Virus record (IMG/VR): IMGVR_UViG_3300046167_000543
Span: 1-61,602 of that record
Length of the DNA stretch: 61,602 nucleotides
Strand: one strand, 5' to 3'
DNA from: a virus
Lineage: Duplodnaviria; Caudoviricetes
The translations under genes and the position numbers were made by a program. How positions within the stretch are numbered: the first letter of the stretch is position 1; each line of letters opens with the position of its first letter. Of the stretch, positions 1-61,602 are shown piece by piece. The notes beneath the pieces are model-generated. The model had not been told where the DNA came from, made no database searches, and saw nothing but the letters and a program-made list of their open reading frames with translations.

Positions 1-137
1 TTATCTAACTTAGCTTGCAGTCTAGCTTTTTCTTTAGCAGCTGCTCTAGCTCTTCTTTTAGCTGAAGACGCGCCAAACAAACCACCTAAAAGACTACCAC
101 CAGCAGATATTAAACCAGCTGTTACTACTCCTGCCAT
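1..137 (-). CDS. 5' part of putative ejection/pilot protein (continues across the window junction into 61602..61065)
   Basis: ATG at 137 gives MAGVVTAGLISAGGSLLGGLFGASSAKRRARAAAKEKARLQAKLD. The frame continues without a stop from base 61602. A Gly-rich hydrophobic N-terminus is typical of small ejection proteins. Confidence 0.75.
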   Translation of the reverse strand, partial: MAGVVTAGLISAGGSLLGGLFGASSAKRRARAAAKEKARLQAKLD

Positions 138-583
138 AATTTTTCTTTTTTATTATATTCTTCTATAGTTATAGAGTACAAAGACTCTTCTATTTTTTTT
201 ATTTCTCTTGTGTTCGTAGGGTTTTTATGTATGTTTATGAACACACAATCTTCTTTACAAACTATAAATCTTTTAGCTCCTTTTATAGATTTTTCATAGC
301 AAGGTGCTATATGCTCAACAGTTTCTCCGTTTGTTGTAACTAATATTTTACCAGATAATAAAAACCAAAAATGATCTGTATGATGTATAGCACTTATAAC
401 AAAAGAATTTTTTTTCATTTGCATTTTTCTCATGTACAAACCATCAGAAAAATCATGTGATATAGGTATAAAATCGTTATTCACAAGCTCTTTACCGTTT
501 CCATGTATATGCTCAATGTGGTTGTTTTTTATAAATATATTTTGTAAAGCCTCTAATTTTTGTTTAAAATTATCTAATTCCAT
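125..583 (-). CDS. cupin-like hypothetical protein
   Basis: 152 aa; His-rich beta pattern HDFSDGLYMRKM...IHHTDHFWFLLSGKILV. Confidence 0.5.
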   Translation of the reverse strand: MELDNFKQKLEALQNIFIKNNHIEHIHGNGKELVNNDFIPISHDFSDGLYMRKMQMKKNSFVISAIHHTDHFWFLLSGKILVTTNGETVEHIAPCYEKSIKGAKRFIVCKEDCVFINIHKNPTNTREIKKIEESLYSITIEEYNKKEKLWQE

Positions 584-1989
584 TAATAACTTGATTCTAC
601 ATACTGTGAAGACACGGCGAACAATTCCCTTGTCTTACCTCCAGCTCCAGCTACTTGCGTAGAGCTATCTGTACTTATAGTTACAGTTGCATAGTAACCT
701 TTTACACCCGTCATGTCATCTCCAAAAACAACCTCACCTTTTGTGGGCTGACTGCTATTAACTAAGTTGGCAAAGTATTTTCCTTCTTTGTTATAGAAAC
801 CAGCGTAGTATTGTATACCGTTATCTGTGTAAGCACCTTCGTCATAGCTATAAACTAAGTTTGAAGTATCATTTAATTCAAAGCTTCTAGCAGCGTTAAA
901 ACTGGAAACTTCCCATCCTGTAGACCCTTCGTAGTTAACTGTTTTAAATACTTTAGATAAACTAACTTGGGGGTTAAATACAAACGAAATTAATGAATCA
1001 GAATAAACCCCATAAAATATAGACCTATCGTTATTTTGAAGTGTTTCATTGTTATGACGCCATAACTGACCATCTTTAACGCTAAAATAATTGCTTTGCA
1101 CGCTGAAAGTTTGTTCAGGCTTATATGTATAAAAACTAGTCCAACCTCTAACAGACTCATCAAAAGCTAAAGTTTGGTATGTGTTTACAACATTAGAACC
1201 TTGCAGACTTAATACATATTGTTTAGTATAGATATCCCAAGCGCCAATAGCTTTTCCATTAACAGCTACAGTATCTAAATTTTTAAACTCATCTCTAAAA
1301 TAATCTATCATACCATAGTTAGATATCTCTGTAAGACCATCTTGAGACAAACGCATTACAGCATTTCTATTTTTATCTGTGAAGTATTTTCTATAACCAT
1401 ATACAGCAAAGCTCTCTGGGTTTTTACTAATACCGAAGTTACCAGCATAAGGTACTATCTGACCTATAACTAGGTTAAGCGTACTAACAGCAGATCCTTG
1501 TCCTTCAGCAGAGTATATAGCGTCTTTATCTATTAAAGCTCTACTAACTTTATTCTCTTGGAATATGACAAGGTTTGTGTCTTCAGCATATAGTTTTTGT
1601 ATACTACCATTTGCAGGATCTACAGATCTAGTTATATCTTCACCTACGCTAAATACATTAGTATCATTAACACCTGTTCTAGAATTAAACACACCAGAGT
1701 ATATCATACTGTTGGTTCTAAAAGAAGCGTTGGGTTCTGTTTCTACTAAATACGCTTTAACACCTAAATCAACAATAACGTTATTATAACCTCCTCGTAT
1801 TCTTGCTTCTTCAATAGCCCAGCTATCTGCTTGCACAGCATTAGAAACTTGAGGATAAGCACCCGCTATACCAGTTGGAACACCGGTAGAACCATTCCAG
1901 ACTGGTGGTGTGGTATCATCAGCATTTTGTGGTGCTGTCTTCTTTAATAAAAAAGAGTTAAAATATTTTACTTCTACTATTGCTGCCAT
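583..1989 (-). CDS. tail stabilisation/nozzle (muzzle-like) protein, C-terminal-type part
   Basis: 468 aa beta-rich; GSIQKL...LVIFQENKVS...FGISKNPESFA...YFTD...GWTSFY pattern of P22 gp10/crAss muzzle-like proteins; in tail module. Confidence 0.6.
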   Translation of the reverse strand: MAAIVEVKYFNSFLLKKTAPQNADDTTPPVWNGSTGVPTGIAGAYPQVSNAVQADSWAIEEARIRGGYNNVIVDLGVKAYLVETEPNASFRTNSMIYSGVFNSRTGVNDTNVFSVGEDITRSVDPANGSIQKLYAEDTNLVIFQENKVSRALIDKDAIYSAEGQGSAVSTLNLVIGQIVPYAGNFGISKNPESFAVYGYRKYFTDKNRNAVMRLSQDGLTEISNYGMIDYFRDEFKNLDTVAVNGKAIGAWDIYTKQYVLSLQGSNVVNTYQTLAFDESVRGWTSFYTYKPEQTFSVQSNYFSVKDGQLWRHNNETLQNNDRSIFYGVYSDSLISFVFNPQVSLSKVFKTVNYEGSTGWEVSSFNAARSFELNDTSNLVYSYDEGAYTDNGIQYYAGFYNKEGKYFANLVNSSQPTKGEVVFGDDMTGVKGYYATVTISTDSSTQVAGAGGKTRELFAVSSQYVESSY

Positions 1990-1992
1990 AAA

Positions 1993-4900
1993 TTAAGTAT
2001 ATAAACAACGTGTTACAGTTCCAGTTCTTACAGCAGATGTTGTGAATGTAGCTGTATAAGCGCCTTGATTGGTATATTCAGGATTACTAACATCTGTGCT
2101 AGATGTATTTATAAGTTGCATTCTTCTAAATCTTTTTACTGCTTGACTTGTAAATGTAGCTTCGTTAACTAAATTAATATCAGTATAAAGCTGTGTTACG
2201 TACTTAGCAAACGGCTCTGCGGCATAGTAATTAATACCTGTAGATGTAAATGTAGAGCTACAAGTGCTGTTGTTGGCTATTTGATACCTGTAAACACCCG
2301 GGTTAGTACCGTAATCAGGCGCTATATTTGATTCAGGCGCGCTAAAATCATGCACATACACCTTGCTTGTTTTTGTAGTTAAAGGCGTGTTAGGACCACT
2401 AGGACTATTACAGCCAAATCTTTGTTCTAACTCATACGTGCCTGTTTTAGAAAAGAAACCAAACTGTTCCCAAGGGACTTGCCCAATAGATCTACCAACG
2501 TCAAGTCCACCACCACTAAGATTTCCAAGTATTATTCTATATTCTCCATTTGTATTAAACGCAAATACTTGACCTGAATAGGCCGGATCATATGTACCAG
2601 TAGTGCTAGGTGTTCTTCTAACAAGATGAAGACCTTGCGCGAAGTTTTGTGGATCATAATTGCTTGTGTTAGAGATTAAACCTCTATCTGTTCCACCAGG
2701 ATTAAAATCCCAATCCCAAGTACTTGTCGTAGCGCTAGCGTCTAAAGTAGTGTTTGAAATGTCTACAGCTGTTTGCCAGCTAGAGCTTGAATCAGCTCTA
2801 TACTGTATAGCATATCTAGTGTTTAAATGAGGAACTTTATCATCTGCTCTACTAGTAAGTCTTGGTATTAAATTATTTGTGTTTATACCTTCTACCCATA
2901 CGTAAAAAGTACCTCCTGTAGTAAGACCACTACTAAAAGTTTGATTAGTGAAAGTACCACTACCACCTTGAGGCGCTACGTTTGGCTGACAAACATCTCT
3001 CTGTAGAGTTGTATTTGTAGATGTTGGGGCTTGGAAACCAAATAGAAAGTCTCTTGCTGTTATGCCAGATCCACCGTCTAAATAATTAGGTATATTAGCT
3101 GTAAGGTTTGTAGTGTTGTTAGCAAACCAAAGCGCTACACCATCTCCATCGTTTATTGTTTTACCGCCATTAATGTTAAAATCTGAATCTACAGCTGGTT
3201 CAGTAAAGTTAACTATAAAAGTATTTGACACACATAAGCCTCCAGCGTCACAAGTCTGCAAAGTAAATTGTCCAGTTCCTATTGCCGCGGCAGATGTGTT
3301 TATAACTCTAGTACCGTTATTAGTTAAACTAAAAATACCAGCAGGTGACTGAGCTGTTATAGTGTGTGTTATATCATCTGTAGATTGGCCGCCAGAAGGA
3401 TTTGAGCCGTTAACAGCATTTATTGTAGATATAATTATTTCAGTTCCTTTTGTAACATTTATAGGGCTAGTATTTGAAATGCTTGGAGCTATATTTAATA
3501 ATTGACCTTGTTTAGTTATATTAGGATCTGAATCATTAACTCTAAAAGTAAATGTATATACATATCCATTTGGATTATCGTAATAAAAATAAGCTCCACT
3601 AGCTGTTGTTATGTCATAGGTATTAGCTGTACCACCAGTAGTAAATGTAAATTTAGAAGTTACATCGTTTCCAAATTGATCAAAAACACTTTCAAGCGTT
3701 GCAGACGAAGGTGTTATTTGAGCACCAAGATTATTTACAAAATAAAAATCATTAACAATAACAGTTCCAGGTGCATCTGCTTCATCTAAAGTAAAATTCC
3801 AAGCGTCAATACCAGTAGCATCTGTATTGCCACCACTGGAACTAATAGCTGTATTAAGTTCTGATAAAAGACCAGATGTAGCTGTTTCCCAAAATATATC
3901 TAATCTAGATATTGTTGGTAACGTTTCTAAAACATTTAAGTTTTCAAACTTCTCATACACTGTATTAGTATTAGCGTAACCAGCGTTTACAATACCAAAT
4001 TGACCTGCTGGTGTTTGTGAAGTAACAAACTCTGCTATAAAAGGATTTGATTCAGATCTAAAAAAAGAATAATAAGGACTGTTGGTAGAAGTAACAGGTA
4101 TAACGTCGTTAGCTCCAGCTTTAAATTGCAAAACATCAAAAGCATCAAATAAATCTTCAATTTGATTTACAGTAAAAGATTTTCTACCTGGAAAATATTG
4201 TTCGTTACCAACATTGCTAAATTCTATATTAGTGTTAACAACTCTACCAAAAAGTCTAACAGAACTTCTAAACTGTTTATCTTGAGCTCCAACTTCTGTT
4301 AAATCTCTAGGTACTTTATTTATATTGTCATTCAACAATGTTATAAATGTAGCGTTTTGATCTAATGGGTTTGTTGGTGTTGTAACTGGTGGGTTTCCAT
4401 TTGTCCAATATGGCTGACCTTTCATAGCGCCAGCTGTGTATACGTTATAATAATCTTGCTCAACTTGTTTTACTACAATCTTATAACTATACCAACCAAG
4501 TGGTTTATATTCTGTACTACTGGTATCACCATTATATAAACCAGGTATACCGATAGATTCATTTTTATCAAATCCAACTCCTGTAAGAATACTATTAAAA
4601 GAAACTTTTAATGAATCTCCAGCAAAAGTTATTGAATCACTACTAGCGTTATAAGGCAAATAAACAGTATCAGCTCCAAAGCCAGTACCGCTAGATTCGT
4701 TGGTATTACTAGATAATACAGTTGTAGACTGTCTACCATATCTATCTGCTAAAACTATTCCAACTTGATAATTTCTGTTTTGTTTTAAAGTATGGTTTGG
4801 ATATTCTATTCTTGATTTAGCGTTTCCATATGTAGAGCTACTAGTTAATTTTTCAGTAACACCTATTTGGTAATCAATACCAGAAGGTGGCGTATGTTTA

Positions 4901-6282
4901 TTTTGAAAATTACTATAAACAATTCTATTACTAATAACCTCTTGACCAAAAGCTTTTACTGGAATTTTATCGTAAACCCTTGTTATTTCATCAGAAGGTA
5001 AAGTTTTAAAAGGTTTAGTAGATAAATAATTATATTCAAGAACTGTATCTGTACCTGACAAGGTATCAACTTGTACAGTATCAACAACTTGAACAGCTAA
5101 CCCATCTGATTCTTTATACAATATATCTATTTCAGTAATTAAATACTTAGAAGATAAATTAGCTTTTGTATCAGGTAATGGTATTTGCAAACCTATCTGA
5201 GTAACTTTATTTTCCATAAACTCTACAACTGTACTTGTAAAAGTTTGGCGTTCATCACCTTCAATAAAATAACCATCTTGTTTAGGTATAAAAGCAACTT
5301 GCGTAAATGGAGCTAGTATAGAATATTCACCGTCTACAAATTTAAATCTATAACTAAATCTTACAAATTTATCTTCTAAATATTGAGGATCTCCAGAAAA
5401 ATCTGGATTATAATATGGATTTAAAGTAGTTCCGTCTGGTAAAAATTCACTACTTACGTCTTGCATTGTTGTCTGTGTAGCTGCGAGGGTAAAACTTAAT
5501 ATTTCTAAAGCAGATATAGAGTTAGCTTGATTAAACGTTACAACTCCTGTGCTTGGAACAAAGTTAACTACAGTAGTGTTAGCAGCTACACCTGTACCGG
5601 TAACTGTAGCACCAACAAGAATATTACCAGTGGTAGAAGTTATTATAGCTGTTGTTGAATTTGATGTGGTAAGAGTTACAACACCGGTTCCAGTAACTTC
5701 TTCTTGTATTAACTCAATAGGTTTATAAGGATTATACTTAGATACAGATATTTGATCTTCAGTAGTATAATAAGTAGGAGTAGTTAATCTTTGAGGATTT
5801 GCTAAATCAACGTTTATTTTTCTAGGTTGATTTCTATTGTCTGTAAAGAATAATAAATTTTCTAATAAGTTTACACCTATAATAGGTCTATCTTTAGAAA
5901 AATTTAAAAAAGCTCCTTCAACTAATTTTGTTACAATATCTCCTTTTATATTATAAGAAAAAATACAATTTTTAGCTGATGGGTTATATGTTGATTGTCC
6001 TAAAGGTCTCGGATCTTCTTCATCTGTAAAAAATAAATATACAGTATTGTTAAATTCGTCAACAAAATAACCTATACATTCATCTACATCATAACCAGCT
6101 ATAGTTGTAAAGTTAACAACAATTGAGTTGCCAAGTACATTTTCTAACGCGCCGACATCATCACCTTCTGACTTACTAACCTGTATGTTTACAGCGTTGC
6201 GATATTCACCTTGTGGTATAAGTCTAGCATCAAGGTCTTTGTTCATCTTTGATTTGATGAACGCGTTTTTAACTTCAGCCAT
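1993..6282 (-). CDS. large tail stabilisation (muzzle-like) protein with Ig/cadherin-like extension
   Basis: 1429 aa; N-terminal KMNKDLDARLIPQGEYRNAVNI motif of crAss-like tail stabilisation proteins; Thr/Asn/Gly-rich C-terminal half. Confidence 0.65.
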   Translation of the reverse strand: MAEVKNAFIKSKMNKDLDARLIPQGEYRNAVNIQVSKSEGDDVGALENVLGNSIVVNFTTIAGYDVDECIGYFVDEFNNTVYLFFTDEEDPRPLGQSTYNPSAKNCIFSYNIKGDIVTKLVEGAFLNFSKDRPIIGVNLLENLLFFTDNRNQPRKINVDLANPQRLTTPTYYTTEDQISVSKYNPYKPIELIQEEVTGTGVVTLTTSNSTTAIITSTTGNILVGATVTGTGVAANTTVVNFVPSTGVVTFNQANSISALEILSFTLAATQTTMQDVSSEFLPDGTTLNPYYNPDFSGDPQYLEDKFVRFSYRFKFVDGEYSILAPFTQVAFIPKQDGYFIEGDERQTFTSTVVEFMENKVTQIGLQIPLPDTKANLSSKYLITEIDILYKESDGLAVQVVDTVQVDTLSGTDTVLEYNYLSTKPFKTLPSDEITRVYDKIPVKAFGQEVISNRIVYSNFQNKHTPPSGIDYQIGVTEKLTSSSTYGNAKSRIEYPNHTLKQNRNYQVGIVLADRYGRQSTTVLSSNTNESSGTGFGADTVYLPYNASSDSITFAGDSLKVSFNSILTGVGFDKNESIGIPGLYNGDTSSTEYKPLGWYSYKIVVKQVEQDYYNVYTAGAMKGQPYWTNGNPPVTTPTNPLDQNATFITLLNDNINKVPRDLTEVGAQDKQFRSSVRLFGRVVNTNIEFSNVGNEQYFPGRKSFTVNQIEDLFDAFDVLQFKAGANDVIPVTSTNSPYYSFFRSESNPFIAEFVTSQTPAGQFGIVNAGYANTNTVYEKFENLNVLETLPTISRLDIFWETATSGLLSELNTAISSSGGNTDATGIDAWNFTLDEADAPGTVIVNDFYFVNNLGAQITPSSATLESVFDQFGNDVTSKFTFTTGGTANTYDITTASGAYFYYDNPNGYVYTFTFRVNDSDPNITKQGQLLNIAPSISNTSPINVTKGTEIIISTINAVNGSNPSGGQSTDDITHTITAQSPAGIFSLTNNGTRVINTSAAAIGTGQFTLQTCDAGGLCVSNTFIVNFTEPAVDSDFNINGGKTINDGDGVALWFANNTTNLTANIPNYLDGGSGITARDFLFGFQAPTSTNTTLQRDVCQPNVAPQGGSGTFTNQTFSSGLTTGGTFYVWVEGINTNNLIPRLTSRADDKVPHLNTRYAIQYRADSSSSWQTAVDISNTTLDASATTSTWDWDFNPGGTDRGLISNTSNYDPQNFAQGLHLVRRTPSTTGTYDPAYSGQVFAFNTNGEYRIILGNLSGGGLDVGRSIGQVPWEQFGFFSKTGTYELEQRFGCNSPSGPNTPLTTKTSKVYVHDFSAPESNIAPDYGTNPGVYRYQIANNSTCSSTFTSTGINYYAAEPFAKYVTQLYTDINLVNEATFTSQAVKRFRRMQLINTSSTDVSNPEYTNQGAYTATFTTSAVRTGTVTRCLYT

Positions 6283-6288
6283 TTAATT

Positions 6289-7503
6289 TTAGTGTTTAAT
6301 CCATTTAGATTTACCTCGCATAACTTGAACTATTTCGTTTAGTTTGATATTAGACAAACGTATTTTAGCATTGCGAAGCTTAGCACTTCTTTCTTTTTTA
6401 AGTCTCTGAACTACATACTCAGGTTGGTTTATTCTAGTAGAAACTATAGCGTGTAGTATATAAGCATAAATAGCTTCTTCAGCCATTTTAGGTATTTTGC
6501 TATCTGTATCTAAAGCTAGACCGTCAGATATATATTCAAAGTTTATAATTCTATCTACCAAATCATTAGAAAAAGACATGGTGTTAGTTCTTTCGTTTAT
6601 ATTAAAGAAACCATTTAGATTAGCATATTGAGGGTCTATACCATATTGTTGACCATATGCTAAAGAATAATCGTTATAAAATTCAGCAGCTCCTAAATCA
6701 TTAGCGAGTTCAGTTCTGTTTTTTAAACCGTTAGTATTCCACCTGTCATCTATAATAGAACTTCCAGATTGTATATTATTGTCGAACGAGTCTTGTATAG
6801 GTACGCCTTCTGTGTCTTGAACCGGTAGATCAGTTGGGCTTTGATGAAGTGTATTTGAAGGCATTATGATATGCTGAGCGCCTGAGCTATCAACCCAATA
6901 TACGTTAGTGTAGTTTACATAGTCTTGTGGTAGTGGAACGCTTAAGCTATGTGGTATTGTTAGTTCTTGTGATTTAATACTTTTTAAAGTATCATAACTA
7001 AACTCTTGCAAACCTCTTTTAGCGTGAAATATAACATCAGTTCTTTTGACGCTTGGTATTAGTTTACCAGCACCAACATAAGCTATTTGAAAATTGTTTA
7101 TAATATCATTTAAAGACACATAAGAATAAGAACCCCAGTTATCTTCTACAACATCACCAAAAGCTTTTTCAGCAACTGTATTACCGTAATTACCACCATC
7201 TAATTTTTTAAGCTGCACTACTACATATGTGTTAGCGGCTAGCTCAGCTGTTATTGTTATTGTATTACCCGAAACAGTATAATCGCTAGTATACTCAGTA
7301 TATGTACCAGCTAAACCCGTTGGGCTTGTATATAATTTGAAATTGTTTTGACTGTAGCTAGGTGTTGAGGAAGATACAGCGTAAAATATTAAGTTAGTAT
7401 CAAAGGTTGTAGTAAAAGCTTCGCCACCACCAACAGTGCCAACCGCTTGAAAGCTTTGTGCGCCTTCGTAGTATTGTCTATTATTTTCTGTAAGTAATGC
7501 CAT
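6289..7503 (-). CDS. virion structural protein (tail ring/adaptor-like)
   Basis: 404 aa; LPQDYVNY motif; lies between ring-like and nozzle-like genes. Confidence 0.5.
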   Translation of the reverse strand: MALLTENNRQYYEGAQSFQAVGTVGGGEAFTTTFDTNLIFYAVSSSTPSYSQNNFKLYTSPTGLAGTYTEYTSDYTVSGNTITITAELAANTYVVVQLKKLDGGNYGNTVAEKAFGDVVEDNWGSYSYVSLNDIINNFQIAYVGAGKLIPSVKRTDVIFHAKRGLQEFSYDTLKSIKSQELTIPHSLSVPLPQDYVNYTNVYWVDSSGAQHIIMPSNTLHQSPTDLPVQDTEGVPIQDSFDNNIQSGSSIIDDRWNTNGLKNRTELANDLGAAEFYNDYSLAYGQQYGIDPQYANLNGFFNINERTNTMSFSNDLVDRIINFEYISDGLALDTDSKIPKMAEEAIYAYILHAIVSTRINQPEYVVQRLKKERSAKLRNAKIRLSNIKLNEIVQVMRGKSKWIKH

Positions 7504-7506
7504 GTG

Positions 7507-8274
7507 TTAGCTTTTTGCGTTTATATCGTTTTGTTGTATTTCAGCAGAAGCCGCTTGAACTATTTGAGGATCTCTTACTATTACACCTGAATATTGAAGT
7601 ATTCTAAGTATAACATTAACTTGCTCTGATGGCAATATTTCAAAATTTTGAGAACCTGTAGCGGTATAGTTGTATTGACCTAAAGATCCAGGGGTAAAAT
7701 TCCAAACTATATCTAATGGTTTTCTAATAAAAGAAGCTTTTATATTAGATGTTATTGATTTTGGATTTACAAATATATCATTGCTTTCGTATAAATATGT
7801 AGGAAATTGTTTTGTAGATTTTGTAAGTGGAGATCTTTCTATATTATAAAAGTCAAATCTTTGTAATCTTTGTAATTCTACTGGTAAACTAACAGAATCT
7901 TCATAAGTAACAGCTCCTAACATATAAAACGAAAATTCGTTTTGACCTGGATTATCGTTATAAACAACTGTAAATCCAGTTGTATCATCTAAAATTGGTA
8001 AACCAAATTCACCCGCGTTACCTGTATAAGGGCATGTACCTATACATTTAAAAGTAGATATTTTTTCGTCTACATTTGCTTGTCTATCAGCGTAATCGAC
8101 ATCCGCTTGTGGCACTCGTAATTGCTGGTTTAAATCATCAAAGTATTGTTCGAATATATCTAACTGAACCTGCGTAGCTGTTTTATTAAACTCGTCAGGT
8201 GTAATATAACCACGCTGTTCTTTATTGAGTATAAGTAAAACGGTTTGATATACAGTATTTACGTTTATTGCCAT
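7507..8274 (-). CDS. tail ring/head-tail adaptor protein
   Basis: 255 aa; LNKEQRGYITPDEFN N-terminus; synteny downstream of MCP as in crAss-like podoviruses. Confidence 0.55.
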   Translation of the reverse strand: MAINVNTVYQTVLLILNKEQRGYITPDEFNKTATQVQLDIFEQYFDDLNQQLRVPQADVDYADRQANVDEKISTFKCIGTCPYTGNAGEFGLPILDDTTGFTVVYNDNPGQNEFSFYMLGAVTYEDSVSLPVELQRLQRFDFYNIERSPLTKSTKQFPTYLYESNDIFVNPKSITSNIKASFIRKPLDIVWNFTPGSLGQYNYTATGSQNFEILPSEQVNVILRILQYSGVIVRDPQIVQAASAEIQQNDINAKS

Positions 8275-8293
8275 TTATATTTTTATTTATATA

Positions 8294-8314
8294 CAGGGCG
8301 CATTACACGCCCTG
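8294..8314 (-). promoter_or_regulatory. intergenic GC-rich hairpin
   Basis: cagggcg-cattaca-cgccctg, perfect 7-bp stem. Confidence 0.55.
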
Positions 8315-8329
8315 ATATATTATTACATG

Positions 8330-9157
8330 TTATAGAAGTTTTTTCTCTATTGATTTGTAAACTTCAACACCCTCATCAGTTTTGAACCAAGCGGCCATCG
8401 CTGAATATGGGTTTTCTTCAAACGGTACGTTCATTAGTTTTCTTCCATTACTACCCCAAGTAAATGTTCTTTGATCTTGCGATAGTTTAACTATGCCAGA
8501 TTCCGCAGCAACGATTGCTATATTTCTGAGTTGTACGTTTTCGTCATTTGCTAATTCTAAAAACAAACTAGGGTTTTTCTTAGCGAACAATAATAAGTCT
8601 CGTTTAAGTTCTTTAGAACTCATCTTAGATACTTTAGAACCTAACTCAACACGCATTATAGCTTCTGATTGATCTACGTCCATTTCTCTCGCAGCGTTTA
8701 GTGCATCTACTTGAAGTTCAATAATATCTAGTTCGTCTTCAGCTTCTGCCACCGCGCTAAACTCTTCATACATTTTACCTCTTAACGGGTGGTATAATGA
8801 AAGTAGTTTTTGTAGGTTTTGTTTTTCTTTAGGAACTTGCAAAGATCCATTTTTAAACATTATATGCCCTAGTGTTGATTCTCCTTTTTGTTCTGAAACA
8901 AAAGGTGAGTCTTGATTAGTTGCATATCTTAATTCTTTTTGCACACCTGTTTTAGCGTCAAAATAAATTAAAGCATGTTTTCTTGTATGCCTACTGGGAA
9001 TAGTTAATGTTAAAGGTGATTTATTTCCTTTTAAATAATAAATTCTATCTTTAATTTCCCATTCAGGTTTGTTTGGTTTTTGTTCTACAGTTTTAGCCTT
9101 AACTGTTTTTTGAGGTGCAACCTCAGTTGTTTCTACTGCTTTAGCTTCTTTAGCCAT
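8330..9157 (-). CDS. conserved phage protein downstream of MCP
   Basis: 275 aa ORF in the structural operon. Confidence 0.5.
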   Translation of the reverse strand: MAKEAKAVETTEVAPQKTVKAKTVEQKPNKPEWEIKDRIYYLKGNKSPLTLTIPSRHTRKHALIYFDAKTGVQKELRYATNQDSPFVSEQKGESTLGHIMFKNGSLQVPKEKQNLQKLLSLYHPLRGKMYEEFSAVAEAEDELDIIELQVDALNAAREMDVDQSEAIMRVELGSKVSKMSSKELKRDLLLFAKKNPSLFLELANDENVQLRNIAIVAAESGIVKLSQDQRTFTWGSNGRKLMNVPFEENPYSAMAAWFKTDEGVEVYKSIEKKLL

Positions 9158-9185
9158 GATATAATAAAATTAAATAGTTAATAAG

Positions 9186-9228
9186 GGTAAGTGTTACCCC
9201 TGAAATTACATCAGGGGTAAGTCTTACC
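9186..9228 (-). terminator. hairpin downstream of major capsid gene (terminator or mRNA-stabilising/processing stem)
   Basis: ttacccctga-aattaca-tcaggggtaa 10-bp stem extended by ggtaag/cttacc; weak U-tract. Confidence 0.6.
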
Positions 9229-9235
9229 TATGTAA

Positions 9236-10714
9236 TTATGCTCCTTTGAAAATGACAAAGTTGTTAGCACCTTGAGTAATCAAACATCTTTCAGATAGGA
9301 AGTTTACTTCCATTGCATCAAGAGTTGAAGTATAAGCACCACCAACTGAACCAGTCAACCAAGTCTTCATACGACGATCATCACTTTGTGATGCTCTATA
9401 TCGCACGTGCAAGAATGGACGACGGATGTTAGAACCAAGAATTTGGTCATATACAGTTGAAGTACCAGCAGGAACTAATACACCTTCGACAGAACTAATT
9501 CCATCAATAGCGCCACGAGTTGAAGCATCGTTTAGATATTTCCAGTCAGTTTTATAGAAGTCATAAGAACCTCTACGGAAACCACTAAAGCCAAGGTTTA
9601 ATGCCATGTCTTCAGAGTTTTCAAACAAACCATAAGAACTACCACCTTGGTAAGTTCCGGTAGCAGGTGATCCTACTCCAGCTAGCATATCATCAAAATC
9701 TAGAGATGTTTGGCGATTTAAGAAAAGCATGTTTTCTTCAATAGCGCCTTGAGTATCTAGGTTTTTAAGGATAGCATCAAAATCAGCTAGACCATCAGCT
9801 GCAGTAAATCCTACCATTTTGTTACCACGATCTTCGATAGCAGCAAATAAACCTTGCGTGCCAGGAAGTTTGCTAGCTTGGTAGTTACCAGCACCAGCGT
9901 TGGTATTTAATTCACCTTCAACTAAAGCCATTTCTAAGTAATCTTCGAAACGTAGACGAGTTTCAGACTCAGCTTTTAGATACCATAGATATCCAGAAGT
10001 TCCGTCTTCAGTCGCTACTTCCACCCAACCAATCTGCGCAGTATCAGAACCTGATACAACGTATTGATTACGAATAATTACTGGAGAGTTGGCATATTGT
10101 TGTAGCTGTGGAGTTACACTTACACGTGAAGCTGAGTTACCAACACCAGTACCAATTGAAGTACCTTTAGTATAGTCAGATCCATACACAAAGATTTTCA
10201 AATCAGTCGCTGAAGCAAACACAGTTTGTACGTCTGAACCTCCATAAAGCTGTACAGCGATATGACCGGCATCAGCAAGAGTACCACCGTTAGCAACAGG
10301 TACATCAGTTACAATACCCTTAGCTTCACCACCGTCTGAAACGTCCATAATAACGATAGTATCGTTAATAGAAATTACGTTTACTACGGTAGTTCCGTTT
10401 ACAGTTGTGAGGTCTAAGTGTGTTGCGTTAGCTAGGTTTGCAGCTACAGCTGTGTAAGAAATATGTAGTCGGTTTTGCTCAGACCAAATAACTTGGTCAG
10501 ATGTCATAGGCATTTCAGCGCCTACCATTCTTAAGAATCCAGATAGTGTACGGTTACCGTAACGCTCTACTTCTTGTTCGTAAATTTCAGGTAGATATTG
10601 CTGAGCAAAGTCATTACCTGAACCGTCGTTAAACTTTAGATAATTGCTATCTAAAATTTGTTGTTTTTGAGATGGTACTAAAGTACCAAATGTTGGAGTT
10701 AGTGTTCCAGCCAT
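9236..10714 (-). CDS. major capsid protein
   Basis: 492 aa after portal and scaffold; QQYLPEIYEQEVERYGNRT..., GYLWYLKAESETRLRFEDYLE, GFRRGSYDFYK resemble Bacteroidota podovirus MCPs; followed by a strong hairpin. Confidence 0.8.
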   Translation of the reverse strand: MAGTLTPTFGTLVPSQKQQILDSNYLKFNDGSGNDFAQQYLPEIYEQEVERYGNRTLSGFLRMVGAEMPMTSDQVIWSEQNRLHISYTAVAANLANATHLDLTTVNGTTVVNVISINDTIVIMDVSDGGEAKGIVTDVPVANGGTLADAGHIAVQLYGGSDVQTVFASATDLKIFVYGSDYTKGTSIGTGVGNSASRVSVTPQLQQYANSPVIIRNQYVVSGSDTAQIGWVEVATEDGTSGYLWYLKAESETRLRFEDYLEMALVEGELNTNAGAGNYQASKLPGTQGLFAAIEDRGNKMVGFTAADGLADFDAILKNLDTQGAIEENMLFLNRQTSLDFDDMLAGVGSPATGTYQGGSSYGLFENSEDMALNLGFSGFRRGSYDFYKTDWKYLNDASTRGAIDGISSVEGVLVPAGTSTVYDQILGSNIRRPFLHVRYRASQSDDRRMKTWLTGSVGGAYTSTLDAMEVNFLSERCLITQGANNFVIFKGA

Positions 10715-10729
10715 TTTAAATAATTTTTA

Positions 10730-11911
10730 TTAATTAAACTTTTTAGTTTTGATTTTTAATTTTGAAGAATCAAGACCGCTAACAGCTTTTACTTTTAATC
10801 CATTAACAAACACATCACCAGAAGCTGTTTGCCTAGGTTCTGTACTTATGTTTTTAGATTTAGCCATAACATCTTTAACTGCATCGGCTTTGCCTTGCTC
10901 ATAAAAATGCTGTGCTATAGTATCAGCGTTTCGCGCTGCGTATAAAGCTTTGTGGTAGCCTTTAGCATCTTGTATTTCTCCTTTGTCATTTAAGAACGTC
11001 TTAATAAAATTTGAAATATCAGATTGTTGCTCTCCTACCTGTGACGGGTTTTTAACACCATACCTAAACTTCTTATCACTAACATTAAAATCAAAACCTT
11101 TGAAATCTTCGTTAAGTAATTGTTTAGTTTTTTGTTTAAAAACTTCGTGCTTAGCTTGATTCGTATCTTGCTCTTCGTTGTATCGGTTGAAAAAGTCTGT
11201 AGCTTTTTGTTGGTCTTGAGTTACGCCCGGTCTCAACTTGATCTCGTCGTAGTATTTACTCTTTAAGCCTTCAAGAAAGTCTTTAGCTTTTGCAGCCTCC
11301 TCTTTAAACGCAATTTTCTTTTTGCGTATATCTTTTGGTTCATCTATATCTTCATCAAAATCAAAGTCTTCTAATAAAAGACTTACATCTTCAGAATCTA
11401 AATGTGGTTTAGTTTGTTTATAATATTCTCTAATTAAAGATGTGTTATCAACATTGGTATAATCTGCATTAAGCCTAACATAGTCTTGTACAGTTCCGCC
11501 TGTTTCTTCCATAAAAGAAACTAGCTTTTCAATATTTTCAGGTAGAACTCTTTGCTCTTGCATAGCTTGCTCTACTTCTTTTGCTACTTCAGTTTGTTGT
11601 TCCTCAGTATCTTCAATGACAGTTAAAGGAGATTCTACTTCTTCGTCGGAGGTCCGTACTTCTTCAACCACTTCTTTGCTGTCGCCACTGTCTTTGGGCT
11701 CTTCGACAATAACATTGCTATCATCTGTCTCTTGTGTTTGAACGGCATCGTCTTCTTCTTTTATTATTACTTTAGTAACCTCTGGTTCTGTTTCTATTAA
11801 AGGTTCTTTAATATTAACCTTAGTAACTTGATCACTTGATTTACCTAAATTTTTAGGCTTTGAAGGGGTTTTTATTTTAAACTCTCCTTCTTGTTTTACT
11901 TCTTCTGACAT
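10730..11911 (-). CDS. putative scaffolding protein
   Basis: 393 aa, very acidic N-terminus, helical, between portal and MCP. Confidence 0.6.
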   Translation of the reverse strand: MSEEVKQEGEFKIKTPSKPKNLGKSSDQVTKVNIKEPLIETEPEVTKVIIKEEDDAVQTQETDDSNVIVEEPKDSGDSKEVVEEVRTSDEEVESPLTVIEDTEEQQTEVAKEVEQAMQEQRVLPENIEKLVSFMEETGGTVQDYVRLNADYTNVDNTSLIREYYKQTKPHLDSEDVSLLLEDFDFDEDIDEPKDIRKKKIAFKEEAAKAKDFLEGLKSKYYDEIKLRPGVTQDQQKATDFFNRYNEEQDTNQAKHEVFKQKTKQLLNEDFKGFDFNVSDKKFRYGVKNPSQVGEQQSDISNFIKTFLNDKGEIQDAKGYHKALYAARNADTIAQHFYEQGKADAVKDVMAKSKNISTEPRQTASGDVFVNGLKVKAVSGLDSSKLKIKTKKFN

Positions 11912-11944
11912 AATATAATAGTATAAAATTAAAGGATTTTATTT

Positions 11945-14362
11945 TCAACGAGGCTCAAACTGTTCAAGTCCAAATCCTCCTAGTGAGTCAAATCCAGATG
12001 ACTCAAAGTTTTTAGGTAGTTCATCGTTTTGACGCTGTGATATCATTTCTGATTGTTGCGTGCCTATAATTCTAGCACGCTCGTCTTTACGATCTTCTAT
12101 TTCTTTTTCTTTAGATTTTTCAACATCAGCTCTAGCTCTTGCTAACTGTATATTGTAATTAAATTCTTCAGCCATTAACTCTCTTTTTATTTGAGCTTCT
12201 GTCTGCATGCGTTGTATTTCAAACTGTGATTTAGCTTGTTCAATACTAACTTTTTCTTGTGTAAGCGCTTGCTGTTTTTGAACTTCAGCCATAGCTGCTT
12301 GTTCGGCAGATTGAGCATTTGCTTGTGCTTGCGCCTGTATATTAGCTTGTTGTGCTTCTTGATCTCTTTCTCTTTTTTTCTTTTGACTTAGTTTAAGATA
12401 TTGATTAGCAAGTTTTATATTACTTATCTGCCTAATATCAATAGCATCTTCTAAGCCAATTTGCCCTGCTTGTAAAGCTATTTGTATATTCTTTTCAAGC
12501 ATTTGCTTTTCTTCTTCTTCAGGTTCAAGTTCTAAAAATATACCAAACTCATGCATGTTTAATTTACCGACCTCTGCAAGTGTTGCCACGTTGAATGAGT
12601 TTATAGAATTTAATAAAGCTTCTTTTAAAAGAGGAAAACTTAAAGCATCAGCAATTCTTAAGCTAATATTTTCTGCGGAACTAACTGTTAAATACATTAA
12701 AGACTGTAGTATGTGCTTGGTAGCTGTATTAGAAGCCGCCGCTGCTAGCTTTTGTAAACCTACTAATGAATCTTTAGCTGGTTGGCTACCGTCCCTAGCT
12801 TCGTTAAGTCCTGTCACGTCTCTAATCATTTGTAAATAATACTGATATGTTTGTATAAGAGCTTGTATTTTAGCCATACTAGACGATGTTTGCAATTCTT
12901 GTATTGGTACTTTACCTCTATTAGGATCACCATCCTGTGTCAAACTTCTACCGACAATACTACCAGTTTGAAAGTACATATTCAAAGCTTCTTGAGCATT
13001 ATAACTTGTACCATTACCAAGGTCTACCTCTGCTAAACCATCCACGTCTACAAACACACCATCGGGCACTGTTCGCGCTAGCACTTGTTGTATTTTTAAA
13101 TGTGTAAGCTGTATCATGTCCGCAAACCCAATACATTTGCTAACTAAACTTTCTATACGACCTTTATACATCCGCGGAGCAGATATATTGTAGTTCATTT
13201 TAACTTTAGTCTGGTTGCTATACGGTCTTGTCATGTTTTCAGACAATTCCCACTTAAGCATTTTTTCGTGTCCAAGTATTTTAGCGCCACTATATAAAAC
13301 TTCTATAGCTCTATGAACTCTATCAAAGTTATCGCTTTCAGGTGGATCAAACGTGTCTGGCTTTTCTAAAGCTTTTTCAAGACCTTGATCTGTTTGTTTT
13401 ATTTTAAATACTTGATTTTCATAAGTTTTATATTCAAAATACAACACTTGAATTTGACTTTGCTGATCGTCTTGAGCGTAATAATTACGAGTGTAATTTA
13501 CATTACCCGGATATTTTTGTATTTCTTCTAAATCAGAATCTGTTAAATAAGGAAATTGTTTTTTAATCTCTTCAAGAGTAACGCTTTTAACTTCACCTAC
13601 GTAATATATATCTTCAAAATTAGGGTCTTCAGTATATGAATAAACTAAATTAGCAGGATCTACATAATTAACAGTAATACCATTAGCTAAATTAAAATCT
13701 GTTTTAACAGCTGATATACCTATAACGGTTAAATCATAAGCCAAGCGTTTTTTTACTTCTTCGTATTTATTATAATCAAAAACATTAGATATAGCTTCTT
13801 CTTCAGCTATTTCAATAGCTTGCTTGTAATTCAATTGAATATATAAATCTAGTTCTTCTTTACTCTCAGGAAGATTTGTTGGATCTGATGTATAAGATAA
13901 ATCAGCTCCTAAATTCTGTTGTATAGATTCCAAAAGAGGTTTAGCGTTCATATCTCTAAGTATATTCGCTGTGTAATCAGTTCTTTCTTTTAAAGCATAA
14001 GGATCTGACGCAAAAGATTTTATTTCATAACCCTTGTCTGTCATACCATTTACAACAATATCTACAAACTTAGATAATACAGCTACTGGTTTCCAGTCTA
14101 AATTTAAATAAGATAAATCACCATTAATAGATAATTCATCTTTGTACTTTGCTACAGATTGTTCGCCTCTAGCATATAGTCTTAATCTATGAAAATCTTG
14201 CCAACTATTACCAAAACGGCCTCCGGATCCTAAACCTCTATCGCCTCTAAACCATTCGTTTTCTATAGCTCTTCCTACAGCTAAGCCATAATCATATGTC
14301 TTTTTCTCTGCGTCTGGTACTACCTGACTTGGGAAAGAACTATTAACATTAGTGTAAATCAT
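11945..14362 (-). CDS. portal protein
   Basis: 805 aa directly after TerL; RDVTGLNEARDG motif and long Gln/Ala coiled-coil C-terminal barrel as in P22/crAss-type portals. Confidence 0.8.
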   Translation of the reverse strand: MIYTNVNSSFPSQVVPDAEKKTYDYGLAVGRAIENEWFRGDRGLGSGGRFGNSWQDFHRLRLYARGEQSVAKYKDELSINGDLSYLNLDWKPVAVLSKFVDIVVNGMTDKGYEIKSFASDPYALKERTDYTANILRDMNAKPLLESIQQNLGADLSYTSDPTNLPESKEELDLYIQLNYKQAIEIAEEEAISNVFDYNKYEEVKKRLAYDLTVIGISAVKTDFNLANGITVNYVDPANLVYSYTEDPNFEDIYYVGEVKSVTLEEIKKQFPYLTDSDLEEIQKYPGNVNYTRNYYAQDDQQSQIQVLYFEYKTYENQVFKIKQTDQGLEKALEKPDTFDPPESDNFDRVHRAIEVLYSGAKILGHEKMLKWELSENMTRPYSNQTKVKMNYNISAPRMYKGRIESLVSKCIGFADMIQLTHLKIQQVLARTVPDGVFVDVDGLAEVDLGNGTSYNAQEALNMYFQTGSIVGRSLTQDGDPNRGKVPIQELQTSSSMAKIQALIQTYQYYLQMIRDVTGLNEARDGSQPAKDSLVGLQKLAAAASNTATKHILQSLMYLTVSSAENISLRIADALSFPLLKEALLNSINSFNVATLAEVGKLNMHEFGIFLELEPEEEEKQMLEKNIQIALQAGQIGLEDAIDIRQISNIKLANQYLKLSQKKKRERDQEAQQANIQAQAQANAQSAEQAAMAEVQKQQALTQEKVSIEQAKSQFEIQRMQTEAQIKRELMAEEFNYNIQLARARADVEKSKEKEIEDRKDERARIIGTQQSEMISQRQNDELPKNFESSGFDSLGGFGLEQFEPR

Positions 14363-16567
14363 CTATTTTATTATTTTTGAAATATTGCCTTTATTATCAT
14401 ATTTTTTAAATGATAAATTAACAGCCTGTTTTTTTGATTTATAAACTGGTGTATATTTGTTTTTGTTACAAGCCATTATAGCTAAACCAGAACTAATAGA
14501 AGCATCGTGTTTTGTTCTATTGTTTATATTAAACTTAGCCCAGTCTTCTAACGTTTCTTGAAAATACATATTACCATACATAGTTTCTTTAAGCCCAACG
14601 TGGTCTTCTATATAAGATTCTATAGCAGCGGCGTGAGCTTGCTTAATATCTTCTGATGAGTTAGGTATTCCACCTATCTCTCTTTCTGCTACAGACAGTT
14701 TTAATTTATCTGGTCTGTTCATTGAGAAAGCTCTGTAACCTCTACGTTTTAAATAATATAAAAGTCTAGGTTTATTATTTTCTGCTAATATTGGCATGCC
14801 ATAGAAATGCAAAGCCATAAGCACATCTTCAAAGAATATCTCAGCTGTTGGAGGTCTTGATATATATTCTAAGAAAAACATATTAGCCGGTACGTTTTCC
14901 ATAGAGAATTTTGTAAGTCCGTGAAGAGCTCCATTAGATCCTCTATTATCTACTGTACCCGATATATCGTATGAGTCACATCCAAAAGCACCACAGTGCT
15001 CGTTACCAGGATATTTAACTCCATTCTTTATTATTACACGATTTTGTAATTGTATAGGTGGAACCCATGAAACTAAGAATCTACCATTTTTATTTGGCAT
15101 AAAGTTAACAACAGTATCTTTTATACCACCTTGCCAAGAAAAGTTACCTCTTGTTACTAATTTAGAGTTATCAGACTCGTCGTTATAATCTATCTGTTCG
15201 TATATCTTAGTTAGATTAAATAAAGATTGTTTTGTCTCATCTCTAAAAGCATGTTGCTCTGTTCGGGGAAACTGCCTATAATATTCATTTAAACTATCTT
15301 GATCACCTTTTAAACCATCAACTTCATTTTCCCAATGGTTTATAACCCCTACTTCAATTTGTAATCCGTCTGCACCTTCAACTGATTTTGCCGGCGTATC
15401 AAAGACAGGGTGTCCATAAGTATCAATGAATCCTTCGTAATTCCACTCCATAGGTATGAACAAAGAATATAGTCCTGAGCTAGTCTGTCCGTTGCGGTTT
15501 CTTTTTGTAACGTCTGAAGCATAGTATAATTTTTTAAAGTTTTCACCACCTTTGTCTAAAGCGTTTGAGGTTGAACCCATCATACACTTACCTACAATTC
15601 TGCTACCCAACCTCAATGTGGTTTTTGTAACCCTCCAGTTGTTTAATATGTTATCAGGTCTTTCCCATTTACCTGATTCATCGTGTACAAGCAGTTTTAG
15701 TTTTTCACCATCATAACTGTTGTCACCTGTATTTTTCCAGTCAATAGTTGTGTCAAGACCTACAACTTCATCAGGTGTTTCACCTTGATCCAGCTTTCTA
15801 CGAGTTAGCTTTGATGCTGGCACTCTGTATGCTAGTTCTGTTTTTGGACGATCCATACCGTCCTGTATTGGTTTAAAAAAGAAAGGGTAGTTGATTGATA
15901 TCGGTACTACCTTATCTGTGAACATTTTTTTAGCATCAGCCCCTGATTTTGATAAGATACCGAATCTTGAATCTGAACTGATTGTTGCCAGGTTAACAGT
16001 TTCGCCTGATGCCATGAATGAGAAACCTGATCGTCTGTTTTTGAGGTAGCACATACCGTAGCATCTTTGATCTGCTTTGCAAGCTTCCCAGAATATAAAG
16101 AATAATCTGTTTGACTCCCTAAAGTCTGCTGCCCCAACATCAATCTTACTCCACTGCAAGTACATGTAGTGAGTGCCAGTGAGATAAGTAGCAACACCTT
16201 TGTTATTGAACCAGTGACCCTCATCACGACGCTTGAACTCTTCGTCAATATACTCATACCATCTTTCTTTAAAGTGCTCCGGGTATTTATTCCACTCAAA
16301 TACACTTTTTATTTTATTTAATTCTTTAGGATATTCTTCTCTAGACCATTTGTCCTTGTCCTTATTTAGTTTACCTTTAAAAGGTGGTAATGCTATTTTA
16401 AGGTTTTGTATTTCGTATACATCACCTATTTGACCAGTCTTACTTATAACTACTATATCGTGCTCTTTGTTATAACCGTACTCCCACTTTTTGCTTTTGT
16501 TATTTCTACTAACAACGTGAGGTTTTATATGATCTGTAAGTACAGTAAATAAGCTTTGATTGTACAT
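14363..16567 (-). CDS. terL: terminase large subunit
   Basis: 734 aa; LKNRRSGFS Walker A variant, LLVHDESGK Walker B, GST coupling motif, C-terminal RNase H-like nuclease (FGCDSYD, ILAENN, HDASIS). Confidence 0.85.
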   Translation of the reverse strand: MYNQSLFTVLTDHIKPHVVSRNNKSKKWEYGYNKEHDIVVISKTGQIGDVYEIQNLKIALPPFKGKLNKDKDKWSREEYPKELNKIKSVFEWNKYPEHFKERWYEYIDEEFKRRDEGHWFNNKGVATYLTGTHYMYLQWSKIDVGAADFRESNRLFFIFWEACKADQRCYGMCYLKNRRSGFSFMASGETVNLATISSDSRFGILSKSGADAKKMFTDKVVPISINYPFFFKPIQDGMDRPKTELAYRVPASKLTRRKLDQGETPDEVVGLDTTIDWKNTGDNSYDGEKLKLLVHDESGKWERPDNILNNWRVTKTTLRLGSRIVGKCMMGSTSNALDKGGENFKKLYYASDVTKRNRNGQTSSGLYSLFIPMEWNYEGFIDTYGHPVFDTPAKSVEGADGLQIEVGVINHWENEVDGLKGDQDSLNEYYRQFPRTEQHAFRDETKQSLFNLTKIYEQIDYNDESDNSKLVTRGNFSWQGGIKDTVVNFMPNKNGRFLVSWVPPIQLQNRVIIKNGVKYPGNEHCGAFGCDSYDISGTVDNRGSNGALHGLTKFSMENVPANMFFLEYISRPPTAEIFFEDVLMALHFYGMPILAENNKPRLLYYLKRRGYRAFSMNRPDKLKLSVAEREIGGIPNSSEDIKQAHAAAIESYIEDHVGLKETMYGNMYFQETLEDWAKFNINNRTKHDASISSGLAIMACNKNKYTPVYKSKKQAVNLSFKKYDNKGNISKIIK

Positions 16568-16839
16568 TACTTAGATCTACCTTCTGCAAAACCCTGAAAG
16601 GATTTTTGCTTGCTATCGCCTGCTTTATCTTCAAGCATATTCTTTTCTTCTTCGATACGATTAAGTATTTCAAACGCATCAAATATAGCTAACTTTTTTG
16701 TTGCAGCCGCGTTCTTTAAACGATCAGCCGAGATGTCATCATCTGAATCTACAATAGGTTCTTTAGCTACCTTAATTAATTCCTCAACTGCTTTTTGCCC
16801 AGCTTGGATTATATTCAACTTGGTTTTCTTGGTGCTCAT
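16567..16839 (-). CDS. hypothetical protein, candidate terminase small subunit
   Basis: 90 aa helical ORF abutting terL. Confidence 0.35.
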   Translation of the reverse strand: MSTKKTKLNIIQAGQKAVEELIKVAKEPIVDSDDDISADRLKNAAATKKLAIFDAFEILNRIEEEKNMLEDKAGDSKQKSFQGFAEGRSK

Positions 16840-17389
16840 ACTTAATTACAATATCATTTGATTTCATACAATAAAGCCTTTGGTCATTTACGATAAACTC
16901 AAACTCACTGCTAGGTGTAAACCCTACAGTATCTCCTTCGTTTATTCCCTTAGCTTCTAAGGACTTATTACCGTATTTTAGTACACCAATAAGCTTTTGC
17001 TCTTTATCGAGCTCTAGATCATTATTATTTTCAAGTGGCATAGCAAAGCATCTATCAGCAAACGCATACCATTTGTATATTTTTTTATATAAATATATTT
17101 GATCTATTTGACAAAAGTAAAGATCGTCTTTAAAATATTTACTACTATTAACTTCTTTACCTTTCATATTATAATACCTTCTAAAGATATTATGGTGAAC
17201 TATAATTTCATCACCCTCTTCTATAGGCGTATCAAAAGCAAGTGGTGTAGAAATTACAATAGCTTTGTTATTTACAAACTTATGTTTTTCGATACTAGTA
17301 TTTAGCAAAAGCTCTTTGCCATCTACATCTATAGAATTATCATAAACCTTACCAACAGGTTTTATGATAAAATCATATATGCTTTTCAT
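16784..17389 (-). CDS. tandem GroES-like (Cpn10-fold) protein
   Basis: two repeats of GroES-like pattern (FIIKP...IEEGDEIIV; INEGDTVGF...QRLYCMKSNDIV). Confidence 0.55.
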   Translation of the reverse strand: MKSIYDFIIKPVGKVYDNSIDVDGKELLLNTSIEKHKFVNNKAIVISTPLAFDTPIEEGDEIIVHHNIFRRYYNMKGKEVNSSKYFKDDLYFCQIDQIYLYKKIYKWYAFADRCFAMPLENNNDLELDKEQKLIGVLKYGNKSLEAKGINEGDTVGFTPSSEFEFIVNDQRLYCMKSNDIVIKYEHQENQVEYNPSWAKSS

Positions 17390-17617
17390 TAATATTCTAA
17401 ATCATATTCAACAGATATAGCCATGTTAGAATTAAACTTCTTCCATGGCAATACCTCGTTGTTTTTCTTTATATGAATATTATAAGAACTATCATGGTCC
17501 TCAAATAAAATGTGCGATATTTCGTGACCGCCATATACCTGCTGACCCACCGAATAATGCATCGCATCGTTTTTATAATCAGAACCAATACTGATTTTTC
17601 TTATAACAGAATCCATT
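17389..17617 (-). CDS. hypothetical protein
   Basis: likely start at MDSVIRKISIG (17617) rather than the upstream overlapping start. Confidence 0.5.
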
Positions 17618-17884
17618 TTAGTCTTCTGATTTAACAACAGCCATCTCACTGTCGTCTTCGCTTTCTATAATTGTATATTCACCCGTCTTAAGATCAATAC
17701 TTATATTACCGTATTCTTTTTCAAGATCTTGTTTGGTCTTTTCTATACCTTCGTTTACAGTAGCTATCTTATGAAGCAATGAATGCTTGTTAGCTTCTAA
17801 AGCTCCTATTTGGTTTAATAGTCCGCCTAACTCTTCTTGTCGTTTAACAACTGATTCTAGTTGCTCGTTTGTAATTTTTGCCAT
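17618..17884 (-). CDS. coiled-coil hypothetical protein
   Basis: 88 aa heptad-rich, ends YGNISIDLKTGEY. Confidence 0.5.
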   Translation of the reverse strand: MAKITNEQLESVVKRQEELGGLLNQIGALEANKHSLLHKIATVNEGIEKTKQDLEKEYGNISIDLKTGEYTIIESEDDSEMAVVKSED

Positions 17885-17914
17885 TTGATTTGATTTAATT
17901 TAATTTATATTTAA

Positions 17915-18319
17915 TTACTTGTCTTTATTATTACTTATTTTTTTACCTTTTTCCCACGTACGACCCACAAAATAAGCACCATACACAGTTATTAATAGCG
18001 ACTGGAATATAGGTATATAATCCTCTGCTATTGAAAACTCTCCTATGTTACCATCAAAAAATGCTAATACAGAAAATATAAAGGTAAGGTATATAAGAAC
18101 CATTGGCCTTATATTCTTAGACAAGAAGGAATCGGACTTCATATCCGACTCCCATCTCGCTGTTACCTGGTCTTGAGCATCTTTATCTGCTTGCTCTAGC
18201 AGCTCTTCAACTTTTAGTTTAGCCTCGAGTCTTTCTTCATCAGTAGTTACTAGATCATCTATTACTTGACCTATATCTTTAATGAGACCTCCAGTTATAA
18301 GTTGAAGAATTTTTTTCAT
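17915..18319 (-). CDS. holin (GTA 3TM-type)
   Basis: RWESDMKSDSFLSKNIRPMVL + TM helices + YFVGRTWEK. Confidence 0.75.
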   Translation of the reverse strand: MKKILQLITGGLIKDIGQVIDDLVTTDEERLEAKLKVEELLEQADKDAQDQVTARWESDMKSDSFLSKNIRPMVLIYLTFIFSVLAFFDGNIGEFSIAEDYIPIFQSLLITVYGAYFVGRTWEKGKKISNNKDK

Positions 18320-18783
18320 TTTTTGTTAAAAAAATTTATTCTTTGATTAATATTTGAATAACCCGCGTTTTCAGGAAGTTTTATTCTTTCAGATGGTTTA
18401 GAAAAACGAGAATGTTGTTCAAATAAATCTGTAACGCTTGCCCCCGCCTCTTTTCTTTTGTTATATTCTTTCTCATCTATAGGCACCCTGTTTCTGTCGG
18501 ATATGTTTGCGAAGTTACTTGAGCTTCTTAGATCAGTTTGACGCATTCCGCGATCTGTTGGTGTTAAGCTTGTTTCATCTTGCATCCAATTCCTTTTATT
18601 GTACTCATCATATCTAGCTTTACTTCCAATAGGTAAATCTTTCATTTTTGTAGAAGTACCATCTTTAGGGTCGGTTTGATAAAGAGCTGACATATAGGCT
18701 GATGAACCTTCTGCCATATATCCTACTGCTTTGTTTCCGGCAGATGCTTCCATATGTCCTACCGGTTTTTTGTTATATCCCAT
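18316..18783 (-). CDS. hypothetical protein, paralogous leader with next gene
   Basis: 155 aa; starts MGYNKKPVGHM...NKAVGYMAEGSSAYM. Confidence 0.55.
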   Translation of the reverse strand: MGYNKKPVGHMEASAGNKAVGYMAEGSSAYMSALYQTDPKDGTSTKMKDLPIGSKARYDEYNKRNWMQDETSLTPTDRGMRQTDLRSSSNFANISDRNRVPIDEKEYNKRKEAGASVTDLFEQHSRFSKPSERIKLPENAGYSNINQRINFFNKK

Positions 18784-18806
18784 TGTTTTTGTTTTAATTA
18801 TTTATT

Positions 18807-19271
18807 TTAGCGACGTGCTTTTGGTCTTTTTCTAATAGTATTATCTATAGTTCTTACTACAGCGTTATCATACAGATTAATATCTTGAATTTTTTCTCCA
18901 ACAAAATCACCAACATCACTCACCCCTCGTGTTATTCCTCTTAAAGCGTCTCCAGCTCTTGTTGTACCGTATTTTTCTTTGTATGATTTTTTCTTTTTCT
19001 TTTTAGATTTTTTTTGCCTAGGAGCAGTTAACACGACTTCTTGTAAATTACCACCTAGCTCAGAAACTTCTCTATTGCCATTAGTAGCTGCTTCTATTTC
19101 CGACTCTAAAACATATCTTTTTTCACCATCTTTATCTAACTGTTTCATAGGTGAATGACCCATTTGCGTCACGCTATTCATATATGCAGAAGACCCTTTT
19201 GCCATATATCCTACTGCTTTGTTTTTCATTGGACTTTTCATAAATCCAACTGGTCCTTTTTTATATCCCAT
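18807..19271 (-). CDS. basic hypothetical protein with TonB-box-like motif
   Basis: 154 aa; MGYKKGPVGFM...NKAVGYMAKGSSAYM leader, LQEVVLTA, poly-Lys tract. Confidence 0.55.
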   Translation of the reverse strand: MGYKKGPVGFMKSPMKNKAVGYMAKGSSAYMNSVTQMGHSPMKQLDKDGEKRYVLESEIEAATNGNREVSELGGNLQEVVLTAPRQKKSKKKKKKSYKEKYGTTRAGDALRGITRGVSDVGDFVGEKIQDINLYDNAVVRTIDNTIRKRPKARR

Positions 19272-19273
19272 TT

Positions 19274-19639
19274 TTATCCTTTTAATTGTTTATTTGCAAA
19301 TAATCTTTTATAAGTAAGCTTTGTGTTCATATCACCCTTAAGCTTGCATATAAGAATATTTTGATCTTTTAATTTATATTTAACTGTAACAGTGTAACCA
19401 TTGTTTTTATTAAAAACTTTAGTTGTAAAAGTATTTTTAGTTTTTTTAATTATAGTCTCTTCAATTGTCGTGCTGTTAACAGTGTTAACATTAACCACAT
19501 CTCTAACGCCGTATTCACCTTCGTAAATAACAACTATATACTTTGACTTAGGTGTTACCCATGATCCTTCAAAAGACTCTTGTGCGTAAATAAACGCTGA
19601 GCTAAAGCAAAAAGCAATAGCTAATATTATATTTTTCAT
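19274..19639 (-). CDS. exported beta-rich protein with signal peptide
   Basis: MKNIILAIAFCFSSAFIYA|QESFEGSW; GxW near the mature N-terminus and a basic C-terminal strand (YKR) suggest a lipocalin-like barrel. Confidence 0.55.
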   Translation of the reverse strand: MKNIILAIAFCFSSAFIYAQESFEGSWVTPKSKYIVVIYEGEYGVRDVVNVNTVNSTTIEETIIKKTKNTFTTKVFNKNNGYTVTVKYKLKDQNILICKLKGDMNTKLTYKRLFANKQLKG

Positions 19640-19661
19640 TATATTTTATTTAATTAAATTA

Positions 19662-19868
19662 TTACTTTATAGGTTTTTCAATAACGTATTTAGCCCCTGG
19701 AAACGTGTAGTCATATCCTGGGTACATAACCTTAGCGTAACCTCTATCGTCAATGCCTAGCACTTTAAACTCAACGCCTTTCATTGTTATTTTATTTCCA
19801 GGTATTATATTGTAAGGCTTATTAACATCTGGACTATTTTTTAAATAACCTTTTTTAGAAGTTTTCAT
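19662..19868 (-). CDS. small hypothetical protein
   Basis: 68 aa; ITMKGV...MYPGYDYTFPGAKYVIE. Confidence 0.5.
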   Translation of the reverse strand: MKTSKKGYLKNSPDVNKPYNIIPGNKITMKGVEFKVLGIDDRGYAKVMYPGYDYTFPGAKYVIEKPIK

Positions 19869-20173
19869 TATGCGTTATTGTAAGCTTCTTTTTCCCAAGG
19901 CAAATTCTTTGCCCCTTCTTTAATACTCGAGCGAGGTATTTTTTTACCTTTCCAGTATACATATTTATCGTCATAATCAAGATCACCTCTACGCATTTGG
20001 TCTATATGAACCATTTCGTGGTTTATAACTTCTTGTATTTTACCACACGGCACATCTTTGTTTATAATAATCGTACCGTTATTATTAGCTTTTCCTAACA
20101 CACCGTCCTCCATATCTACGTGATAAACAGGAGTATTGTCTATTGAAAATGGTGGTGTTAATTTAAAAGCCAT
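19868..20173 (-). CDS. small zincin-like metallopeptidase
   Basis: VINHEMVHIDQ (HExxH) and downstream PWEKEAY third-ligand motif. Confidence 0.65.
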   Translation of the reverse strand: MAFKLTPPFSIDNTPVYHVDMEDGVLGKANNNGTIIINKDVPCGKIQEVINHEMVHIDQMRRGDLDYDDKYVYWKGKKIPRSSIKEGAKNLPWEKEAYNNA

Positions 20174-20174
20174 A

Positions 20175-20330
20175 TTATTTGTTGTAAGGTACTTTATCGT
20201 TAAACCAAGCCTGTCTAGCAGAGCAACCGCAAGGAATATTCAAACCCTCTGAAACTTTATCTACAATAGTTTTTATACCAGTAGCTTTAGTAAATTTCGC
20301 TATGTCGTCTCCTAATCCTCTTGATTTCAT
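20175..20330 (-). CDS. small hypothetical protein (51 aa)
   Basis: hand-translated MKSRGLGDDIAKFTKATGIK...PCGCSARQAWFN; fills the operon gap exactly. Confidence 0.6.
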   Translation of the reverse strand: MKSRGLGDDIAKFTKATGIKTIVDKVSEGLNIPCGCSARQAWFNDKVPYNK

Positions 20331-20590
20331 TACCATTTTACTTTATCAGCCCAGTAAGCTGCAGACATTTTACCTTTTTTAATATTCTTTGCGTGACGAG
20401 CTTTAAAACTAGCTCTACGCGCTTTAGACTTAGCGTCTGTTTTTTTACCAGCAGTGCTAACACCTTGCTGACCAAATCGTATAATCTTTTCTTTACCTGC
20501 AGAACAGGCTTTAACTATATGCGATTTAGTTTTATGATCTGGCGTACGCCGAGGTTTGTTACACTTAAGTGTTTTCTTATCAGTTGCCAT
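20330..20590 (-). CDS. small basic phage protein
   Basis: 86 aa; KIIRFGQQG...ARRASFKARH...SAAYWA. Confidence 0.6.
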   Translation of the reverse strand: MATDKKTLKCNKPRRTPDHKTKSHIVKACSAGKEKIIRFGQQGVSTAGKKTDAKSKARRASFKARHAKNIKKGKMSAAYWADKVKW

Positions 20591-20942
20591 ATGTCCAAAT
20601 TACATTAGGTGATTTACTATTATCAATATCTATATGAATAAAAGTATCACCAATACCTATACGGTCTATACCGTGTTCCATTAATTCTCTTACAAGTTCA
20701 AACCTGTATCTACTGTCTTTGCAAGCTATATCAACCGCTAGACCTTTTAAATGAGATGAGTTAGGTTTCCCACCTACTTTTTCGTTGTGTGCTGGAGTGC
20801 GATAACCTGAAGTTATAACGACAGGTTTACCAAGCTCAGCTCTAACACTTTCAAGTATAAGCATAAGATCTTTACTCATCATTTGCCCGCTACCTTGTAC
20901 GTCAGGCGAATCGAACTCTTCGTAAGTAAAATACTTAAACAT
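20580..20942 (-). CDS. peptidase M15A family endolysin
   Basis: ITSGYRTPAHN...SSHLKGLAVDI...FIHID zinc-binding motifs. Confidence 0.85.
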   Translation of the reverse strand: MFKYFTYEEFDSPDVQGSGQMMSKDLMLILESVRAELGKPVVITSGYRTPAHNEKVGGKPNSSHLKGLAVDIACKDSRYRFELVRELMEHGIDRIGIGDTFIHIDIDNSKSPNVIWTYGN

Positions 20943-21097
20943 TATTTTTTATTTTTAAGCTGTATCCACTTGTTTACAGTGTAACCAATAGTTACCACTA
21001 ATAATAGCAATTTTAAACCCATCTCTATCTCAGCAAATGTTGTTACTCCTAATGTAGTTGTGTTTATAGCGTAAAGTTTAAAATCGTTAAAACTCAT
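20942..21097 (-). CDS. small membrane protein, holin/antiholin-like (51 aa)
   Basis: hand-translated MSFNDFKLYAIN...LKLLLLVVTIGYTVNKWIQLKNKK; directly upstream of endolysin. Confidence 0.55.
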   Translation of the reverse strand: MSFNDFKLYAINTTTLGVTTFAEIEMGLKLLLLVVTIGYTVNKWIQLKNKK

Positions 21098-21098
21098 C

Positions 21099-21302
21099 TT
21101 ACAATCCTTTTGCTCGTTGCGTAATTGGCCCTGATTTGTAGCTGCAAGGATATTTTTTTACCTGCATACCCGCAATACCAGAACTACTACCTTTACCCAT
21201 TGGAAAACCAGTGGTGTCTAATGGCCCGTCCCAAACATGCGACTCACCTACTTGTCCTTCTAGCGTGGGCTTTCCTAGTAATTTACTTATATTGTGATCC
21301 AT
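21099..21302 (-). CDS. hypothetical protein
   Basis: 67 aa in operon. Confidence 0.45.
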   Translation of the reverse strand: MDHNISKLLGKPTLEGQVGESHVWDGPLDTTGFPMGKGSSSGIAGMQVKKYPCSYKSGPITQRAKGL

Positions 21303-21304
21303 AA

Positions 21305-21856
21305 TTATTTATTTCTTTTATTGTATAATGCTTTTCTAGCAGCTTCCAAACTACCATATTGTCGTATAGCGTTAGCTTCATATAAAGAAGCTTTTTTGTA
21401 ATTATAAGTAGGATCTTCATTTATACTCAATCCAGTAGCTGCGTTATAAATTCTATTTGAAACATCTGGATTACCCGTGTATGAGCTGTTATAAGCTGTA
21501 GTAACTTTAGGTTTATCAGTTAATGTTTTTAACATTTTTTTATCACCATTCTGCTTTTGGTTTAAAGGCGACATGTTGTTTGGTGATTCTTCATAACCTT
21601 CGGTTCTAGCTTTTATAACATCAGCTTGTGTAATTTCACCATCACCTGTTTGATCTGTAAAAAACACAGGTGCTTGCGCTCCCATAGACATTTGTCTTTG
21701 CAAAGGTGTTCCATACATTATACTAGCAGCGTTACTTGCATTTTGATTAAACACAGGTTGAGCCGTACCCATTTGATTTGCTGTCATAGGCGGTTGCATT
21801 GTCATCTCCATACCAGTTAATGGGTCAATCATTTTTAAAGGATTTTTGTGGTCCAT
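21305..21856 (-). CDS. low-complexity protein with EF-hand-like loop
   Basis: 183 aa Met/Gln/Pro-rich; DQTGDGEITQAD. Confidence 0.5.
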   Translation of the reverse strand: MDHKNPLKMIDPLTGMEMTMQPPMTANQMGTAQPVFNQNASNAASIMYGTPLQRQMSMGAQAPVFFTDQTGDGEITQADVIKARTEGYEESPNNMSPLNQKQNGDKKMLKTLTDKPKVTTAYNSSYTGNPDVSNRIYNAATGLSINEDPTYNYKKASLYEANAIRQYGSLEAARKALYNKRNK

Positions 21857-21857
21857 A

Positions 21858-22307
21858 TTATCTTTCTTTATCTTTGTTTACGTTGTACACAGAGGTTATT
21901 AATACTTTATCAGTATACGTTTGTCCGCGCATTATCTTGTTTCGTCTTTCACTAATTGGAATATCTTCCTCGCCAACCATAATCTTATACATAGTATTGA
22001 TTAGCCTTTTACATTTAAACGAAACTTTGTATATATTATACTTCTGCGTCGTCCTGTTTCTTTCACGCCATACTACTATCCAACCTTCTTTCAGAAGCCT
22101 GTTCCATCTTCTGTTATCCCAGCTAAATGAGTAACATCCCATTTCAAAATCTTTTTTAGTGAAATGTTCCATGCAGTCTAAGTATATTAAAAGCTCTAGC
22201 TCTGCATCGTTTAAACCGTTATTTCTACAAGCCCATTTGCGAATTATCCGATAGTGTTTTAAAATGTTTAAATCTTTAATATCACTAGCTTCTAGTCTTC
22301 GCCTCAT
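21858..22307 (-). CDS. putative winged-helix DNA-binding protein
   Basis: GLNDAELELLIYL...NRLLKEGWIVVW...YKVSFKCKRLI resembles MarR-like wHTH. Confidence 0.5.
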   Translation of the reverse strand: MRRRLEASDIKDLNILKHYRIIRKWACRNNGLNDAELELLIYLDCMEHFTKKDFEMGCYSFSWDNRRWNRLLKEGWIVVWRERNRTTQKYNIYKVSFKCKRLINTMYKIMVGEEDIPISERRNKIMRGQTYTDKVLITSVYNVNKDKER

Positions 22308-22564
22308 AGTATTACAACAACGTCTTGTAGTTTTATAACGTGAAACTTTTCTTTTTCTATTTCTATGCCATGCCCAGCGTGACGATCGAAATATATTTTA
22401 TCACCATCTTTTATACCTACAATTTCATCACCAGCGTTTAATACTTCGGCTTTTCTGTAACGTATATCTTCTCTATGGCTTTCAGCAAGAAGCAGTCCAC
22501 CTTTTGTTTTGGTGGACACTTCTTTTTCTATTTTTATAATCAAGTTCTTACCTACTGCTTTCAT
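22304..22564 (-). CDS. groES: co-chaperonin GroES
   Basis: KTKGGLLL mobile loop, IKDGDKIYF, adjacent to groEL. Confidence 0.85.
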   Translation of the reverse strand: MKAVGKNLIIKIEKEVSTKTKGGLLLAESHREDIRYRKAEVLNAGDEIVGIKDGDKIYFDRHAGHGIEIEKEKFHVIKLQDVVVIL

Positions 22565-24104
22565 CTATTCTTAAATTATTGATTACACAATCTGTTGAAA
22601 GAATAGTGGTAGCTACTGATGCCGCGTTTCTAAGCGCAGACTTGGTAACTAGCAAAGGATCGATAATACCTGACTTAATCATATTTACCATATTTCCTGT
22701 AACCACATCTAATCCTTTGCCTTTTACCTTAGGCATTTCATACGTTTCAATGCCGGCGTTTTTTAATATAGTTTTAAACGGAGCTTGTATGGCTTTCAAA
22801 AGTACCTCTTCGCTTTTACTCTTAGGTTTAATCTTTAGCGAAGCATTGAGTAAAGCTATACCACCACCAGGTACTATACCTTCTTTAATAGCAGCTTTAG
22901 TAGCGCAAACAGCGTCTTCAACCCTGTCTGTCTTTTCCTTTAACTCAATTTCTGAATTAGCACCTACTTTAACAATAGCCACTTTAGCAGAAAGTCTTGA
23001 TAGTCTTTTTTCTAACTTAATTATAGCACCAGCATTTTTTGTATTTGCTATGCGATCTTTAATTTCTTTTATAAGGTTTTCAACCTCTTCGTTATCTTTA
23101 GTTACTTGTAGTATAGTATCATTTTGACTAGTTACACTTTTAATACAAGTACCTAACATATCAGGTGTAATCAAATCAACATCATCACCAAGGTCTTCAT
23201 TTATAACAGTGGCTCCAGTTAGCAGAGCTAAATCATTTAATGTATCTTTTTTATTAACACCATACGTAGGCGCGTTGATAACATTTACTTTTATATTACC
23301 CTTTGTTTTATTCATAGCTAAAGCTGATATAACAGCTTGTTCACAGTCAGCTATAATGAGTAAAGATTTATTAGATTTAATAACGTACTCAAGTACGCTT
23401 TGTATTTTTCTAATACTTTCAACTGGTGACTCTACAAGGAGTATCAGTGGATTTTCAAGCTCAGCAGTTTTAGATGATTTACTTGTAACAAATGCCATAT
23501 TAGTAAGACCTTTGTCATATTCAACTCCATCAACTATTTCTACTCTTGTATCGCTTTCAGCTGTTTGTTCCATTGTAACAATACCAGTTTCATCTACACC
23601 TCGGAAAGCATCAGCTATAATACTACCTAGCTCTGAGTCGTTATTTGTAGATATAGTAGCTACTTGATCTATCATATTTCCAGAAACTTGAACAGAGTTT
23701 TCTTCTAAGTGCTTTATTACTTTATTAACAGCGTTGTTAATACCAAGCTTCATGTTTCTAGAACCTTCATCGTCTAGCACTTCATAAGCTTCTGTTAAGA
23801 TTGAGTGCGCTAGTACCGTAGCCGTTGTTGTTCCATCGCCAGCTTCTTTGACGGTTTTTCTAGCAGCTTCCTTTAAAAGCGTAGCACCCATATTTTCTAC
23901 TGGGTCTCTAAGTATAATAGAGTTTGCAACTGTTACACCGTCTTTTGTAATTACTGGCTGGCCGGTGTTATCTTCCAGTATAACACATTTGCCGCTAGCC
24001 CCAAGTGTGGAGCTAACAGCTTGTGTCAATTTATCAATACCTTTAAACACATTGGTGCGGGCTTCGCTACCAAAGTTAAGGTTTTTAACTATAGCGTCTG
24101 ACAT
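22548..24104 (-). CDS. groEL: chaperonin GroEL
   Basis: ITKDGVTVA, AGDGTTTATVLA, GIVPGGG, GIIDP motifs; no GGM tail. Confidence 0.95.
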   Translation of the reverse strand: MSDAIVKNLNFGSEARTNVFKGIDKLTQAVSSTLGASGKCVILEDNTGQPVITKDGVTVANSIILRDPVENMGATLLKEAARKTVKEAGDGTTTATVLAHSILTEAYEVLDDEGSRNMKLGINNAVNKVIKHLEENSVQVSGNMIDQVATISTNNDSELGSIIADAFRGVDETGIVTMEQTAESDTRVEIVDGVEYDKGLTNMAFVTSKSSKTAELENPLILLVESPVESIRKIQSVLEYVIKSNKSLLIIADCEQAVISALAMNKTKGNIKVNVINAPTYGVNKKDTLNDLALLTGATVINEDLGDDVDLITPDMLGTCIKSVTSQNDTILQVTKDNEEVENLIKEIKDRIANTKNAGAIIKLEKRLSRLSAKVAIVKVGANSEIELKEKTDRVEDAVCATKAAIKEGIVPGGGIALLNASLKIKPKSKSEEVLLKAIQAPFKTILKNAGIETYEMPKVKGKGLDVVTGNMVNMIKSGIIDPLLVTKSALRNAASVATTILSTDCVINNLRIDESSR

Positions 24105-24136
24105 TTATTTGATTTGATTAGATTATATTATTTTAT

Positions 24137-24427
24137 TTATTCAAACGTCTTAACGACTTGTGGTCCGCGTAAGTAACCAAGCTTTTTTTCATAGTGCGCT
24201 ATTGATGCGTCTATTGCTTGCTCAGCTCCTTCGAGGGTTTCGCGTCTCGTTACGTCGATCCAAGAATCTTCTTTTTTTGGATCTAGGTATTCTGTTTGGT
24301 AGAAACCGTTTGGTAGCTGGACTATACGCCAGTGTTTCTTTTCAGATACATGCTTCCAAAGGTTGATGGTTTCTTCACTTATTTGTGGTTGACTACTCCA
24401 CGATTGAGTCTGGTAAAATAGTGTCAT
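24137..24427 (-). CDS. hypothetical protein
   Basis: 96 aa; first gene after a predicted promoter. Confidence 0.5.
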   Translation of the reverse strand: MTLFYQTQSWSSQPQISEETINLWKHVSEKKHWRIVQLPNGFYQTEYLDPKKEDSWIDVTRRETLEGAEQAIDASIAHYEKKLGYLRGPQVVKTFE

Positions 24428-24483
24428 TGGTTTTGGTTTTAAATTACTATTTGGTTTGCCATTTCCCTGGCCGGGTATATTCT

Positions 24484-24513
24484 ATATACTCACTTGGTTT
24501 TAGTGATTTTTAC
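24484..24513 (-). promoter_or_regulatory. putative phage promoter class II (GTAAA-N15-GTGAGTATAT)
   Basis: matches sites at 30491-30520(-) and 40098-40127(+) with identical spacing. Confidence 0.55.
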
Positions 24514-24858
24514 TTAATCTGCTATTGTCATAGTTACAGAAGTCGGATTTATTTCTAAATCAATAGCTTGCTGTATACCAGTTTCTATAGAAGTCACTTG
24601 CTCTTCACCCATAGCTTCTTTAGTCCAGCCAACTACTATTTCGTTTGTTAGTTCGTCAAAAGGGATAAATTCACTTTCAGGATCTAAAGGTACAGTCTGC
24701 GTACCGATACTAGTTGATTGATATGGGTTTCCTTCTGGATCAAGCTCATCTGAAACTCCCGTTACTATCCAGTGTACATTATACACTACATCTGTTTCAC
24801 TACCCTCTGTTGGATGTACATCTACTGTTTTACAGTTCCAATTATATACTGTTGCCAT
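24514..24858 (-). CDS. tail-fibre-associated protein
   Basis: 114 aa acidic; VVYNVHW...FIPFDELTNEIVVGW pattern seen next to phage tail fibres. Confidence 0.5.
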   Translation of the reverse strand: MATVYNWNCKTVDVHPTEGSETDVVYNVHWIVTGVSDELDPEGNPYQSTSIGTQTVPLDPESEFIPFDELTNEIVVGWTKEAMGEEQVTSIETGIQQAIDLEINPTSVTMTIAD

Positions 24859-24891
24859 TTTTGTTTAGTTTATATTTATTAATTACTTATT

Positions 24892-27800
24892 TTATTGGTT
24901 TTCTAAAGTTTGTATTTTTGTTTCTAAACTTTTTATTTTAGCATTTAGCTCTTTTACAGAGTTTATTAAAGCAAAAGTTAATGCGTGGCTATCAAAGTTA
25001 TAAAGTTCTGTATCTTCTTCGTCTTCTTCATTTAGTTTAGCATTATATTTTTTAACCGTTTCCGGCATTACGTCTTTTATTTCTTGCGCTATAACACCAA
25101 TATTGTTTTTGGTTGTAGCGTCAAATCCAGCTTTTCCGTTATAATCAAAAAGCTTAGGCTCTATTTGCAATAGCTCTTGAAGCCCTGTTTCGTAAGGTCG
25201 TATATTAGTTTTTACTCTTTCGTCAGATACTACAGTCCAAGAGCTTGAGGTTGGTTTTGCGGCTGAATTGGTAGATAACTGTAATTGGTATTGCGGGCTG
25301 GTTGTTCCAAGCCCCACTCTTCCAAAAGAATTAATATAAATTGAACTACTCGTACCTTTATTTATTGTAAGAGTATTACCAAAATTAAGTTTTGTTTGTC
25401 CGCTATAGTCATCGTATTCTAAAAAAGCATCTTGGTTTGCATAAGAAAGAACACCGTTATTACCAAAATAAATACCTGATTTTCCAAACGCACCAGTGTT
25501 TAAATTAACAACCGCATTACCGCCATACCCACTTCCGGTAGCGGTTTGTATTCTAAATTCTTCAGTACTGCTGCCGGAGTTAGATGCACTACCTATATGA
25601 AGCTTAACTGTTGGTGCGGTAATCCCAATCCCAACGTTGCCAAAACCGTCAATTCGCATGCTTTCGCTAGAGCCATTATTTCGAAAAAACCTTATGGGTT
25701 TACTCGTCCCGTTAGTTTGCACAACACCTTCCCCCGAGGTGTTTGTTTTTATTACAAAACTACTAGTTGCATCTGTTAAAGTTAGACTAGGCGAGCTACC
25801 AGTAAGAAGTATATCATCTACAACTGTTAGTTTAGACGTAGGGTTCGTCGTTCCAATCCCCACTTTGCCGCTTCGTAAAACCATAGTTTCTACAGCGCTT
25901 GTTGTTTCAAAGGCCATATAACTTGTGCCACCGCTAGTAGATTTTATTTTTAAGCCTTGGTCAAATGCTGTATTGTTATAAGCGCCTGTTTTAATTACCC
26001 AATCATTTTGGTTTGCGGCGTATACTATAGGTGTTATATAAGCGCTACCATTATACACGTGAAGTTTTTCACTTGGATTACGAGTCCCAATCCCAACTTC
26101 TCCAGATGTACTTAAAAACATTCTGCTAGTGGTAGCAGACGTATTTGTTGATTTATTGTCTACTCTAAAATCAAGACCCCAGCCGCCGTCTGAAGTAGTT
26201 TGTGTTATAGCGGCTGTGCCGTGAGTAACACCGCCGTCCCAGCGCCTGAAATCTAACACACCCGCGGTACTAGTACCCATTCTTACGCCTATGGTGTTTG
26301 TGCCTCCCCAAACATAATTTGTCTGTTCTGTTGCAACGTAATTGTCATTACCTTTTATAGTTAATTTTTGGTTTGGGTTTGTTGTGTTAATCCCGACGTT
26401 GCCCTTTAGCTGTGTTGTAACTATACTGTTGTTCCCAAGCACCGCTGTGTTGCTACCAAGGCCAATAGCGTTATAACCTATTACTATTTGGTTTGTTTGG
26501 TTATCACCGCCTGCATCAGAATCAGCTCCTATAAAAACAGAATCATTAGCTGTTACAACATTATTATTACCGCCTCCATATTTTTGCCCAGCAGCATACC
26601 CCACGCCTACGTTTCTTCGCCCGCTCGTTATTTTGTTTAATACTTCTTGGCCTATTCCTGTATTACCGCCAGAACTTGTTGAAGATTGAAGACTGTTAAA
26701 AGCACCTTGGCCTATTGCTGTATTGGAATCTGACTGAGCTTGATATAAAGCGCGGTAACCGACAGCTGTGTTGTTGCTAGAATTTGTAGTAAAAGCCATA
26801 GTTTGGTTACCAACCGCAACATTAAAATCCCCGTCAATGTTGTCGCGCAAAGCTTGGTTGCCTAAAACAGAATTATAATTACCTGTTGTAGTATCTTGCA
26901 TTGCAGCATGCCCAACAGCGGTGTTATATTTAGCACTTGTATTGCTTCTAAATGCAGATGGCCCAATAACTACATTTCTATCACCTGTTGATGTTGAACT
27001 TTGGCCAGTGTTGGAGTCACCGATATAAAGACTTGAATTTGCGCTATTAACTATAACTACTCCTTCTATTTTGGTATTGCCTACTACGTGCAGCTTATGC
27101 GCTGGACTCGTCGTTCCAATTCCGACGTTGCCTTGACCCCCCGCTCTCATGAATTCTTGTCCGCCTTCAGTAAAAATCAACCAATCATTGTTTCCAACAG
27201 CTAACTTTCCATCATCTATAAATTGTATGTTTGTGCTATTTTCACCAATTTTTATTCCGTTAAAATTTGATCTTGCGCCGTCAACATGAAGTATATCCGC
27301 AGGTGCGGTCGTACCAATCCCGACGTTGCCAACAGAATTAATATACATTCTAGAGCCACTACTTCCGCTTTCTAAGTTTAATGTAGCGCTAAAGTTAAGT
27401 GTAGTTGCATTACTGCTGTCTGCATATTTCAAATAAGCGTCTTGGCTAGTATATGTGCTTTGATTTCCAAAATAAATACCTGAAGTTCCAAATGCACCAG
27501 TAACTAAGTTAGCAATAGCGGTACCACCATTACCAGAACTTGTTCCGCTTTGTATTCTAAATTCTTCTGTGGTCACACCACTCGTTGATAAAGTGCCTAT
27601 ATGAAGTTTAGTTGCAGGATTAGTAGTACCAATCCCGACGTTGCCTCCGCCAGTAATAGTCATTTTGTCAGTGTTATTAGTTCTAAATAAAAGAGAACCG
27701 TTTGACATATTTGACAGATAAGCGTTAGTTGAAGAAAAAAACAACATGCCTACGTTAGTGCCATTTTCAACCCATCTTATATAAGGGTTTGCGTTTGCTT

Positions 27801-28215
27801 CTATTTTTAAAACCTCACTAGTAGCTCCTCCTTGTATATGCAAAGGAGCTGTTGGCCCAGTCGTCCCAATCCCGACGTTGCCTGTAGAATCTACAACTAA
27901 TCTATCGTTGGATCCTAAGGCTGAACTTCCTGATATTTTAAACTTATCACTATCGGAATTGTCCACACCTATAGCAAATTTGCTAGAATTACTTAGCTGA
28001 AAATTAATTTGCGAGTCACCCGTCGAAGTATTGTTTATCGACATCCTAGCCTGCGTATTGCTGCATTCTATTAAAAAATCTGTATCAACTTCCGAAGACG
28101 ATACTTGCAGGGGCACTCGTGGTTCTGTAGTCCCTATACCAACCCTATCATTTATTGTATCTACATATAAAACACTACTGTCTACAGCGACATCATTAAG
28201 AAATTTAATTGGCAT
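24892..28215 (-). CDS. tail fibre with GNVGIGTTxP repeats and C-terminal S74 intramolecular chaperone
   Basis: about 10 GxVGIGTxxP repeats, N(T/V)AVG autotransporter-head-like repeats, SDERVKTNI...GVIAQE...coiled coil. Confidence 0.85.
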   Translation of the reverse strand: MPIKFLNDVAVDSSVLYVDTINDRVGIGTTEPRVPLQVSSSEVDTDFLIECSNTQARMSINNTSTGDSQINFQLSNSSKFAIGVDNSDSDKFKISGSSALGSNDRLVVDSTGNVGIGTTGPTAPLHIQGGATSEVLKIEANANPYIRWVENGTNVGMLFFSSTNAYLSNMSNGSLLFRTNNTDKMTITGGGNVGIGTTNPATKLHIGTLSTSGVTTEEFRIQSGTSSGNGGTAIANLVTGAFGTSGIYFGNQSTYTSQDAYLKYADSSNATTLNFSATLNLESGSSGSRMYINSVGNVGIGTTAPADILHVDGARSNFNGIKIGENSTNIQFIDDGKLAVGNNDWLIFTEGGQEFMRAGGQGNVGIGTTSPAHKLHVVGNTKIEGVVIVNSANSSLYIGDSNTGQSSTSTGDRNVVIGPSAFRSNTSAKYNTAVGHAAMQDTTTGNYNSVLGNQALRDNIDGDFNVAVGNQTMAFTTNSSNNTAVGYRALYQAQSDSNTAIGQGAFNSLQSSTSSGGNTGIGQEVLNKITSGRRNVGVGYAAGQKYGGGNNNVVTANDSVFIGADSDAGGDNQTNQIVIGYNAIGLGSNTAVLGNNSIVTTQLKGNVGINTTNPNQKLTIKGNDNYVATEQTNYVWGGTNTIGVRMGTSTAGVLDFRRWDGGVTHGTAAITQTTSDGGWGLDFRVDNKSTNTSATTSRMFLSTSGEVGIGTRNPSEKLHVYNGSAYITPIVYAANQNDWVIKTGAYNNTAFDQGLKIKSTSGGTSYMAFETTSAVETMVLRSGKVGIGTTNPTSKLTVVDDILLTGSSPSLTLTDATSSFVIKTNTSGEGVVQTNGTSKPIRFFRNNGSSESMRIDGFGNVGIGITAPTVKLHIGSASNSGSSTEEFRIQTATGSGYGGNAVVNLNTGAFGKSGIYFGNNGVLSYANQDAFLEYDDYSGQTKLNFGNTLTINKGTSSSIYINSFGRVGLGTTSPQYQLQLSTNSAAKPTSSSWTVVSDERVKTNIRPYETGLQELLQIEPKLFDYNGKAGFDATTKNNIGVIAQEIKDVMPETVKKYNAKLNEEDEEDTELYNFDSHALTFALINSVKELNAKIKSLETKIQTLENQ

Positions 28216-28235
28216 ATTATTTGATTATTTTATTA

Positions 28236-29574
28236 TTATCCTACGTATGTAAGTAATACTTCGTAAGCACCGTCAGATATTGAACCTACAAATTCAACAC
28301 TTAAATTCGCGCCTGATCTTGTTACACCCTGCGTATACTGTTTCACCCGCAGAACTTATAACTTCGCACTTAACATCTATAGCGCTAGCACCTGCGAAAG
28401 AGTTAGTAACATTATAAGTAAATGTTGTTAAACCACCAGCTTGACTACCACCTGTTAGTGAGACTCTATCGCCTAAAGCGCCTGTATCTACTGGAACTGC
28501 CCAAGTACCATCACCTCTAAGGAATGTGGTGCCAGCACCTCCTGCTGGTACAATACCCAGTGTAGAACCTCCTGCGTATATATCAGAAGAAACAAACCCG
28601 TTTGCTGTAACATTAAAGTGAGCGGAGTTAAAACCAGCAACACCTTTTTGAGTTGCGCCATCTGTAGCTCCTTCACCCGCTACGTTTTGATCTGCTATAA
28701 CAACAGTGTAGTCAGATAGTGAAGGACTAGAATTAGCAGCAATATTAGAGTTGGCAAATATAAAATCCCCAACCTCTACGTTTTCGGTAAAAAACGTACC
28801 TGCTGTAGTTACTACGTAAAAATCACCTTGATTTAAAGCGACGTTACTCGCGCCTGTTAAAGCCGGTGTATTTGTAGTTGCGTTATATCCTCCTTGAAAA
28901 CCTCCAACTCCACCTACTTGAGATAATACATATTGTTTTGAAGCAGCGTCAGTATTAGCACTTGGTGTAGCAGGTACTGTTACTTGACCTGCAAAACTTG
29001 ATTGACCTGCGCCGTTTACAGTGAGCGTGCCAGCTAAAGTAATACTATCGTCTAGATGAAACCTAGTTTCGCCTCCAGCATTCTCTGTATTTATATTTGT
29101 TCCACCTGTAAAATCAATTGTGTTTCCACTTTGTATAATTCTAGTACTACCGGCATCTGCTGCGGCTGACCACGTATAATCTTCAGCTGCTGGCAATGTT
29201 ACTGTTTTAGTATTTACAACAGTTACGTGACCTGTGGTATTTGTGTTTACAGTATCTATAACTGTGAAGCTAGCACCATAAGCAGGTGAAACACTATTAC
29301 TGTTATTTGTTCTAGTTGTATTGTCGTGGTTTAAAATTACATCCGCTGCGGTTCCAGCGTTAGTTAAGTAAGTTCCAGCTGTTAATGACTCTACACCGCC
29401 ACCTACTTCTACCCAAGAACCGTTAGCATATACTTTTACTTTATCAGTTGCTGTGTTAAAATATAATTGCCCCTCGTTTCCAGATGCTGGATCTGATCCT
29501 AGATTTTCTACTCTTAGTTTTTCAGCTTGCGCGCCACCAGAAAATGTTATGTTATTTAAAAATGCTATTGCCAT
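28236..29574 (-). CDS. tail fibre/spike protein with apparent +1 frameshift near the 3' end
   Basis: ORF track ends at 28294 (...GCNKIRREFKC). Removing one G at 28327-28329 gives ...GETVYAGVTRSGANLSVEFVGSISDGAYEVLLTYVG* ending at 28236. Confidence 0.65.
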
Positions 29575-29578
29575 GTTG

Positions 29579-29917
29579 TTAGTTTAAGTATGCTTTACCC
29601 GCAAAAGGTGTTATAAAGTTCAATGTTAATCTATTACTGCTTATATAATTTATTTGAAAACCTAATATAGAAGTTTCACCCGTGTCTACTACTTCTACTG
29701 AAGGAAATTTTTTCATATTATGTGTTATATCCCAAACACTCGCCGCGACACCTTGTGTAAATATAAAAGTAGAATTAGCTATTATACTTTTCTTAAGATC
29801 CTCAAAAGATACACTTTTAGTTTCTATAGTATTTTCTTCTTCTATAGTCTTTGTAATAACAAAAGTATCGTCATCAGACAAGAATGTAGTAGGCGGATAT
29901 GAATATATTATCGGCAT
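29579..29917 (-). CDS. small tail-associated structural protein
   Basis: WDITHNMKKFPSVEVVD...GKAYLN beta domain; N-terminus paralogous to next gene. Confidence 0.55.
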   Translation of the reverse strand: MPIIYSYPPTTFLSDDDTFVITKTIEEENTIETKSVSFEDLKKSIIANSTFIFTQGVAASVWDITHNMKKFPSVEVVDTGETSILGFQINYISSNRLTLNFITPFAGKAYLN

Positions 29918-29929
29918 GTGTCTTTTTAT

Positions 29930-30466
29930 TTATGAAAGATCTACTACTCTATATAGTATATTTAACGTTATAGGTGAATCACCTTGAGTTACGGTAGCAT
30001 TACTAGTGTTATACACGCTAAGAGGTAGATTAACCCCTATAGGTACATTTGCTATTTCAGGCTTCCAATACGTGTCTGCTGAAGCATTTAGCTGACCTAC
30101 CGCTAGGTTAAACCCGTTTTCTTGAGATACAGGTGTTGTAGTAGTGATAGACAATTTATTACCAGTACCTATCCAGTTGTATGCTTGAGTACCAAAATCT
30201 AAATAAGCTATAAGAGAAACAACGTCTATAACCTTACCAGCTCCAGGCGCTGCTATTAGTTCTATATTGCTACCACCACCTGATAGTGATAACACTTGAG
30301 TAGCTGTCAATGTCACCGATACAGACACTAGCTTTGTTGTAATAAAAGCTGACAGCTGATCAATTGTAGCAGATTTCGTAGCATTCTTCTTGCTAGAATC
30401 TGACACAAGTACAAGATCACCACCTGATATTTCCTCTATTGCAGGGTATGAATAAATTATTGCCAT
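29930..30466 (-). CDS. putative structural protein
   Basis: MAIIYSYP...DLVLVSD...TKSAT N-terminus; first gene of leftward operon. Confidence 0.5.
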   Translation of the reverse strand: MAIIYSYPAIEEISGGDLVLVSDSSKKNATKSATIDQLSAFITTKLVSVSVTLTATQVLSLSGGGSNIELIAAPGAGKVIDVVSLIAYLDFGTQAYNWIGTGNKLSITTTTPVSQENGFNLAVGQLNASADTYWKPEIANVPIGVNLPLSVYNTSNATVTQGDSPITLNILYRVVDLS

Positions 30467-30490
30467 ATTTTCTAAATTCTTTTATATGAT

Positions 30491-30520
30491 ATATACTTAC
30501 AGGAAAAAGTGAGAGTTTAC
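30491..30520 (-). promoter_or_regulatory. putative phage promoter class II (GTAAA-N15-GTAAGTATAT)
   Basis: 24 nt upstream of the first structural gene; matches two other sites. Confidence 0.55.
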
Positions 30521-30534
30521 AAGTGGTGTATATA

Positions 30535-30579
30535 GTGACAATAGCCCCTTACTCTATATACTTATAAGCCTAATGTCAC
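30535..30579. repeat. inverted-repeat site copy 1 (GTGACAATAGCCC...AGCCTAATGTCAC)
   Basis: imperfect 13-bp arms around an AT-rich core at the strand switch; second copy at 38671-38714. Confidence 0.65.
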
Positions 30580-30784
30580 CCCCTACTTGAAAAATCACGT
30601 TACAAATATAGGGGTATAGTGTTACCACTTAAAATATTGATTATCAACGATTTACAAAAACGATTTTTATTTTACCGGGCCCCCCAACTTTTCTACACTT
30701 TTTGTATATATCCAGCAGATTATCAATGTTTTACGTAGATATTTTAGACTTTTTACGCACTAACTAATTTTACTTATTTATATT

Positions 30785-30816
30785 TTACAGACAAAATACA
30801 AGTCAATTTGGATAAT
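30785..30816 (+). promoter_or_regulatory. early motif copy 1 TTACAGACAAAATAC-N10-GGATAAT
   Basis: one of 7 exactly spaced copies, all on + strand. Confidence 0.8.
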
Positions 30817-30843
30817 AATAATGTAAATAAAAAACTACTAATT

Positions 30844-31017
30844 ATGTCAAATATTTTAAATGTCTTCAATGTAAAAACTAAATTTCAAATTAACTATTGT
30901 CACAATGAAAATTTATATGACTTTACAATATTAAATTCAAGTAATAATGAAATACTTTTCAATAATAAATATAAAAATATAATTGAAGTTAATAAAATAA
31001 TTCAACAATACAAATAA
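30844..31017 (+). CDS. early hypothetical protein (very AT-rich)
   Basis: likely start MSNILN at 30844, downstream of motif copy 1. Confidence 0.45.
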   Translation: MSNILNVFNVKTKFQINYCHNENLYDFTILNSSNNEILFNNKYKNIIEVNKIIQQYK

Positions 31018-31018
31018 T

Positions 31019-31050
31019 TTACAAACAAAATACAAACTATTTTGGATAAT
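31019..31050 (+). promoter_or_regulatory. early motif copy 2
   Basis: TTACAAACAAAATAC-aaactatttt-GGATAAT. Confidence 0.8.
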
Positions 31051-31147
31051 ATAAATGTAACTAACTAACAAACTAATTAGTTATACACAAAGAAGTGTAG
31101 TGTAATAACTACTAAACAAAAACTAGTACTAAATAAAACTACACTCT

Positions 31148-31179
31148 TTACAAACAAAATACGTTATCAACTGGATAAT
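31148..31179 (+). promoter_or_regulatory. early motif copy 3
   Basis: TTACAAACAAAATAC-gttatcaact-GGATAAT. Confidence 0.8.
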
Positions 31180-31224
31180 AATATAAATACTAAATAACAA
31201 ATATAAATACTTAAATTCATAACT

Positions 31225-31455
31225 ATGCAAAATTCAATTCAATCAAAACGCTTCGTCATTCGCAAATCTTTAATAGGTCAAAATACTATCATTGAAGTTA
31301 CATTCAAAAATGGCAAAACTTTCAAATACAATCACGATAAAGCTTATGAGCTAATGTCTGAAAATCTTGACCACTTGTCTTGCTGGCTAAAGTATAACTC
31401 GTATACTTCTTCCACTTCAGTTCCAAAAGTACTTCAAAATACTGAAGTACTATAA
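31225..31455 (+). CDS. early hypothetical protein
   Basis: 76 aa downstream of motif copy 3. Confidence 0.6.
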   Translation: MQNSIQSKRFVIRKSLIGQNTIIEVTFKNGKTFKYNHDKAYELMSENLDHLSCWLKYNSYTSSTSVPKVLQNTEVL

Positions 31456-31544
31456 CTTGAAACAAACTGCTTAAATTCAGTATAACTAATGTCGTAGTTG
31501 AGCTATCGCCTTAGCGACATAAAATAACACGAGCATGCGATAAC

Positions 31545-31591
31545 TAGTCACACTGGTAAATAGGTGAGTTCGATTCTCACCGTGACTACTA
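31545..31591 (+). ncRNA. tRNA minihelix-like element (acceptor stem + T-arm only)
   Basis: tagtcac/gtgacta stem, ggtgag-TTCGATT-ctcacc T-arm, 11-nt connector, followed by CTA. Confidence 0.6.
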
Positions 31592-31613
31592 CTAACTTTT
31601 TAAAATTACAATT

Positions 31614-31742
31614 ATGACTATTACTAATAAAATACAAAAACTATATAACAAACTAGATTTTCTTCAAGACAATGACAGATGGGTTCAATACCATGAAGTG
31701 TACAAAGAAATAACTGAACTAGAAAGATTAACTTCTAAATAA
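31614..31742 (+). CDS. small early protein (42 aa)
   Basis: hand-translated MTITNKIQKLYNKLDFLQ... Confidence 0.45.
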   Translation: MTITNKIQKLYNKLDFLQDNDRWVQYHEVYKEITELERLTSK

Positions 31743-31748
31743 TTAACT

Positions 31749-31883
31749 ATGAAATATATACTAACTTGCCCTAACGGTAAACAGATAGATATGTCAAGCG
31801 ACATACTACAACAACTCGAAAGAAAAATAGAAAGACAAGAAGTCTTAGAAAGAATTAACTACTATAAATTAACTAACAAATGA
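31749..31883 (+). CDS. small early protein (44 aa)
   Basis: hand-translated MKYILTCPNGKQIDM...; ATGA overlap with next ORF. Confidence 0.5.
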   Translation: MKYILTCPNGKQIDMSSDILQQLERKIERQEVLERINYYKLTNK

Positions 31884-32029
31884 GAAAGTTTACACACAAA
31901 GCTATCATAGCTATCACTTATGCAACTGCAATATCACTAACAACACTAGCATTATCTGGTATCGCTTGGGCTATATTTACCTTGTTCACCGGTGGTTTCG
32001 CTAACGCTGACTATGGTATTTACAAATAA
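31880..32029 (+). CDS. small early membrane protein (49 aa)
   Basis: MRKFTHKAIIAITYATAISLTTLALSGIAWAIFTLFTGG...; stop codon lies inside motif copy 4. Confidence 0.5.
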   Translation: MRKFTHKAIIAITYATAISLTTLALSGIAWAIFTLFTGGFANADYGIYK

Positions 32030-32051
32030 AATACGAAACTCTTTGGATAAT
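32020..32051 (+). promoter_or_regulatory. early motif copy 4
   Basis: TTACAAATAAAATAC-gaaactcttt-GGATAAT. Confidence 0.8.
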
Positions 32052-32067
32052 ATAATAAACAACTAAT

Positions 32068-32235
32068 ATGAAACGTATAAACTACTACGACCACTTACAC
32101 AAACTCGCAAACGAACGCTACAATACTAGCTACATAGCTGGTCTTACAAGCGAACAACGAAGCGAACTGATAAGTGATACTTTTAAAGCTATGCGAGAAA
32201 GACAGTTGTTAATTAACTTAAATAAAAATAAATGA
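32068..32235 (+). CDS. small early protein (55 aa)
   Basis: hand-translated MKRINYYDHLHKLANERY...; ATGA overlap with next ORF. Confidence 0.45.
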   Translation: MKRINYYDHLHKLANERYNTSYIAGLTSEQRSELISDTFKAMRERQLLINLNKNK

Positions 32236-32471
32236 AAGAATTTACTTGGAACGAAGAAACAATAGACTACTTCGCTGACCTATACGAATTAAACGGTTGG
32301 GCTCACGTAGCTCAAAGAGTACTAAGCTTTGTAACTCACGAATGTGACTTAGAAGACGGTGAAACTACTCAAGACTTATTTAATGACTTAATTGTAAAAA
32401 TAGAAGATAAAATTAACAAAGAAGAATACGAATGGCTAGAAGCAAAACTACACGAAAAAGAACTCGACTAA
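32232..32471 (+). CDS. acidic early protein
   Basis: 79 aa, Asp/Glu-rich. Confidence 0.55.
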   Translation: MKEFTWNEETIDYFADLYELNGWAHVAQRVLSFVTHECDLEDGETTQDLFNDLIVKIEDKINKEEYEWLEAKLHEKELD

Positions 32472-32565
32472 TCGTTGCAAAAATAACTCGAGCACAAATC
32501 GAAGCAATAGAGCGCGAATGGTATGAGCGTTATAACTCAGGTGTTCCACAATGGCAAGCAGAGTA

Positions 32566-32597
32566 TTACAAATAAAATACGACGCTTACTGGATAAT
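32566..32597 (+). promoter_or_regulatory. early motif copy 5
   Basis: TTACAAATAAAATAC-gacgcttact-GGATAAT. Confidence 0.8.
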
Positions 32598-32617
32598 ATA
32601 ATAAACAAATACAAACT

Positions 32618-32803
32618 ATGCAATCAATTAAATTCTTGTCTGATAAGACAATCAAGCTAAACGGTATCAAGTACAAACCTTACAACTTAGGTAACTTACC
32701 TCCAACGTTTGGCTTCAAACAAAGAGTAACAGGTGACGGTGATATCCAAGAAGGTATCTACCAATGGTTCAACTACAAAGGTTTTACTTATGTCGCCGAG
32801 TAA
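32618..32803 (+). CDS. early hypothetical protein
   Basis: 61 aa downstream of motif copy 5. Confidence 0.55.
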   Translation: MQSIKFLSDKTIKLNGIKYKPYNLGNLPPTFGFKQRVTGDGDIQEGIYQWFNYKGFTYVAE

Positions 32804-33047
32804 CATGAAAGAACTGCTTGACTATGTAAAACAAGCAAAACAACAGCGAGCTGCGGAGCATAGACGTAAGTTTGCCCACGAAGGCAGGTGCAGTGGACTA
32901 ACTGACAAAGAATACACTCGTATTGTACACAGTCAGAAATCTAGCTTCCCAAAAGTTAGAAAGTTCACTCACCATGCTATGTGGCGTGAAACTAGCAAAC
33001 AATACTCAGTCGAACAACTAAAACAAATCAAGAAATGTACTATATAA
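32790..33047 (+). CDS. early basic hypothetical protein
   Basis: ORF 32733..33047; start more likely at MSPSN/MKELL. Confidence 0.45.
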   Translation: MSPSNMKELLDYVKQAKQQRAAEHRRKFAHEGRCSGLTDKEYTRIVHSQKSSFPKVRKFTHHAMWRETSKQYSVEQLKQIKKCTI

Positions 33048-33226
33048 CTATACTTGACTTCGCGAACGGCTCGGTTGACCAGTACAACCTCGCTGACCAC
33101 TTTGATAAAACTACGCTTGCACATTGGCAAACTGAAGATTTTGAAGAGTTTATAACAAGCGAAGGCTATAAATTAAACAACATTGAGTGGATGTCCCACT
33201 CTGATAACACAATAAACTACTTTTAA
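33035..33226 (+). CDS. early hypothetical protein
   Basis: 63 aa. Confidence 0.5.
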   Translation: MYYITILDFANGSVDQYNLADHFDKTTLAHWQTEDFEEFITSEGYKLNNIEWMSHSDNTINYF

Positions 33227-33370
33227 TATGCAATTTTTAGAACCAGGAAATTTTAACGGACTTATATTCAGAGACGGAATGGTGTTTATATCTGATATAG
33301 ATAAGTGGATATCTAAAGAAGAGTATGAAGCTTACAAAATGGAGCAAATAAACCAACTAAATAATAGAAA

Positions 33371-33565
33371 ATGAGTAAAATGAAAGAAATAGACGATATA
33401 GCTCAAGGTGTAGCAGATGTTACACTAGAGCTGATGGAAGACAGTGTTGAGTGGCAAATAGCCGATAAACCTGTAGAAGGTGATGCTTATTTTGAGCTAA
33501 AAGATTACGTTATAAGTAAAGCAATTGAACTTCTTTACAAACAAAATACGACACCTGTTGGATAA
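33371..33565 (+). CDS. acidic early protein
   Basis: 64 aa; 3' end is encoded by motif copy 6. Confidence 0.5.
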   Translation: MSKMKEIDDIAQGVADVTLELMEDSVEWQIADKPVEGDAYFELKDYVISKAIELLYKQNTTPVG

Positions 33566-33566
33566 T
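33535..33566 (+). promoter_or_regulatory. early motif copy 6
   Basis: TTACAAACAAAATAC-gacacctgtt-GGATAAT. Confidence 0.8.
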
Positions 33567-33583
33567 AATATAAAATAATAAAT

Positions 33584-33778
33584 ATGTATTGTAAATGTAA
33601 ACCCGGTGTAAAAATACCACAGTTGCGATTAGATATGGGCTACAAAACTTGTGTGTCGTGCTCAACAACCCAAACGTACAGTTATGTACCAATTATTGAG
33701 CATAAAACCGGTAATACAATACAAATCGTCAGTCAAGAGGTAAGCGCATCAGTGCACCGATCTTGGCGACGTAAGTAG
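33584..33778 (+). CDS. DksA/TraR-like C4 zinc-finger protein
   Basis: CKC...KIPQLRLDMGYKTCVSC resembles the CxxC..IPxxRL...CxxC finger. Confidence 0.55.
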   Translation: MYCKCKPGVKIPQLRLDMGYKTCVSCSTTQTYSYVPIIEHKTGNTIQIVSQEVSASVHRSWRRK

Positions 33779-33972
33779 CTAGATGAGTGGTCTAATCAGG
33801 GCAATATAAGTCAGGGCATATCGATTAATGACGTGCATTTGTCCTCAGAGGCCGACTCTAGCGGCAACTAGGTATGGTATGCAGTGCGTTTGAATTAGTA
33901 ACCGTTTTCACGAGCTAATTAACGAGGCATTACTACTGACGAGTATGAGGGTTCGATTCCCTCGCTAGTTAC
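33776..33972 (+). ncRNA. extended tRNA-like RNA (~196 nt)
   Basis: tagctag/ctagtta closing stem, gaggg-TTCGATT-ccctc T-arm, two long internal hairpins. Confidence 0.6.
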
Positions 33973-33974
33973 AA

Positions 33975-34056
33975 AGCGGCAGACCGGTATGCTGCTCCCT
34001 TACGGGAAACCCGTGCTACAAAGCATCAAGCCTTTTAGGTTGAAAACAAGTAAGGG
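33975..34056 (+). ncRNA. hairpin plus four-way-junction structured element
   Basis: agcggca/tgctgct hairpin; cccttac/gtaaggg stem enclosing three small hairpins. Confidence 0.45.
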
Positions 34057-34061
34057 AATAT

Positions 34062-34133
34062 GGGCGTGAAATGGATAGGGGTTCTGCTTTGTGCATTACC
34101 TAAACGCAGGTTCGATTCCTGCCACGTCCACTA
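34062..34133 (+). ncRNA. mini tmRNA-like / D-armless alanine-identity tRNA mimic
   Basis: GGGCGTG/CACGTCC acceptor with G3-U70, discriminator A, gcagg-TTCGATT-cctgc T-arm, no D stem. Confidence 0.65.
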
Positions 34134-34147
34134 AATTAAATTAAATT

Positions 34148-34402
34148 ATGACTAAAATACCGACACTTTACGATAAGCTAAAGCCTCGCGTGCGAGCTAA
34201 GCTTAAAGAAAATGAAGGCAAATACAGCTCAATAGTTAGGCAAGTTATTGCTAGACTTGAAAGTACTTACTTTGTACAAGACTTAACCGTTGGCGAACTA
34301 AAGCGAATACATTTGTTTTCTGATACAGATTATGTAAATCAAACAGCTCTATCTATTATGTGGGGCGATGAAATTTTTGACGACTATGAAGGAAACGATT
34401 AA
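34148..34402 (+). CDS. hypothetical protein
   Basis: 84 aa. Confidence 0.5.
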   Translation: MTKIPTLYDKLKPRVRAKLKENEGKYSSIVRQVIARLESTYFVQDLTVGELKRIHLFSDTDYVNQTALSIMWGDEIFDDYEGND

Positions 34403-34661
34403 ACTAAAAGCACACGACAAAGCGTTTGCTAAAATACACGCTCTACAACTAGAAGTTAGAAGACTAGAGTATGACATTGAGCGTAAGAATACTGGTGTAA
34501 TAACTATGCACGAGTTAGAAATATGTCTTGACGCTGCAAAGCGCGAGCTTGAAACTTGGAATTATATATTAAAACTAATAGAATTAGATTATGGAAAACA
34601 CGACTACGTTGATGAAATACTTGGGAGTCGAGGAGATTACAACACCGCGACAGCAGGTTAA
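34386..34661 (+). CDS. coiled-coil hypothetical protein
   Basis: ORF 34368..34661; likely start MKETIK. Confidence 0.45.
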   Translation: MKETIKLKAHDKAFAKIHALQLEVRRLEYDIERKNTGVITMHELEICLDAAKRELETWNYILKLIELDYGKHDYVDEILGSRGDYNTATAG

Positions 34662-34944
34662 TGGAACTAGAGAATTTGCCTTACCTTATAAAATAAGAGG
34701 TAAGCGTGTGACACTAGCCTCTTATCAATCAGGTTATGTAAGGATTGACAGAAATTGTCACTCAAAATATCAGATAAATCCTACTTACGAAGTACCTTAC
34801 AGGTTCATAAACAAACAAGGTGAGCTTCGTGCTTGGACAAACAAAAGACGTATGATGATATACGGCGAACAATCACGTATTAACTTTATATTTAACTACA
34901 TTATTAAAAACTATTACAGCCAAAACAAATGGAAAAAATACTAA
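34591..34944 (+). CDS. hypothetical protein
   Basis: 117 aa. Confidence 0.5.
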   Translation: MENTTTLMKYLGVEEITTPRQQVNGTREFALPYKIRGKRVTLASYQSGYVRIDRNCHSKYQINPTYEVPYRFINKQGELRAWTNKRRMMIYGEQSRINFIFNYIIKNYYSQNKWKKY

Positions 34945-35393
34945 CAGACAAGCTAATAACTGATAAGTTAGAAGCTAAAGGGTACTTAGAGTACCACGAT
35001 ATGGACGAAACTAAAGCTTGGAACTTGCTTGAAAAGCATTTCGAGTGTGAAGTAACAGATGTTTTTACAAATACAAGTAAAGAATTTTACTGTTACACAG
35101 AAACCACAGCTGATGGCTATGAGATATGGATCGCAACAAACGATATGGATTCTCCATGTATAAGCGAAGATGTATATTACTACGACAATGATTTATCAGA
35201 TGCGATAGTAGAAGCTATTGTAAATGGTGAAGATATGTATGTAGATGACCTAGATGCGCATTATTTTATGGACGCTGTTGAAGAAGCGTACGGTCAAATG
35301 GTAAACAATATAAAAGAAGAAATAGAAAACGAACTAATAGAACAAGGATATGAGTACGAAAACACAGATGAAGCCGCTACCGAAATGGTTTAA
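34929..35393 (+). CDS. highly acidic protein
   Basis: 154 aa, Asp/Glu- and Tyr-rich, no Arg. Confidence 0.6.
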   Translation: MEKILTDKLITDKLEAKGYLEYHDMDETKAWNLLEKHFECEVTDVFTNTSKEFYCYTETTADGYEIWIATNDMDSPCISEDVYYYDNDLSDAIVEAIVNGEDMYVDDLDAHYFMDAVEEAYGQMVNNIKEEIENELIEQGYEYENTDEAATEMV

Positions 35394-35616
35394 TGGCGAC
35401 GTGTACCCAAAAGGTGGTACAGTAGAAAACATATTTACAGGCGAACCAGCAGAATTAAATGCAAACGAGCTTAGTATGTATGACTTTATTATGGGTTTAA
35501 CTATGGTGCTTGAACGCACTGGTTATAGATCTGAAAAGCTAATTAAAGATCACCGCAGAGGTTTAGACTGGTTCCGCAGGGCTAATGCTTCAGCATATAT
35601 GACTTTATTAGATTAA
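35350..35616 (+). CDS. hypothetical protein
   Basis: 88 aa; ends GLDWFRRANASAYMTLLD. Confidence 0.55.
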   Translation: MSTKTQMKPLPKWFNGDVYPKGGTVENIFTGEPAELNANELSMYDFIMGLTMVLERTGYRSEKLIKDHRRGLDWFRRANASAYMTLLD

Positions 35617-35623
35617 AACCACC

Positions 35624-35696
35624 TGTCTCATGGTGTAATTGGTAACACGTCTGATTTTGGTTCAGAAGAGTCTAGGTTCGATTCCTAGTGAGACAA
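35624..35696 (+). tRNA. tRNA-Gln(TTG)
   Basis: full cloverleaf: tgtctca/tgagaca acceptor, D-arm GGTGTAATTGGTAACAC, tctga-ttTTGgt-tcaga anticodon arm, ctagg-TTCGATT-cctag; CCA not encoded (CTA). Confidence 0.95.
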
Positions 35697-35699
35697 CTA

Positions 35700-35731
35700 T
35701 TACAAACAAAATACGAACACTAACGGATAAT
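35700..35731 (+). promoter_or_regulatory. early motif copy 7
   Basis: TTACAAACAAAATAC-gaacactaac-GGATAAT directly after the tRNA. Confidence 0.8.
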
Positions 35732-35745
35732 AAATAAAAATAAAT

Positions 35746-35940
35746 ATGCCAAATATGAGTTATTGCAGGTATGAAAATACCTCTATGGATATGCAGGACG
35801 TAGTAGATACACTATTTGACTGCGATGTAGACGTGGATCTTAGCTATTCAGAGCGAAGAGGTCTAGATACTATACTTGAGCTTGCAAAAGATATAGTAGA
35901 TATGGAAGATAAAATTACTAATATATTAGATAATGGATAG
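35746..35940 (+). CDS. acidic hypothetical protein
   Basis: MPNMSYCRYENT... 64 aa. Confidence 0.55.
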   Translation: MPNMSYCRYENTSMDMQDVVDTLFDCDVDVDLSYSERRGLDTILELAKDIVDMEDKITNILDNG

Positions 35941-36154
35941 AGACAAACATATATGGGAAGGCTGGACAGTCGGTGACTTCATTGATGATGTAGAACCTAT
36001 ATTTGATACTATACAAAATGGTAATGATTGGGGTTTAAATACTAAGTTTAAAGACAAGTCAGATCTTAAAAAATGGGTTAAAGACAATCAACCTTACTAT
36101 AAAAAACATATACCAGAAGTATACAATTACTTCTTACAAAAATCAGGATTATAA
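35933..36154 (+). CDS. hypothetical protein
   Basis: 73 aa. Confidence 0.55.
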   Translation: MDRDKHIWEGWTVGDFIDDVEPIFDTIQNGNDWGLNTKFKDKSDLKKWVKDNQPYYKKHIPEVYNYFLQKSGL

Positions 36155-36309
36155 TGGGGTTTACAAAGACAAAATTCAAAACAATTAAACTAACAGAAGG
36201 CGATGCATTATTTGTAAACCATGTGCTTCATATATATGCTCAGCAAACACCTGGGCTTGATAGCGAAGACAAGGCAGAAATAAAAGAAGTCGCAGCTAAA
36301 TTTAAATAA
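36154..36309 (+). CDS. small hypothetical protein (51 aa)
   Basis: hand-translated MGFTKTKFKTIKLTEGDALFV...; fills gap. Confidence 0.45.
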   Translation: MGFTKTKFKTIKLTEGDALFVNHVLHIYAQQTPGLDSEDKAEIKEVAAKFK

Positions 36310-36310
36310 T

Positions 36311-36757
36311 ATGGGTACAAGATCACTAACACGAATTATACCACGCCAAGAAGGCTTAGCGTATGACAAAGCACATGAAAAACCAGAGCTTGCGCTTGTG
36401 AATATTTATCAGCAATATGATGGTTATCCTGAATATATGGCAGTAGAATATGCCAAATGGCTAGAAGATATTAGCATAGGAAACGGTATATCAGGAAATC
36501 CAGAGTTGAATGAATTTGCAAATGGCGTAGGTTGTTTTGCAGCTCAGTTCATAAAACACTTCAAAGATAGACCAGGCGGTTTATATTTATCACCTATTGA
36601 TGATGATTATGGCTGGGCGGACTATGTGTACACTTTGTTTCCTAAAGAAGGCGAACAAACCTATATGTCTGTGTATGATGTATTACTAGACTTAGTTATA
36701 TTTGTAGGTAAACCAGATGCAGCACTTAAAAAATACAATAAAAAAGAATTAGTATGA
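36311..36757 (+). CDS. conserved phage hypothetical protein
   Basis: MGTRS...IYQQYDGYP...DYVY pattern. Confidence 0.6.
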   Translation: MGTRSLTRIIPRQEGLAYDKAHEKPELALVNIYQQYDGYPEYMAVEYAKWLEDISIGNGISGNPELNEFANGVGCFAAQFIKHFKDRPGGLYLSPIDDDYGWADYVYTLFPKEGEQTYMSVYDVLLDLVIFVGKPDAALKKYNKKELV

Positions 36758-36999
36758 CAGAAAAAGAACTAGATTATCTAGCAGATAAAATTGCTACTAA
36801 AATTATTGAAACTTTATTTGATTCAGGTGACCTTGAGATTACTCAGTTTCCACCCGCGACAGATGAAGAAATAATGGTAGGAGAACTAGCGCGACTTATG
36901 ACCCTATTGTCAACGTATGAAGACAAAGAGGAATATGAAAAAGCAGCTATAATTAAAAGAAAAATAGAAAGATTACAAACTAAATACGGAAAATTATGA
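36754..36999 (+). CDS. UVR (UvrB/UvrC) coiled-coil motif protein
   Basis: C-terminal EEYEKAAIIKRKIERL. Confidence 0.55.
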   Translation: MTEKELDYLADKIATKIIETLFDSGDLEITQFPPATDEEIMVGELARLMTLLSTYEDKEEYEKAAIIKRKIERLQTKYGKL

Positions 37000-37829
37000 T
37001 AAAACCTATGCTAGCGCATAAAGTAAATGAGAACAGAATTGATTTCTCAGAGAAGGTTTTTATACAACCTAAGCTCGATGGCGTGCGCTGTATATTTACT
37101 AAAGATGGTGCGTACTCACGTACCGGCAAAGAGTTCCACAACTTACAACATATTAAGATAGATCTTGAAAAGTTCTTTGATCAGCAACCTAATGCTGTTC
37201 TTGATGGTGAGTTGTATAATCACGATCTAAGAGACGATTTCGAACAAATCATATCATTGGTCAGAAAACAAAAACCGACTGACGAGGATCGTCTAAATGC
37301 ACACAGACTAATACAATACCACGTATACGATATGATAGCTGAAGGTCCTAGTTATGAAGACAGACTTAACTGGCTATTGTCAAGTAAATACTTGTGGTCA
37401 GATTCAGTTATATCTGTTGAAACTATACAGGTTCATAAGTATGAAGAAGCTGCTAACGTACACTACGATGGCTTTCTAAAACAAGGTTACGAAGGCTCTA
37501 TACTAAGACTTAACGGTCCGTATGAGCAAAAACGTAGCTATAACCTACAAAAATTCAAAGACTTCAGTGACACCGAAGCTACTATTATTGGCTATGAAGC
37601 CGGTAAAGGTAAGTTTACAGGTCTTATTGGTAAGTTCTTAATGGTAGATGATGATGGTAACGAGTTCGGTTGTCCAATCGGTAAAGGTTACAACTACTCT
37701 GATCGTCGTTATATACTAGAAAATATTCACGACTATATCGGTAAAGTTGCTACATTTACGTACTTCGAACGTACTAAAGCTGGTAGCTACAGACACCCGC
37801 TGTACAAAACCCTTAGAAATTATGAGTAA
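36996..37829 (+). CDS. lig: ATP-dependent DNA ligase
   Basis: QPKLDGVR (KxDG), LDGELY, YHVYD, GYEGSILR, QKFK motifs and OB domain. Confidence 0.92.
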   Translation: MIKPMLAHKVNENRIDFSEKVFIQPKLDGVRCIFTKDGAYSRTGKEFHNLQHIKIDLEKFFDQQPNAVLDGELYNHDLRDDFEQIISLVRKQKPTDEDRLNAHRLIQYHVYDMIAEGPSYEDRLNWLLSSKYLWSDSVISVETIQVHKYEEAANVHYDGFLKQGYEGSILRLNGPYEQKRSYNLQKFKDFSDTEATIIGYEAGKGKFTGLIGKFLMVDDDGNEFGCPIGKGYNYSDRRYILENIHDYIGKVATFTYFERTKAGSYRHPLYKTLRNYE

Positions 37830-37904
37830 ACTAATATGGAAACTTTATAATGACAATATGATTAGCGAAGAAGTTGCTCATATGTTATTAGATAAGCACT
37901 ACGA

Positions 37905-38384
37905 ATGAATATATTTTATCTCGATCACGATCCTTACAGAGCTGCTAGTTATTTTTATGACAAGCACAAAGTAAAGATGATATTGGAATCAGCTCAAATG
38001 CTTTGCACCGCACATCACGTGTATGGTGATCCCAACGATGTGCCTTATAAACAAGCGCATTTAAACCACCCGTCTACTATATGGGTAAGGGAAAGCAGGC
38101 CAAATTATTTTTGGTTGTACGAGCACATGATGGCGTTAGGACAAGAATATACTAAACGATATGGCAAAATACACATGTCGATAGATAAATGCAGAGATGT
38201 ATTAAGTTCTTGTCCTAGCGGTATTACTTCCGATGTGTTTACTCAGCCGCCGCAGTGTATGCCTGATGAGTATAAAGTTGATAACGATAGTGTTACAGCA
38301 TATTGGAATTATTATGAAAACGAAAAACACACAGTAAAAAACAAAAATGAGCAGAAAATTATACGACCACATTATATCAGTTAA
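37905..38384 (+). CDS. pyrimidine-dimer DNA glycosylase (T4 endonuclease V superfamily)-like protein
   Basis: MNIFYLD...DKHKVKMILESAQMLCTAH...HLNHPSTIW...EYTKRYGKIH. Confidence 0.7.
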   Translation: MNIFYLDHDPYRAASYFYDKHKVKMILESAQMLCTAHHVYGDPNDVPYKQAHLNHPSTIWVRESRPNYFWLYEHMMALGQEYTKRYGKIHMSIDKCRDVLSSCPSGITSDVFTQPPQCMPDEYKVDNDSVTAYWNYYENEKHTVKNKNEQKIIRPHYIS

Positions 38385-38386
38385 TT

Positions 38387-38578
38387 ATGGAAAAATTACA
38401 ACAAAAGTTAAAGCTTTTCAAAAGAAAAAAGCGCCACGTAAAGTATCTGGAAAATAGCATTTGGCATCTAAAGTATCAAATACTTAATGACGCATTAGTG
38501 TTAAAAATAAATGAAAATAAAGTTAATTTATTTCATAAATATAACAAACGACTCAAACTAATAACATTTTTAAAATGA
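38387..38578 (+). CDS. basic hypothetical protein
   Basis: 63 aa. Confidence 0.35.
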   Translation: MEKLQQKLKLFKRKKRHVKYLENSIWHLKYQILNDALVLKINENKVNLFHKYNKRLKLITFLK

Positions 38579-38670
38579 GTAAAACTAAAGAATTATTTAT
38601 GAGGCTTAGAGAAGAAGATGATTTTATAAACGAGCATATTATTATATGTACGTTAGAACCACACGGGACT

Positions 38671-38714
38671 GTGACAACAGCCCCTAATAGTAATAAGTAA
38701 TAGGCTAATGTCAT
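38671..38714. repeat. inverted-repeat site copy 2 (GTGACAACAGCCC...AGGCTAATGTCAT)
   Basis: right arm contains the ATG (38708) of the HTH gene. Confidence 0.65.
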
Positions 38715-39343
38715 ACCGAAATACCAAATTTTTAGACAGTAACCGTATTATATACCGACGAGACCCTATCAGTGATTATCCTGATGAGTTGCATGATTGG
38801 GGTACTGTGTACTATAATGGTACACATCAGTGCTACGATCTATTTAGAACTAAAGCTAAGATTACAACGTATCGTTCTTTAAAATGGCATCTGCTAGTTA
38901 TATGGTATCTTAATCCTGCTATGGATCAAGATGAGTTTGAATATGTAGCTAGAAATATTTGCAATAAGAAAAACGGTTTTGTAACATTTACTGTTTCAGA
39001 ACAGCTATTAAAGAATATTATCTATGATGTAAGCATGTATGATTTAGAAGAACCTCCACGTAATAAAATGCGTAAGATTATTTTTAAAGATACTTGTCAG
39101 CTAACACCATCCGAAAAGCTACATATTGTTGGTAGTATTATGGGTAGAACTAAAACTGTTACACAAGATGATATATACGATGCTATGCTAATTCTAAACG
39201 AAATGCAAGATGTTATCACTATAGACAAGCTTGCTAAGTATTTTAATTGCTCGGCAAGAACTATATATCGTAATATAGGTAATGAGCTTAAAAAAGAAAA
39301 AGAATTATTAAATCAGCAACTAAAAGAAGATGAAAAAGTATAA
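38708..39343 (+). CDS. HTH DNA-binding protein (possible replication initiator or regulator)
   Basis: C-terminal ITIDKLAKYFNCSARTIYRNI helix-turn-helix. Confidence 0.65.
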   Translation: MSYRNTKFLDSNRIIYRRDPISDYPDELHDWGTVYYNGTHQCYDLFRTKAKITTYRSLKWHLLVIWYLNPAMDQDEFEYVARNICNKKNGFVTFTVSEQLLKNIIYDVSMYDLEEPPRNKMRKIIFKDTCQLTPSEKLHIVGSIMGRTKTVTQDDIYDAMLILNEMQDVITIDKLAKYFNCSARTIYRNIGNELKKEKELLNQQLKEDEKV

Positions 39344-40088
39344 CGTACAGAACTATATAAGATACAAAGAAGACTTAAAAGCTTCTATGCCTGAAGGTAA
39401 TTGGGATTTTAAAGACTACACACGTAATGAGCTTATAGTTAAGTTTATGCCGCTTGTAGAAAATTTAGCCCGTAAGTTTTCAACTACACAACAAGCGTCG
39501 GGTGTACTTAGTATAAACGATCTTATACAAATAGGTGGTGAAGCACTTACTAAATCAGTTGACAAACTACTTTGGGAAAAGCTAGATGATTCTGATGACT
39601 TAGAAAAAACCTTAAAATCGTTTTTTAGTAAACGTATTAAAGGTGCTATACGTAGACGTATTGATATGCACAGAGGTGACATACGTATACCTGAGCATAA
39701 GATGAACGAAATACGTAAAAACCCTAAAGATCATAAAATGGTTGCAATGTTTTTTAATTCTATATTTTTGTCTATAGATGCGCAACCAGCTAATGACGAA
39801 GGCGAAATGATGATACATCAAATCGCAGATAAATCAGAGCCATACAATATAGCTCTACTAAATATTTATCTCAAAGGCTTACTTCAAAAGCACCTAAACG
39901 AAAAAGAGTATGAGGTGCTAAGATTAAGCTACGGACTCGACTGCGATAAGCATCAAGCTAAAGATATCGCGGCTAAACTAAACATAGAAGGTACAAGCAA
40001 TTATGTGCGTGTAAGTGAGCTAAAAAAGCAAGCCGTACAGAAATTAATTGATAACGTTGATCACTCGCAAGTGATTGACTATCTGTAA
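39330..40088 (+). CDS. sigma-70 family RNA polymerase sigma factor
   Basis: region 2 (RNELIVKFMPLVENLARKF...DLIQIG...RIKGAI) and region 4 HTH (LNEKEYEVLRLSYGL...KDIAAKLNI...RVSELKKQAVQKL). Confidence 0.85.
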   Translation: MKKYNVQNYIRYKEDLKASMPEGNWDFKDYTRNELIVKFMPLVENLARKFSTTQQASGVLSINDLIQIGGEALTKSVDKLLWEKLDDSDDLEKTLKSFFSKRIKGAIRRRIDMHRGDIRIPEHKMNEIRKNPKDHKMVAMFFNSIFLSIDAQPANDEGEMMIHQIADKSEPYNIALLNIYLKGLLQKHLNEKEYEVLRLSYGLDCDKHQAKDIAAKLNIEGTSNYVRVSELKKQAVQKLIDNVDHSQVIDYL

Positions 40089-40097
40089 GTTATAATT

Positions 40098-40127
40098 GTA
40101 AAACTGTATTTTTATGTGTAATTATAT
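40098..40127 (+). promoter_or_regulatory. putative phage promoter class II (GTAAA-N15-GTAATTATAT)
   Basis: between sigma gene and replication operon; same spacing as the two minus-strand sites. Confidence 0.55.
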
Positions 40128-40151
40128 TAATAAGTAAATACCAATATACCT

Positions 40152-40706
40152 ATGACACTAAATGAAAAGCTGGCTACTATCCAGACAAAATTTAAATCGA
40201 AGAAAAGTAGGTTTAATTCATTCGGCAAATATTACTTCCGATCAGCCGAAGACATTCTTGAAGCAACAAAACCCTTTCTACTAGAGTTAGGAGTATCAGT
40301 CACGATAAACGAAGAGGTGCTAACGTTATTTGATAGCGTACCTATGATTGAGTCGACTGCAACTATCTCTGATGGTGAAGCATCAATATCTGCTAAAGCA
40401 GTTGTAGGTGTAGACCTAGCTCAGAAAGGTATGCAAGTACCGCAGCAGTTTGGTTCTGCCTCAAGTTATGGGAAGAAATACGCGTTAGGAAATTTATTCC
40501 TAATAGATGATACGCAAGACTCAGATGCGTCAAACGACCACGGAAAAGCCGCGGCTAAATCTAAACCAACGTTGGATATAAATACCGATGCTTTTAAGAA
40601 AGCAGTGGAGTACATCAAAGCTGGTGGCACAATGAATGCTATCAACACAAAGTACAAAGTATCTATACCGGCTAAAGCGCAACTTAAAAAGTATGAGCAA
40701 GAATGA
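40152..40706 (+). CDS. erf: ERF family single-strand annealing protein
   Basis: FGKYYFRSAEDILEA...QQFGSASSYGKKYALGNLFLIDDTQDSD. Confidence 0.85.
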   Translation: MTLNEKLATIQTKFKSKKSRFNSFGKYYFRSAEDILEATKPFLLELGVSVTINEEVLTLFDSVPMIESTATISDGEASISAKAVVGVDLAQKGMQVPQQFGSASSYGKKYALGNLFLIDDTQDSDASNDHGKAAAKSKPTLDINTDAFKKAVEYIKAGGTMNAINTKYKVSIPAKAQLKKYEQE

Positions 40707-41421
40707 GATTATTGAAAAGCTTAAGATTGATGAGCATTACTATGGCGACTTCGGTAAGCAGTACCTTAGTAACTCTGATATATCTACACTTTTAAAAGAT
40801 CCTTTAGCTTTAGGTAAACCGTCAAAGCAAATACCTGCCTTTTTAATTGGTGGGTATTTCCACACGGCGATACTAGAACCTGAAAAACTTAAAAACTTTA
40901 AGGTTGTAGAATCGTCTAACAGGAATACTAAAGCGTACAAAGAGATATCAGGTGGTGAGTTATGCTTGCTTCAGTCTGAAGTCGATATGATCGAGCTGAT
41001 GACAGATAAGATATTGTCAAATGATATTTGCAATGGTCTTATCAGAGGTAATTGCGACTACGAAGTACCTGGTATTGGTGAGCTAGAAAATGAGTTGTGG
41101 AAAGGTAAAGCTGATATATTAAATCACGATGAGAAACTTATCATTGATCTGAAGACAACAGCAGACCTTAATAAGTTTAGATGGTCAGCATCTAAATATA
41201 ACTACGACAGTCAGGCTTACATATACCAACAGTTGTTTGGTTACGAGATGTTGTTTATTGCAATAGATAAAACAACACATCAAATAGGTATATTCGATTG
41301 CTCACCTGAGTTTTTACAGCGTGGAGCTGATAAAGTAAAGAAAGCAGTTGAACAATACCAATTATTTTATAGACAAGAAGGTTTTGATCCTTCACAATTT
41401 TTTATTAACGAAACCCTTTAA
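40693..41421 (+). CDS. PD-(D/E)XK exonuclease (RecE/DUF3799-like)
   Basis: LSNS, GGYFHTAILEP, KGKADI, IIDLKTT, YDSQAYIY; likely start MSKNE. Confidence 0.8.
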   Translation: MSKNEIIEKLKIDEHYYGDFGKQYLSNSDISTLLKDPLALGKPSKQIPAFLIGGYFHTAILEPEKLKNFKVVESSNRNTKAYKEISGGELCLLQSEVDMIELMTDKILSNDICNGLIRGNCDYEVPGIGELENELWKGKADILNHDEKLIIDLKTTADLNKFRWSASKYNYDSQAYIYQQLFGYEMLFIAIDKTTHQIGIFDCSPEFLQRGADKVKKAVEQYQLFYRQEGFDPSQFFINETL

Positions 41422-41432
41422 AACCAATTATT

Positions 41433-41612
41433 ATGGCACGAGCTAGAAAAAATCAAACTAAAGTTTGTACAGTAACAGGAGTTGAAACTAGTGTAAATAA
41501 TTTTTATGCTAATCAGAACCATGTTAAAGCAGTAGATAATCTACGACGCAATAGCAACGCTACTAAAGATCAGTTGCAGCGCATGTTTAACCAAATCAAT
41601 AACTACGCATAA
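41433..41612 (+). CDS. small hypothetical protein (59 aa)
   Basis: hand-translated MARARKNQTKVCTVTGVE...; TAATG coupling to ssb. Confidence 0.55.
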   Translation: MARARKNQTKVCTVTGVETSVNNFYANQNHVKAVDNLRRNSNATKDQLQRMFNQINNYA

Positions 41613-41920
41613 TGGCAAGTATAATTAAAGCAAGTATTAACCTATCTGAAATACCTAAGGATAAAATTATTCCAGGTAAGAAAGGTAAATACCTACCAAT
41701 AACAATAACTATTAATGACGAATCAGATCAGTTTGGTAATCAAGGTCCTATCGTTGTCGCGCAAACAAAAGAAGAGCGAGACGCTCAAGAGAAGAAGACT
41801 TACCTTGGTAATGTACAGGTAGTATGGACTAATGGTAATAACGTAGCCGCAGCGCCACGCGATGATCAACCAAAGCAAGCACCACAGCCGGCAGCTGTTG
41901 AAGAGGACTTGCCGTTTTAA
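41612..41920 (+). CDS. ssb: single-stranded DNA-binding protein
   Basis: 102 aa, acidic C-terminal tip EEDLPF, in recombination/replication cluster. Confidence 0.7.
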   Translation: MASIIKASINLSEIPKDKIIPGKKGKYLPITITINDESDQFGNQGPIVVAQTKEERDAQEKKTYLGNVQVVWTNGNNVAAAPRDDQPKQAPQPAAVEEDLPF

Positions 41921-42009
41921 TGCCACTGTGCGAAATGTGTAACGAGGAAATGTCGCAGGAAGATCACGACTACTGCGACATATGCCCTAAATGTTTAGAA
42001 GATTGGTAG
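41920..42009 (+). CDS. tiny zinc-ribbon protein (29 aa)
   Basis: MPLCEMCNEEMSQEDHDYCDICPKCLEDW; TAATG coupling. Confidence 0.45.
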   Translation: MPLCEMCNEEMSQEDHDYCDICPKCLEDW

Positions 42010-42078
42010 ATGAAAACGATTACATTAGTATCAATACAGATAATGATGGTAATGTAACACTAATAGAAGATTAATTAA

Positions 42079-43791
42079 ATGCAGACAACAGAGATCAATG
42101 GATTTTTGATTGACGAGTTCAATCATTACGGTCTTAAAGAGGGCAAATCACAGGGCGTATGCCCGTTGTGTTCTCATAGTAGACAACCCAAGAATCAGAA
42201 AGCCGAATGTGCTAGCTATGATTGGGAACGTGGTCTCGGTACTTGTCATAATTGTAATACAACTTTTCAGTTACATACGTATCAACGTAAAGGTGCTAGT
42301 GAAAAGGTCTACGTTAGACCTGAAGTAACTAAGTATTTACCTGTTGAAAACAAAGTAACTGAATGGTTTGAATCACGAGGTATATCACAAAGGACTCTTG
42401 ACGATTTAAAAGTCGGGCAAGGTCCTGAGTGGATGCCACAGACCGGTAAAACCGAGAATACAATTCAGTTTAATTATATAATGGGTGATCAACTCATCAA
42501 TATAAAATACAGAGACGGTCGTAAAAACTTTAAGCTTTACAAAGGAGCTGAAAAAGTATTTTACAATATCAACAGTGTTGTTGGTTATGATCACTGTGTA
42601 ATAACTGAAGGTGAAATGGACGTGCTAGCTTTGTATGAAGCTGGTATTAAAAATGCTATATCAGTTCCAAACGGAGCAACGCTTAATACAAACAACCTAG
42701 ATTATCTAGATAATTGTATTGATTACTTTGAAGATAAAGAAAAAGTAATACTAGCTGTTGACTCTGATGATGCTGGTCAAGCGTTACAACAAGAACTAGT
42801 CAGAAGGCTAGGTGCTGAAGTTTGTTTCTTAGCAGACTTTGAAGAGTGTAAAGACGCTAATGAATATTTAATTAAGTATGGAAAAGAAAAACTGGCAGAG
42901 CGTATTTCAAGAGCAAGACCAGTACCGCTTGAGAATGTTACGACGTTCAGGGATATTGAAAATGAGGTTACCGACTTTGTTACGAATGGCTTTAAACCAG
43001 GATATCAAGTTGGCTTACCAAATTTTGATGATATATTTTCGACTTACACTGGTCAATTTATTACTGTCACTGGCATCCCTAGTTCCGGCAAGAGTGACTT
43101 TGTCGATCAAATGGTTGTTGGGTACAACGCTAATTATGGTTGGAAAACAGCATTTGCTAGTCCAGAAAATGCGCCGACATATTTACATGCTCATAAGCTA
43201 ATGCGTAAAGTCTGGGGAGATATGCCTTCTAAGAAGGATATTGGTACAGACAAGTGGAGACAAGTAGCTGAACATTGTAACGATAACTTTTTTCATATTG
43301 ATATGGAACGTTACACGCTTGAGTCTGTGCTACGTAAAGGTGCTGAGCTAGTTAAGCGTAAAGGTATTAAGTGCCTTGTTATTGATCCATTTAATAAAGT
43401 ACGAGACGTTGATTGTAAAACAGAAGACGTTAACAGGTACACCATGGAGTATCTAACTAAGATAGAAATGTTTGCTAAAAAGTATGATGTGCTAGTGTTT
43501 ATTGTAGCGCACCCAACTAAGATGTACAAAGACAAAGACGGTAAGATTGAAGAACCAACTATGTATAACATTAAAGGTGGCGGCGAATGGTACGATGCTA
43601 GTTATCACGGTATATTAGTCCACAGAGACTATGAAGAGAAAACCGTTAAAGCAAAGATACTTAAAGTAAAGTTTCAAAACTTAGGTGAGAACGGTGCTGA
43701 AGCTCATTTCAAATGGCAACCAGCCTCGGGTAGGTTTGCGCCTCACGTACAGCACGCGATTGCTGATGGTGAAAAAATGCCATGGGAATAA
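42079..43791 (+). CDS. primase-helicase (T7 gp4/Twinkle-like)
   Basis: CPLC...CHNC zinc finger, TOPRIM (ITEGEMD, DSDDAG, CKDANE), SF4 helicase GIPSSGKS, LVIDP, VAHP. Confidence 0.92.
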   Translation: MQTTEINGFLIDEFNHYGLKEGKSQGVCPLCSHSRQPKNQKAECASYDWERGLGTCHNCNTTFQLHTYQRKGASEKVYVRPEVTKYLPVENKVTEWFESRGISQRTLDDLKVGQGPEWMPQTGKTENTIQFNYIMGDQLINIKYRDGRKNFKLYKGAEKVFYNINSVVGYDHCVITEGEMDVLALYEAGIKNAISVPNGATLNTNNLDYLDNCIDYFEDKEKVILAVDSDDAGQALQQELVRRLGAEVCFLADFEECKDANEYLIKYGKEKLAERISRARPVPLENVTTFRDIENEVTDFVTNGFKPGYQVGLPNFDDIFSTYTGQFITVTGIPSSGKSDFVDQMVVGYNANYGWKTAFASPENAPTYLHAHKLMRKVWGDMPSKKDIGTDKWRQVAEHCNDNFFHIDMERYTLESVLRKGAELVKRKGIKCLVIDPFNKVRDVDCKTEDVNRYTMEYLTKIEMFAKKYDVLVFIVAHPTKMYKDKDGKIEEPTMYNIKGGGEWYDASYHGILVHRDYEEKTVKAKILKVKFQNLGENGAEAHFKWQPASGRFAPHVQHAIADGEKMPWE

Positions 43792-44052
43792 ATGGCAGCA
43801 GCTTGGAATAAGAAAAACAAAGAGTGGGATATGGGTAGCTATAGCCCTACCGAAGAAGAGTACGAGGCTAGGCTATGGTGTATACGAAACAAGATATACA
43901 TATCGCCCTTTGCTAAAGGTCCAGCTGAATGGTATATAGATATAACGTTAAACGGTAAAATAAACAGATCCCCTAGTATATACATTAAAGATATGATATG
44001 GGAGAACATTTATAAGTTTTATAAATATTATTATGATAAGCACAAAGAGTAA
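43792..44052 (+). CDS. hypothetical protein
   Basis: 86 aa. Confidence 0.5.
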   Translation: MAAAWNKKNKEWDMGSYSPTEEEYEARLWCIRNKIYISPFAKGPAEWYIDITLNGKINRSPSIYIKDMIWENIYKFYKYYYDKHKE

Positions 44053-44686
44053 TTTCAAAACAGCAAGCGAAGCTTTTGATTATTTCTACATCAAAATAAA
44101 AGATAAAGGTGTAGACTTTGATAACACTAAAGCTTTGTTTAATGTTGGGTTTTATGTTCACAACCCTTCTGATAAGAAGATAAAAGCGGGATATAGAAAA
44201 TGGAATCAGAAATATGCTGCAGCCGAGTGGGCTTGGTATTTATCTGGTAACAGAAATATAAGTAAGCTAGGTGAGTTGTATGGTAAGGTACCTGAGATAT
44301 GGAAACGTATGGCAGATGCTAACGGCAATGTCAATTCTAATTATGGTTGGCAATGGAACAGAGAAAACCAGCTAGGTAAAATAGTAGACATACTTAGGAA
44401 GAATAAAAGTACTAGGCAAGCTGCTGTAAGTATATACGATGGTAAAGAAATATACGATTACAGACACGACACGCCGTGTACGTATGCAGTTCAGTTTAGT
44501 ATCATTGATGATAAGCTTTGTATGTCTGTCTATATGCGATCTAATGATCTCTGGTACGGCTTCTGCAATGATCAGTATCAGTTTGCGTCGTTGCAAGAGA
44601 TGGTCGCGGACAGACTCTCTATTCCAACTGGCTGGTATTACCACCATGCACACAACTTACATTTGTATAACGATAAAATAAATTAG
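44033..44686 (+). CDS. thymidylate-synthase-fold enzyme, dCMP hydroxymethylase-like (T4 gp42 type)
   Basis: VPEIW...VNSNYGW, catalytic PC, MRSNDLWYGFCND with Asp at the base-specificity position, HLY. Confidence 0.75.
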   Translation: MISTKSNFKTASEAFDYFYIKIKDKGVDFDNTKALFNVGFYVHNPSDKKIKAGYRKWNQKYAAAEWAWYLSGNRNISKLGELYGKVPEIWKRMADANGNVNSNYGWQWNRENQLGKIVDILRKNKSTRQAAVSIYDGKEIYDYRHDTPCTYAVQFSIIDDKLCMSVYMRSNDLWYGFCNDQYQFASLQEMVADRLSIPTGWYYHHAHNLHLYNDKIN

Positions 44687-45445
44687 ATGTATTATTTGTA
44701 TCACATACCGGGTAAAAAGATAGGCGTAACACGTGATCTTAATACTCGCGTAACCCTTATACAAGGATATAAGGAGAATGAGTATGAAGTTCTTGAGCAG
44801 TCAGACGATATAGATTATATATCAGACCGCGAAATAGAACTTCAAAAGTCTTATGGCTATAAGACAGACAGGAAATTGTATAAAAATTTATTTAATAAAA
44901 TGAAGATAAACGCAACAGAACAAACCTCAACATTTCCAGTACCTTTAAACAAACTCAAAGGACATTTAATGGATAGCATAGGTTTAAAATGGCGAACGTA
45001 TCACGGCCAGTTCGAGATTAACGAGCAAACAATACCATGGATAATGGCTAATGTTAAAACCTCTATGTATAATGAGGATCGTAGTTACATATATAACAAA
45101 GCTTATTACGAAGCGTTTATAGCTGAACCAGCTTTTGAAACTACAAAAGGTAATGTGTTTGACGATATACGTAGCTGGGCTACTGACAAAGGTATATACG
45201 ATAAAGGTAATGCTAGAACTCAGTATCTAAAGCTTATGGAAGAATCAGGTGAACTTGCAGAGGCGTTACTTAAAAACGACGAAGCAGAAATACAAGATGC
45301 TATAGGTGATATGATCGTTGTACTTACAAGTATTGCTAAATTTAAAGGTATGTTTATTGAAGACTGTATTAAGTCTGCATATGATGTGATTGCTAAGCGC
45401 ACAGGTAAAATGATTAACGGTACATTTGTTAAAGATGCAGATTAA
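44687..45445 (+). CDS. fusion: N-terminal GIY-YIG-like domain + C-terminal MazG-like pyrophosphatase
   Basis: YYLYHIPGKKIGVTRDLNTR; KLMEESGELAEA...DAIGDMIVVL...AYDVIAKRTGKMINGTFVK. Confidence 0.7.
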   Translation: MYYLYHIPGKKIGVTRDLNTRVTLIQGYKENEYEVLEQSDDIDYISDREIELQKSYGYKTDRKLYKNLFNKMKINATEQTSTFPVPLNKLKGHLMDSIGLKWRTYHGQFEINEQTIPWIMANVKTSMYNEDRSYIYNKAYYEAFIAEPAFETTKGNVFDDIRSWATDKGIYDKGNARTQYLKLMEESGELAEALLKNDEAEIQDAIGDMIVVLTSIAKFKGMFIEDCIKSAYDVIAKRTGKMINGTFVKDAD

Positions 45446-45731
45446 AACTAAAGACGAAGTTGTACGCAGAGTACTAGCTAAGATGGATCAGCGTAGTTTG
45501 ATTGGTCAAGAAAAGTACGGTGCTACAATGATGGGTGAGATTAAAAACGAAGTCAAGGACTTAGATAGGTTTTTAGTCGATGTGCAAGAAGAACTAATGG
45601 ATGCTTTGCTTTATATTGAAGCAGCACGATACTGTTTAGGTGATGAGATCGAAGAGGCTATGCTGAAACGAATGAACATCATCGGTCAGAACGGTAATGA
45701 CGGACTACACTATGATAAGGAAGAAGTTTAA
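45435..45731 (+). CDS. all-alpha NTP pyrophosphatase-like protein
   Basis: RSLIGQEKYG...QEELMDALLYIE. Confidence 0.55.
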   Translation: MQIKTKDEVVRRVLAKMDQRSLIGQEKYGATMMGEIKNEVKDLDRFLVDVQEELMDALLYIEAARYCLGDEIEEAMLKRMNIIGQNGNDGLHYDKEEV

Positions 45732-46173
45732 AAAACGTAGTAAAAAACGAGGACCAGTACAAGCAAAGAAGATATCATATGATGGTATCAACTTTGCATC
45801 TGGCCTTGAGCGGTATATGTATATGGCTTTGAAGAAAGCTAAGATACAAGCCGTCTACGAAGGACAGACATACGAGATATTCTCTGGCTTTGATTTTCCT
45901 AACGAGTCTTACGAACGATGTGGTAATGGTAAAGGTGATTACAAAAATAGAGGTAGCAAAAAGATACTGAACATAAAGTATACGCCTGATTTTATTGGCC
46001 AAGGTTTTATTATTGAAACCAAAGGTAGAGCTAATGAATCATTTCCAATACGCTGGAAGATGTTTAAAAGATACGTAGTAGATCATCTACCTGGAGTTAC
46101 ATTATATAAACCACAAAATCAAAAGGAATGCGACGAGACAATACGCCTAATCCTAGACTTGCGAAACAAGTAG
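45712..46173 (+). CDS. T7 endonuclease I-like Holliday junction resolvase
   Basis: FASGLE...YTPDF...IIETKG. Confidence 0.75.
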   Translation: MIRKKFKKRSKKRGPVQAKKISYDGINFASGLERYMYMALKKAKIQAVYEGQTYEIFSGFDFPNESYERCGNGKGDYKNRGSKKILNIKYTPDFIGQGFIIETKGRANESFPIRWKMFKRYVVDHLPGVTLYKPQNQKECDETIRLILDLRNK

Positions 46174-46293
46174 CTAGGCAGAAGTATGCTGAGCGTCAGA
46201 TCGATAAGTTTGTTAAGTGGTCTTGGGATCAGAAAGGATATGTCAAATATAAAGACATTGTAAATGAACACGATAAATACAATATAAAAGTAT

Positions 46294-46428
46294 ATGGCTA
46301 GAGCAAATTTATCAACACACCTGGAGTCTCCTAAAATAAGTAGACCAGGTGTACACGCTAAAACTAGAAACAGTAATAATAAAAAATCTAAAAATTATGT
46401 CAAAAAATACAGAGGACAAGGGCGTTAA
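46294..46428 (+). CDS. small basic protein (44 aa)
   Basis: hand-translated, ends KNYVKKYRGQGR. Confidence 0.5.
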   Translation: MARANLSTHLESPKISRPGVHAKTRNSNNKKSKNYVKKYRGQGR

Positions 46429-46561
46429 AAAGAACTGGACGTTATCATTTGGGTTTTACCCAGGTATATTATTTGGAATGAGAACTTATGAAGAGTCTAC
46501 ACAAACCGCTTACGTTTTTTATTTGCCTTTTATTGACTTTGCTTTTGAAACTTATAAGTAA
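46397..46561 (+). CDS. small hypothetical protein
   Basis: likely start MSKNTEDKG; TAATG coupling to nrdB. Confidence 0.45.
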   Translation: MSKNTEDKGVKKNWTLSFGFYPGILFGMRTYEESTQTAYVFYLPFIDFAFETYK

Positions 46562-47529
46562 TGGGACTGTTTGATGAGCGCGTAGCGTATAAACCTTTTG
46601 AGTACCCAGATTACTACAACGAAGGTTGGTTAAAACAAGCACAGGCATTTTGGTTACACACTGAAATACCCATGCAAGGCGATGTTAAAGACTGGAAAGA
46701 GAAACTAACAGATGAAGAGAAAAATCTAGTGGGAAATATTTTACTAGGCTTTGCTCAGACTGAATGTGCTGTGTCAGATTATTGGACGCAGAAAGTAGTA
46801 GGTTGGTTTCCTAAACACGAGATACAACAGATGGCAATGATGTTTGGTTCGCAAGAAACAATACACGCTGTAGCATATAGTTATTTAAATGAAACACTTG
46901 GACTTGAAAACTTTGAAGCCTTCCTGCATGAGGAAGCAACAGCAAATAGATTTGATAACCTGGTGGGTTACAACGGTGATGACCCACGTGGCATTGCTCG
47001 TAGCCTTGCTGTTTTTTCCGCCTTCGCTGAAGGGGTTAGTTTGTATTCTGCTTTCGCTGTTCTATATTCTTTTCAGCTGCGTAACATGCTTAAAGGAATA
47101 GGGCAACAGATGAAATGGTCTGTGCGTGATGAAAGCCTGCACAGTAAAATGGGTTGTAAACTATACCGCGATATGTGCGCAGAGAATAATCAACTAAAAG
47201 ATCTTTGTAAAAATGATATTATAAAAGCTGCAGAGACCATGGTTGATCTTGAGTACAAGTATATAGACAAGATGTTTGAGATGGGTGACATTGAAGGCAT
47301 TAAATCAAATGATTTAAAACACTTTATAAAGAAAAGAACAAATGAAAAACTGGTTGAGCTTGGTTACACTGACCTTGATTCGTACTTCACGTATGACAAG
47401 GTTGCAGCAGATAATCTTGATTGGTTCTATCATCTTACCGGGGGGCTCACTCATACTGATTTTTTCGCGGTACGGCCGACGGATTATTCGAAAGCTAACG
47501 AAGGTGAGGACTTCGAGGACATTTGGTAA
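46561..47529 (+). CDS. nrdB: ribonucleotide reductase class I beta subunit
   Basis: QETIHAVAYS, EGVSLYSAF, RDESLH di-metal ligands. Confidence 0.93.
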   Translation: MGLFDERVAYKPFEYPDYYNEGWLKQAQAFWLHTEIPMQGDVKDWKEKLTDEEKNLVGNILLGFAQTECAVSDYWTQKVVGWFPKHEIQQMAMMFGSQETIHAVAYSYLNETLGLENFEAFLHEEATANRFDNLVGYNGDDPRGIARSLAVFSAFAEGVSLYSAFAVLYSFQLRNMLKGIGQQMKWSVRDESLHSKMGCKLYRDMCAENNQLKDLCKNDIIKAAETMVDLEYKYIDKMFEMGDIEGIKSNDLKHFIKKRTNEKLVELGYTDLDSYFTYDKVAADNLDWFYHLTGGLTHTDFFAVRPTDYSKANEGEDFEDIW

Positions 47530-47564
47530 ACTAATTAGTGAACAAGAATTAATAGAACAATTAT

Positions 47565-47804
47565 ATGAAAGGTCAGAAACAAAGTAGGACTGATGCGTTA
47601 GAAAAACGTATGGCTGCTACAACAAATGTATTGCAGCAAGTTATAAATGAAATAAATAATTTAAAGACCATGGTTTTTGGTCAGCAAGAAATATTAAAAC
47701 AATTAGAAGGTTACGACGATGCGATCGAAAAGCTTAAAGAGAAAGTGGCTAAAGAGCCTAGTGAAGGAGAGGCGCTTATCTCCGACAGAGAGACTAGCAA
47801 ATAG
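47565..47804 (+). CDS. coiled-coil hypothetical protein
   Basis: 79 aa. Confidence 0.5.
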   Translation: MKGQKQSRTDALEKRMAATTNVLQQVINEINNLKTMVFGQQEILKQLEGYDDAIEKLKEKVAKEPSEGEALISDRETSK

Positions 47805-47991
47805 GCTAGGTTACATGGGGACTGGTTTTTTTATAACTGCTCCCCATTTATTACCTGAAACTCCAGGTGTTGTGATATACTTTTTAGCAGGTTTATTTTC
47901 AATGCCGCAAGTTTGGGTTGCAAAACAATGGAACTTAGTATTAGTTAATTTAAACGTGATGATAGCATACGCATTGCTATTCTTAAAATGA
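47719..47991 (+). CDS. small membrane protein
   Basis: three hydrophobic segments; start uncertain. Confidence 0.5.
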   Translation: MRSKSLKRKWLKSLVKERRLSPTERLANRLGYMGTGFFITAPHLLPETPGVVIYFLAGLFSMPQVWVAKQWNLVLVNLNVMIAYALLFLK

Positions 47992-49754
47992 TGTGGAATA
48001 ATGAATGGAAAAAAGGAGTTGACTACCCAGAGTGGGGAGACACAGACGTATACAAGAAGACTATATCCGGGGGATATTTACTCTACGACGAAACCCCAAG
48101 AGATGCATACCAGCGAGTATGCAAGACAGTTGCACGTAGACTTAACAGACCAGAGCTAAGTGAAACGTTTTTTAATTATATCTGGAAAGGTTGGCTTAAC
48201 CTTGCTAGCCCTGTTCTCAGTAATACAGGCACTGACCGTGGCTTACCTATTAGTTGCTTTGGTATTGATGTAGCAGATAGTATATATGACATAGGAGGTA
48301 AGAACTTAGAGATGATGTTGCTCGCTAAGCACGGCGGTGGAGTTGGCATTGGTATTAATCAAATCAGACCCGCTGGCGCTAAAATTACAGGTAATGGAAC
48401 ATCAGACGGAGTCGTACCTTTCTGCAAAATATATGACTCAACAATACTTGCTACAAATCAGGGATCGGTTAGACGAGGAGCTGCCTCAGTTAATATCAAC
48501 ATTGAGCACGATGATTTTGAAGAGTGGCTTGAGATCAGAGAACCTAAAGGAGATGTTAACAGACAGTCGCTTAACCTACATCAATGCGCAGTTGTTGGTG
48601 ATAAGTTTATGCGACGTCTTGAACAAGGAGATGCGGATGCTAGAGCTCGATGGAGTAAACTTATTAGAAAGCGAAAAGCAACTGGAGAACCGTACGTTAT
48701 GTTTAAAGGAAATACTAACAAAGCAAATCCAGCAGCATACAAAGACAACGCTTTAAAAGTACACATGACAAATATCTGTAGTGAGATTACATTACACACA
48801 GATGAAAGTCATAGCTTTGTTTGTTGCTTATCAAGTTTAAATATATCAAGATATGAAGAGTGGAAGAATACAAACCTTATATACGATGCTATTTGGTTTT
48901 TGGACGGGGTGTTGGAAGAGTTTATACAGAAAGCGAAAGGAAAAGTTGGCTTTGCAAACTCAGTTAGATCTGCGGAAAAAGGCAGAGCGCTCGGCCTTGG
49001 CGTACTTGGCTGGCACACGTACTTACAAAAAAACGGAATACCATTCGAGGGATTAACAGCACAATATGAAACTAGAAGAATATTTAGCCAGATTAAAATC
49101 GAATCTGAAAGAGCGAGTAGAGATCTCGCTGAACTTTATGGTGAACCTCTGTGGTGCGTTGGTACTGGGATGCGTAACACTCATCTTAGGGCTATTGCTC
49201 CTACTGTGTCTAATAGTAAGCTTGCCGGTAATGTTAGTCCTGGCATTGAGCCTTGGGCCGCTAATGTTTTCACTGAACAAAGCGCGAAGGGTACGTTCAT
49301 TAGGAAAAACAAAGAGCTCGAAAAAGTCTTAAGAAAAGCTGGTATTAATACTAAAGAAACTTGGGATAAGATAATGGCTGATGGTGGTAGCATACAAGAC
49401 CTACCTATTGACGACTACGGTTATGTTAATAAAAAACTAGTAGTATTATCTGAGCAAGATAATTTAGAAACCACAGGCTTTGACAAAGTTAAGAACGTGT
49501 TTAAAACTTTCAAAGAGATTAATCAACTAGAGCTTGTTAATCAAGCTGGTATACGTCAACAGTATATAGATCAATCAGTTAGTTTAAACCTAGCGTTTCC
49601 TTCAGAGGCTACACCTAAGTGGATTAACCAAGTACATATGGATGCTTGGAAGAAAGGTATTAAGACCTTATATTATATGCGTACCGAATCAGTACTACGT
49701 GGTGACATTGCTCAGCAAGCTATGGACCCTGACTGTGCTGCTTGCGACGGATAA
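47988..49754 (+). CDS. nrdA: ribonucleotide reductase class I alpha subunit (short, no ATP cone)
   Basis: SPVLSN, PISCF, GGGVG, TNICSEI, IAPTVS, KTLYYMR, C-terminal CAACDG. Confidence 0.95.
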   Translation: MMWNNEWKKGVDYPEWGDTDVYKKTISGGYLLYDETPRDAYQRVCKTVARRLNRPELSETFFNYIWKGWLNLASPVLSNTGTDRGLPISCFGIDVADSIYDIGGKNLEMMLLAKHGGGVGIGINQIRPAGAKITGNGTSDGVVPFCKIYDSTILATNQGSVRRGAASVNINIEHDDFEEWLEIREPKGDVNRQSLNLHQCAVVGDKFMRRLEQGDADARARWSKLIRKRKATGEPYVMFKGNTNKANPAAYKDNALKVHMTNICSEITLHTDESHSFVCCLSSLNISRYEEWKNTNLIYDAIWFLDGVLEEFIQKAKGKVGFANSVRSAEKGRALGLGVLGWHTYLQKNGIPFEGLTAQYETRRIFSQIKIESERASRDLAELYGEPLWCVGTGMRNTHLRAIAPTVSNSKLAGNVSPGIEPWAANVFTEQSAKGTFIRKNKELEKVLRKAGINTKETWDKIMADGGSIQDLPIDDYGYVNKKLVVLSEQDNLETTGFDKVKNVFKTFKEINQLELVNQAGIRQQYIDQSVSLNLAFPSEATPKWINQVHMDAWKKGIKTLYYMRTESVLRGDIAQQAMDPDCAACDG

Positions 49755-49758
49755 CTGT

Positions 49759-49794
49759 AAAAAAAGAAGGGGACCTCGCTATGAGATCCCCTTC
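49759..49794 (-). terminator. intrinsic terminator at convergence of the two arms
   Basis: gaaggggacctc-gctat-gagatccccttc with A7 on the left (U-tract on minus strand). Confidence 0.8.
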
Positions 49795-49841
49795 GGTTAC
49801 AGGAACTGTTGGGTATGGTACGCCCAGTTTATTTTTGTTCC

Positions 49842-49919
49842 TTATTTATATTTTTTAAACATAAGCTTGTACAGTAAACTATTCCAAGCTGCTTGTAACT
49901 TATCTACTAATCTCCGCAT
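49842..49919 (-). CDS. possible 25-aa amphipathic peptide
   Basis: MRRLVDKLQAAWNSLLYKLMFKKYK; overlaps upstream stop; last ORF before terminator. Confidence 0.3.
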   Translation of the reverse strand: MRRLVDKLQAAWNSLLYKLMFKKYK

Positions 49920-50314
49920 GGCTTTCCTGTTGCAACGTTAATCCAATTTTCTTTTTCAAACCAATCACGTAGTGTTGCGCCTTTCTTACGAGCGCCTTTT
50001 ACGTTTGATTTACTAGAGCGTTTATAATCTCCTTTAGATGCCGCGGATCGTTTAGCTCTAATCACTTTATCCCTTTCAGCTTTACTCATTGATCTTACCT
50101 TAGAAGCAGGTAGACAAACCTTTTTAGTTCCACCACCTTTTACTTTAGATTTTTTATTTAATGGCGATCTTAGTTTAGCTGCATCAGCTAGAGCTTTATC
50201 GTTACCAGTACCAATACCATAAGCTGAAACTCTTTGTCTCATCTTATTAGTCTCTGGGTTATGTAATACACTAGCGTAACAATGCGCTAAAGGGCTTTCG
50301 TTTAACTTTCTCAT
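49907..50314 (-). CDS. basic phage protein
   Basis: 135 aa; LRDWFEKENWINV...GKPCG. Confidence 0.55.
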   Translation of the reverse strand: MRKLNESPLAHCYASVLHNPETNKMRQRVSAYGIGTGNDKALADAAKLRSPLNKKSKVKGGGTKKVCLPASKVRSMSKAERDKVIRAKRSAASKGDYKRSSKSNVKGARKKGATLRDWFEKENWINVATGKPCGD

Positions 50315-50547
50315 TTGTCTAGTTTTTTCATTGCCTTGTTTCTAGCACACGCCATTTTTTTAGCGTAGCTAGGATTTTTCTTTTTATTAAAAGCTATTTG
50401 TTGATTTAAACTACCAACAATTTTCTTTTTATTTCCTTTACGACTTTTAATTAACCAGTTAGCTAAGTCACCACAGTTTAAATCTTTAAACTTACCATTA
50501 GCGTCTGGCGCGTCAGAGTCTTTCCAAGTTAATTTTTCTTTAGCCAT
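50311..50547 (-). CDS. small basic protein
   Basis: 78 aa. Confidence 0.5.
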   Translation of the reverse strand: MAKEKLTWKDSDAPDANGKFKDLNCGDLANWLIKSRKGNKKKIVGSLNQQIAFNKKKNPSYAKKMACARNKAMKKLDK

Positions 50548-50702
50548 TACTTCTTTTTCTTACTACCAAATTTACTAGGTCCACCAGCTTTAGTACAGCG
50601 TACACCCCAACCTGAGGCATAGGCCGATGGCCATACTTTAAATTTCTTTTTTGCCGCGGCTTTACAAGGTCCGCTTATCTTTCCGTATAGTGGTGATCCC
50701 AT
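50547..50702 (-). CDS. small basic protein (51 aa)
   Basis: hand-translated MGSPLYGKISGPCKAAAKKKFKVWPSAYASGW... Confidence 0.6.
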   Translation of the reverse strand: MGSPLYGKISGPCKAAAKKKFKVWPSAYASGWGVRCTKAGGPSKFGSKKKK

Positions 50703-50704
50703 GA

Positions 50705-53700
50705 TTACTTTATTTTAGATTTTTTATATTTACTTTTTCTTGGTTGCGGTTTGTTGCTAGGTTTTTCCTCATCAATACCAATTTCCCAGTCTTGCCAACC
50801 ACCTAATAACGTCAAGCGTTCCCAAGTCTCTAAGTCTTGTGACGTAGCTGTAACCACGTTGTTGGTTTTCTTTATAGCTCTATCAAGAGGTACATTAGTA
50901 AGCGCCGCTATAACATTAGCACTTGCTAAGTAAGCTGGGTTATCTAAGCTCCAACCTTTTTCTTTCATTTCGTCTTTATCCCATTGGTAAGATCTCGCTG
51001 CTTGATTTATACGCGATAGCTTAGCAGATATAGGTGGAGATAGTTTAGTAATTTCATAACCTACTTTTTCAAGCTTAGGTCGTTCCTTTTCCATCTCGTT
51101 TATAATACGGATTATAGCGTTTTTACCTACTGAAACTACAGCACCGCCTAATCCCATACCTCTTAAAAGCGAGTCCATCATACCATTAGCTATACTAACA
51201 TATTTTTTCTTTTGCTCGTCTGTATCTTCTTCATCATCATCAAAAGCAAACGCAAACAAAGCTTGTTGCAACGCGTTAAACAATAAGTTCTGCGCTACAC
51301 CGTAGTATATAATCTTACTTATATTAGTCTTAGCATCGCCTCGGCCATTCTTAAGATCGCTAGCAGCTTTTTTTATAAGTCTAGCATACTGAGCTGGTGT
51401 GTTAGCAAAAGCTAATACAAGACGTCCTAATGGACCTGCTTGTTGCATTGATATTCTATCAGGCCTTGATGACTGTTGCGACTCTTCTGCTGTCTCTCTA
51501 AAGTCTACAAATGCCTGAGCTTCAGCCTCAGCATCTGTCATACCTTGTTTTTTCAAGGACTTAATACGGTTACGATAAAACGCTGAGCCACCTGATGCTA
51601 TAGCAAAGCTATCTGCTATTTGTGTAGGTGTGAAACCAAACTCAAGTAGTTTATTTATAACGCCTTTAGCACCACCTTTCTTAGCCATATCTGCAATATC
51701 AGCTTCACTTACGTTGATACGTAAACCACCACGACGTTCTTTCAAGAAGTCAGAGTTCATAAGCGTCATAAAGTCAGACCAGTATTGTTTCTGGTTTGCA
51801 AAAGCTTTACCCGCAGCTAGTATATTGTTATCAGTGAAGTTAACAAAGTTAATACTAGATATAGTTTGTAGTATTGCTGATCTTGTATTAAAGAACATTA
51901 TAGTACCAATACTACCTGTGACCCAGTCAGTAAATCTACCTGTAAGCGTATCGCCTTGGAAGTTTCTGTTACGACCAGACTTCATACGCTGCAGCATATT
52001 CTCCATAGCTAAGCGATATGGTTTACCGTACGCAGCTTCAAGTTTATTTAAATTCTTTTCAGAGAATATAACATCTGCATTAGTTTGCCACTGCTCTAAG
52101 TACTTAGCTCGCTTAGTGGTGTTAAGACCTTCAAGCATATCAGTTGTAATAGTACCAGCTGGCCAACCTTCTTTAGGCGCCGCGTATTGATCACCTTTTT
52201 GTATAGCAACTAGTTGATCAGCAAAAATCTGTAGCTCAGCATTGTCGCTTACGTACTTACTAAGATCAGCTTGATCTTTCTTACTTATCCCAGGTATAGA
52301 CATACCTTGCTTATCCCATATGTACACGCGTACAGCTTGCTCTCTAGTAAACGGTTCACCTGGAACTTTCTTACGTAGATTTTTAGGTACTATTTCTAAT
52401 TGTTTCTTTAACAATTTGTAGTCGTTCATCATAGATATACGAGCTGATGACAATTCATTCATAGCTCTAGCATATGGGTTTAACAAATGAGTTTTATACC
52501 ATGCCATCTGTTGGTCACCTAATTTACCTTTACCAAGCGTAGCGTATAATAAACCTGTAAAGTCTTCAGCAGATGGTGGTATAAAGAAGTTTAATCTACC
52601 TTTACCAGCCCCAGCTACTTCAGCTTTTACTCTACCATATTCTTTTTCAGATGCTATACCTGTTTTGTTTTCTAGTATATCATTAAAACCTCTATCAAGA
52701 TCAGCTTTTTTACTAAACTTAATTTTAGCTTGCTGTACTTTAGATTTTACATCAAATACATTTAATGCGTCTTGTACTGCTTTAACGTTTTTATACGCAT
52801 CATCTACAAAGAAAAAGTCGTTATAACCTTCAGCAGCTTTACCCGTCATCCAACGTGCTTTAGCCTCTGCTTTACCATCACCAAGCCCTACAATATTTTC
52901 AATAGGCAGGTTAACGCCAAGCGCGTCCATAAATTCTTTGATAGGACCAGCAGCATTAGCAGGTCTAGCTGTAAGTATGAATACATCTTCAGCACCTCTT
53001 GCTTTAACTATATTTTCTATAGCTTTAAATACAGGACCTCTTTTACCGTCAATCACTTTGCTAAACTCCGAGAAATCAAACTGAGCTCCTTGAGCTTCTA
53101 ACTCTCCAGCTCTTGCAGCAAACTGTGTAGCGTTAAGCTTACCAGTTGTACCATCAGGCATCTCGTATAGCACATTGCTGTTAGATCTAGCTAATGTATC
53201 ATCAAAGTCAAATACACGTATCTTTTTAACAGGTGCTTCAGGGTTTCTAGCGTTAGCCATAGCTTTGTCAGCATTACCTAAGTTATCAAGTATTTCTTGA
53301 TTAGGTACTTGCTTACTAAACTTAATAGTGTTATTTTGATTGTTATTACCAACACCAGCTTTAGGTATGGATTTTAATTTAGCAAATTCATTTAATCTAT
53401 CTTGCCCTGTTTTAGCAGTTATATCCCCGCTCAATACTTCTTTTAATATTTTATTTTGCTCAGATACAGTTTCAACATTTACATCACTAGGTTTTAAAGC
53501 AACACCTAGTTCTTCAGCCATAGTTTGACCTGTTTCGTAATTAACAATACTATTAAGATCGATACCAGCTTCAATAAATCTAATAGCAGGGTTGTCTGCT
53601 ATAGTTGTTCCAATAGGTAGCGTAGCATCTAACTTAGCATCGTCTAATTTTTGATCGTCAGCTTTAGAAAGTTTAGTTTGATAATAGTTCTTTTTAATAT

Positions 53701-56700
53701 CAGTCATTATTTGACTAGTATTATTTGTAGCAAAACCATATATGATTGAAGCGCCAACCACGGATGCTGGAGGATTGTGTTCTTCTCTAACCTTATCACC
53801 TGTTCTCTGCTTAGGTGAGGTACCGTATTGTGGATTTTTAGAAAAATACCTAAACGGTGCTGCTATCTTAATAAGACCAGTCGTTGCTTGGTAGCCTTGA
53901 GCTATAATCATAGCTGCTAATTCTTTAGGCATACCATTTTGTATAGCTTTATCTAATTGACTTACAACGTCGTCAAGCACTTGCATGTTAATTTTTGCTT
54001 GAGCTCTTCCTTTGTCTGTATCAACATCTTTAAGATTAACCCTTTTAGCTTTAGGTTTTTGATCTCCTTTTGAGTTTGATTTAGCTTTATCTAAAGCTCT
54101 TTTATAAGCTGGATCATTGACGCCGTAATACAATCTACCTCTATTTGGCAAAAGATTAGTAATGTTTTTTGGAGGAACAACTTTTTTACCAACAGTACCG
54201 TCAGTTTTAATTAAACGTTCTCCTTTAACCCAATCTCCGTTATCTAACGCGTACCAGTAATCACCTTCTTTTGCTTTAGTTCCAGTTCTTTCTAAAAAAG
54301 CGTTTAGTTTTTTAGCTTCAGGTGTTAGCTTTCCTTTTTTTGTTTTTCCTACTTGAGTTCTAACAGCGCCACCAAAAGCAAAAGATCCTGCTAAAAATAC
54401 ATCTTCAGTAAGTTTATATTTTTCTATAGCGTCTTCAAAAGAAGTTTGTATTTCAGCTCTTTTATTATCAGGAACGCTAGCACTATCCATGCCAACTATT
54501 TTTAGTACAGCATTAATATCTCTAGCTTGTGTAACATCTATCAACGCTTTTTTACTAAACATAAGTCTAGATCTACCAGCTCTAGTATCTGCTCTCTGCT
54601 GTTTAGGAGCACTCTCTGGCAACGATTTGTCTGCAACTGATAAAGCAACTTGACCACCACGCATACGCGCCCAAGCGGCAAGTTTTGTAGCGTAGTTTCT
54701 TCTTTCGTTTTTACTAAGCTCGTTTAAATCAACGTCAATACCAGCCCACTCTCTGGCTTTTGATACAGCTTGCGGACTTATTTTACCTTGTCTATTAGGT
54801 CTAAACTCTGGTTTTAATCTATATACTTTAGTTTGAGTAGTCTTACCTTTGCTTCTACCAGACTTGTTAGTAATAGCCATTGCTCTAACAGCTCTATCTG
54901 TACTTTCAGAAGCTGGATCTGTGTAAGGTTCGTAAAAGAAATCTAATACTGTTTGACCTATTTTCATAGATCGACCTCTAACTTCTGGACTTACTGGTAC
55001 TCTTTCACCTTGCTCTGTAATAGTCGACTCCATTGTTGTGACGTTAAACTCAGGCATAGTCTTTATAGACCTTTCAGTCTCTTGAGCGTTAGAAAAGTCT
55101 TGTTGTATTCTACCAAGCTCTGAAGTTTCAGGTTTGTTTTTAGAATAGGTTAAGTTATCTACTTTTTCTATTTTATCTTCAGGAACATTATATATTTCCG
55201 ATGCAAATTTAGAGCGATTGTTATTTAATATTTCTACAGATGAATCACCTTCATTTATTTTTATTTCTTTTTCTAACGTTGGTAAAACTTTTTTAACTCT
55301 AGGACTTTTTCTTACATCAATTAGTTTAGATCTACCTGATTCTTCAGCTTGAGCTCTTTCCTCTATTTCAAAAGCTTGTTCAGCTGTTTCGTCCGCAAAT
55401 TGAGTTTGCTCTACAGCTTGTGTTATAGTAGATTGACCTGTACGTCTAGTGTAGTCTTCTACAATTTTAGGACCAACACGTCTACCTAATATATTACCTA
55501 CATAAGTACTAAGCTGCATCGGCTTTCCAGTCACTCTATTCGTCGGTGTGTAATTTTTCATTACACTTTCAAATTGATTGTTTATATCGCTTATTACGTT
55601 TTCATCAACTTGAAGTGGAACACCTCTTTGTTTAGCCCATCTTTGCAGCGCGTCTATACCAAGTCTTTGGTATTGATCTTGTAAATTAGAAATGTCTTGC
55701 TCAGACATAGATTCTTTATTGTTCTTATATTGACTAGCTAAATCGTTAACAGCTTTAGAGGCTTTGATTGTAGTTTCATCTTCCTCATCTACATCGGCAA
55801 TAGCAACACCAGAAATAGCTTGTTTTCTAAAAGAATCTATATAGTTATAAACATCTGAGCCTGTGTTAAATTGTACAAACACCTCTGATTGATCTCCAAA
55901 AATTTTATTAGTTATGTTATTAAACAAACCTTTAAAAGAATTTAATACGTTATTAGGATTGAAATCGCTTTTGTTTAATATACCTAAGTTAACAGCGTCG
56001 CTAAGAACTTGCATAAATTCCTCATAATCACCATCATTTTCGTATTGAGCTAAACGTTTTTTTATAGCGTCGTAATCATTTTGAGTTATAGACTCTTGTT
56101 CTAGCTTATCATCTAACATATTGATGGCTTCTGTCACTGCTTTTTTATTTGTTAAAGCTTCAGCAGAATCACCTGTAAATTTTATTTTTTTATTTTTATT
56201 TCTAAGATGACTAACCTCATGTAAAGCTGTAACAGCAGCAAATTTACCATTAGAGTTAGTAATAGATTGTAATATACTTTTTTTAGACTCATTAACATCT
56301 ACAACAACAACATTATCAAAAGCGTATGCGTTTTGACTACCACTTGTGATTAATTCAAAAGCATCTGCGGTTTGTACATCTCCATTATCATCTGTATAAC
56401 TTATAGTTCTACCTTTAAATTTTTCAAGATCAGCAGCGTCTTCTTCAAGGAAATAAATTTCATTTCCTTTACCAACCATAGCGTCAGCCATAATATTAGA
56501 AGATTCAAACAAGTTTAAATGAAATATAGTTTCAGGATTTGTTTTAATATCAAGATTTTGCTTGTCAATAAACTCTTGATTACGCTTACTTCTAACACTA
56601 AGTATATCGTTTTTACGATTTTTCAAAACCACTGACTGCTCTTGTAAGTTTTGTAAAGATTTTATTTCGCTTTCTGTAGGAAGTCCAGTTGTAGAATTTG

Positions 56701-59446
56701 CTAATGTAGTTGCGTCCCTTGTTATTTTTTTTATTGCAACTTCTATTTCACCAATTTCTTTTATTTGTGCTGGCGTAAGTGTGTTTAATTTACTTATGTT
56801 AACAATGTCTTGTAACCCTAGGTCTAATAATATTTCTTTACTTTTCTTTATACGATCTGACGTTGGTAGATCTTGAGCTTCTATAAGTTGTCTAGTCAAA
56901 GATTGATACTTGCTTAACTCACTATTGCTTGTAACGTGCTCTTTAATAATAGCGTTAGCATTGTTTATTGTTTTACCGCTGAGCATTAGCAAAGTAGCAA
57001 AAGAAGTATTAGCAAAAAGATCTTCGTTTATTTCTTCAAAAACATTTACATTTTCTCCAAGTATAATATTACGAACAATACCTTGATCTAGTATGCTTTC
57101 TAAAGATTCTTGGGCATTTTCTTTTATTAAGCCACCACCCACAACACCTCCTAATTCTAAAGTCTGTGGAATCCAAGCTTTAGAAACAGCGTCTTTATCT
57201 AATAAAAGTCTACCGCTTTTTAATTCTTTTATAAATTTATTTTTACCTATGTTTTTAGCTACTCTATTAAAGTCATCAAAAAGTTTTAATGTTACTGCTT
57301 GCTCTGAATATTTTGTTATAAAACCAGTTACCAATCCACTAACTCCTGTTTGAAATGTAGATTTATTTAAACTATTTTCTAAAGAAACAATTTGATTTTC
57401 TAATTGACGTTTAACTATAGGATCTTTTGTTTTTTCTATTTCAGCTTTTAATCCTTCTATTTTTTTAGGATTAAACTTTTTAGCAATTTCTACACTTTGA
57501 ATAGTTTGGCTTCCGGTTTGTAATCCAAATAAATTACCAGAAACTTTAGCCATACCTTTACTTAAACCTTTGTTAAATGAAGCAGTTGCAACTCTTTGAG
57601 CTGCTGACATACCACTAGTAAATCCTTTTGCAACTAAACCTGTTACTAATTGTGGTCCAGCTATGGTTAACAGTGTAGGCGCCGCAGAAGCTGTTGAATC
57701 AGAAACAAAAGCCCAACCGCTAGCTTTACCTTTTCTAACTTCATCTACCGTTATTGGAGATGGTAGCGCTTGTATTTTTTCTTCTATAGCTTGATTGTAG
57801 TTTACAGCTGTACCTATTAAAGCATCAGCGCCTCTAACTAATTTGGAATCTAATACATTTTGAAAATCAAATCCACTAGCGCCTGATTGTGTTAGTTCTG
57901 CTAAACCAGATGTTAAAAAAGCAGCTGCCCTAGCTGTGTAAGCCCCTGCAATAGCAGCGCTACCGCCGAAAGATTGTTCTATATTTAAAGCTGTTCTAGT
58001 GCTAAACCTATAGTCTTTGTTTAATGCTACAAATGTTTGATCTAAATCTTTTAAATCATCATACTTTTGAAGATTAACATTATATTGTTGCTGCATTTTA
58101 AGAATTTGAACTCCTTGATCAGCAAGTTTTAAATTTTCTTCTTGTAAAGCTTGGGCTTCTGGGCCTGTTGCTATAGCATTTCTTTCGTTTACTTTTTGCT
58201 GTAACTTATTGTAAATATTATTACCAGTTTCTTGACCAGTACTAGTAACAGGGTAAGCAAAATCTTGCAAACGTTTTTTGTAGGTTTCTATATCTTTGTC
58301 TAAAACCTGTATAGCGTCATTTATTTTTTCAATTTTTGGAGCTAAAACATTAAAATCATTATTATATTGTTCTTGCCTTGCTACCAAGGTAGAACCTCCT
58401 ACTTTTAAATCGTTTTTAACTTTATCTAAATCTTGTCCTTCTGGAGTTTCTTTTAATAATACACTTGTAAAATCTTGAACGTCTTCATTATAGTTATTAG
58501 CAACTAATTCTTTATTTCTATTTTCTATAGTATATAAAGCTTGTTGATTTGCAGTTGGTATAGATTCTTTTTGATAATCATTTAAAGGGTTTAATGTACC
58601 TTTGTCTTGATATTGATTATACAAAGCAACGTAATCTTTTGCGCCTTGGTCATTTAAATTGGCAGCAATAGCAGCGTCATAAATTCTCTGTTCTTTTTCT
58701 TCTTTAGTAGCAGCCCTTCTGTTTATTTGAACAGTTCCACCTGGAGTAACAGTGGTAGTACCTAAGTCTACAGGAGCATCGATCCAACCAGTACCACCAC
58801 CCGGGGTTTTTTCAAAATAAACTTCATATGTTTTATTAGTTATCTCTTGCTCTGGTATGTTAGCGTTAGCATTAGCTATGTTATCTATTAAAGATCTAGC
58901 TCCAGATTCTTCACCTACATAACCTTCGTATTGAGCACGTTGAACATCTGCTTTTGTAAGTTCGCCTTTAGCAAAAGCATCTTTATATTTATTTTGATTT
59001 TTTAATCTATTATCTAGCTTAGACCATTCTTCTCTAGTAATAGGCGTGTTATCTCCAAAGCCAGTTACAACAACTTCTTCAAGATCTATAGTTTGAGAAG
59101 AAATTAATTTATCTTCAAACCTGCTAAGCCTACGTCTTGCCAATATAGCATCTCGAGATGTATCTAATTCACCGTATTCAGCTACGTCTTTTTGTAACTC
59201 CAATAAAGTATTTGCCGAGTCTGATTCCGTACTCTCGGGTGCTTCCCCGGTTTCCGGTGTTGCAGTTGCACCCTTTGCCACAGCACCGTTTGTCTTTCCC
59301 TCGGTTGGGGTTGTTTGTATTTCGTCTGTAACTTCTACAGTTTCAAGTCCATGCTTGTTTACATACTCGTCTACAGACAGTTGCTCATTACTTGCAGCTT
59401 GAGTAACTTCATCTAACGTGTATTCAAATCCTTGATACTTAAACAT
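50705..59446 (-). CDS. giant internal virion/ejection polyvalent protein (zincin + HAD domains)
   Basis: 2913 aa; HEVSH, HAD motifs DFDDT/LTAR/K/VDD, C-terminal region with hydrophobic helices; last of three ejection-like genes. Confidence 0.7.
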   Translation of the reverse strand: MFKYQGFEYTLDEVTQAASNEQLSVDEYVNKHGLETVEVTDEIQTTPTEGKTNGAVAKGATATPETGEAPESTESDSANTLLELQKDVAEYGELDTSRDAILARRRLSRFEDKLISSQTIDLEEVVVTGFGDNTPITREEWSKLDNRLKNQNKYKDAFAKGELTKADVQRAQYEGYVGEESGARSLIDNIANANANIPEQEITNKTYEVYFEKTPGGGTGWIDAPVDLGTTTVTPGGTVQINRRAATKEEKEQRIYDAAIAANLNDQGAKDYVALYNQYQDKGTLNPLNDYQKESIPTANQQALYTIENRNKELVANNYNEDVQDFTSVLLKETPEGQDLDKVKNDLKVGGSTLVARQEQYNNDFNVLAPKIEKINDAIQVLDKDIETYKKRLQDFAYPVTSTGQETGNNIYNKLQQKVNERNAIATGPEAQALQEENLKLADQGVQILKMQQQYNVNLQKYDDLKDLDQTFVALNKDYRFSTRTALNIEQSFGGSAAIAGAYTARAAAFLTSGLAELTQSGASGFDFQNVLDSKLVRGADALIGTAVNYNQAIEEKIQALPSPITVDEVRKGKASGWAFVSDSTASAAPTLLTIAGPQLVTGLVAKGFTSGMSAAQRVATASFNKGLSKGMAKVSGNLFGLQTGSQTIQSVEIAKKFNPKKIEGLKAEIEKTKDPIVKRQLENQIVSLENSLNKSTFQTGVSGLVTGFITKYSEQAVTLKLFDDFNRVAKNIGKNKFIKELKSGRLLLDKDAVSKAWIPQTLELGGVVGGGLIKENAQESLESILDQGIVRNIILGENVNVFEEINEDLFANTSFATLLMLSGKTINNANAIIKEHVTSNSELSKYQSLTRQLIEAQDLPTSDRIKKSKEILLDLGLQDIVNISKLNTLTPAQIKEIGEIEVAIKKITRDATTLANSTTGLPTESEIKSLQNLQEQSVVLKNRKNDILSVRSKRNQEFIDKQNLDIKTNPETIFHLNLFESSNIMADAMVGKGNEIYFLEEDAADLEKFKGRTISYTDDNGDVQTADAFELITSGSQNAYAFDNVVVVDVNESKKSILQSITNSNGKFAAVTALHEVSHLRNKNKKIKFTGDSAEALTNKKAVTEAINMLDDKLEQESITQNDYDAIKKRLAQYENDGDYEEFMQVLSDAVNLGILNKSDFNPNNVLNSFKGLFNNITNKIFGDQSEVFVQFNTGSDVYNYIDSFRKQAISGVAIADVDEEDETTIKASKAVNDLASQYKNNKESMSEQDISNLQDQYQRLGIDALQRWAKQRGVPLQVDENVISDINNQFESVMKNYTPTNRVTGKPMQLSTYVGNILGRRVGPKIVEDYTRRTGQSTITQAVEQTQFADETAEQAFEIEERAQAEESGRSKLIDVRKSPRVKKVLPTLEKEIKINEGDSSVEILNNNRSKFASEIYNVPEDKIEKVDNLTYSKNKPETSELGRIQQDFSNAQETERSIKTMPEFNVTTMESTITEQGERVPVSPEVRGRSMKIGQTVLDFFYEPYTDPASESTDRAVRAMAITNKSGRSKGKTTQTKVYRLKPEFRPNRQGKISPQAVSKAREWAGIDVDLNELSKNERRNYATKLAAWARMRGGQVALSVADKSLPESAPKQQRADTRAGRSRLMFSKKALIDVTQARDINAVLKIVGMDSASVPDNKRAEIQTSFEDAIEKYKLTEDVFLAGSFAFGGAVRTQVGKTKKGKLTPEAKKLNAFLERTGTKAKEGDYWYALDNGDWVKGERLIKTDGTVGKKVVPPKNITNLLPNRGRLYYGVNDPAYKRALDKAKSNSKGDQKPKAKRVNLKDVDTDKGRAQAKINMQVLDDVVSQLDKAIQNGMPKELAAMIIAQGYQATTGLIKIAAPFRYFSKNPQYGTSPKQRTGDKVREEHNPPASVVGASIIYGFATNNTSQIMTDIKKNYYQTKLSKADDQKLDDAKLDATLPIGTTIADNPAIRFIEAGIDLNSIVNYETGQTMAEELGVALKPSDVNVETVSEQNKILKEVLSGDITAKTGQDRLNEFAKLKSIPKAGVGNNNQNNTIKFSKQVPNQEILDNLGNADKAMANARNPEAPVKKIRVFDFDDTLARSNSNVLYEMPDGTTGKLNATQFAARAGELEAQGAQFDFSEFSKVIDGKRGPVFKAIENIVKARGAEDVFILTARPANAAGPIKEFMDALGVNLPIENIVGLGDGKAEAKARWMTGKAAEGYNDFFFVDDAYKNVKAVQDALNVFDVKSKVQQAKIKFSKKADLDRGFNDILENKTGIASEKEYGRVKAEVAGAGKGRLNFFIPPSAEDFTGLLYATLGKGKLGDQQMAWYKTHLLNPYARAMNELSSARISMMNDYKLLKKQLEIVPKNLRKKVPGEPFTREQAVRVYIWDKQGMSIPGISKKDQADLSKYVSDNAELQIFADQLVAIQKGDQYAAPKEGWPAGTITTDMLEGLNTTKRAKYLEQWQTNADVIFSEKNLNKLEAAYGKPYRLAMENMLQRMKSGRNRNFQGDTLTGRFTDWVTGSIGTIMFFNTRSAILQTISSINFVNFTDNNILAAGKAFANQKQYWSDFMTLMNSDFLKERRGGLRINVSEADIADMAKKGGAKGVINKLLEFGFTPTQIADSFAIASGGSAFYRNRIKSLKKQGMTDAEAEAQAFVDFRETAEESQQSSRPDRISMQQAGPLGRLVLAFANTPAQYARLIKKAASDLKNGRGDAKTNISKIIYYGVAQNLLFNALQQALFAFAFDDDEEDTDEQKKKYVSIANGMMDSLLRGMGLGGAVVSVGKNAIIRIINEMEKERPKLEKVGYEITKLSPPISAKLSRINQAARSYQWDKDEMKEKGWSLDNPAYLASANVIAALTNVPLDRAIKKTNNVVTATSQDLETWERLTLLGGWQDWEIGIDEEKPSNKPQPRKSKYKKSKIK

Positions 59447-59457
59447 AATTTAATTAT

Positions 59458-60951
59458 TTAATTAGTTGATAATCCAGGTAATGTAGGTCTTTGCTCAAAC
59501 GTTTCTATAGATACGCTTTCTATAGGATCATCACCTACTAATTTTCTTAGTTCCTTTTTCATATCAGCCCCTTCTGGAAGCATGTCTATTAAAGCTCTAA
59601 CTCTAGTTGGATCACTAAGATCAAATATCATGTCATTAGTAAATACAGTTTGCTCACCGCCTGCTGTGCTAGTGCCAGACTTATAACCAAGTTCTATGAT
59701 AGGATAAACTTCACCGCCATCAGCTGGCACAGATCCTGGTGAAACGTTTACTTTTAATACGTCTTTACCACCTATTTTTTTATTTTTAAAATAAGACTCT
59801 GGGTTTTTAAATATATCTGTATAAACCTGTGGCGCTGCTTCAGCTATTTCTTTAGCTGTTTTAGCAGCTTTTCTTTCTGCGGCTGTAAGTTCTTCAGGTG
59901 CTTCAATTTTTGTTTCACCTACTTTGTGTTGTTGTTGTATGTAGTTACTTAAACCATACTCAACGTACATATCTATAAATAGAGCTTCTTGTTCTTTAGT
60001 TAAAGTTTTTTCGTAATCCCAAGGAAAATCTCCTTTTGGATCTAAAATATTATTCCAAAAAGATATAGCTTCTACTCCTGGCATTTTTAGTAAAGCCGCG
60101 GCATCCGCTTTTAAATCTACACCAACGGGTGAAGAAGCAAGCGCGCCTTTATTTATTTCTTTATACAAAGTAACAACACCATTTTTGTCTGGTTCACTTT
60201 GTTTAACTTCGTCACTAAGATACTTAGGGTCTAATATTTTATTTTCTATATTATTAGGATCTGGAATCATAGATAACTTAGCAGCCTCTTGAAAATTACT
60301 AGTTTCATCTGGAATTTTAGCACCAAAAACAATGCCATATTCTTGTTCTATATGTTTTTTAATAGAATTTGTACTATATTGTTTTCCGTTTATTTCAAAA
60401 GCAGGAACTAAAGCTCCGCCTTCTTCAACTACAGTGTAGCTCCTAGTACCTTTAACGTTGTCTAACCAAGTTAGAGCAGCTCGTAAATTATCTCCATCGC
60501 TAGCTTTTAAATCTAAACCACCCATGCCTTTTATACCGGCAGCTTCTCTTGTTTGTTCAGCGGCGTCTACTAGCATAGATATGCCTTCGTTAGCCATTTG
60601 AGGTAAGGCTAATATTTGAGCTTGTCTTTTTTTATCTAAAGTAGGGTTTTCACTTGTACCAAAAGCAAGACGTTGCGCAAGTTGAGAATATTCATCTATG
60701 TAAGGTTCAAAACCTTTATAAAGATCTAAGCCACCATTAGAAACAGCAGCTTTTGTAAAGTCAGTTCTAAGCTTTAAGCTTTCTTTTTCAATACCAGATA
60801 ATATAGTTTCATTTTTTTTAACTCTTTCAGCATTGCTTTTTCGTATAGCCTGCACATTAGCCCTACCCTCTGCAGATATTTTGTTTATCATATCTACATA
60901 GTACTTACCTGATTGCGTATCTATATATTGTTTTGGGTTTCTATAACTCAT
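59458..60951 (-). CDS. putative internal virion/ejection protein
   Basis: 497 aa between pilot-like and giant genes. Confidence 0.5.
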   Translation of the reverse strand: MSYRNPKQYIDTQSGKYYVDMINKISAEGRANVQAIRKSNAERVKKNETILSGIEKESLKLRTDFTKAAVSNGGLDLYKGFEPYIDEYSQLAQRLAFGTSENPTLDKKRQAQILALPQMANEGISMLVDAAEQTREAAGIKGMGGLDLKASDGDNLRAALTWLDNVKGTRSYTVVEEGGALVPAFEINGKQYSTNSIKKHIEQEYGIVFGAKIPDETSNFQEAAKLSMIPDPNNIENKILDPKYLSDEVKQSEPDKNGVVTLYKEINKGALASSPVGVDLKADAAALLKMPGVEAISFWNNILDPKGDFPWDYEKTLTKEQEALFIDMYVEYGLSNYIQQQHKVGETKIEAPEELTAAERKAAKTAKEIAEAAPQVYTDIFKNPESYFKNKKIGGKDVLKVNVSPGSVPADGGEVYPIIELGYKSGTSTAGGEQTVFTNDMIFDLSDPTRVRALIDMLPEGADMKKELRKLVGDDPIESVSIETFEQRPTLPGLSTN

Positions 60952-61064
60952 AATTTTTTATTGTGTAAACAAAGGGTTTGTTACTTTAAAAGCATCGTTC
61001 AACTGACTATTAGTATATGCTGAAGTTACATTGCTTGCTTGCGGTCTTACACTAGGAGCTGCCG

Positions 61065-61602
61065 TTAGCCCTTTGGCCCCATAGCAGCTGATAATCCACT
61101 AGTTATACCACCTATAGCACTTGTCCACGCGCCTGCTTTATCTGCATTAGCTTGAGCTTCTCTAGCTTCTGATCCTGAAAGCTGAGCTGAAACCCTGTCT
61201 AATTGCTGCATCTCTCTATTTTCTTGTGCTCCGAATACAAATTGTTTACCTGATACATCAGCTTGTTGTAATCTTTGTGCTTCAGACATTTTTTGTTGTT
61301 GCAATTGTACCTCGCCTTGAGCTCTAAGCTTTTCGTTTTGGGCTTCTTGCTGTTCAATACTAGCTGATACTCCACGTTTGCTTTGCAGTGCTGCTTGAGC
61401 GAGAGCAGTAGCACCTCCAGCAGAAGCTCCAGTTGCTCTAATAGTATCTAATGTATTGGCTAAAGAAATGTCAGCTTGTTCCGACTGATTTCTAGCGGCC
61501 TGCGTAGCTACTCCTAAATTATCATAAGGATTTGTTATCATAGAAGATAAATCCTCTACGTCTTCGTATGGATTTATTATCTCTTGCCTATTTTTTTCTA
61601 AA
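61065..61602 (-). CDS. 3' part of putative ejection/pilot protein (begins at 137)
   Basis: Gln/Ala-rich coiled coil, Gly-rich C-terminus; open to window end and in frame with 1..137. Confidence 0.75.
   Translation of the reverse strand, partial: LEKNRQEIINPYEDVEDLSSMITNPYDNLGVATQAARNQSEQADISLANTLDTIRATGASAGGATALAQAALQSKRGVSASIEQQEAQNEKLRAQGEVQLQQQKMSEAQRLQQADVSGKQFVFGAQENREMQQLDRVSAQLSGSEAREAQANADKAGAWTSAIGGITSGLSAAMGPKG

What the first reader, a model, noticed from the sequence alone, without database searches (positions are those of the whole stretch)
34062..34133. 69-nt mini tmRNA-like RNA with alanine identity but no mRNA domain
Seen: acceptor GGGCGTG/CACGTCC with G1-C72, G2-C71, G3-U70 and discriminator A. 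An unpaired AAATGGA loop replaces the D-arm, followed by a short tagg/ccta helix, a 3-nt AAC linker and a canonical T-arm. Established: G3-U70/A73 are the AlaRS determinants, and the stemless D-loop plus 3-nt linker (usually GAC) is the architecture of the tmRNA tRNA-like domain bound by SmpB. Inference: an alanylatable tmRNA mimic without a tag reading frame. It could sequester SmpB or release stalled ribosomes without tagging phage proteins for degradation, or act as a decoy for tRNA-targeting toxins. Together with the other mimics this is my best candidate for an undescribed system.
Basis: partly seen in the sequence, partly recalled or inferred. Interest (0 to 1): 0.85.

Follow-up and report, generated by a model that had tools for sequence, protein, structure and literature searches.

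The report
Tag-less mini-tmRNA gene in phage
This marine phage carries a real, strongly conserved 69-base gene for an RNA that keeps only the alanine-accepting, tRNA-like end of the bacterial ribosome-rescue RNA (tmRNA); one such phage RNA is already published, so it is a new member of a known kind whose action on the host is still untested.

Summary
Window 34062-34130 is a 69-nt RNA gene with a 7-bp acceptor stem (G3-U70, discriminator A), a stemless D-loop, a 4-bp helix, an AAC linker and a canonical T arm.

It belongs to a family of 62 distinct sequences in related uncultured viral contigs and three MAG contigs. G-U at 3:70 is kept in 60 of the 62. The helix next to the tRNA-like core covaries, and the insert inside it ranges from 19 to about 100 nt. 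No member is a full tmRNA or an ordinary tRNA.

Rfam places it nearest tmRNA, but below the curated cut-off (36.4 vs 47 bits).

The layout matches the published 'TLD-only' tmRNA of mycobacteriophage DS6A, which my family model also detects. So 'undescribed' does not hold, and this scan has noted the kind in other phages.

The proposed mechanism is inference only: tRNA-type processing, CCA addition, alanylation, capture of host SmpB and interference with trans-translation.

Against a narrow tmRNA reading, the same phages carry paralogues without alanine identity and other acceptor/T-arm mini-RNAs.

Verdict: a real gene and a new member of a known kind.

The parts
34062..34130 (+). whole mini-tmRNA (tRNA-like-domain-only) gene, 69 nt
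   Evidence: family model R1 scores it 66.4 bits
34062..34068 (+). acceptor stem, 5' strand (G3 at 34064)
   Evidence: identical in all 22 of 22 stretches found with a pattern that left both acceptor strands free
34069..34075 (+). stemless D-loop analogue holding the G-G pair of letters
   Evidence: the family form is a 10-nt loop; aligned to the tmRNA D-loop by Rfam
34076..34079 (+). helix P2, 5' strand (4 bp in this copy)
   Evidence: the equivalent helix covaries in the family, 5 of 5 pairs with changes on both sides
34080..34098 (+). 19-nt loop or insert in place of the ~326 model positions of the tmRNA middle
   Evidence: the same insert is in L004, L039/L042, L041, L043; other members carry 20 to about 100 nt here
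34099..34102 (+). helix P2, 3' strand
34103..34105 (+). 3-nt linker AAC before the T arm
   Evidence: AAC, or AAC with one more base, in most members
34106..34122 (+). T arm: 5-bp stem and 7-nt T loop
   Evidence: 3 of 5 stem pairs show changes on both sides across the family
34123..34129 (+). acceptor stem, 3' strand (U70 at 34127)
   Evidence: T at position 70 in 37 of 37 stretches found through the 5' part alone
34130..34130 (+). discriminator A73
34131..34133 (+). genomic trailer CTA (no encoded CCA), shared with the phage's real tRNA-Gln
   Evidence: DS6A's TLD-only gene has the same trailer
33779..34061 (+). context, not part of the RNA itself: ORF-free stretch with further structured RNAs, including a second acceptor/T-arm RNA ending at 33974 and a four-way junction
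   Evidence: first-reader notes seen

Best explanation
It is a phage gene for a tag-less mini-tmRNA: the tRNA-like domain of tmRNA closed by a short hairpin, of the same kind as the published TLD-only tmRNA of mycobacteriophage DS6A.

Shown here: it is a real, conserved, structured RNA gene with the alanine identity set (G3-U70, A73). It has the tmRNA-type D-loop, helix P2 and T-arm layout, and no room for a message.

Inferred, step by step:
1. It is cut out of the early transcript by the host's tRNA-processing enzymes and receives CCA from the host. The gene has CTA, like the phage's own tRNA-Gln.
2. Alanyl-tRNA synthetase charges it.
3. It binds host SmpB, and perhaps EF-Tu.
4. It then either soaks up SmpB or enters stalled ribosomes without offering a tag template. 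Either way the host's rescue-and-tagging pathway is blocked or made tag-free during infection.
For: Identity:
- RF00023 is the best Rfam match here and in 9 of 10 relatives' loci searched (31.5-42.6 bits). No tRNA match was listed at these sites.
- RNAalifold finds acceptor, P2 and T arm unaided.
- On 62 distinct sequences, 96.6% of cells pair against 83.4% in shuffles. There are 149 compensatory cells against 46.8 +/- 5.6, and 0 of 500 shuffles reach that (the alignment was fitted to the model).
- G-U at 3:70 is present in 60 of the 62.

Selection on sequence, not only on shape:
- The acceptor is identical in 22 of 22 stretches found without fixing it.
- Flanking genes in the same loci are only 65-94% identical in DNA.
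- The neighbouring 64-aa ORF is 40-95% identical in protein.
- The real tRNA-Met genes of these loci show 7 different acceptor 5' strands in 14 loci.

Kinship with tmRNA:
- In a 30-genome Bacteroidota sample, 16 tmRNAs carry an acceptor that differs from the phage one only by a flipped 4:69 pair. The sample has a like D-loop, and 22 of 30 genes lack an encoded CCA.

Precedent:
- DS6A 28478-28560 has the same layout, G3-U70, A73 and a CTA trailer.
- It scores 43.2 bits on RF00023 and 36.6 bits, E 3e-7, on my family model.
- Passages of PMC4131195 and PMC11915505 state that such a molecule strongly inhibits tmRNA in E. coli, perhaps by titrating SmpB.

Not an integration site: there is no integrase hit in the window, and both halves of the domain are present.
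Against: - The Rfam score is below the curated cut-off (36.4 vs 47). Matches 76-77 nt long, the size of tRNAs and not examined further, score 31-43 bits on RF00023 when it is searched alone. The score by itself therefore does not tell tmRNA from tRNA.
- The 3' linker is AAC, whereas all 30 sampled Bacteroidota tmRNAs have GGAC. SmpB recognition is therefore not assured.
- Two genomes carry second copies with G3-C70 and discriminator T (L040, L054). The same phages also hold several other classes of acceptor/T-arm mini-RNAs with the same D-loop-like connector and CTA trailer. The design may serve something broader than SmpB.
- The host is unknown. Bacteroidota is inferred only from primase relatives.
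- No processed ends and no added CCA were seen. No alanylation or SmpB test was possible.
- I could not read Mao et al. 2009 itself. Supplements were closed.
Confidence: 0.5

Rival explanations
1. It is one member of a broader set of phage 'top-half' tRNA mimics: an acceptor stem stacked on a T arm, with a D-loop-like connector that keeps the tRNA elbow. On this reading the target is not SmpB. It would be other machinery that reads the acceptor end or the elbow, such as aminoacyl-tRNA synthetases, EF-Tu, the CCA-adding enzyme, RNase P or Z, or a defence nuclease that cuts acceptor stems. Alanine identity would be only one of several identities on offer.
For: One search lists recurring classes with other, conserved acceptor sequences in the window (31546-31588; 33867-33974) and in relatives. 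Some are only 41 nt with no P2 helix. L035:7474-7513 is a 40-nt form that keeps G3-U70. L040 and L054 hold TLD-shaped second copies with G3-C70 and discriminator T. All share the CTA trailer with the real tRNAs.
Against: The G3-U70 class is nearest tmRNA in Rfam, and its acceptor and D-loop resemble real tmRNA ends. The PMC4131195 passage says a TLD-like molecule inhibits tmRNA whether or not it can be charged, so non-alanine copies fit the SmpB reading too. No candidate nuclease or partner was identified.
Confidence: 0.25
2. It is a processing and carrier element. The tRNA-like fold recruits RNase P or Z to cut the polycistronic early transcript between cassettes. It may also act as a stable scaffold that presents the variable hairpins inserted in P2, which would then be the functional part.
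For: It lies in an ORF-free gap on the coding strand, 17 nt before the next ATG. Mimics and real tRNAs often abut the repeated promoter-like motif (first-reader note). Inserts vary from 19 to about 100 nt, and the same hairpin modules recur in different members. One module that lies inside P2 in L044 and L218 lies just outside the second copy in L217.
Against: Cutting by RNase P or Z needs shape, not sequence, yet the acceptor, G3-U70 and the T stem are almost invariant while the real tRNAs of the same phages drift. The window's own copy carries almost no cargo (19-nt loop).
Confidence: 0.15
3. It is a dead remnant: a decayed tRNA-Ala, a tmRNA with a recent internal deletion, or a piece of host ssrA carried as a phage attachment site.
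For: It is not called by ARAGORN, it is below the Rfam cut-off, and it has no encoded CCA.
Against: There are 62 distinct family sequences with compensatory changes in P2 and the T stem, and an invariant acceptor. The longest member is 149 nt, and none is a full tmRNA or has an anticodon arm. The window has no integrase. An attachment site would hold only the 3' half. None of the 30 sampled Bacteroidota tmRNAs has this acceptor.
Confidence: 0.03
4. It is a Y-RNA-like (YrlA-type) tRNA mimic that works with a Ro60/Rsr protein.
For: YrlA RNAs also mimic tRNA, and earlier notes of this scan found such cases in phages.
Against: No Rfam YrlA match at E up to 10 in 32500-37000. No TROVE domain in the window. 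Here the RNA's own ends form the acceptor stem.
Confidence: 0.03

Closest known systems
TLD-only ('no CDS') tmRNA of Mycobacterium phage DS6A (tmRNA Website tmID 11587; JN698994 28478-28560)
   Same: Both are phage-encoded. Both have a 7-bp acceptor with G3-U70 and A73, a stemless D-loop with G-G, a short P2 hairpin in place of the whole message and pseudoknot part, a T arm, and a CTA trailer instead of CCA. DS6A is detected by my family model at 36.6 bits. Both score below the Rfam cut-off (43.2 and 36.4 bits).
   Different: The stem sequences are unrelated. DS6A is a temperate actinophage with an integrase. The window shows no integrase, and its closest primase relatives are flavobacterial phages. 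Here the RNA forms a family of 62 distinct sequences with a hypervariable insert, and non-alanine paralogues occur in two of the genomes. DS6A is reported as a single case.
tRNA-like domain of bacterial tmRNA (SsrA; Rfam RF00023)
   Same: Acceptor with G3-U70, the D-loop analogue, P2, the T arm and the discriminator A all align to model positions 1-18 and 346-374. The acceptor differs from the commonest one in a Bacteroidota sample by one flipped pair.
   Different: It lacks the message, the tag frame and the pseudoknots: 25 nt stand in place of 326 model positions. The linker is AAC, not GGAC. It is below the gathering score.
CDS-less organellar tmRNAs (jakobid mitochondria; ~65-bp plastid genes of Mallomonadaceae)
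   Same: These are tmRNA reduced to the tRNA-like domain, according to a passage of PMC11915505.
   Different: They are organellar and vertically inherited, with a nucleus-encoded SmpB. I compared no sequence.
Alanine minihelix and microhelix substrates of AlaRS (recalled from the literature, no call)
   Same: An acceptor/T-arm helix with G3-U70 and A73 is enough for charging in vitro, as I recall it.
   Different: Those are laboratory constructs. This is a natural gene with a D-loop and a P2 helix.
YrlA-type Y RNAs (Rfam RF02553)
   Same: A tRNA mimic without an anticodon that is found in phages.
   Different: No Rfam match. No Ro60 gene in the window. The topology differs.

Membership tests
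tmRNA (RF00023) | Acceptor stem with G3-U70 and discriminator A (alanine identity) | tested here: met
   60 of 62 distinct family sequences
tmRNA (RF00023) | Stemless D-loop analogue, helix P2 and a canonical T arm | tested here: met
   P2 covaries
tmRNA (RF00023) | mRNA-like domain with a resume codon, tag frame and stop | tested here: not met
   Only 19 nt lie between the P2 strands. Rfam skips 326 model positions. A 5-codon frame can be read by eye, but it ends in the P2 3' strand and linker, and the insert that holds it is replaced by unrelated sequence in most relatives.
tmRNA (RF00023) | Pseudoknots PK1-PK4 | tested here: not met
   No room in 69 nt. None aligned by Rfam in the longer relatives.
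tmRNA (RF00023) | Score at or above Rfam's gathering cut-off (47 bits) | tested here: not met
   36.4 bits; relatives 31.5-42.6 bits
tmRNA (RF00023) | 3' CCA, encoded or added | tested here: inconclusive
   The gene has CTA. 22 of 30 sampled Bacteroidota tmRNA genes also lack CCA. Addition is not testable here. RNA-library contigs read through the genomic CTA.
tmRNA (RF00023) | Works with SmpB | not testable with these tools
   No SmpB gene in the window, so the host's would be needed. The linker AAC differs from the GGAC of 30 of 30 sampled tmRNAs.
TLD-only phage tmRNA (DS6A type) | Phage gene made of the tmRNA tRNA-like domain closed by a short hairpin, with alanine identity and no tag frame | tested here: met
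TLD-only phage tmRNA (DS6A type) | Inhibits trans-translation when expressed | not testable with these tools
   Reported for a DS6A-like molecule in passages of PMC4131195 and PMC11915505. The primary paper is not held.
tRNA (RF00005) | D stem and an anticodon arm with a 7-nt loop | tested here: not met
   ARAGORN makes no call here or in 51 relatives' loci. No RF00005 match is listed at the site. There is no conserved anticodon loop in the family.
YrlA / Y RNA | Rfam RF02553 match and a Ro60 (TROVE) partner | tested here: not met

The most novel reading that the evidence does not exclude
The mini-tmRNA is one module of an undescribed multi-RNA system of a large clade of marine phages. The system would be a cassette of 'top-half' tRNA mimics with several fixed acceptor identities, alanine and others, plus exchangeable hairpin cargo carried in or beside the P2 helix. 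Together they would reprogram or decoy the host machinery that reads tRNA acceptor ends and elbows, rather than acting only on SmpB.
Probability: 0.2. Interest if true: 0.75.

Novelty: new member of a known kind. Interest (0 to 1): 0.45.

Why it matters
In the passages I read, phage TLD-only tmRNA is reported as a single case (DS6A). Here the same design appears as a deeply conserved family in more than 60 viral contigs. The window's own stretch is held by 14 DNA sequencing runs, 13 labelled seawater or marine. The tRNA-like core is almost invariant while the neighbouring genes drift. That pattern suggests blocking or re-routing ribosome rescue is a common and selected phage strategy. It also offers natural, minimal ligands for studying SmpB, AlaRS and EF-Tu recognition. 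The non-alanine paralogues and the other mini-RNAs give a ready comparison for asking whether charging matters.

Tried and rejected
Searches that gave nothing useful:
- blastn of 1 kb around the element found no relative among 50,697 deposited phage genomes. blastn of the 72 nt alone found only T-arm-sized matches.
It did turn up three MAG contigs with mini forms (L101, L112, L087) and full tmRNAs with the same acceptor.
- The 14-nt D-loop pattern returned chance matches only. 0 of the 100 loci searched, out of 116 new ones, matched model R1. I use that as a negative control.
- Pfam and PHROGs found nothing for 10 neighbouring small ORFs. The Atlas gave only a weak zinc-ribbon lead (score 0.89) for the 64-aa upstream ORF.
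- The term 'mini-tmRNA' is in 0 papers. 'minihelix' + 'phage' + 'tRNA-like' gave 9 papers, 8 listed, none on phage genes by title or abstract. 'tmRNA' + 'Cellulophaga' + 'phage' gave 14 papers. The two I opened count tmRNA genes in flavobacterial phages without describing a TLD-only form.
- Mao et al. 2009 is not held. Supplements were closed and may list further phage tmRNAs.

RNA libraries:
- Contigs of two oligo-dT RNA runs of one study lie on 33933-34133 and 33988-34126.
- Contigs cannot show ends or strand, and DNA carry-over is not excluded.
- They read through the genomic CTA, so I draw no conclusion on expression or CCA addition.

Readings considered and dropped:
- A 5-codon frame inside the hairpin acting as a tag. 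Its stop lies in the P2 3' strand and linker, and most relatives carry unrelated inserts.
- A two-piece or permuted tmRNA. The RF04321 match (18.6 bits, E 0.86) pairs the T arm with unrelated coding sequence.
- The AcrIIIA1 tRNA-fragment story, which is unrelated.
- DS6A's element as an attachment site. DS6A integrates at a tRNA-Lys gene.

Full report
WHAT IS THERE

The window is a 61.6-kb virus record rated 96% complete. It has about 35% G+C. Its primase-helicase is nearest those of Cellulophaga, Tenacibaculum, Riemerella (vB_RanS_PJN03) and Flavobacterium phages, at 42% identity or less. A Bacteroidota host is therefore likely but not shown.

Between a 64-aa ORF ending at 33778 and an 84-aa ORF starting at 34148 lies a 369-nt ORF-free stretch. 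Its last 69 nt, 34062-34130, are the finding.

Read, the element has these parts:
- a 7-bp acceptor stem with G3-U70 and discriminator A;
- a 7-nt unpaired loop holding G-G;
- a 4-bp helix around a 19-nt loop;
- the linker AAC;
- a 5-bp T stem with a TTCGATT loop;
- the genomic trailer CTA, not CCA.

ARAGORN finds only the tRNA-Gln at 35624-35697. At the gathering threshold Rfam also finds only that tRNA. With E-values, the best Rfam family at the site is tmRNA (RF00023). It scores 36.4 bits against a cut-off of 47, with E 3.7e-12. Model positions 1-18 and 346-374 are aligned, and 25 nt stand in place of 326 positions. The fold is better than shuffles (z -3.24). The T-loop motif is over-represented in the window, 5 against 0.77 expected.

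IS IT REAL? THE FAMILY

The exact 28-nt 3' part occurs in 52 stretches of IMG/VR. All of them have the matching 5' strand within 200 nt. With three MAG contigs added (L087, L101, L112), the loci come from related phages with the same gene order. Flanking DNA is 65-94% identical, and the upstream 64-aa ORF is 40-95% identical.

I checked conservation with three differently anchored scans, because the search pattern fixes part of the sequence.
- A pattern fixing only the D-loop and T arm gave 22 stretches, and all 22 have the same acceptor stem.
- A pattern fixing only the 5' 17 nt gave 37 stretches. All 37 keep T at position 70 and A at 73. The 8 new ones show compensatory or G-U changes in the T stem, and one shows A67 changed to G.

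I built a covariance model from 13 members, not including the window. It scores the window at 66.4 bits. It finds nothing in 906,497 bases of 100 unrelated viral loci.

On 62 distinct sequences aligned to this model:
- 96.6% of cells pair, against 83.4% in shuffles;
- 149 cells are compensatory, against 46.8 +/- 5.6, and 0 of 500 shuffles reach that;
- all 5 P2 pairs and 3 of 5 T-stem pairs change on both sides;
- G-U at 3:70 is present in 60 of the 62.

This alignment was fitted to the model. However, RNAalifold predicts the same three helices unaided on the MAFFT alignment, and sliding the partners destroys the signal.

Members are 68-149 nt long. The part inside P2 ranges from 19 to about 100 nt and is unrelated between many members. 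No member is a full tmRNA or has an anticodon arm. ARAGORN calls none of them in 51 loci.

IS IT tmRNA-LIKE OR JUST tRNA-LIKE?

One caution: when RF00023 is searched alone, 76-77-nt matches in bacterial genomes score 31-43 bits. They are the size of tRNAs, and I did not examine them further. The score alone therefore proves little.

The points in favour of tmRNA are these:
- In competition with all Rfam families, tmRNA wins at this site and in 9 of 10 relatives' loci, with no tRNA match listed there.
- There is no D stem and no anticodon arm.
- It resembles real tmRNA ends. In 30 tmRNAs of a Bacteroidota sample, the commonest acceptor (16 of 30) differs from the phage one only by a flipped 4:69 pair. 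The D-loop is alike but one base longer. 22 of the 30 genes lack an encoded CCA, so the CTA trailer is no objection.
- Full tmRNAs with exactly the phage acceptor exist in other bacteria.

One point against: the 3' linker is AAC, whereas all 30 sampled tmRNAs have GGAC.

WHAT IS KNOWN

Passages of Hudson et al. 2014 (PMC4131195) list 'Mycobacterium phage DS6A (TLD only)'. They say that a similar molecule, chargeable or not, strongly inhibits tmRNA, perhaps by titrating SmpB, citing Mao et al. 2009. Passages of the 2025 database paper (PMC11915505) repeat this and add CDS-less plastid and mitochondrial forms.

I located the DS6A element at JN698994 28478-28560 (43.2 bits on RF00023). It has the same layout, G3-U70, A73 and even a CTA trailer. 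My family model detects it at 36.6 bits, E 3e-7. DS6A integrates at a tRNA-Lys gene, so its element is not an attachment site.

Earlier follow-ups of this scan reached the same classification for look-alikes in other phages. First readers also flagged close relatives of this very family. So the scan has found this kind before on other DNA.

HOW IT MOST LIKELY WORKS

Shown: this is a conserved gene for a structured RNA that carries the alanine identity set and the tmRNA tRNA-like layout, with sequence-level constraint on the acceptor and T arm. In the same loci the real tRNA-Met genes show 7 different acceptor strands in 14 loci.

Inferred:
1. It is processed like a tRNA. It shares the discriminator-plus-CTA ending with the phage's tRNA-Gln and tRNA-Met genes.
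2. The host adds CCA. The window has no CCA-adding enzyme.
3. AlaRS charges it.
4. It binds host SmpB. The window has no SmpB.
5. It either titrates SmpB or enters stalled ribosomes without a template, so rescue-and-tagging is blocked or made tag-free.

The window also lacks an RF-1/ArfB domain and an integrase. I rate the identity at about 0.9 and this mechanism at about 0.5.

WHAT SPEAKS FOR SOMETHING BROADER

- Two relatives carry a second, TLD-shaped copy with A1-U72, G3-C70 and discriminator T (L040:2376-2466, L054:105-198).
- One relative has a 40-nt G3-U70 form with no P2 helix (L035:7474-7513).
- One relative has two G3-U70 copies (L217).
- The window and its relatives also hold other recurring acceptor/T-arm mini-RNAs with fixed, different acceptor sequences. 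In the window these are at 31546-31588 and 33867-33974.
- Hairpin modules recur in different inserts. One lies inside P2 in two phages and outside it in a third.

These facts keep open a wider 'top-half tRNA mimic' system and a carrier or processing role.

EXPRESSION

The stretch is held by 14 DNA sequencing runs, 13 labelled seawater or marine and one freshwater, and in part by 6 runs on record as RNA. The contigs of those RNA runs do not settle expression or 3' ends.

VERDICT

This is a real gene and a new member of a known kind. It is notable for the size and conservation of its family and for its companions. Its function is untested.

Noticed in passing
window 31546-31588 (+): A 43-nt acceptor/T-arm minihelix with an 11-nt G-G connector and the CTA trailer, and no P2 helix. 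The same acceptor sequence recurs in L020, L023, L040 and L052 as 41-nt forms, and in L054 as a 70-nt form with an insert.
   Followed up: partly
window 33867-33974 (+): A second tRNA-like RNA with a long insert and a non-alanine acceptor. RF00023 matches only its T arm, at 14.5 bits. Relatives with the same acceptor lie just upstream of the mini-tmRNA in about ten loci, for example L011, L024, L034 and L037.
   Followed up: partly
window 33977-34058 (+): A hairpin plus a four-way-junction fold lies between the two mimics. blastn finds this stretch at 79-96% identity in L011, L015, L017, L026, L028, L030 and L043.
   Followed up: partly
L040:2376-2466 (-) and L054:105-198 (-): Second, TLD-shaped copies with A1-U72, G3-C70 and discriminator T, so without alanine identity. 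They score 48 bits on model R1.
   Followed up: partly
L035:7474-7513 (-): A 40-nt minimal form that keeps G3-U70, the D-loop-like connector and the T arm, but has no P2 helix at all.
   Followed up: no
L217:755-815 versus the inserts of L044 and L218: The same hairpin module lies inside the P2 insert in two phages and just upstream of the mini-tmRNA in a third. L217 also has two G3-U70 copies, at 341-434 and 825-914.
   Followed up: partly
window 33584-33778 (+): A 64-aa Cys-rich ORF (CxC...CxxC) lies within 600 nt upstream of the mini-tmRNA in 45 of 51 loci with room, at 40-95% identity. It has no Pfam or PHROG match and only a weak zinc-ribbon lead. The linkage may be plain synteny.
   Followed up: partly
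window 35697-35750 and the 3' flanks of mimics in several loci: Real tRNAs and mimics end in discriminator plus CTA, and several run straight into the repeated promoter-like motif that precedes early genes (first-reader note).
   Followed up: no
L087:2528-2606 (+), Actinomycetes MAG contig: A 79-nt TLD-only element of the DS6A type with the same acceptor as the phage family. It scores 46.1 bits on model R1.
   Followed up: no
L183-L211, L175 (Bacteroidota sample): 22 of 30 tmRNA genes do not encode the 3' CCA.
   Followed up: no
window 50705-59446 (-): A 2913-aa ORF, the size class of virion-packaged giant proteins. I did not look at it.
   Followed up: no

Follow-up and report, generated by a model that had tools for sequence, protein, structure and literature searches.

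A host-type TonB-box motif in a giant phage protein: may an injected protein be plugged into the TonB motor of the host?

By what route do short-tailed phages bring their ejection proteins and DNA across the periplasm, and which source of energy drives this passage? This question is raised in a concrete form by the window analysed here (the whole stretch of 61,602 nucleotides), in which one open reading frame encodes a protein of 2913 amino acids whose residues 120–131 read IDLEEVVVTGFG. An earlier note on this DNA had seen in these residues a SusC-type TonB box near the N-terminus of a giant ejection protein and had proposed that the phage may use the TonB-ExbBD energy of the host to draw this protein, and with it the DNA conduit, across the periplasm. 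The protein is indeed giant, and the position assigned to the motif coincides exactly with the ten codons of LEEVVVTGFG (Table 1). The idea was said not to be known for phage ejection proteins, and in the limited literature collection searched no description of phage virion or ejection proteins bearing a TonB box was found, nor any text joining 'TonB box' with 'internal virion protein' or 'ejection protein', while a search joining it with tail or injection led only to the receptor FhuA.

How exceptional is the motif within the window, and in what structural setting does it lie? The back-translated 10-residue pattern occurs once on the two strands of the window and in none of 100 dinucleotide-preserving shuffles of it, and the 5-residue core EVVVT likewise occurs once, with a shuffle mean of 0.02. 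In the AF2 model the segment around the box (residues 118–136) has pLDDT values below 50 and lies between predicted helices at 98–117 and 138–159. By prediction, the box is thus found in an accessible, unstructured N-terminal segment and outside any predicted fold, the opposite of the burial in a fold that the earlier note had named as speaking against its proposal. The motif had also been described as following a long acidic, low-complexity linker. An acidic stretch rich in Thr, Pro, Glu and Ala does exist at residues 39–77, and its sequence is conserved among homologues, but two predicted helices (81–89 and 98–117) separate it from the motif, which lies in a second stretch of low confidence. 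Residues 1–30 are modelled with pLDDT values of 81–87, the first ~85 residues are common to homologues that are otherwise mosaic, and in an alignment of 11 N-termini D95, S97, A100, I101, R104 and R105 of the basic helix are invariant. Nothing in the surroundings of the motif resembles SusC.

Table 1. Features of the giant open reading frame, with positions in the window
Feature	Residues	Position	Strand	Basis
Giant ORF P0001	2913 aa	50705..59446	minus	ORF list and stop-free translation
Small N-terminal domain	1–38	59333..59446	minus	AF2 model; two short strands and two helices
Acidic Thr/Pro/Glu/Ala-rich linker	39–77	59216..59332	minus	pLDDT <50, net negative charge
Basic helix directly upstream of the box	95–117	59096..59164	minus	Predicted helix 98–117
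TonB-box-like motif LEEVVVTGFG	122–131	59054..59083	minus	Ten codons exactly
HEVSH (HExxH motif), possible metallopeptidase site	1076–1080	56207..56221	minus	Sequence inspection
HAD/polynucleotide-kinase-phosphatase-like part, DFDDT motif at 2080	2065–2242	52721..53254	minus	phrog_415, E 1.3e-05
Conserved all-helical C-terminal domain	2235–2913	50708..52744	minus	Homologue comparison and AF2 model

The giant proteins of this family have a mosaic middle between conserved ends. No Pfam family was matched in the HEVSH region, and the HAD/PNK-like part is missing from the homologues P0004 and P0005. The C-terminal domain, in contrast to the mosaic middle, is 70–88% identical in most mosaic homologues; it is modelled as all-alpha with pLDDT values of 80–92 over about the first 260 residues, and 6565 proteins or clusters among 8000 candidates scored are related to it at E<=1e-10.

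Does the motif have the form of a host TonB box? A scan for EEVVVTG[YF]G with one genome per prokaryote species yielded at least 120 loci, and the motif lay in an open frame in all 120 of the matches listed. Among these listed matches, 74 of the 80 record titles shown name taxa that we take to be Bacteroidota, and the 79 fragments scanned contained a Plug domain in 71 cases and CarbopepD_reg_2 in 73. In bacterial genomes the 9-mer therefore appears, among the matches listed, almost exclusively in SusC-like transporters of Bacteroidota. It is no exclusive mark of TonB clients, since the listed matches also include A2M proteins (fragments L039, L051 and L075), DUF4139 proteins (L022 and L048) and three actinobacterial M24 peptidases; CarbopepD_reg_2 was additionally matched in L051, L022 and L048 and was absent from L039 and L075. 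Thirty transporters of two Flavobacteriaceae genomes carry boxes of the type L-[DE]-E-V-V-V-[TV]-G, one of them being LEEVVVTGF, and the phage motif ranks first, at 24.8, with a profile derived from these 30 boxes; by this score and by its identity with the SusC 9-mer it conforms to the consensus of host-lineage transporters. In the SusC protein Bt1763 the TonB box is 81-VDEVVV-86, and growth on levan is lost when it is deleted or switched to alanines (PMC7782687). The designation as SusC-type is borne out by all three comparisons. Among 2.9 million viral contigs, from which near relatives of the window were possibly left out, the exact 9-mer was found in a single other place, a SusC gene. TerL of the phage matches 87 phage records (Flavobacterium 68, Cellulophaga 15, Tenacibaculum 2, Maribacter 1, uncultured 1), and these relatives point to Flavobacteriaceae as hosts, in keeping with the Bacteroidota link drawn before.

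Whether homologues keep the motif received a divided answer. The pattern [DE]V[VI][VIL]T occurs 34 times in 138 family proteins (341,841 residues), counts that are not independent events as the members are related, and all 34 occurrences fall at residues 105–195; beyond position 400 (286,641 residues in the 138 proteins) there is none, and the reversed motif is absent from the same proteins. A score of at least 14 against the host-box profile is reached by 40 of 199 N-terminal windows, by one of 1134 windows elsewhere, by two of 3980 shuffled N-terminal windows and, with the profile reversed, by none of 199. In a MAFFT alignment of 11 N-termini with 32–97% identity L122 and V125–T128 are invariant and divergence sets in directly after T128. 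The motif occurs in nine upstream and nine downstream flank classes, a conservation that is partly circular as the rows were chosen by a pattern. On the tree of the C-terminal domain presence of the motif requires 35 changes, as compared to 37.1 +/- 1.75 for shuffled labels. The motif thus recurs, and does so solely in the N-terminal part, but it is absent from about 80% of the family: 104 of the 138 proteins lack it by the strict pattern, as do 64 of the 73 5'-complete giants from viral contigs, and 146 of 199 family proteins lack it even at a profile score of 10. Neither do the giants at the syntenic position in the two closest annotated phages (MW202828.1, and gp18 of Flavobacterium phage elemoE) contain such a motif, and blastp detects no likeness between them and the 2913-residue protein. 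Since about four fifths of the family and both syntenic giants do without it, the box cannot be the general entry mechanism of the family but only an accessory module, and it is dispensable for the general work of the giant proteins. Absence from homologues had been named in the earlier note as refuting its proposal, and this objection partly holds.

Could the box be bound by TonB? The motif was docked on the C-terminal domain of a flavobacterial TonB, taken from a stand-in genome and not from the true host, with a score of 0.79, whereas the best of three controls scored 0.00. At least 68% of the contacts agreed between the docking runs, and the partner pLDDT was at least 50. Of 157 solved complexes 116 attained the mark applied, as did two of 215 mismatched pairs, counts that are rough because own alignments were used. 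Complexes between TonB and TonB boxes have been solved and belong to textbook knowledge, and the docking pass may therefore only reflect likeness to solved complexes or the memory that the model has of them. In the modelled interface residues 111–112 and 115–130 of the phage protein face TonB residues 222–235 in parallel register, residues 115–130 lying on the last strand of TonB and residues 111–112 and 115–117 of the helix region touching TonB as well. A parallel strand is also the mode described for FhuA with TonB (PMC11658791). The modelled complex, which had been suggested as a check, hence shows the box docked in the canonical way and supports, in silico, binding of the box to the TonB C-terminal domain.

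It could also be imagined that the motif is a beta-strand serving the biology of the phage itself, by pairing with portal, core or tail during packaging or by forming an oligomer after ejection, and that its likeness to a TonB box is convergence on a good strand-forming peptide. The free swapping of the motif module between backbones, seen in the tree comparison, would fit any modular N-terminal adaptor, and L[DE]EVVVT also turns up, when viral contigs are scanned loosely, within ordinary folded proteins of the virion (portal, terminase, scaffold, tail tube). However, the match runs over ten residues and includes the TG[YF]G tail that Bacteroidota SusC proteins typically have, not one shuffle of the window contained the full pattern, the only other exact 9-mer in the viral contigs (less near relatives possibly left out) belongs to a SusC gene, and unrelated control partners scored 0.00 on TonB. 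We consider such a strand unlikely. Alternatively, the box may bind TonB as a tether or blocker and not as a pulling handle, either anchoring the ejected protein or channel to TonB-ExbBD at the inner membrane or occupying TonB, so that transporters stay shut, excluding other phages and bacteriocins or cutting nutrient uptake. The same motif and docking evidence as for pulling speaks for it; however, few copies of the injected giant protein come with each infecting virion, and few copies are a poor means of titrating TonB. We hold a role as tether or blocker to be decidedly unlikely.

Is the giant protein delivered by the virion at all? Its gene lies on the same strand and in the same block as the genes for portal, TerL and 'virion structural' proteins, a location inside the virion gene block as expected for a podophage ejection protein, and it is the last large gene of the structural block when the record is taken as circular. 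MW202828.1 and Flavobacterium phage elemoE likewise have giant genes, of 3859 aa and 3694 aa respectively, following TerL, portal and structural genes in this position, and elemoE gp18 is annotated as 'structural protein'. Several unrelated enzymatic or effector domains, mosaic between relatives as in polyvalent proteins, are present, namely the HAD/PNK part, the HExxH motif and, in the relatives P0133, P0134 and P0137, Zeta_toxin/AAA_33. Matches of the C-terminal domain fold in BFVD are pieces of giant viral proteins labelled polyvalent (PolyVal, LPD), MuF-C or structural, at E values of 1e-6 to 1e-4 and TMq of 0.4–0.5, and an Atlas pointer to LPD39 is based on 28% of one cluster. In Pfam no LPD, MuF or PolyVal family was matched, even at E<=1 on six overlapping pieces of the protein, and Pfam, PHROGs, PDB sequences and PDB folds gave no match to a known ejection protein. 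For polyvalent proteins, injection along with the DNA is predicted by Iyer et al. (PMC5512222), and from synteny and the fold likeness to "polyvalent" proteins packaging into the virion and ejection are the most likely fate of the 2913-residue protein. Were it instead to act only in the infected cell, or to lose its N-terminus by processing before packaging, the motif would not come into contact with TonB in the periplasm, and any role connected with TonB would fall away. This would agree with the missing homology to any proven virion or ejection protein and with the HExxH motif, as Iyer et al. (PMC5512222) discuss cleavage of polyvalent proteins by metallopeptidase domains, either ahead of packaging or following it. 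Yet the gene is placed and oriented with virion genes, its syntenic counterpart in elemoE is annotated as structural, the fold resembles polyvalent, MuF-C and structural proteins, and retention of the motif solely in N-terminal position argues for some function, so that we regard this course as very improbable. Least probable of all is that the motif is a neutral passenger, a fragment acquired from the gene of a host transporter or something that regional composition produced by chance, for while just 10 residues match and SusC likeness is absent around them, the core is invariant across N-termini otherwise 32–49% identical to that of this protein, stands in several unrelated flank classes and is far commoner than in composition-matched shuffles.

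The best joint explanation, to which we give a little less than an even chance, is that a podophage of Flavobacteriaceae-like hosts encodes here a mosaic giant of the polyvalent type, which carries a TonB-box mimic for coupling to TonB. The giant protein would be made together with the virion proteins, packaged and injected, its N-terminus presenting in this order the small domain, the disordered acidic linker, the basic helix and the flexible segment copying the TonB box of SusC-type outer-membrane transporters of the host. The protein lacks a signal peptide, and therefore the box segment could reach the periplasm only from outside, via the tail. Once exposed there, the box could couple the giant protein to the TonB-ExbBD motor, which is driven by the proton-motive force, and the motor would hold the unfolded giant protein or pull it out of the tail and across the periplasm, similar to the import of colicins and pyocins. 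In this manner the phage may plug an injected protein into the TonB motor of the host; the computations show the motif, its match to host boxes, its flexible setting, its confinement to the N-terminal region in the family and the docking in silico, and we infer packaging and ejection, periplasmic exposure, binding in the cell and any pulling.

A more elaborate, bacteriocin-like version, which we hold to be quite doubtful, goes further. The phage would dock on a SusC-type transporter, the N-terminus would cross the outer membrane, perhaps through an unplugged barrel, and show its box, and the proton-motive force would reel in the 2913-residue protein with the DNA behind. A width of ~20–25 Å is roughly that of double-stranded DNA. 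The unplugged SusC barrel has been put at ~20–25 Å (Gray et al.). The box module would then be a recombining cassette by which entry is adapted to hosts or receptors; about one fifth of the family, a marine one of very high abundance, has this module, and its shuffling is independent of the remainder of the gene. According to this version, a further box would be carried by a second protein of the phage, which is small and basic.

If coupling to TonB is true, the host-type TonB box would give an injected phage protein access to a concrete and testable source of energy, and the trick of colicins and pyocins to borrow TonB would extend to viruses. In addition, tonB and exbBD would become new determinants of host range and resistance for phages that infect marine Flavobacteriia, a group with a major part in the degradation of algal polysaccharides. 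Members of the protein family abound in ocean metagenomes.

How does the phage protein compare to known systems? As in SusC/RagA transporters, in which L-E-E-V-V-V-T-G-[YF]-G is the common form, the box is found ~100–130 residues from the start, after a small domain and in a flexible stretch. In contrast to them, the carrier is a phage protein of 2913 residues devoid of Plug, barrel, CarbopepD_reg-like domain and signal peptide; a SusC/RagA transporter (TIGR04056) is ruled out, as TIGR04056 has no match in the whole record and neither Plug nor another Pfam family has one on the protein. With podophage ejection proteins (T7 gp14/15/16, P22 gp7/16/20, N4 vRNAP and its two partners), which are expected to traverse the envelope before the DNA or together with it, it shares large size, mostly helical structure and a gene in the structural block of a phage of the short-tailed type, but neither sequence nor solved-structure likeness. 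Entry that depends on an envelope-spanning energy system, as proposed here, is found for T1, phi80 and filamentous phages. The g3p of filamentous phages binds the TolA C-terminal domain directly; it is a capsid-tip protein and targets Tol, not Ton. T1 needs TonB for irreversible adsorption, and the TonB box on which T1 and phi80 rely belongs to their receptor FhuA and not to the phage (PMC11658791). Polyvalent proteins are likewise giant, mosaic, encoded with virion genes and composed of unrelated enzyme-like parts, and the main text of Iyer et al. (2017, PMC5512222) mentions neither TonB nor periplasm. TonB-dependent bacteriocins (group B colicins; pyocin S2, M11VITH15) are, like the phage protein, foreign proteins with a TonB box of their own in a disordered N-terminal region, a precedent invoked before and confirmed for pyocin S2, whose Kd for TonB1 is ~1 µM and which fails to be imported when its box is lacking (PMC5692591). 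The phage protein itself is ruled out as such a bacteriocin, as Pfam and PHROGs reveal no receptor-binding, killing or immunity module and only the disordered box-bearing region is in common. The bacteriocin box is gripped by TonB after crossing of the outer membrane (PMC5692591), and the phage box would likewise be used from outside the cell, with delivery by the phage tail proposed in place of diffusion and threading through a transporter, and with a box of the host-transporter type where that of bacteriocins is short and divergent.

The giant gene on the minus strand is open throughout and translates into a putative ejection protein of 2913 residues, and the window that encodes it is a whole virus record of 61,602 bases, 96%-complete. 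The earlier note had seen a TonB-box-like segment near the N-terminus of this protein; its coordinates prove to be the exact codons of LEEVVVTGFG, which lies within IDLEEVVVTGFG (residues 120-131). The window contains a single occurrence of the back-translated pattern of the ten residues, and 100 shuffles contained none. That L(D/E)EVVV(T/V)GYG is the TonB box of SusC-type transporters of Bacteroidota, as the earlier note stated, is supported by a characterized transporter, by a genome scan and by flavobacterial boxes. The SusC protein Bt1763 of Bacteroides thetaiotaomicron has its TonB box, 81-VDEVVV-86, after an N-terminal extension domain; either deletion of the box or its replacement by alanines causes a growth defect like that of the transporter knock-out (PMC7782687). 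Scanning one genome per prokaryote species for the 9-mer EEVVVTG[YF]G gave at least 120 loci; among the matches listed, the frame was open at 120 of 120, the GFG form occurred in 9 of the 120, Bacteroidota were recognised in 74 of the 80 titles seen, and 71 and 73 of 79 fragments (a 47-aa one, L045, being excluded) matched the Pfam Plug domain and CarbopepD_reg_2, respectively. The end of the CarbopepD_reg_2 model (position 88 of 88) itself runs into the TonB box. The 9-mer is not exclusive to transporters, since among the matches listed it is also carried by three actinobacterial M24 peptidases and, as EEVVVTGYG, by Bacteroidota fragments matching alpha-2-macroglobulin/A2M (L039, L051, L075) or DUF4139 (L022, L048). 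CarbopepD_reg_2 also matched in L022, L048 and L051 and was absent from L039 and L075; a partial Plug match was seen in L039 and L051 and none in L022, L048 and L075 (Pfam). The sole exact match in the viral contig collection (L122, IMGVR_UViG_3300029714_000224) is apparently a host-type SusC gene of at least 555 aa with an open 3' end on a viral contig of 19,989 bases. Boxes of 30 transporters from two Flavobacteriaceae genomes include LDEVVVTA, LDEVVVVGY and LEEVVVTGY, and LEEVVVTGF itself is present in a transporter of a genome titled Maribacter ulvicola. Against a host profile built from the 30 boxes the phage motif scores 24.8 bits; nothing in the six frames of the window and nothing in the whole giant-protein family scores higher. 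The motif is real, non-random, host-like and in the right kind of place.

Features of the window discussed in the text
Feature	Coordinates	Strand	Remark
Giant gene	50705-59446	minus	2913 residues
LEEVVVTGFG	59054-59083	minus	ten codons exactly, residues 122-131 of the giant protein
N-terminal start of the giant protein	59333-59446	minus	alternative starts in homologues
Portal	11945-14362		PHROGs
Large terminase (TerL)	14363-16567		PHROGs
Second TonB-box-like motif NLQEVVLTAPRQKK	19020-19046	minus	profile score 14.7
ORF of basic protein	18807-19271	minus	154 aa
Neighbouring paralogue of basic protein	18316-18783		without box
ORF with signal-peptide-like stretch	19274-19639	minus	121 aa, no PHROG match

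How could a phage protein make use of such a box? The motif, the place where it sits, the way it is distributed and the docking model are shown; the steps from packaging to pulling are inferred. The giant protein would be packaged and injected, its flexible N-terminal box would get to the periplasm and add onto the C-terminal domain of TonB, and the TonB-ExbBD motor would then hold the unfolded giant protein or pull it inward. This is our best reading, held tentatively. The N-terminus of the giant protein is hydrophilic and lacks a signal peptide, so that any meeting with periplasmic TonB must come from outside. A Kyte-Doolittle scan of the giant protein found no 19-residue window reaching 1.4, and therefore no membrane helices are claimed.

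AlphaFold2 prediction of the first 260 residues, with 11 aligned homologous N-termini as input, yielded a small confident domain (residues 1-30, pLDDT 81-87), a low-confidence stretch at residues 39-77 that corresponds to the acidic Thr/Pro/Glu/Ala linker, helices at 81-89, 98-117 and 138-159, and a second low-confidence stretch (118-136). The latter contains the motif, which, lying thus between helices, is not buried in the predicted fold, burial being one of the findings that the earlier note would have counted against its proposal. The long acidic low-complexity linker described there is present, although the box does not follow it directly, as the first two helices intervene in the model. 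In the giant protein and its homologues, the shared linker follows one of at least four different N-terminal starts (MFKYQGFEYTLDEV, MARSKEQKDQLKSLVDQLRSEGLSTDEIQ, MAKYKIGTDLYDLPEEK, MNEDQINELKSLVDEL). They matched no family; their 'LS.DEI/Y' pattern, inspected by eye, has a helix-turn-helix look reminiscent of SAP/HeH-type DNA-binding motifs.

Docking was modelled with the TonB of a 2.0-Mb genome titled Candidatus Arcticimaribacter forsetii, a stand-in that may not be the TonB of the phage's own host. This genome has a single TonB_C match, in a protein of 235 aa with membrane anchor, proline run and C-terminal domain. Co-folding of TonB residues 116-235 (aligned with three other flavobacterial TonBs) and phage residues 90-150 (aligned with the N-termini) gave a score of 0.79, as compared to 0.00 for the best of three controls. 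Among solved complexes 116 of 157 attain this mark, and among mismatched pairs 2 of 215 do; these counts are rough because own alignments were used. At least 68% of contacts are common to the runs, and partner pLDDT is at least 50. The modelled interface comprises phage residues 111-112 and 115-130 and TonB residues 222-235, and the contact pairs (TonB:phage 226:120, 228:122, 230:125, 231:126, 232:127) form a parallel added strand, the same mode by which FhuA binds TonB (PMC11658791). Complex prediction, one of the checks proposed earlier, thus supports binding rather than showing it. The model takes the segment for a TonB box, albeit the pass may come from the model's memory because TonB-TonB box complexes have already been solved. 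Alternatively, the motif could be a strand for the phage's own assembly whose likeness to a TonB box is convergent; we consider this unlikely. Somewhat less probable still is that the box is bound by TonB as a tether or block and not as a pulling handle. Binding of TonB as such is plausible on these in silico grounds.

Which phage carries this protein? The terminase gave 87 matches among phage records, every one with at least 80% query coverage, 68 from Flavobacterium, 15 from Cellulophaga, two from Tenacibaculum and one from Maribacter phages, the remaining one being an uncultured 'Podoviridae sp.' (63.8% identity). Since its terminase relatives belong to phages of these genera, a Flavobacteriaceae-like host within the Bacteroidota is inferred. 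In addition to portal and terminase, PHROGs labels several 'virion structural proteins', tail fibres, a holin and GroEL/GroES-like genes, with the replication block on the opposite strand. The two closest annotated records, the circular MW202828.1 and Flavobacterium phage elemoE, have the order TerL, portal, structural genes, giant gene (3859 aa and 3694 aa, respectively; the elemoE product gp18 is annotated 'structural protein'), and the window taken as a circle has the same order. Neither megablast nor tblastn of the giant gene or protein found a similar record in the 'phages' collection, from which close records may be missing. Near the N-terminus of the 121-aa ORF that adjoins two basic proteins and the holin is a hydrophobic stretch, MKNIILAIAFCFSSAFIYAQ, that clearly resembles a signal peptide.

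Homologues of the giant protein have the first ~85 and the last ~680 residues in common, the C-terminal part being 70-88% identical in most of them, and the ~2000 residues between are a mosaic. A HAD/PNK-like piece (residues 2065-2242, phrog_415) is absent from the homologues P0004 and P0005 and is the only PHROGs match of the giant protein. The cargo of the freely recombining middle is enzyme-like and varies: HAD/PNK in this protein, Zeta_toxin/AAA_33 in P0133, P0134 and P0137. Of 8000 candidates scored in a search with the C-terminal domain, 6565 proteins (clusters) reached E<=1e-10; they form a very large family from marine and other metagenomes, with Zeta_toxin/AAA_33 labels on 3 of the best 120 matches. 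The domain is all-helical in its AlphaFold2 model (mean pLDDT 62.6, 80-92 across about the first 260 residues) and matched nothing in the PDB by profile or Foldseek. BFVD gave 52 matches at E<=0.001, four of them homologues and the others pieces of giant viral proteins (E ~1e-9 to 1e-3, TMq mostly 0.4-0.5); those that are named have labels such as 'PolyVal ADP-ribosyltransferase', 'Large polyvalent protein associated domain', 'Phage MuF C-terminal domain', 'Nuclease' or 'Structural protein [Tenacibaculum phage Gundel_1]'. The ESM Atlas gave viral hypothetical clusters only, plus a weak LPD39 lead in 28% of one cluster, and Pfam searches with the whole protein and six overlapping pieces at E<=1 returned sub-threshold noise. 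As the fold matches are polyvalent/MuF-type pieces, 'polyvalent protein' appears to be the best class label; membership is not established, since none of the LPD, MuF and PolyVal models of Pfam matches. Polyvalent proteins were predicted to be injected with the DNA by Iyer et al., whose main text mentions neither TonB nor the periplasm (PMC5512222). Nothing useful was found in the literature on virion proteomics of Cellulophaga-type podophages. It is quite improbable that the giant protein never leaves the cell or that its N-terminus is lost; the giant gene at the same place in elemoE is annotated as structural.

Among the homologues, exact identity over the ten residues is confined to the close clade P0002-P0007 (at least 73% identity over the N-terminal 500 residues). 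In divergent members the core L-x-E-V-V-V-T recurs at varying distance from the start and in unrelated flanks. In 138 family proteins (341,841 residues) [DE]V[VI][VIL]T occurs 34 times, always at residues 105-195 and never in the 286,641 residues past position 400, and the reversed pattern does not occur. In a separate sample of viral contigs, 9 of 73 5'-complete giants (two 5'-cut ORFs being left out) carry the motif in their N-terminal 400 residues, and in three giants one lies deep inside. With giants below 1500 aa omitted, as also for the tree, the host profile reaches 14 bits in the N-terminal window 61-400 of 40 of 199 distinct proteins, in 1 of 1134 equal windows elsewhere in the family and in 2 of 3980 shuffled N-terminal windows; the reversed profile does so in 0 of 199. 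MAFFT alignment of the 11 N-termini, 32-97% identical to this one, shows L122 and V125-T128 to be invariant, the sequences diverging right after T128. From a further alignment (A3), L284 was left out because its frame is broken. The motif was found in nine upstream and nine downstream flank classes; the anchored information profile was used for flank diversity alone, as core conservation is circular when rows are chosen by pattern. That the motif is a neutral scrap is very unlikely.

On a FastTree tree of the last 640 residues, motif presence changes 35 times, as compared to 37.1 +/- 1.75 with shuffled labels, and no clade structure is seen. The box-bearing N-terminal module is thus exchanged freely between backbones, which precludes a count of independent gains. 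A recognisable box is absent from about four fifths of the family (104 of 138, 64 of 73, and 146 of 199 at 10 bits), an absence from homologues that the earlier note would have held against its proposal. The giants of MW202828.1 and the cultured elemoE have no motif under three patterns, and blastp against the giant protein gave nothing better than E 0.45. Since most of the family and both syntenic giants lack it, the box is an accessory module and not the general mechanism of the family.

A looser DNA scan of viral contigs (L[DE]EVVVT[GADEV]) gave at least 116 loci with about 100 expected by chance on our estimate, so that these counts are no evidence and the contexts alone serve as a lead. 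Of 78 ORFs of at least 180 aa, 41 were examined after near-duplicates and apparent host transporters had been removed by eye; 15 of the 41 had a PHROG match, and ordinary folded proteins are among them (portal twice, TerL, scaffold, tail tube, PRPP kinase). Among the matches listed (L123-L238), many unrelated viral ORFs have L[DE]EVVVT[GA] in Pro/Thr/Ala-rich, low-complexity flanks, for example L139, L146, L158, L179, L186, L210, L216, L227 and L238, and the groups L124 and L137; L162, L176 and L182; L144 and L163. PHROG labels include 'internal virion protein with endolysin domain' (L146), 'virion structural protein' (L144, L163), baseplate hub (L143), tail tube cap (L156) and 'minor head protein and DNA pilot' (L198). 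The window itself has a second TonB-box-like motif, the only other six-frame match scoring above 10, directly before the poly-lysine run of a very basic protein (33 K+R). The sole two homologues found for the latter have just the C-terminal ~55 residues in common with it, and yet both bear DLDEVIVGLD (score 8.7) in the corresponding position ahead of their poly-K run.

How would a packaged and injected giant protein gripped by TonB compare with known systems? The giant protein itself was rejected as a SusC transporter, TIGR04056 being absent; the phage protein would have copied the box of such transporters and is no transporter. Its gene occupies the same genomic place as those of podophage ejection proteins, but the protein matches none of them. 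The earlier note knew of no description of a colicin-like entry mechanism for phage ejection proteins, and in the literature searched, of limited coverage, we found no TonB box described in a phage virion or ejection protein. The box would work like that of group B colicins and S-pyocins, although the giant protein is no bacteriocin: pyocin S2 has its own N-terminal TonB box, binds TonB1 with a Kd of ~1 uM and is not imported without the box (PMC5692591). Phages T1 and phi80 depend on TonB via the box of their receptor FhuA (PMC11658791); there the box is the receptor's and not the phage's, whereas here the phage protein bears it.
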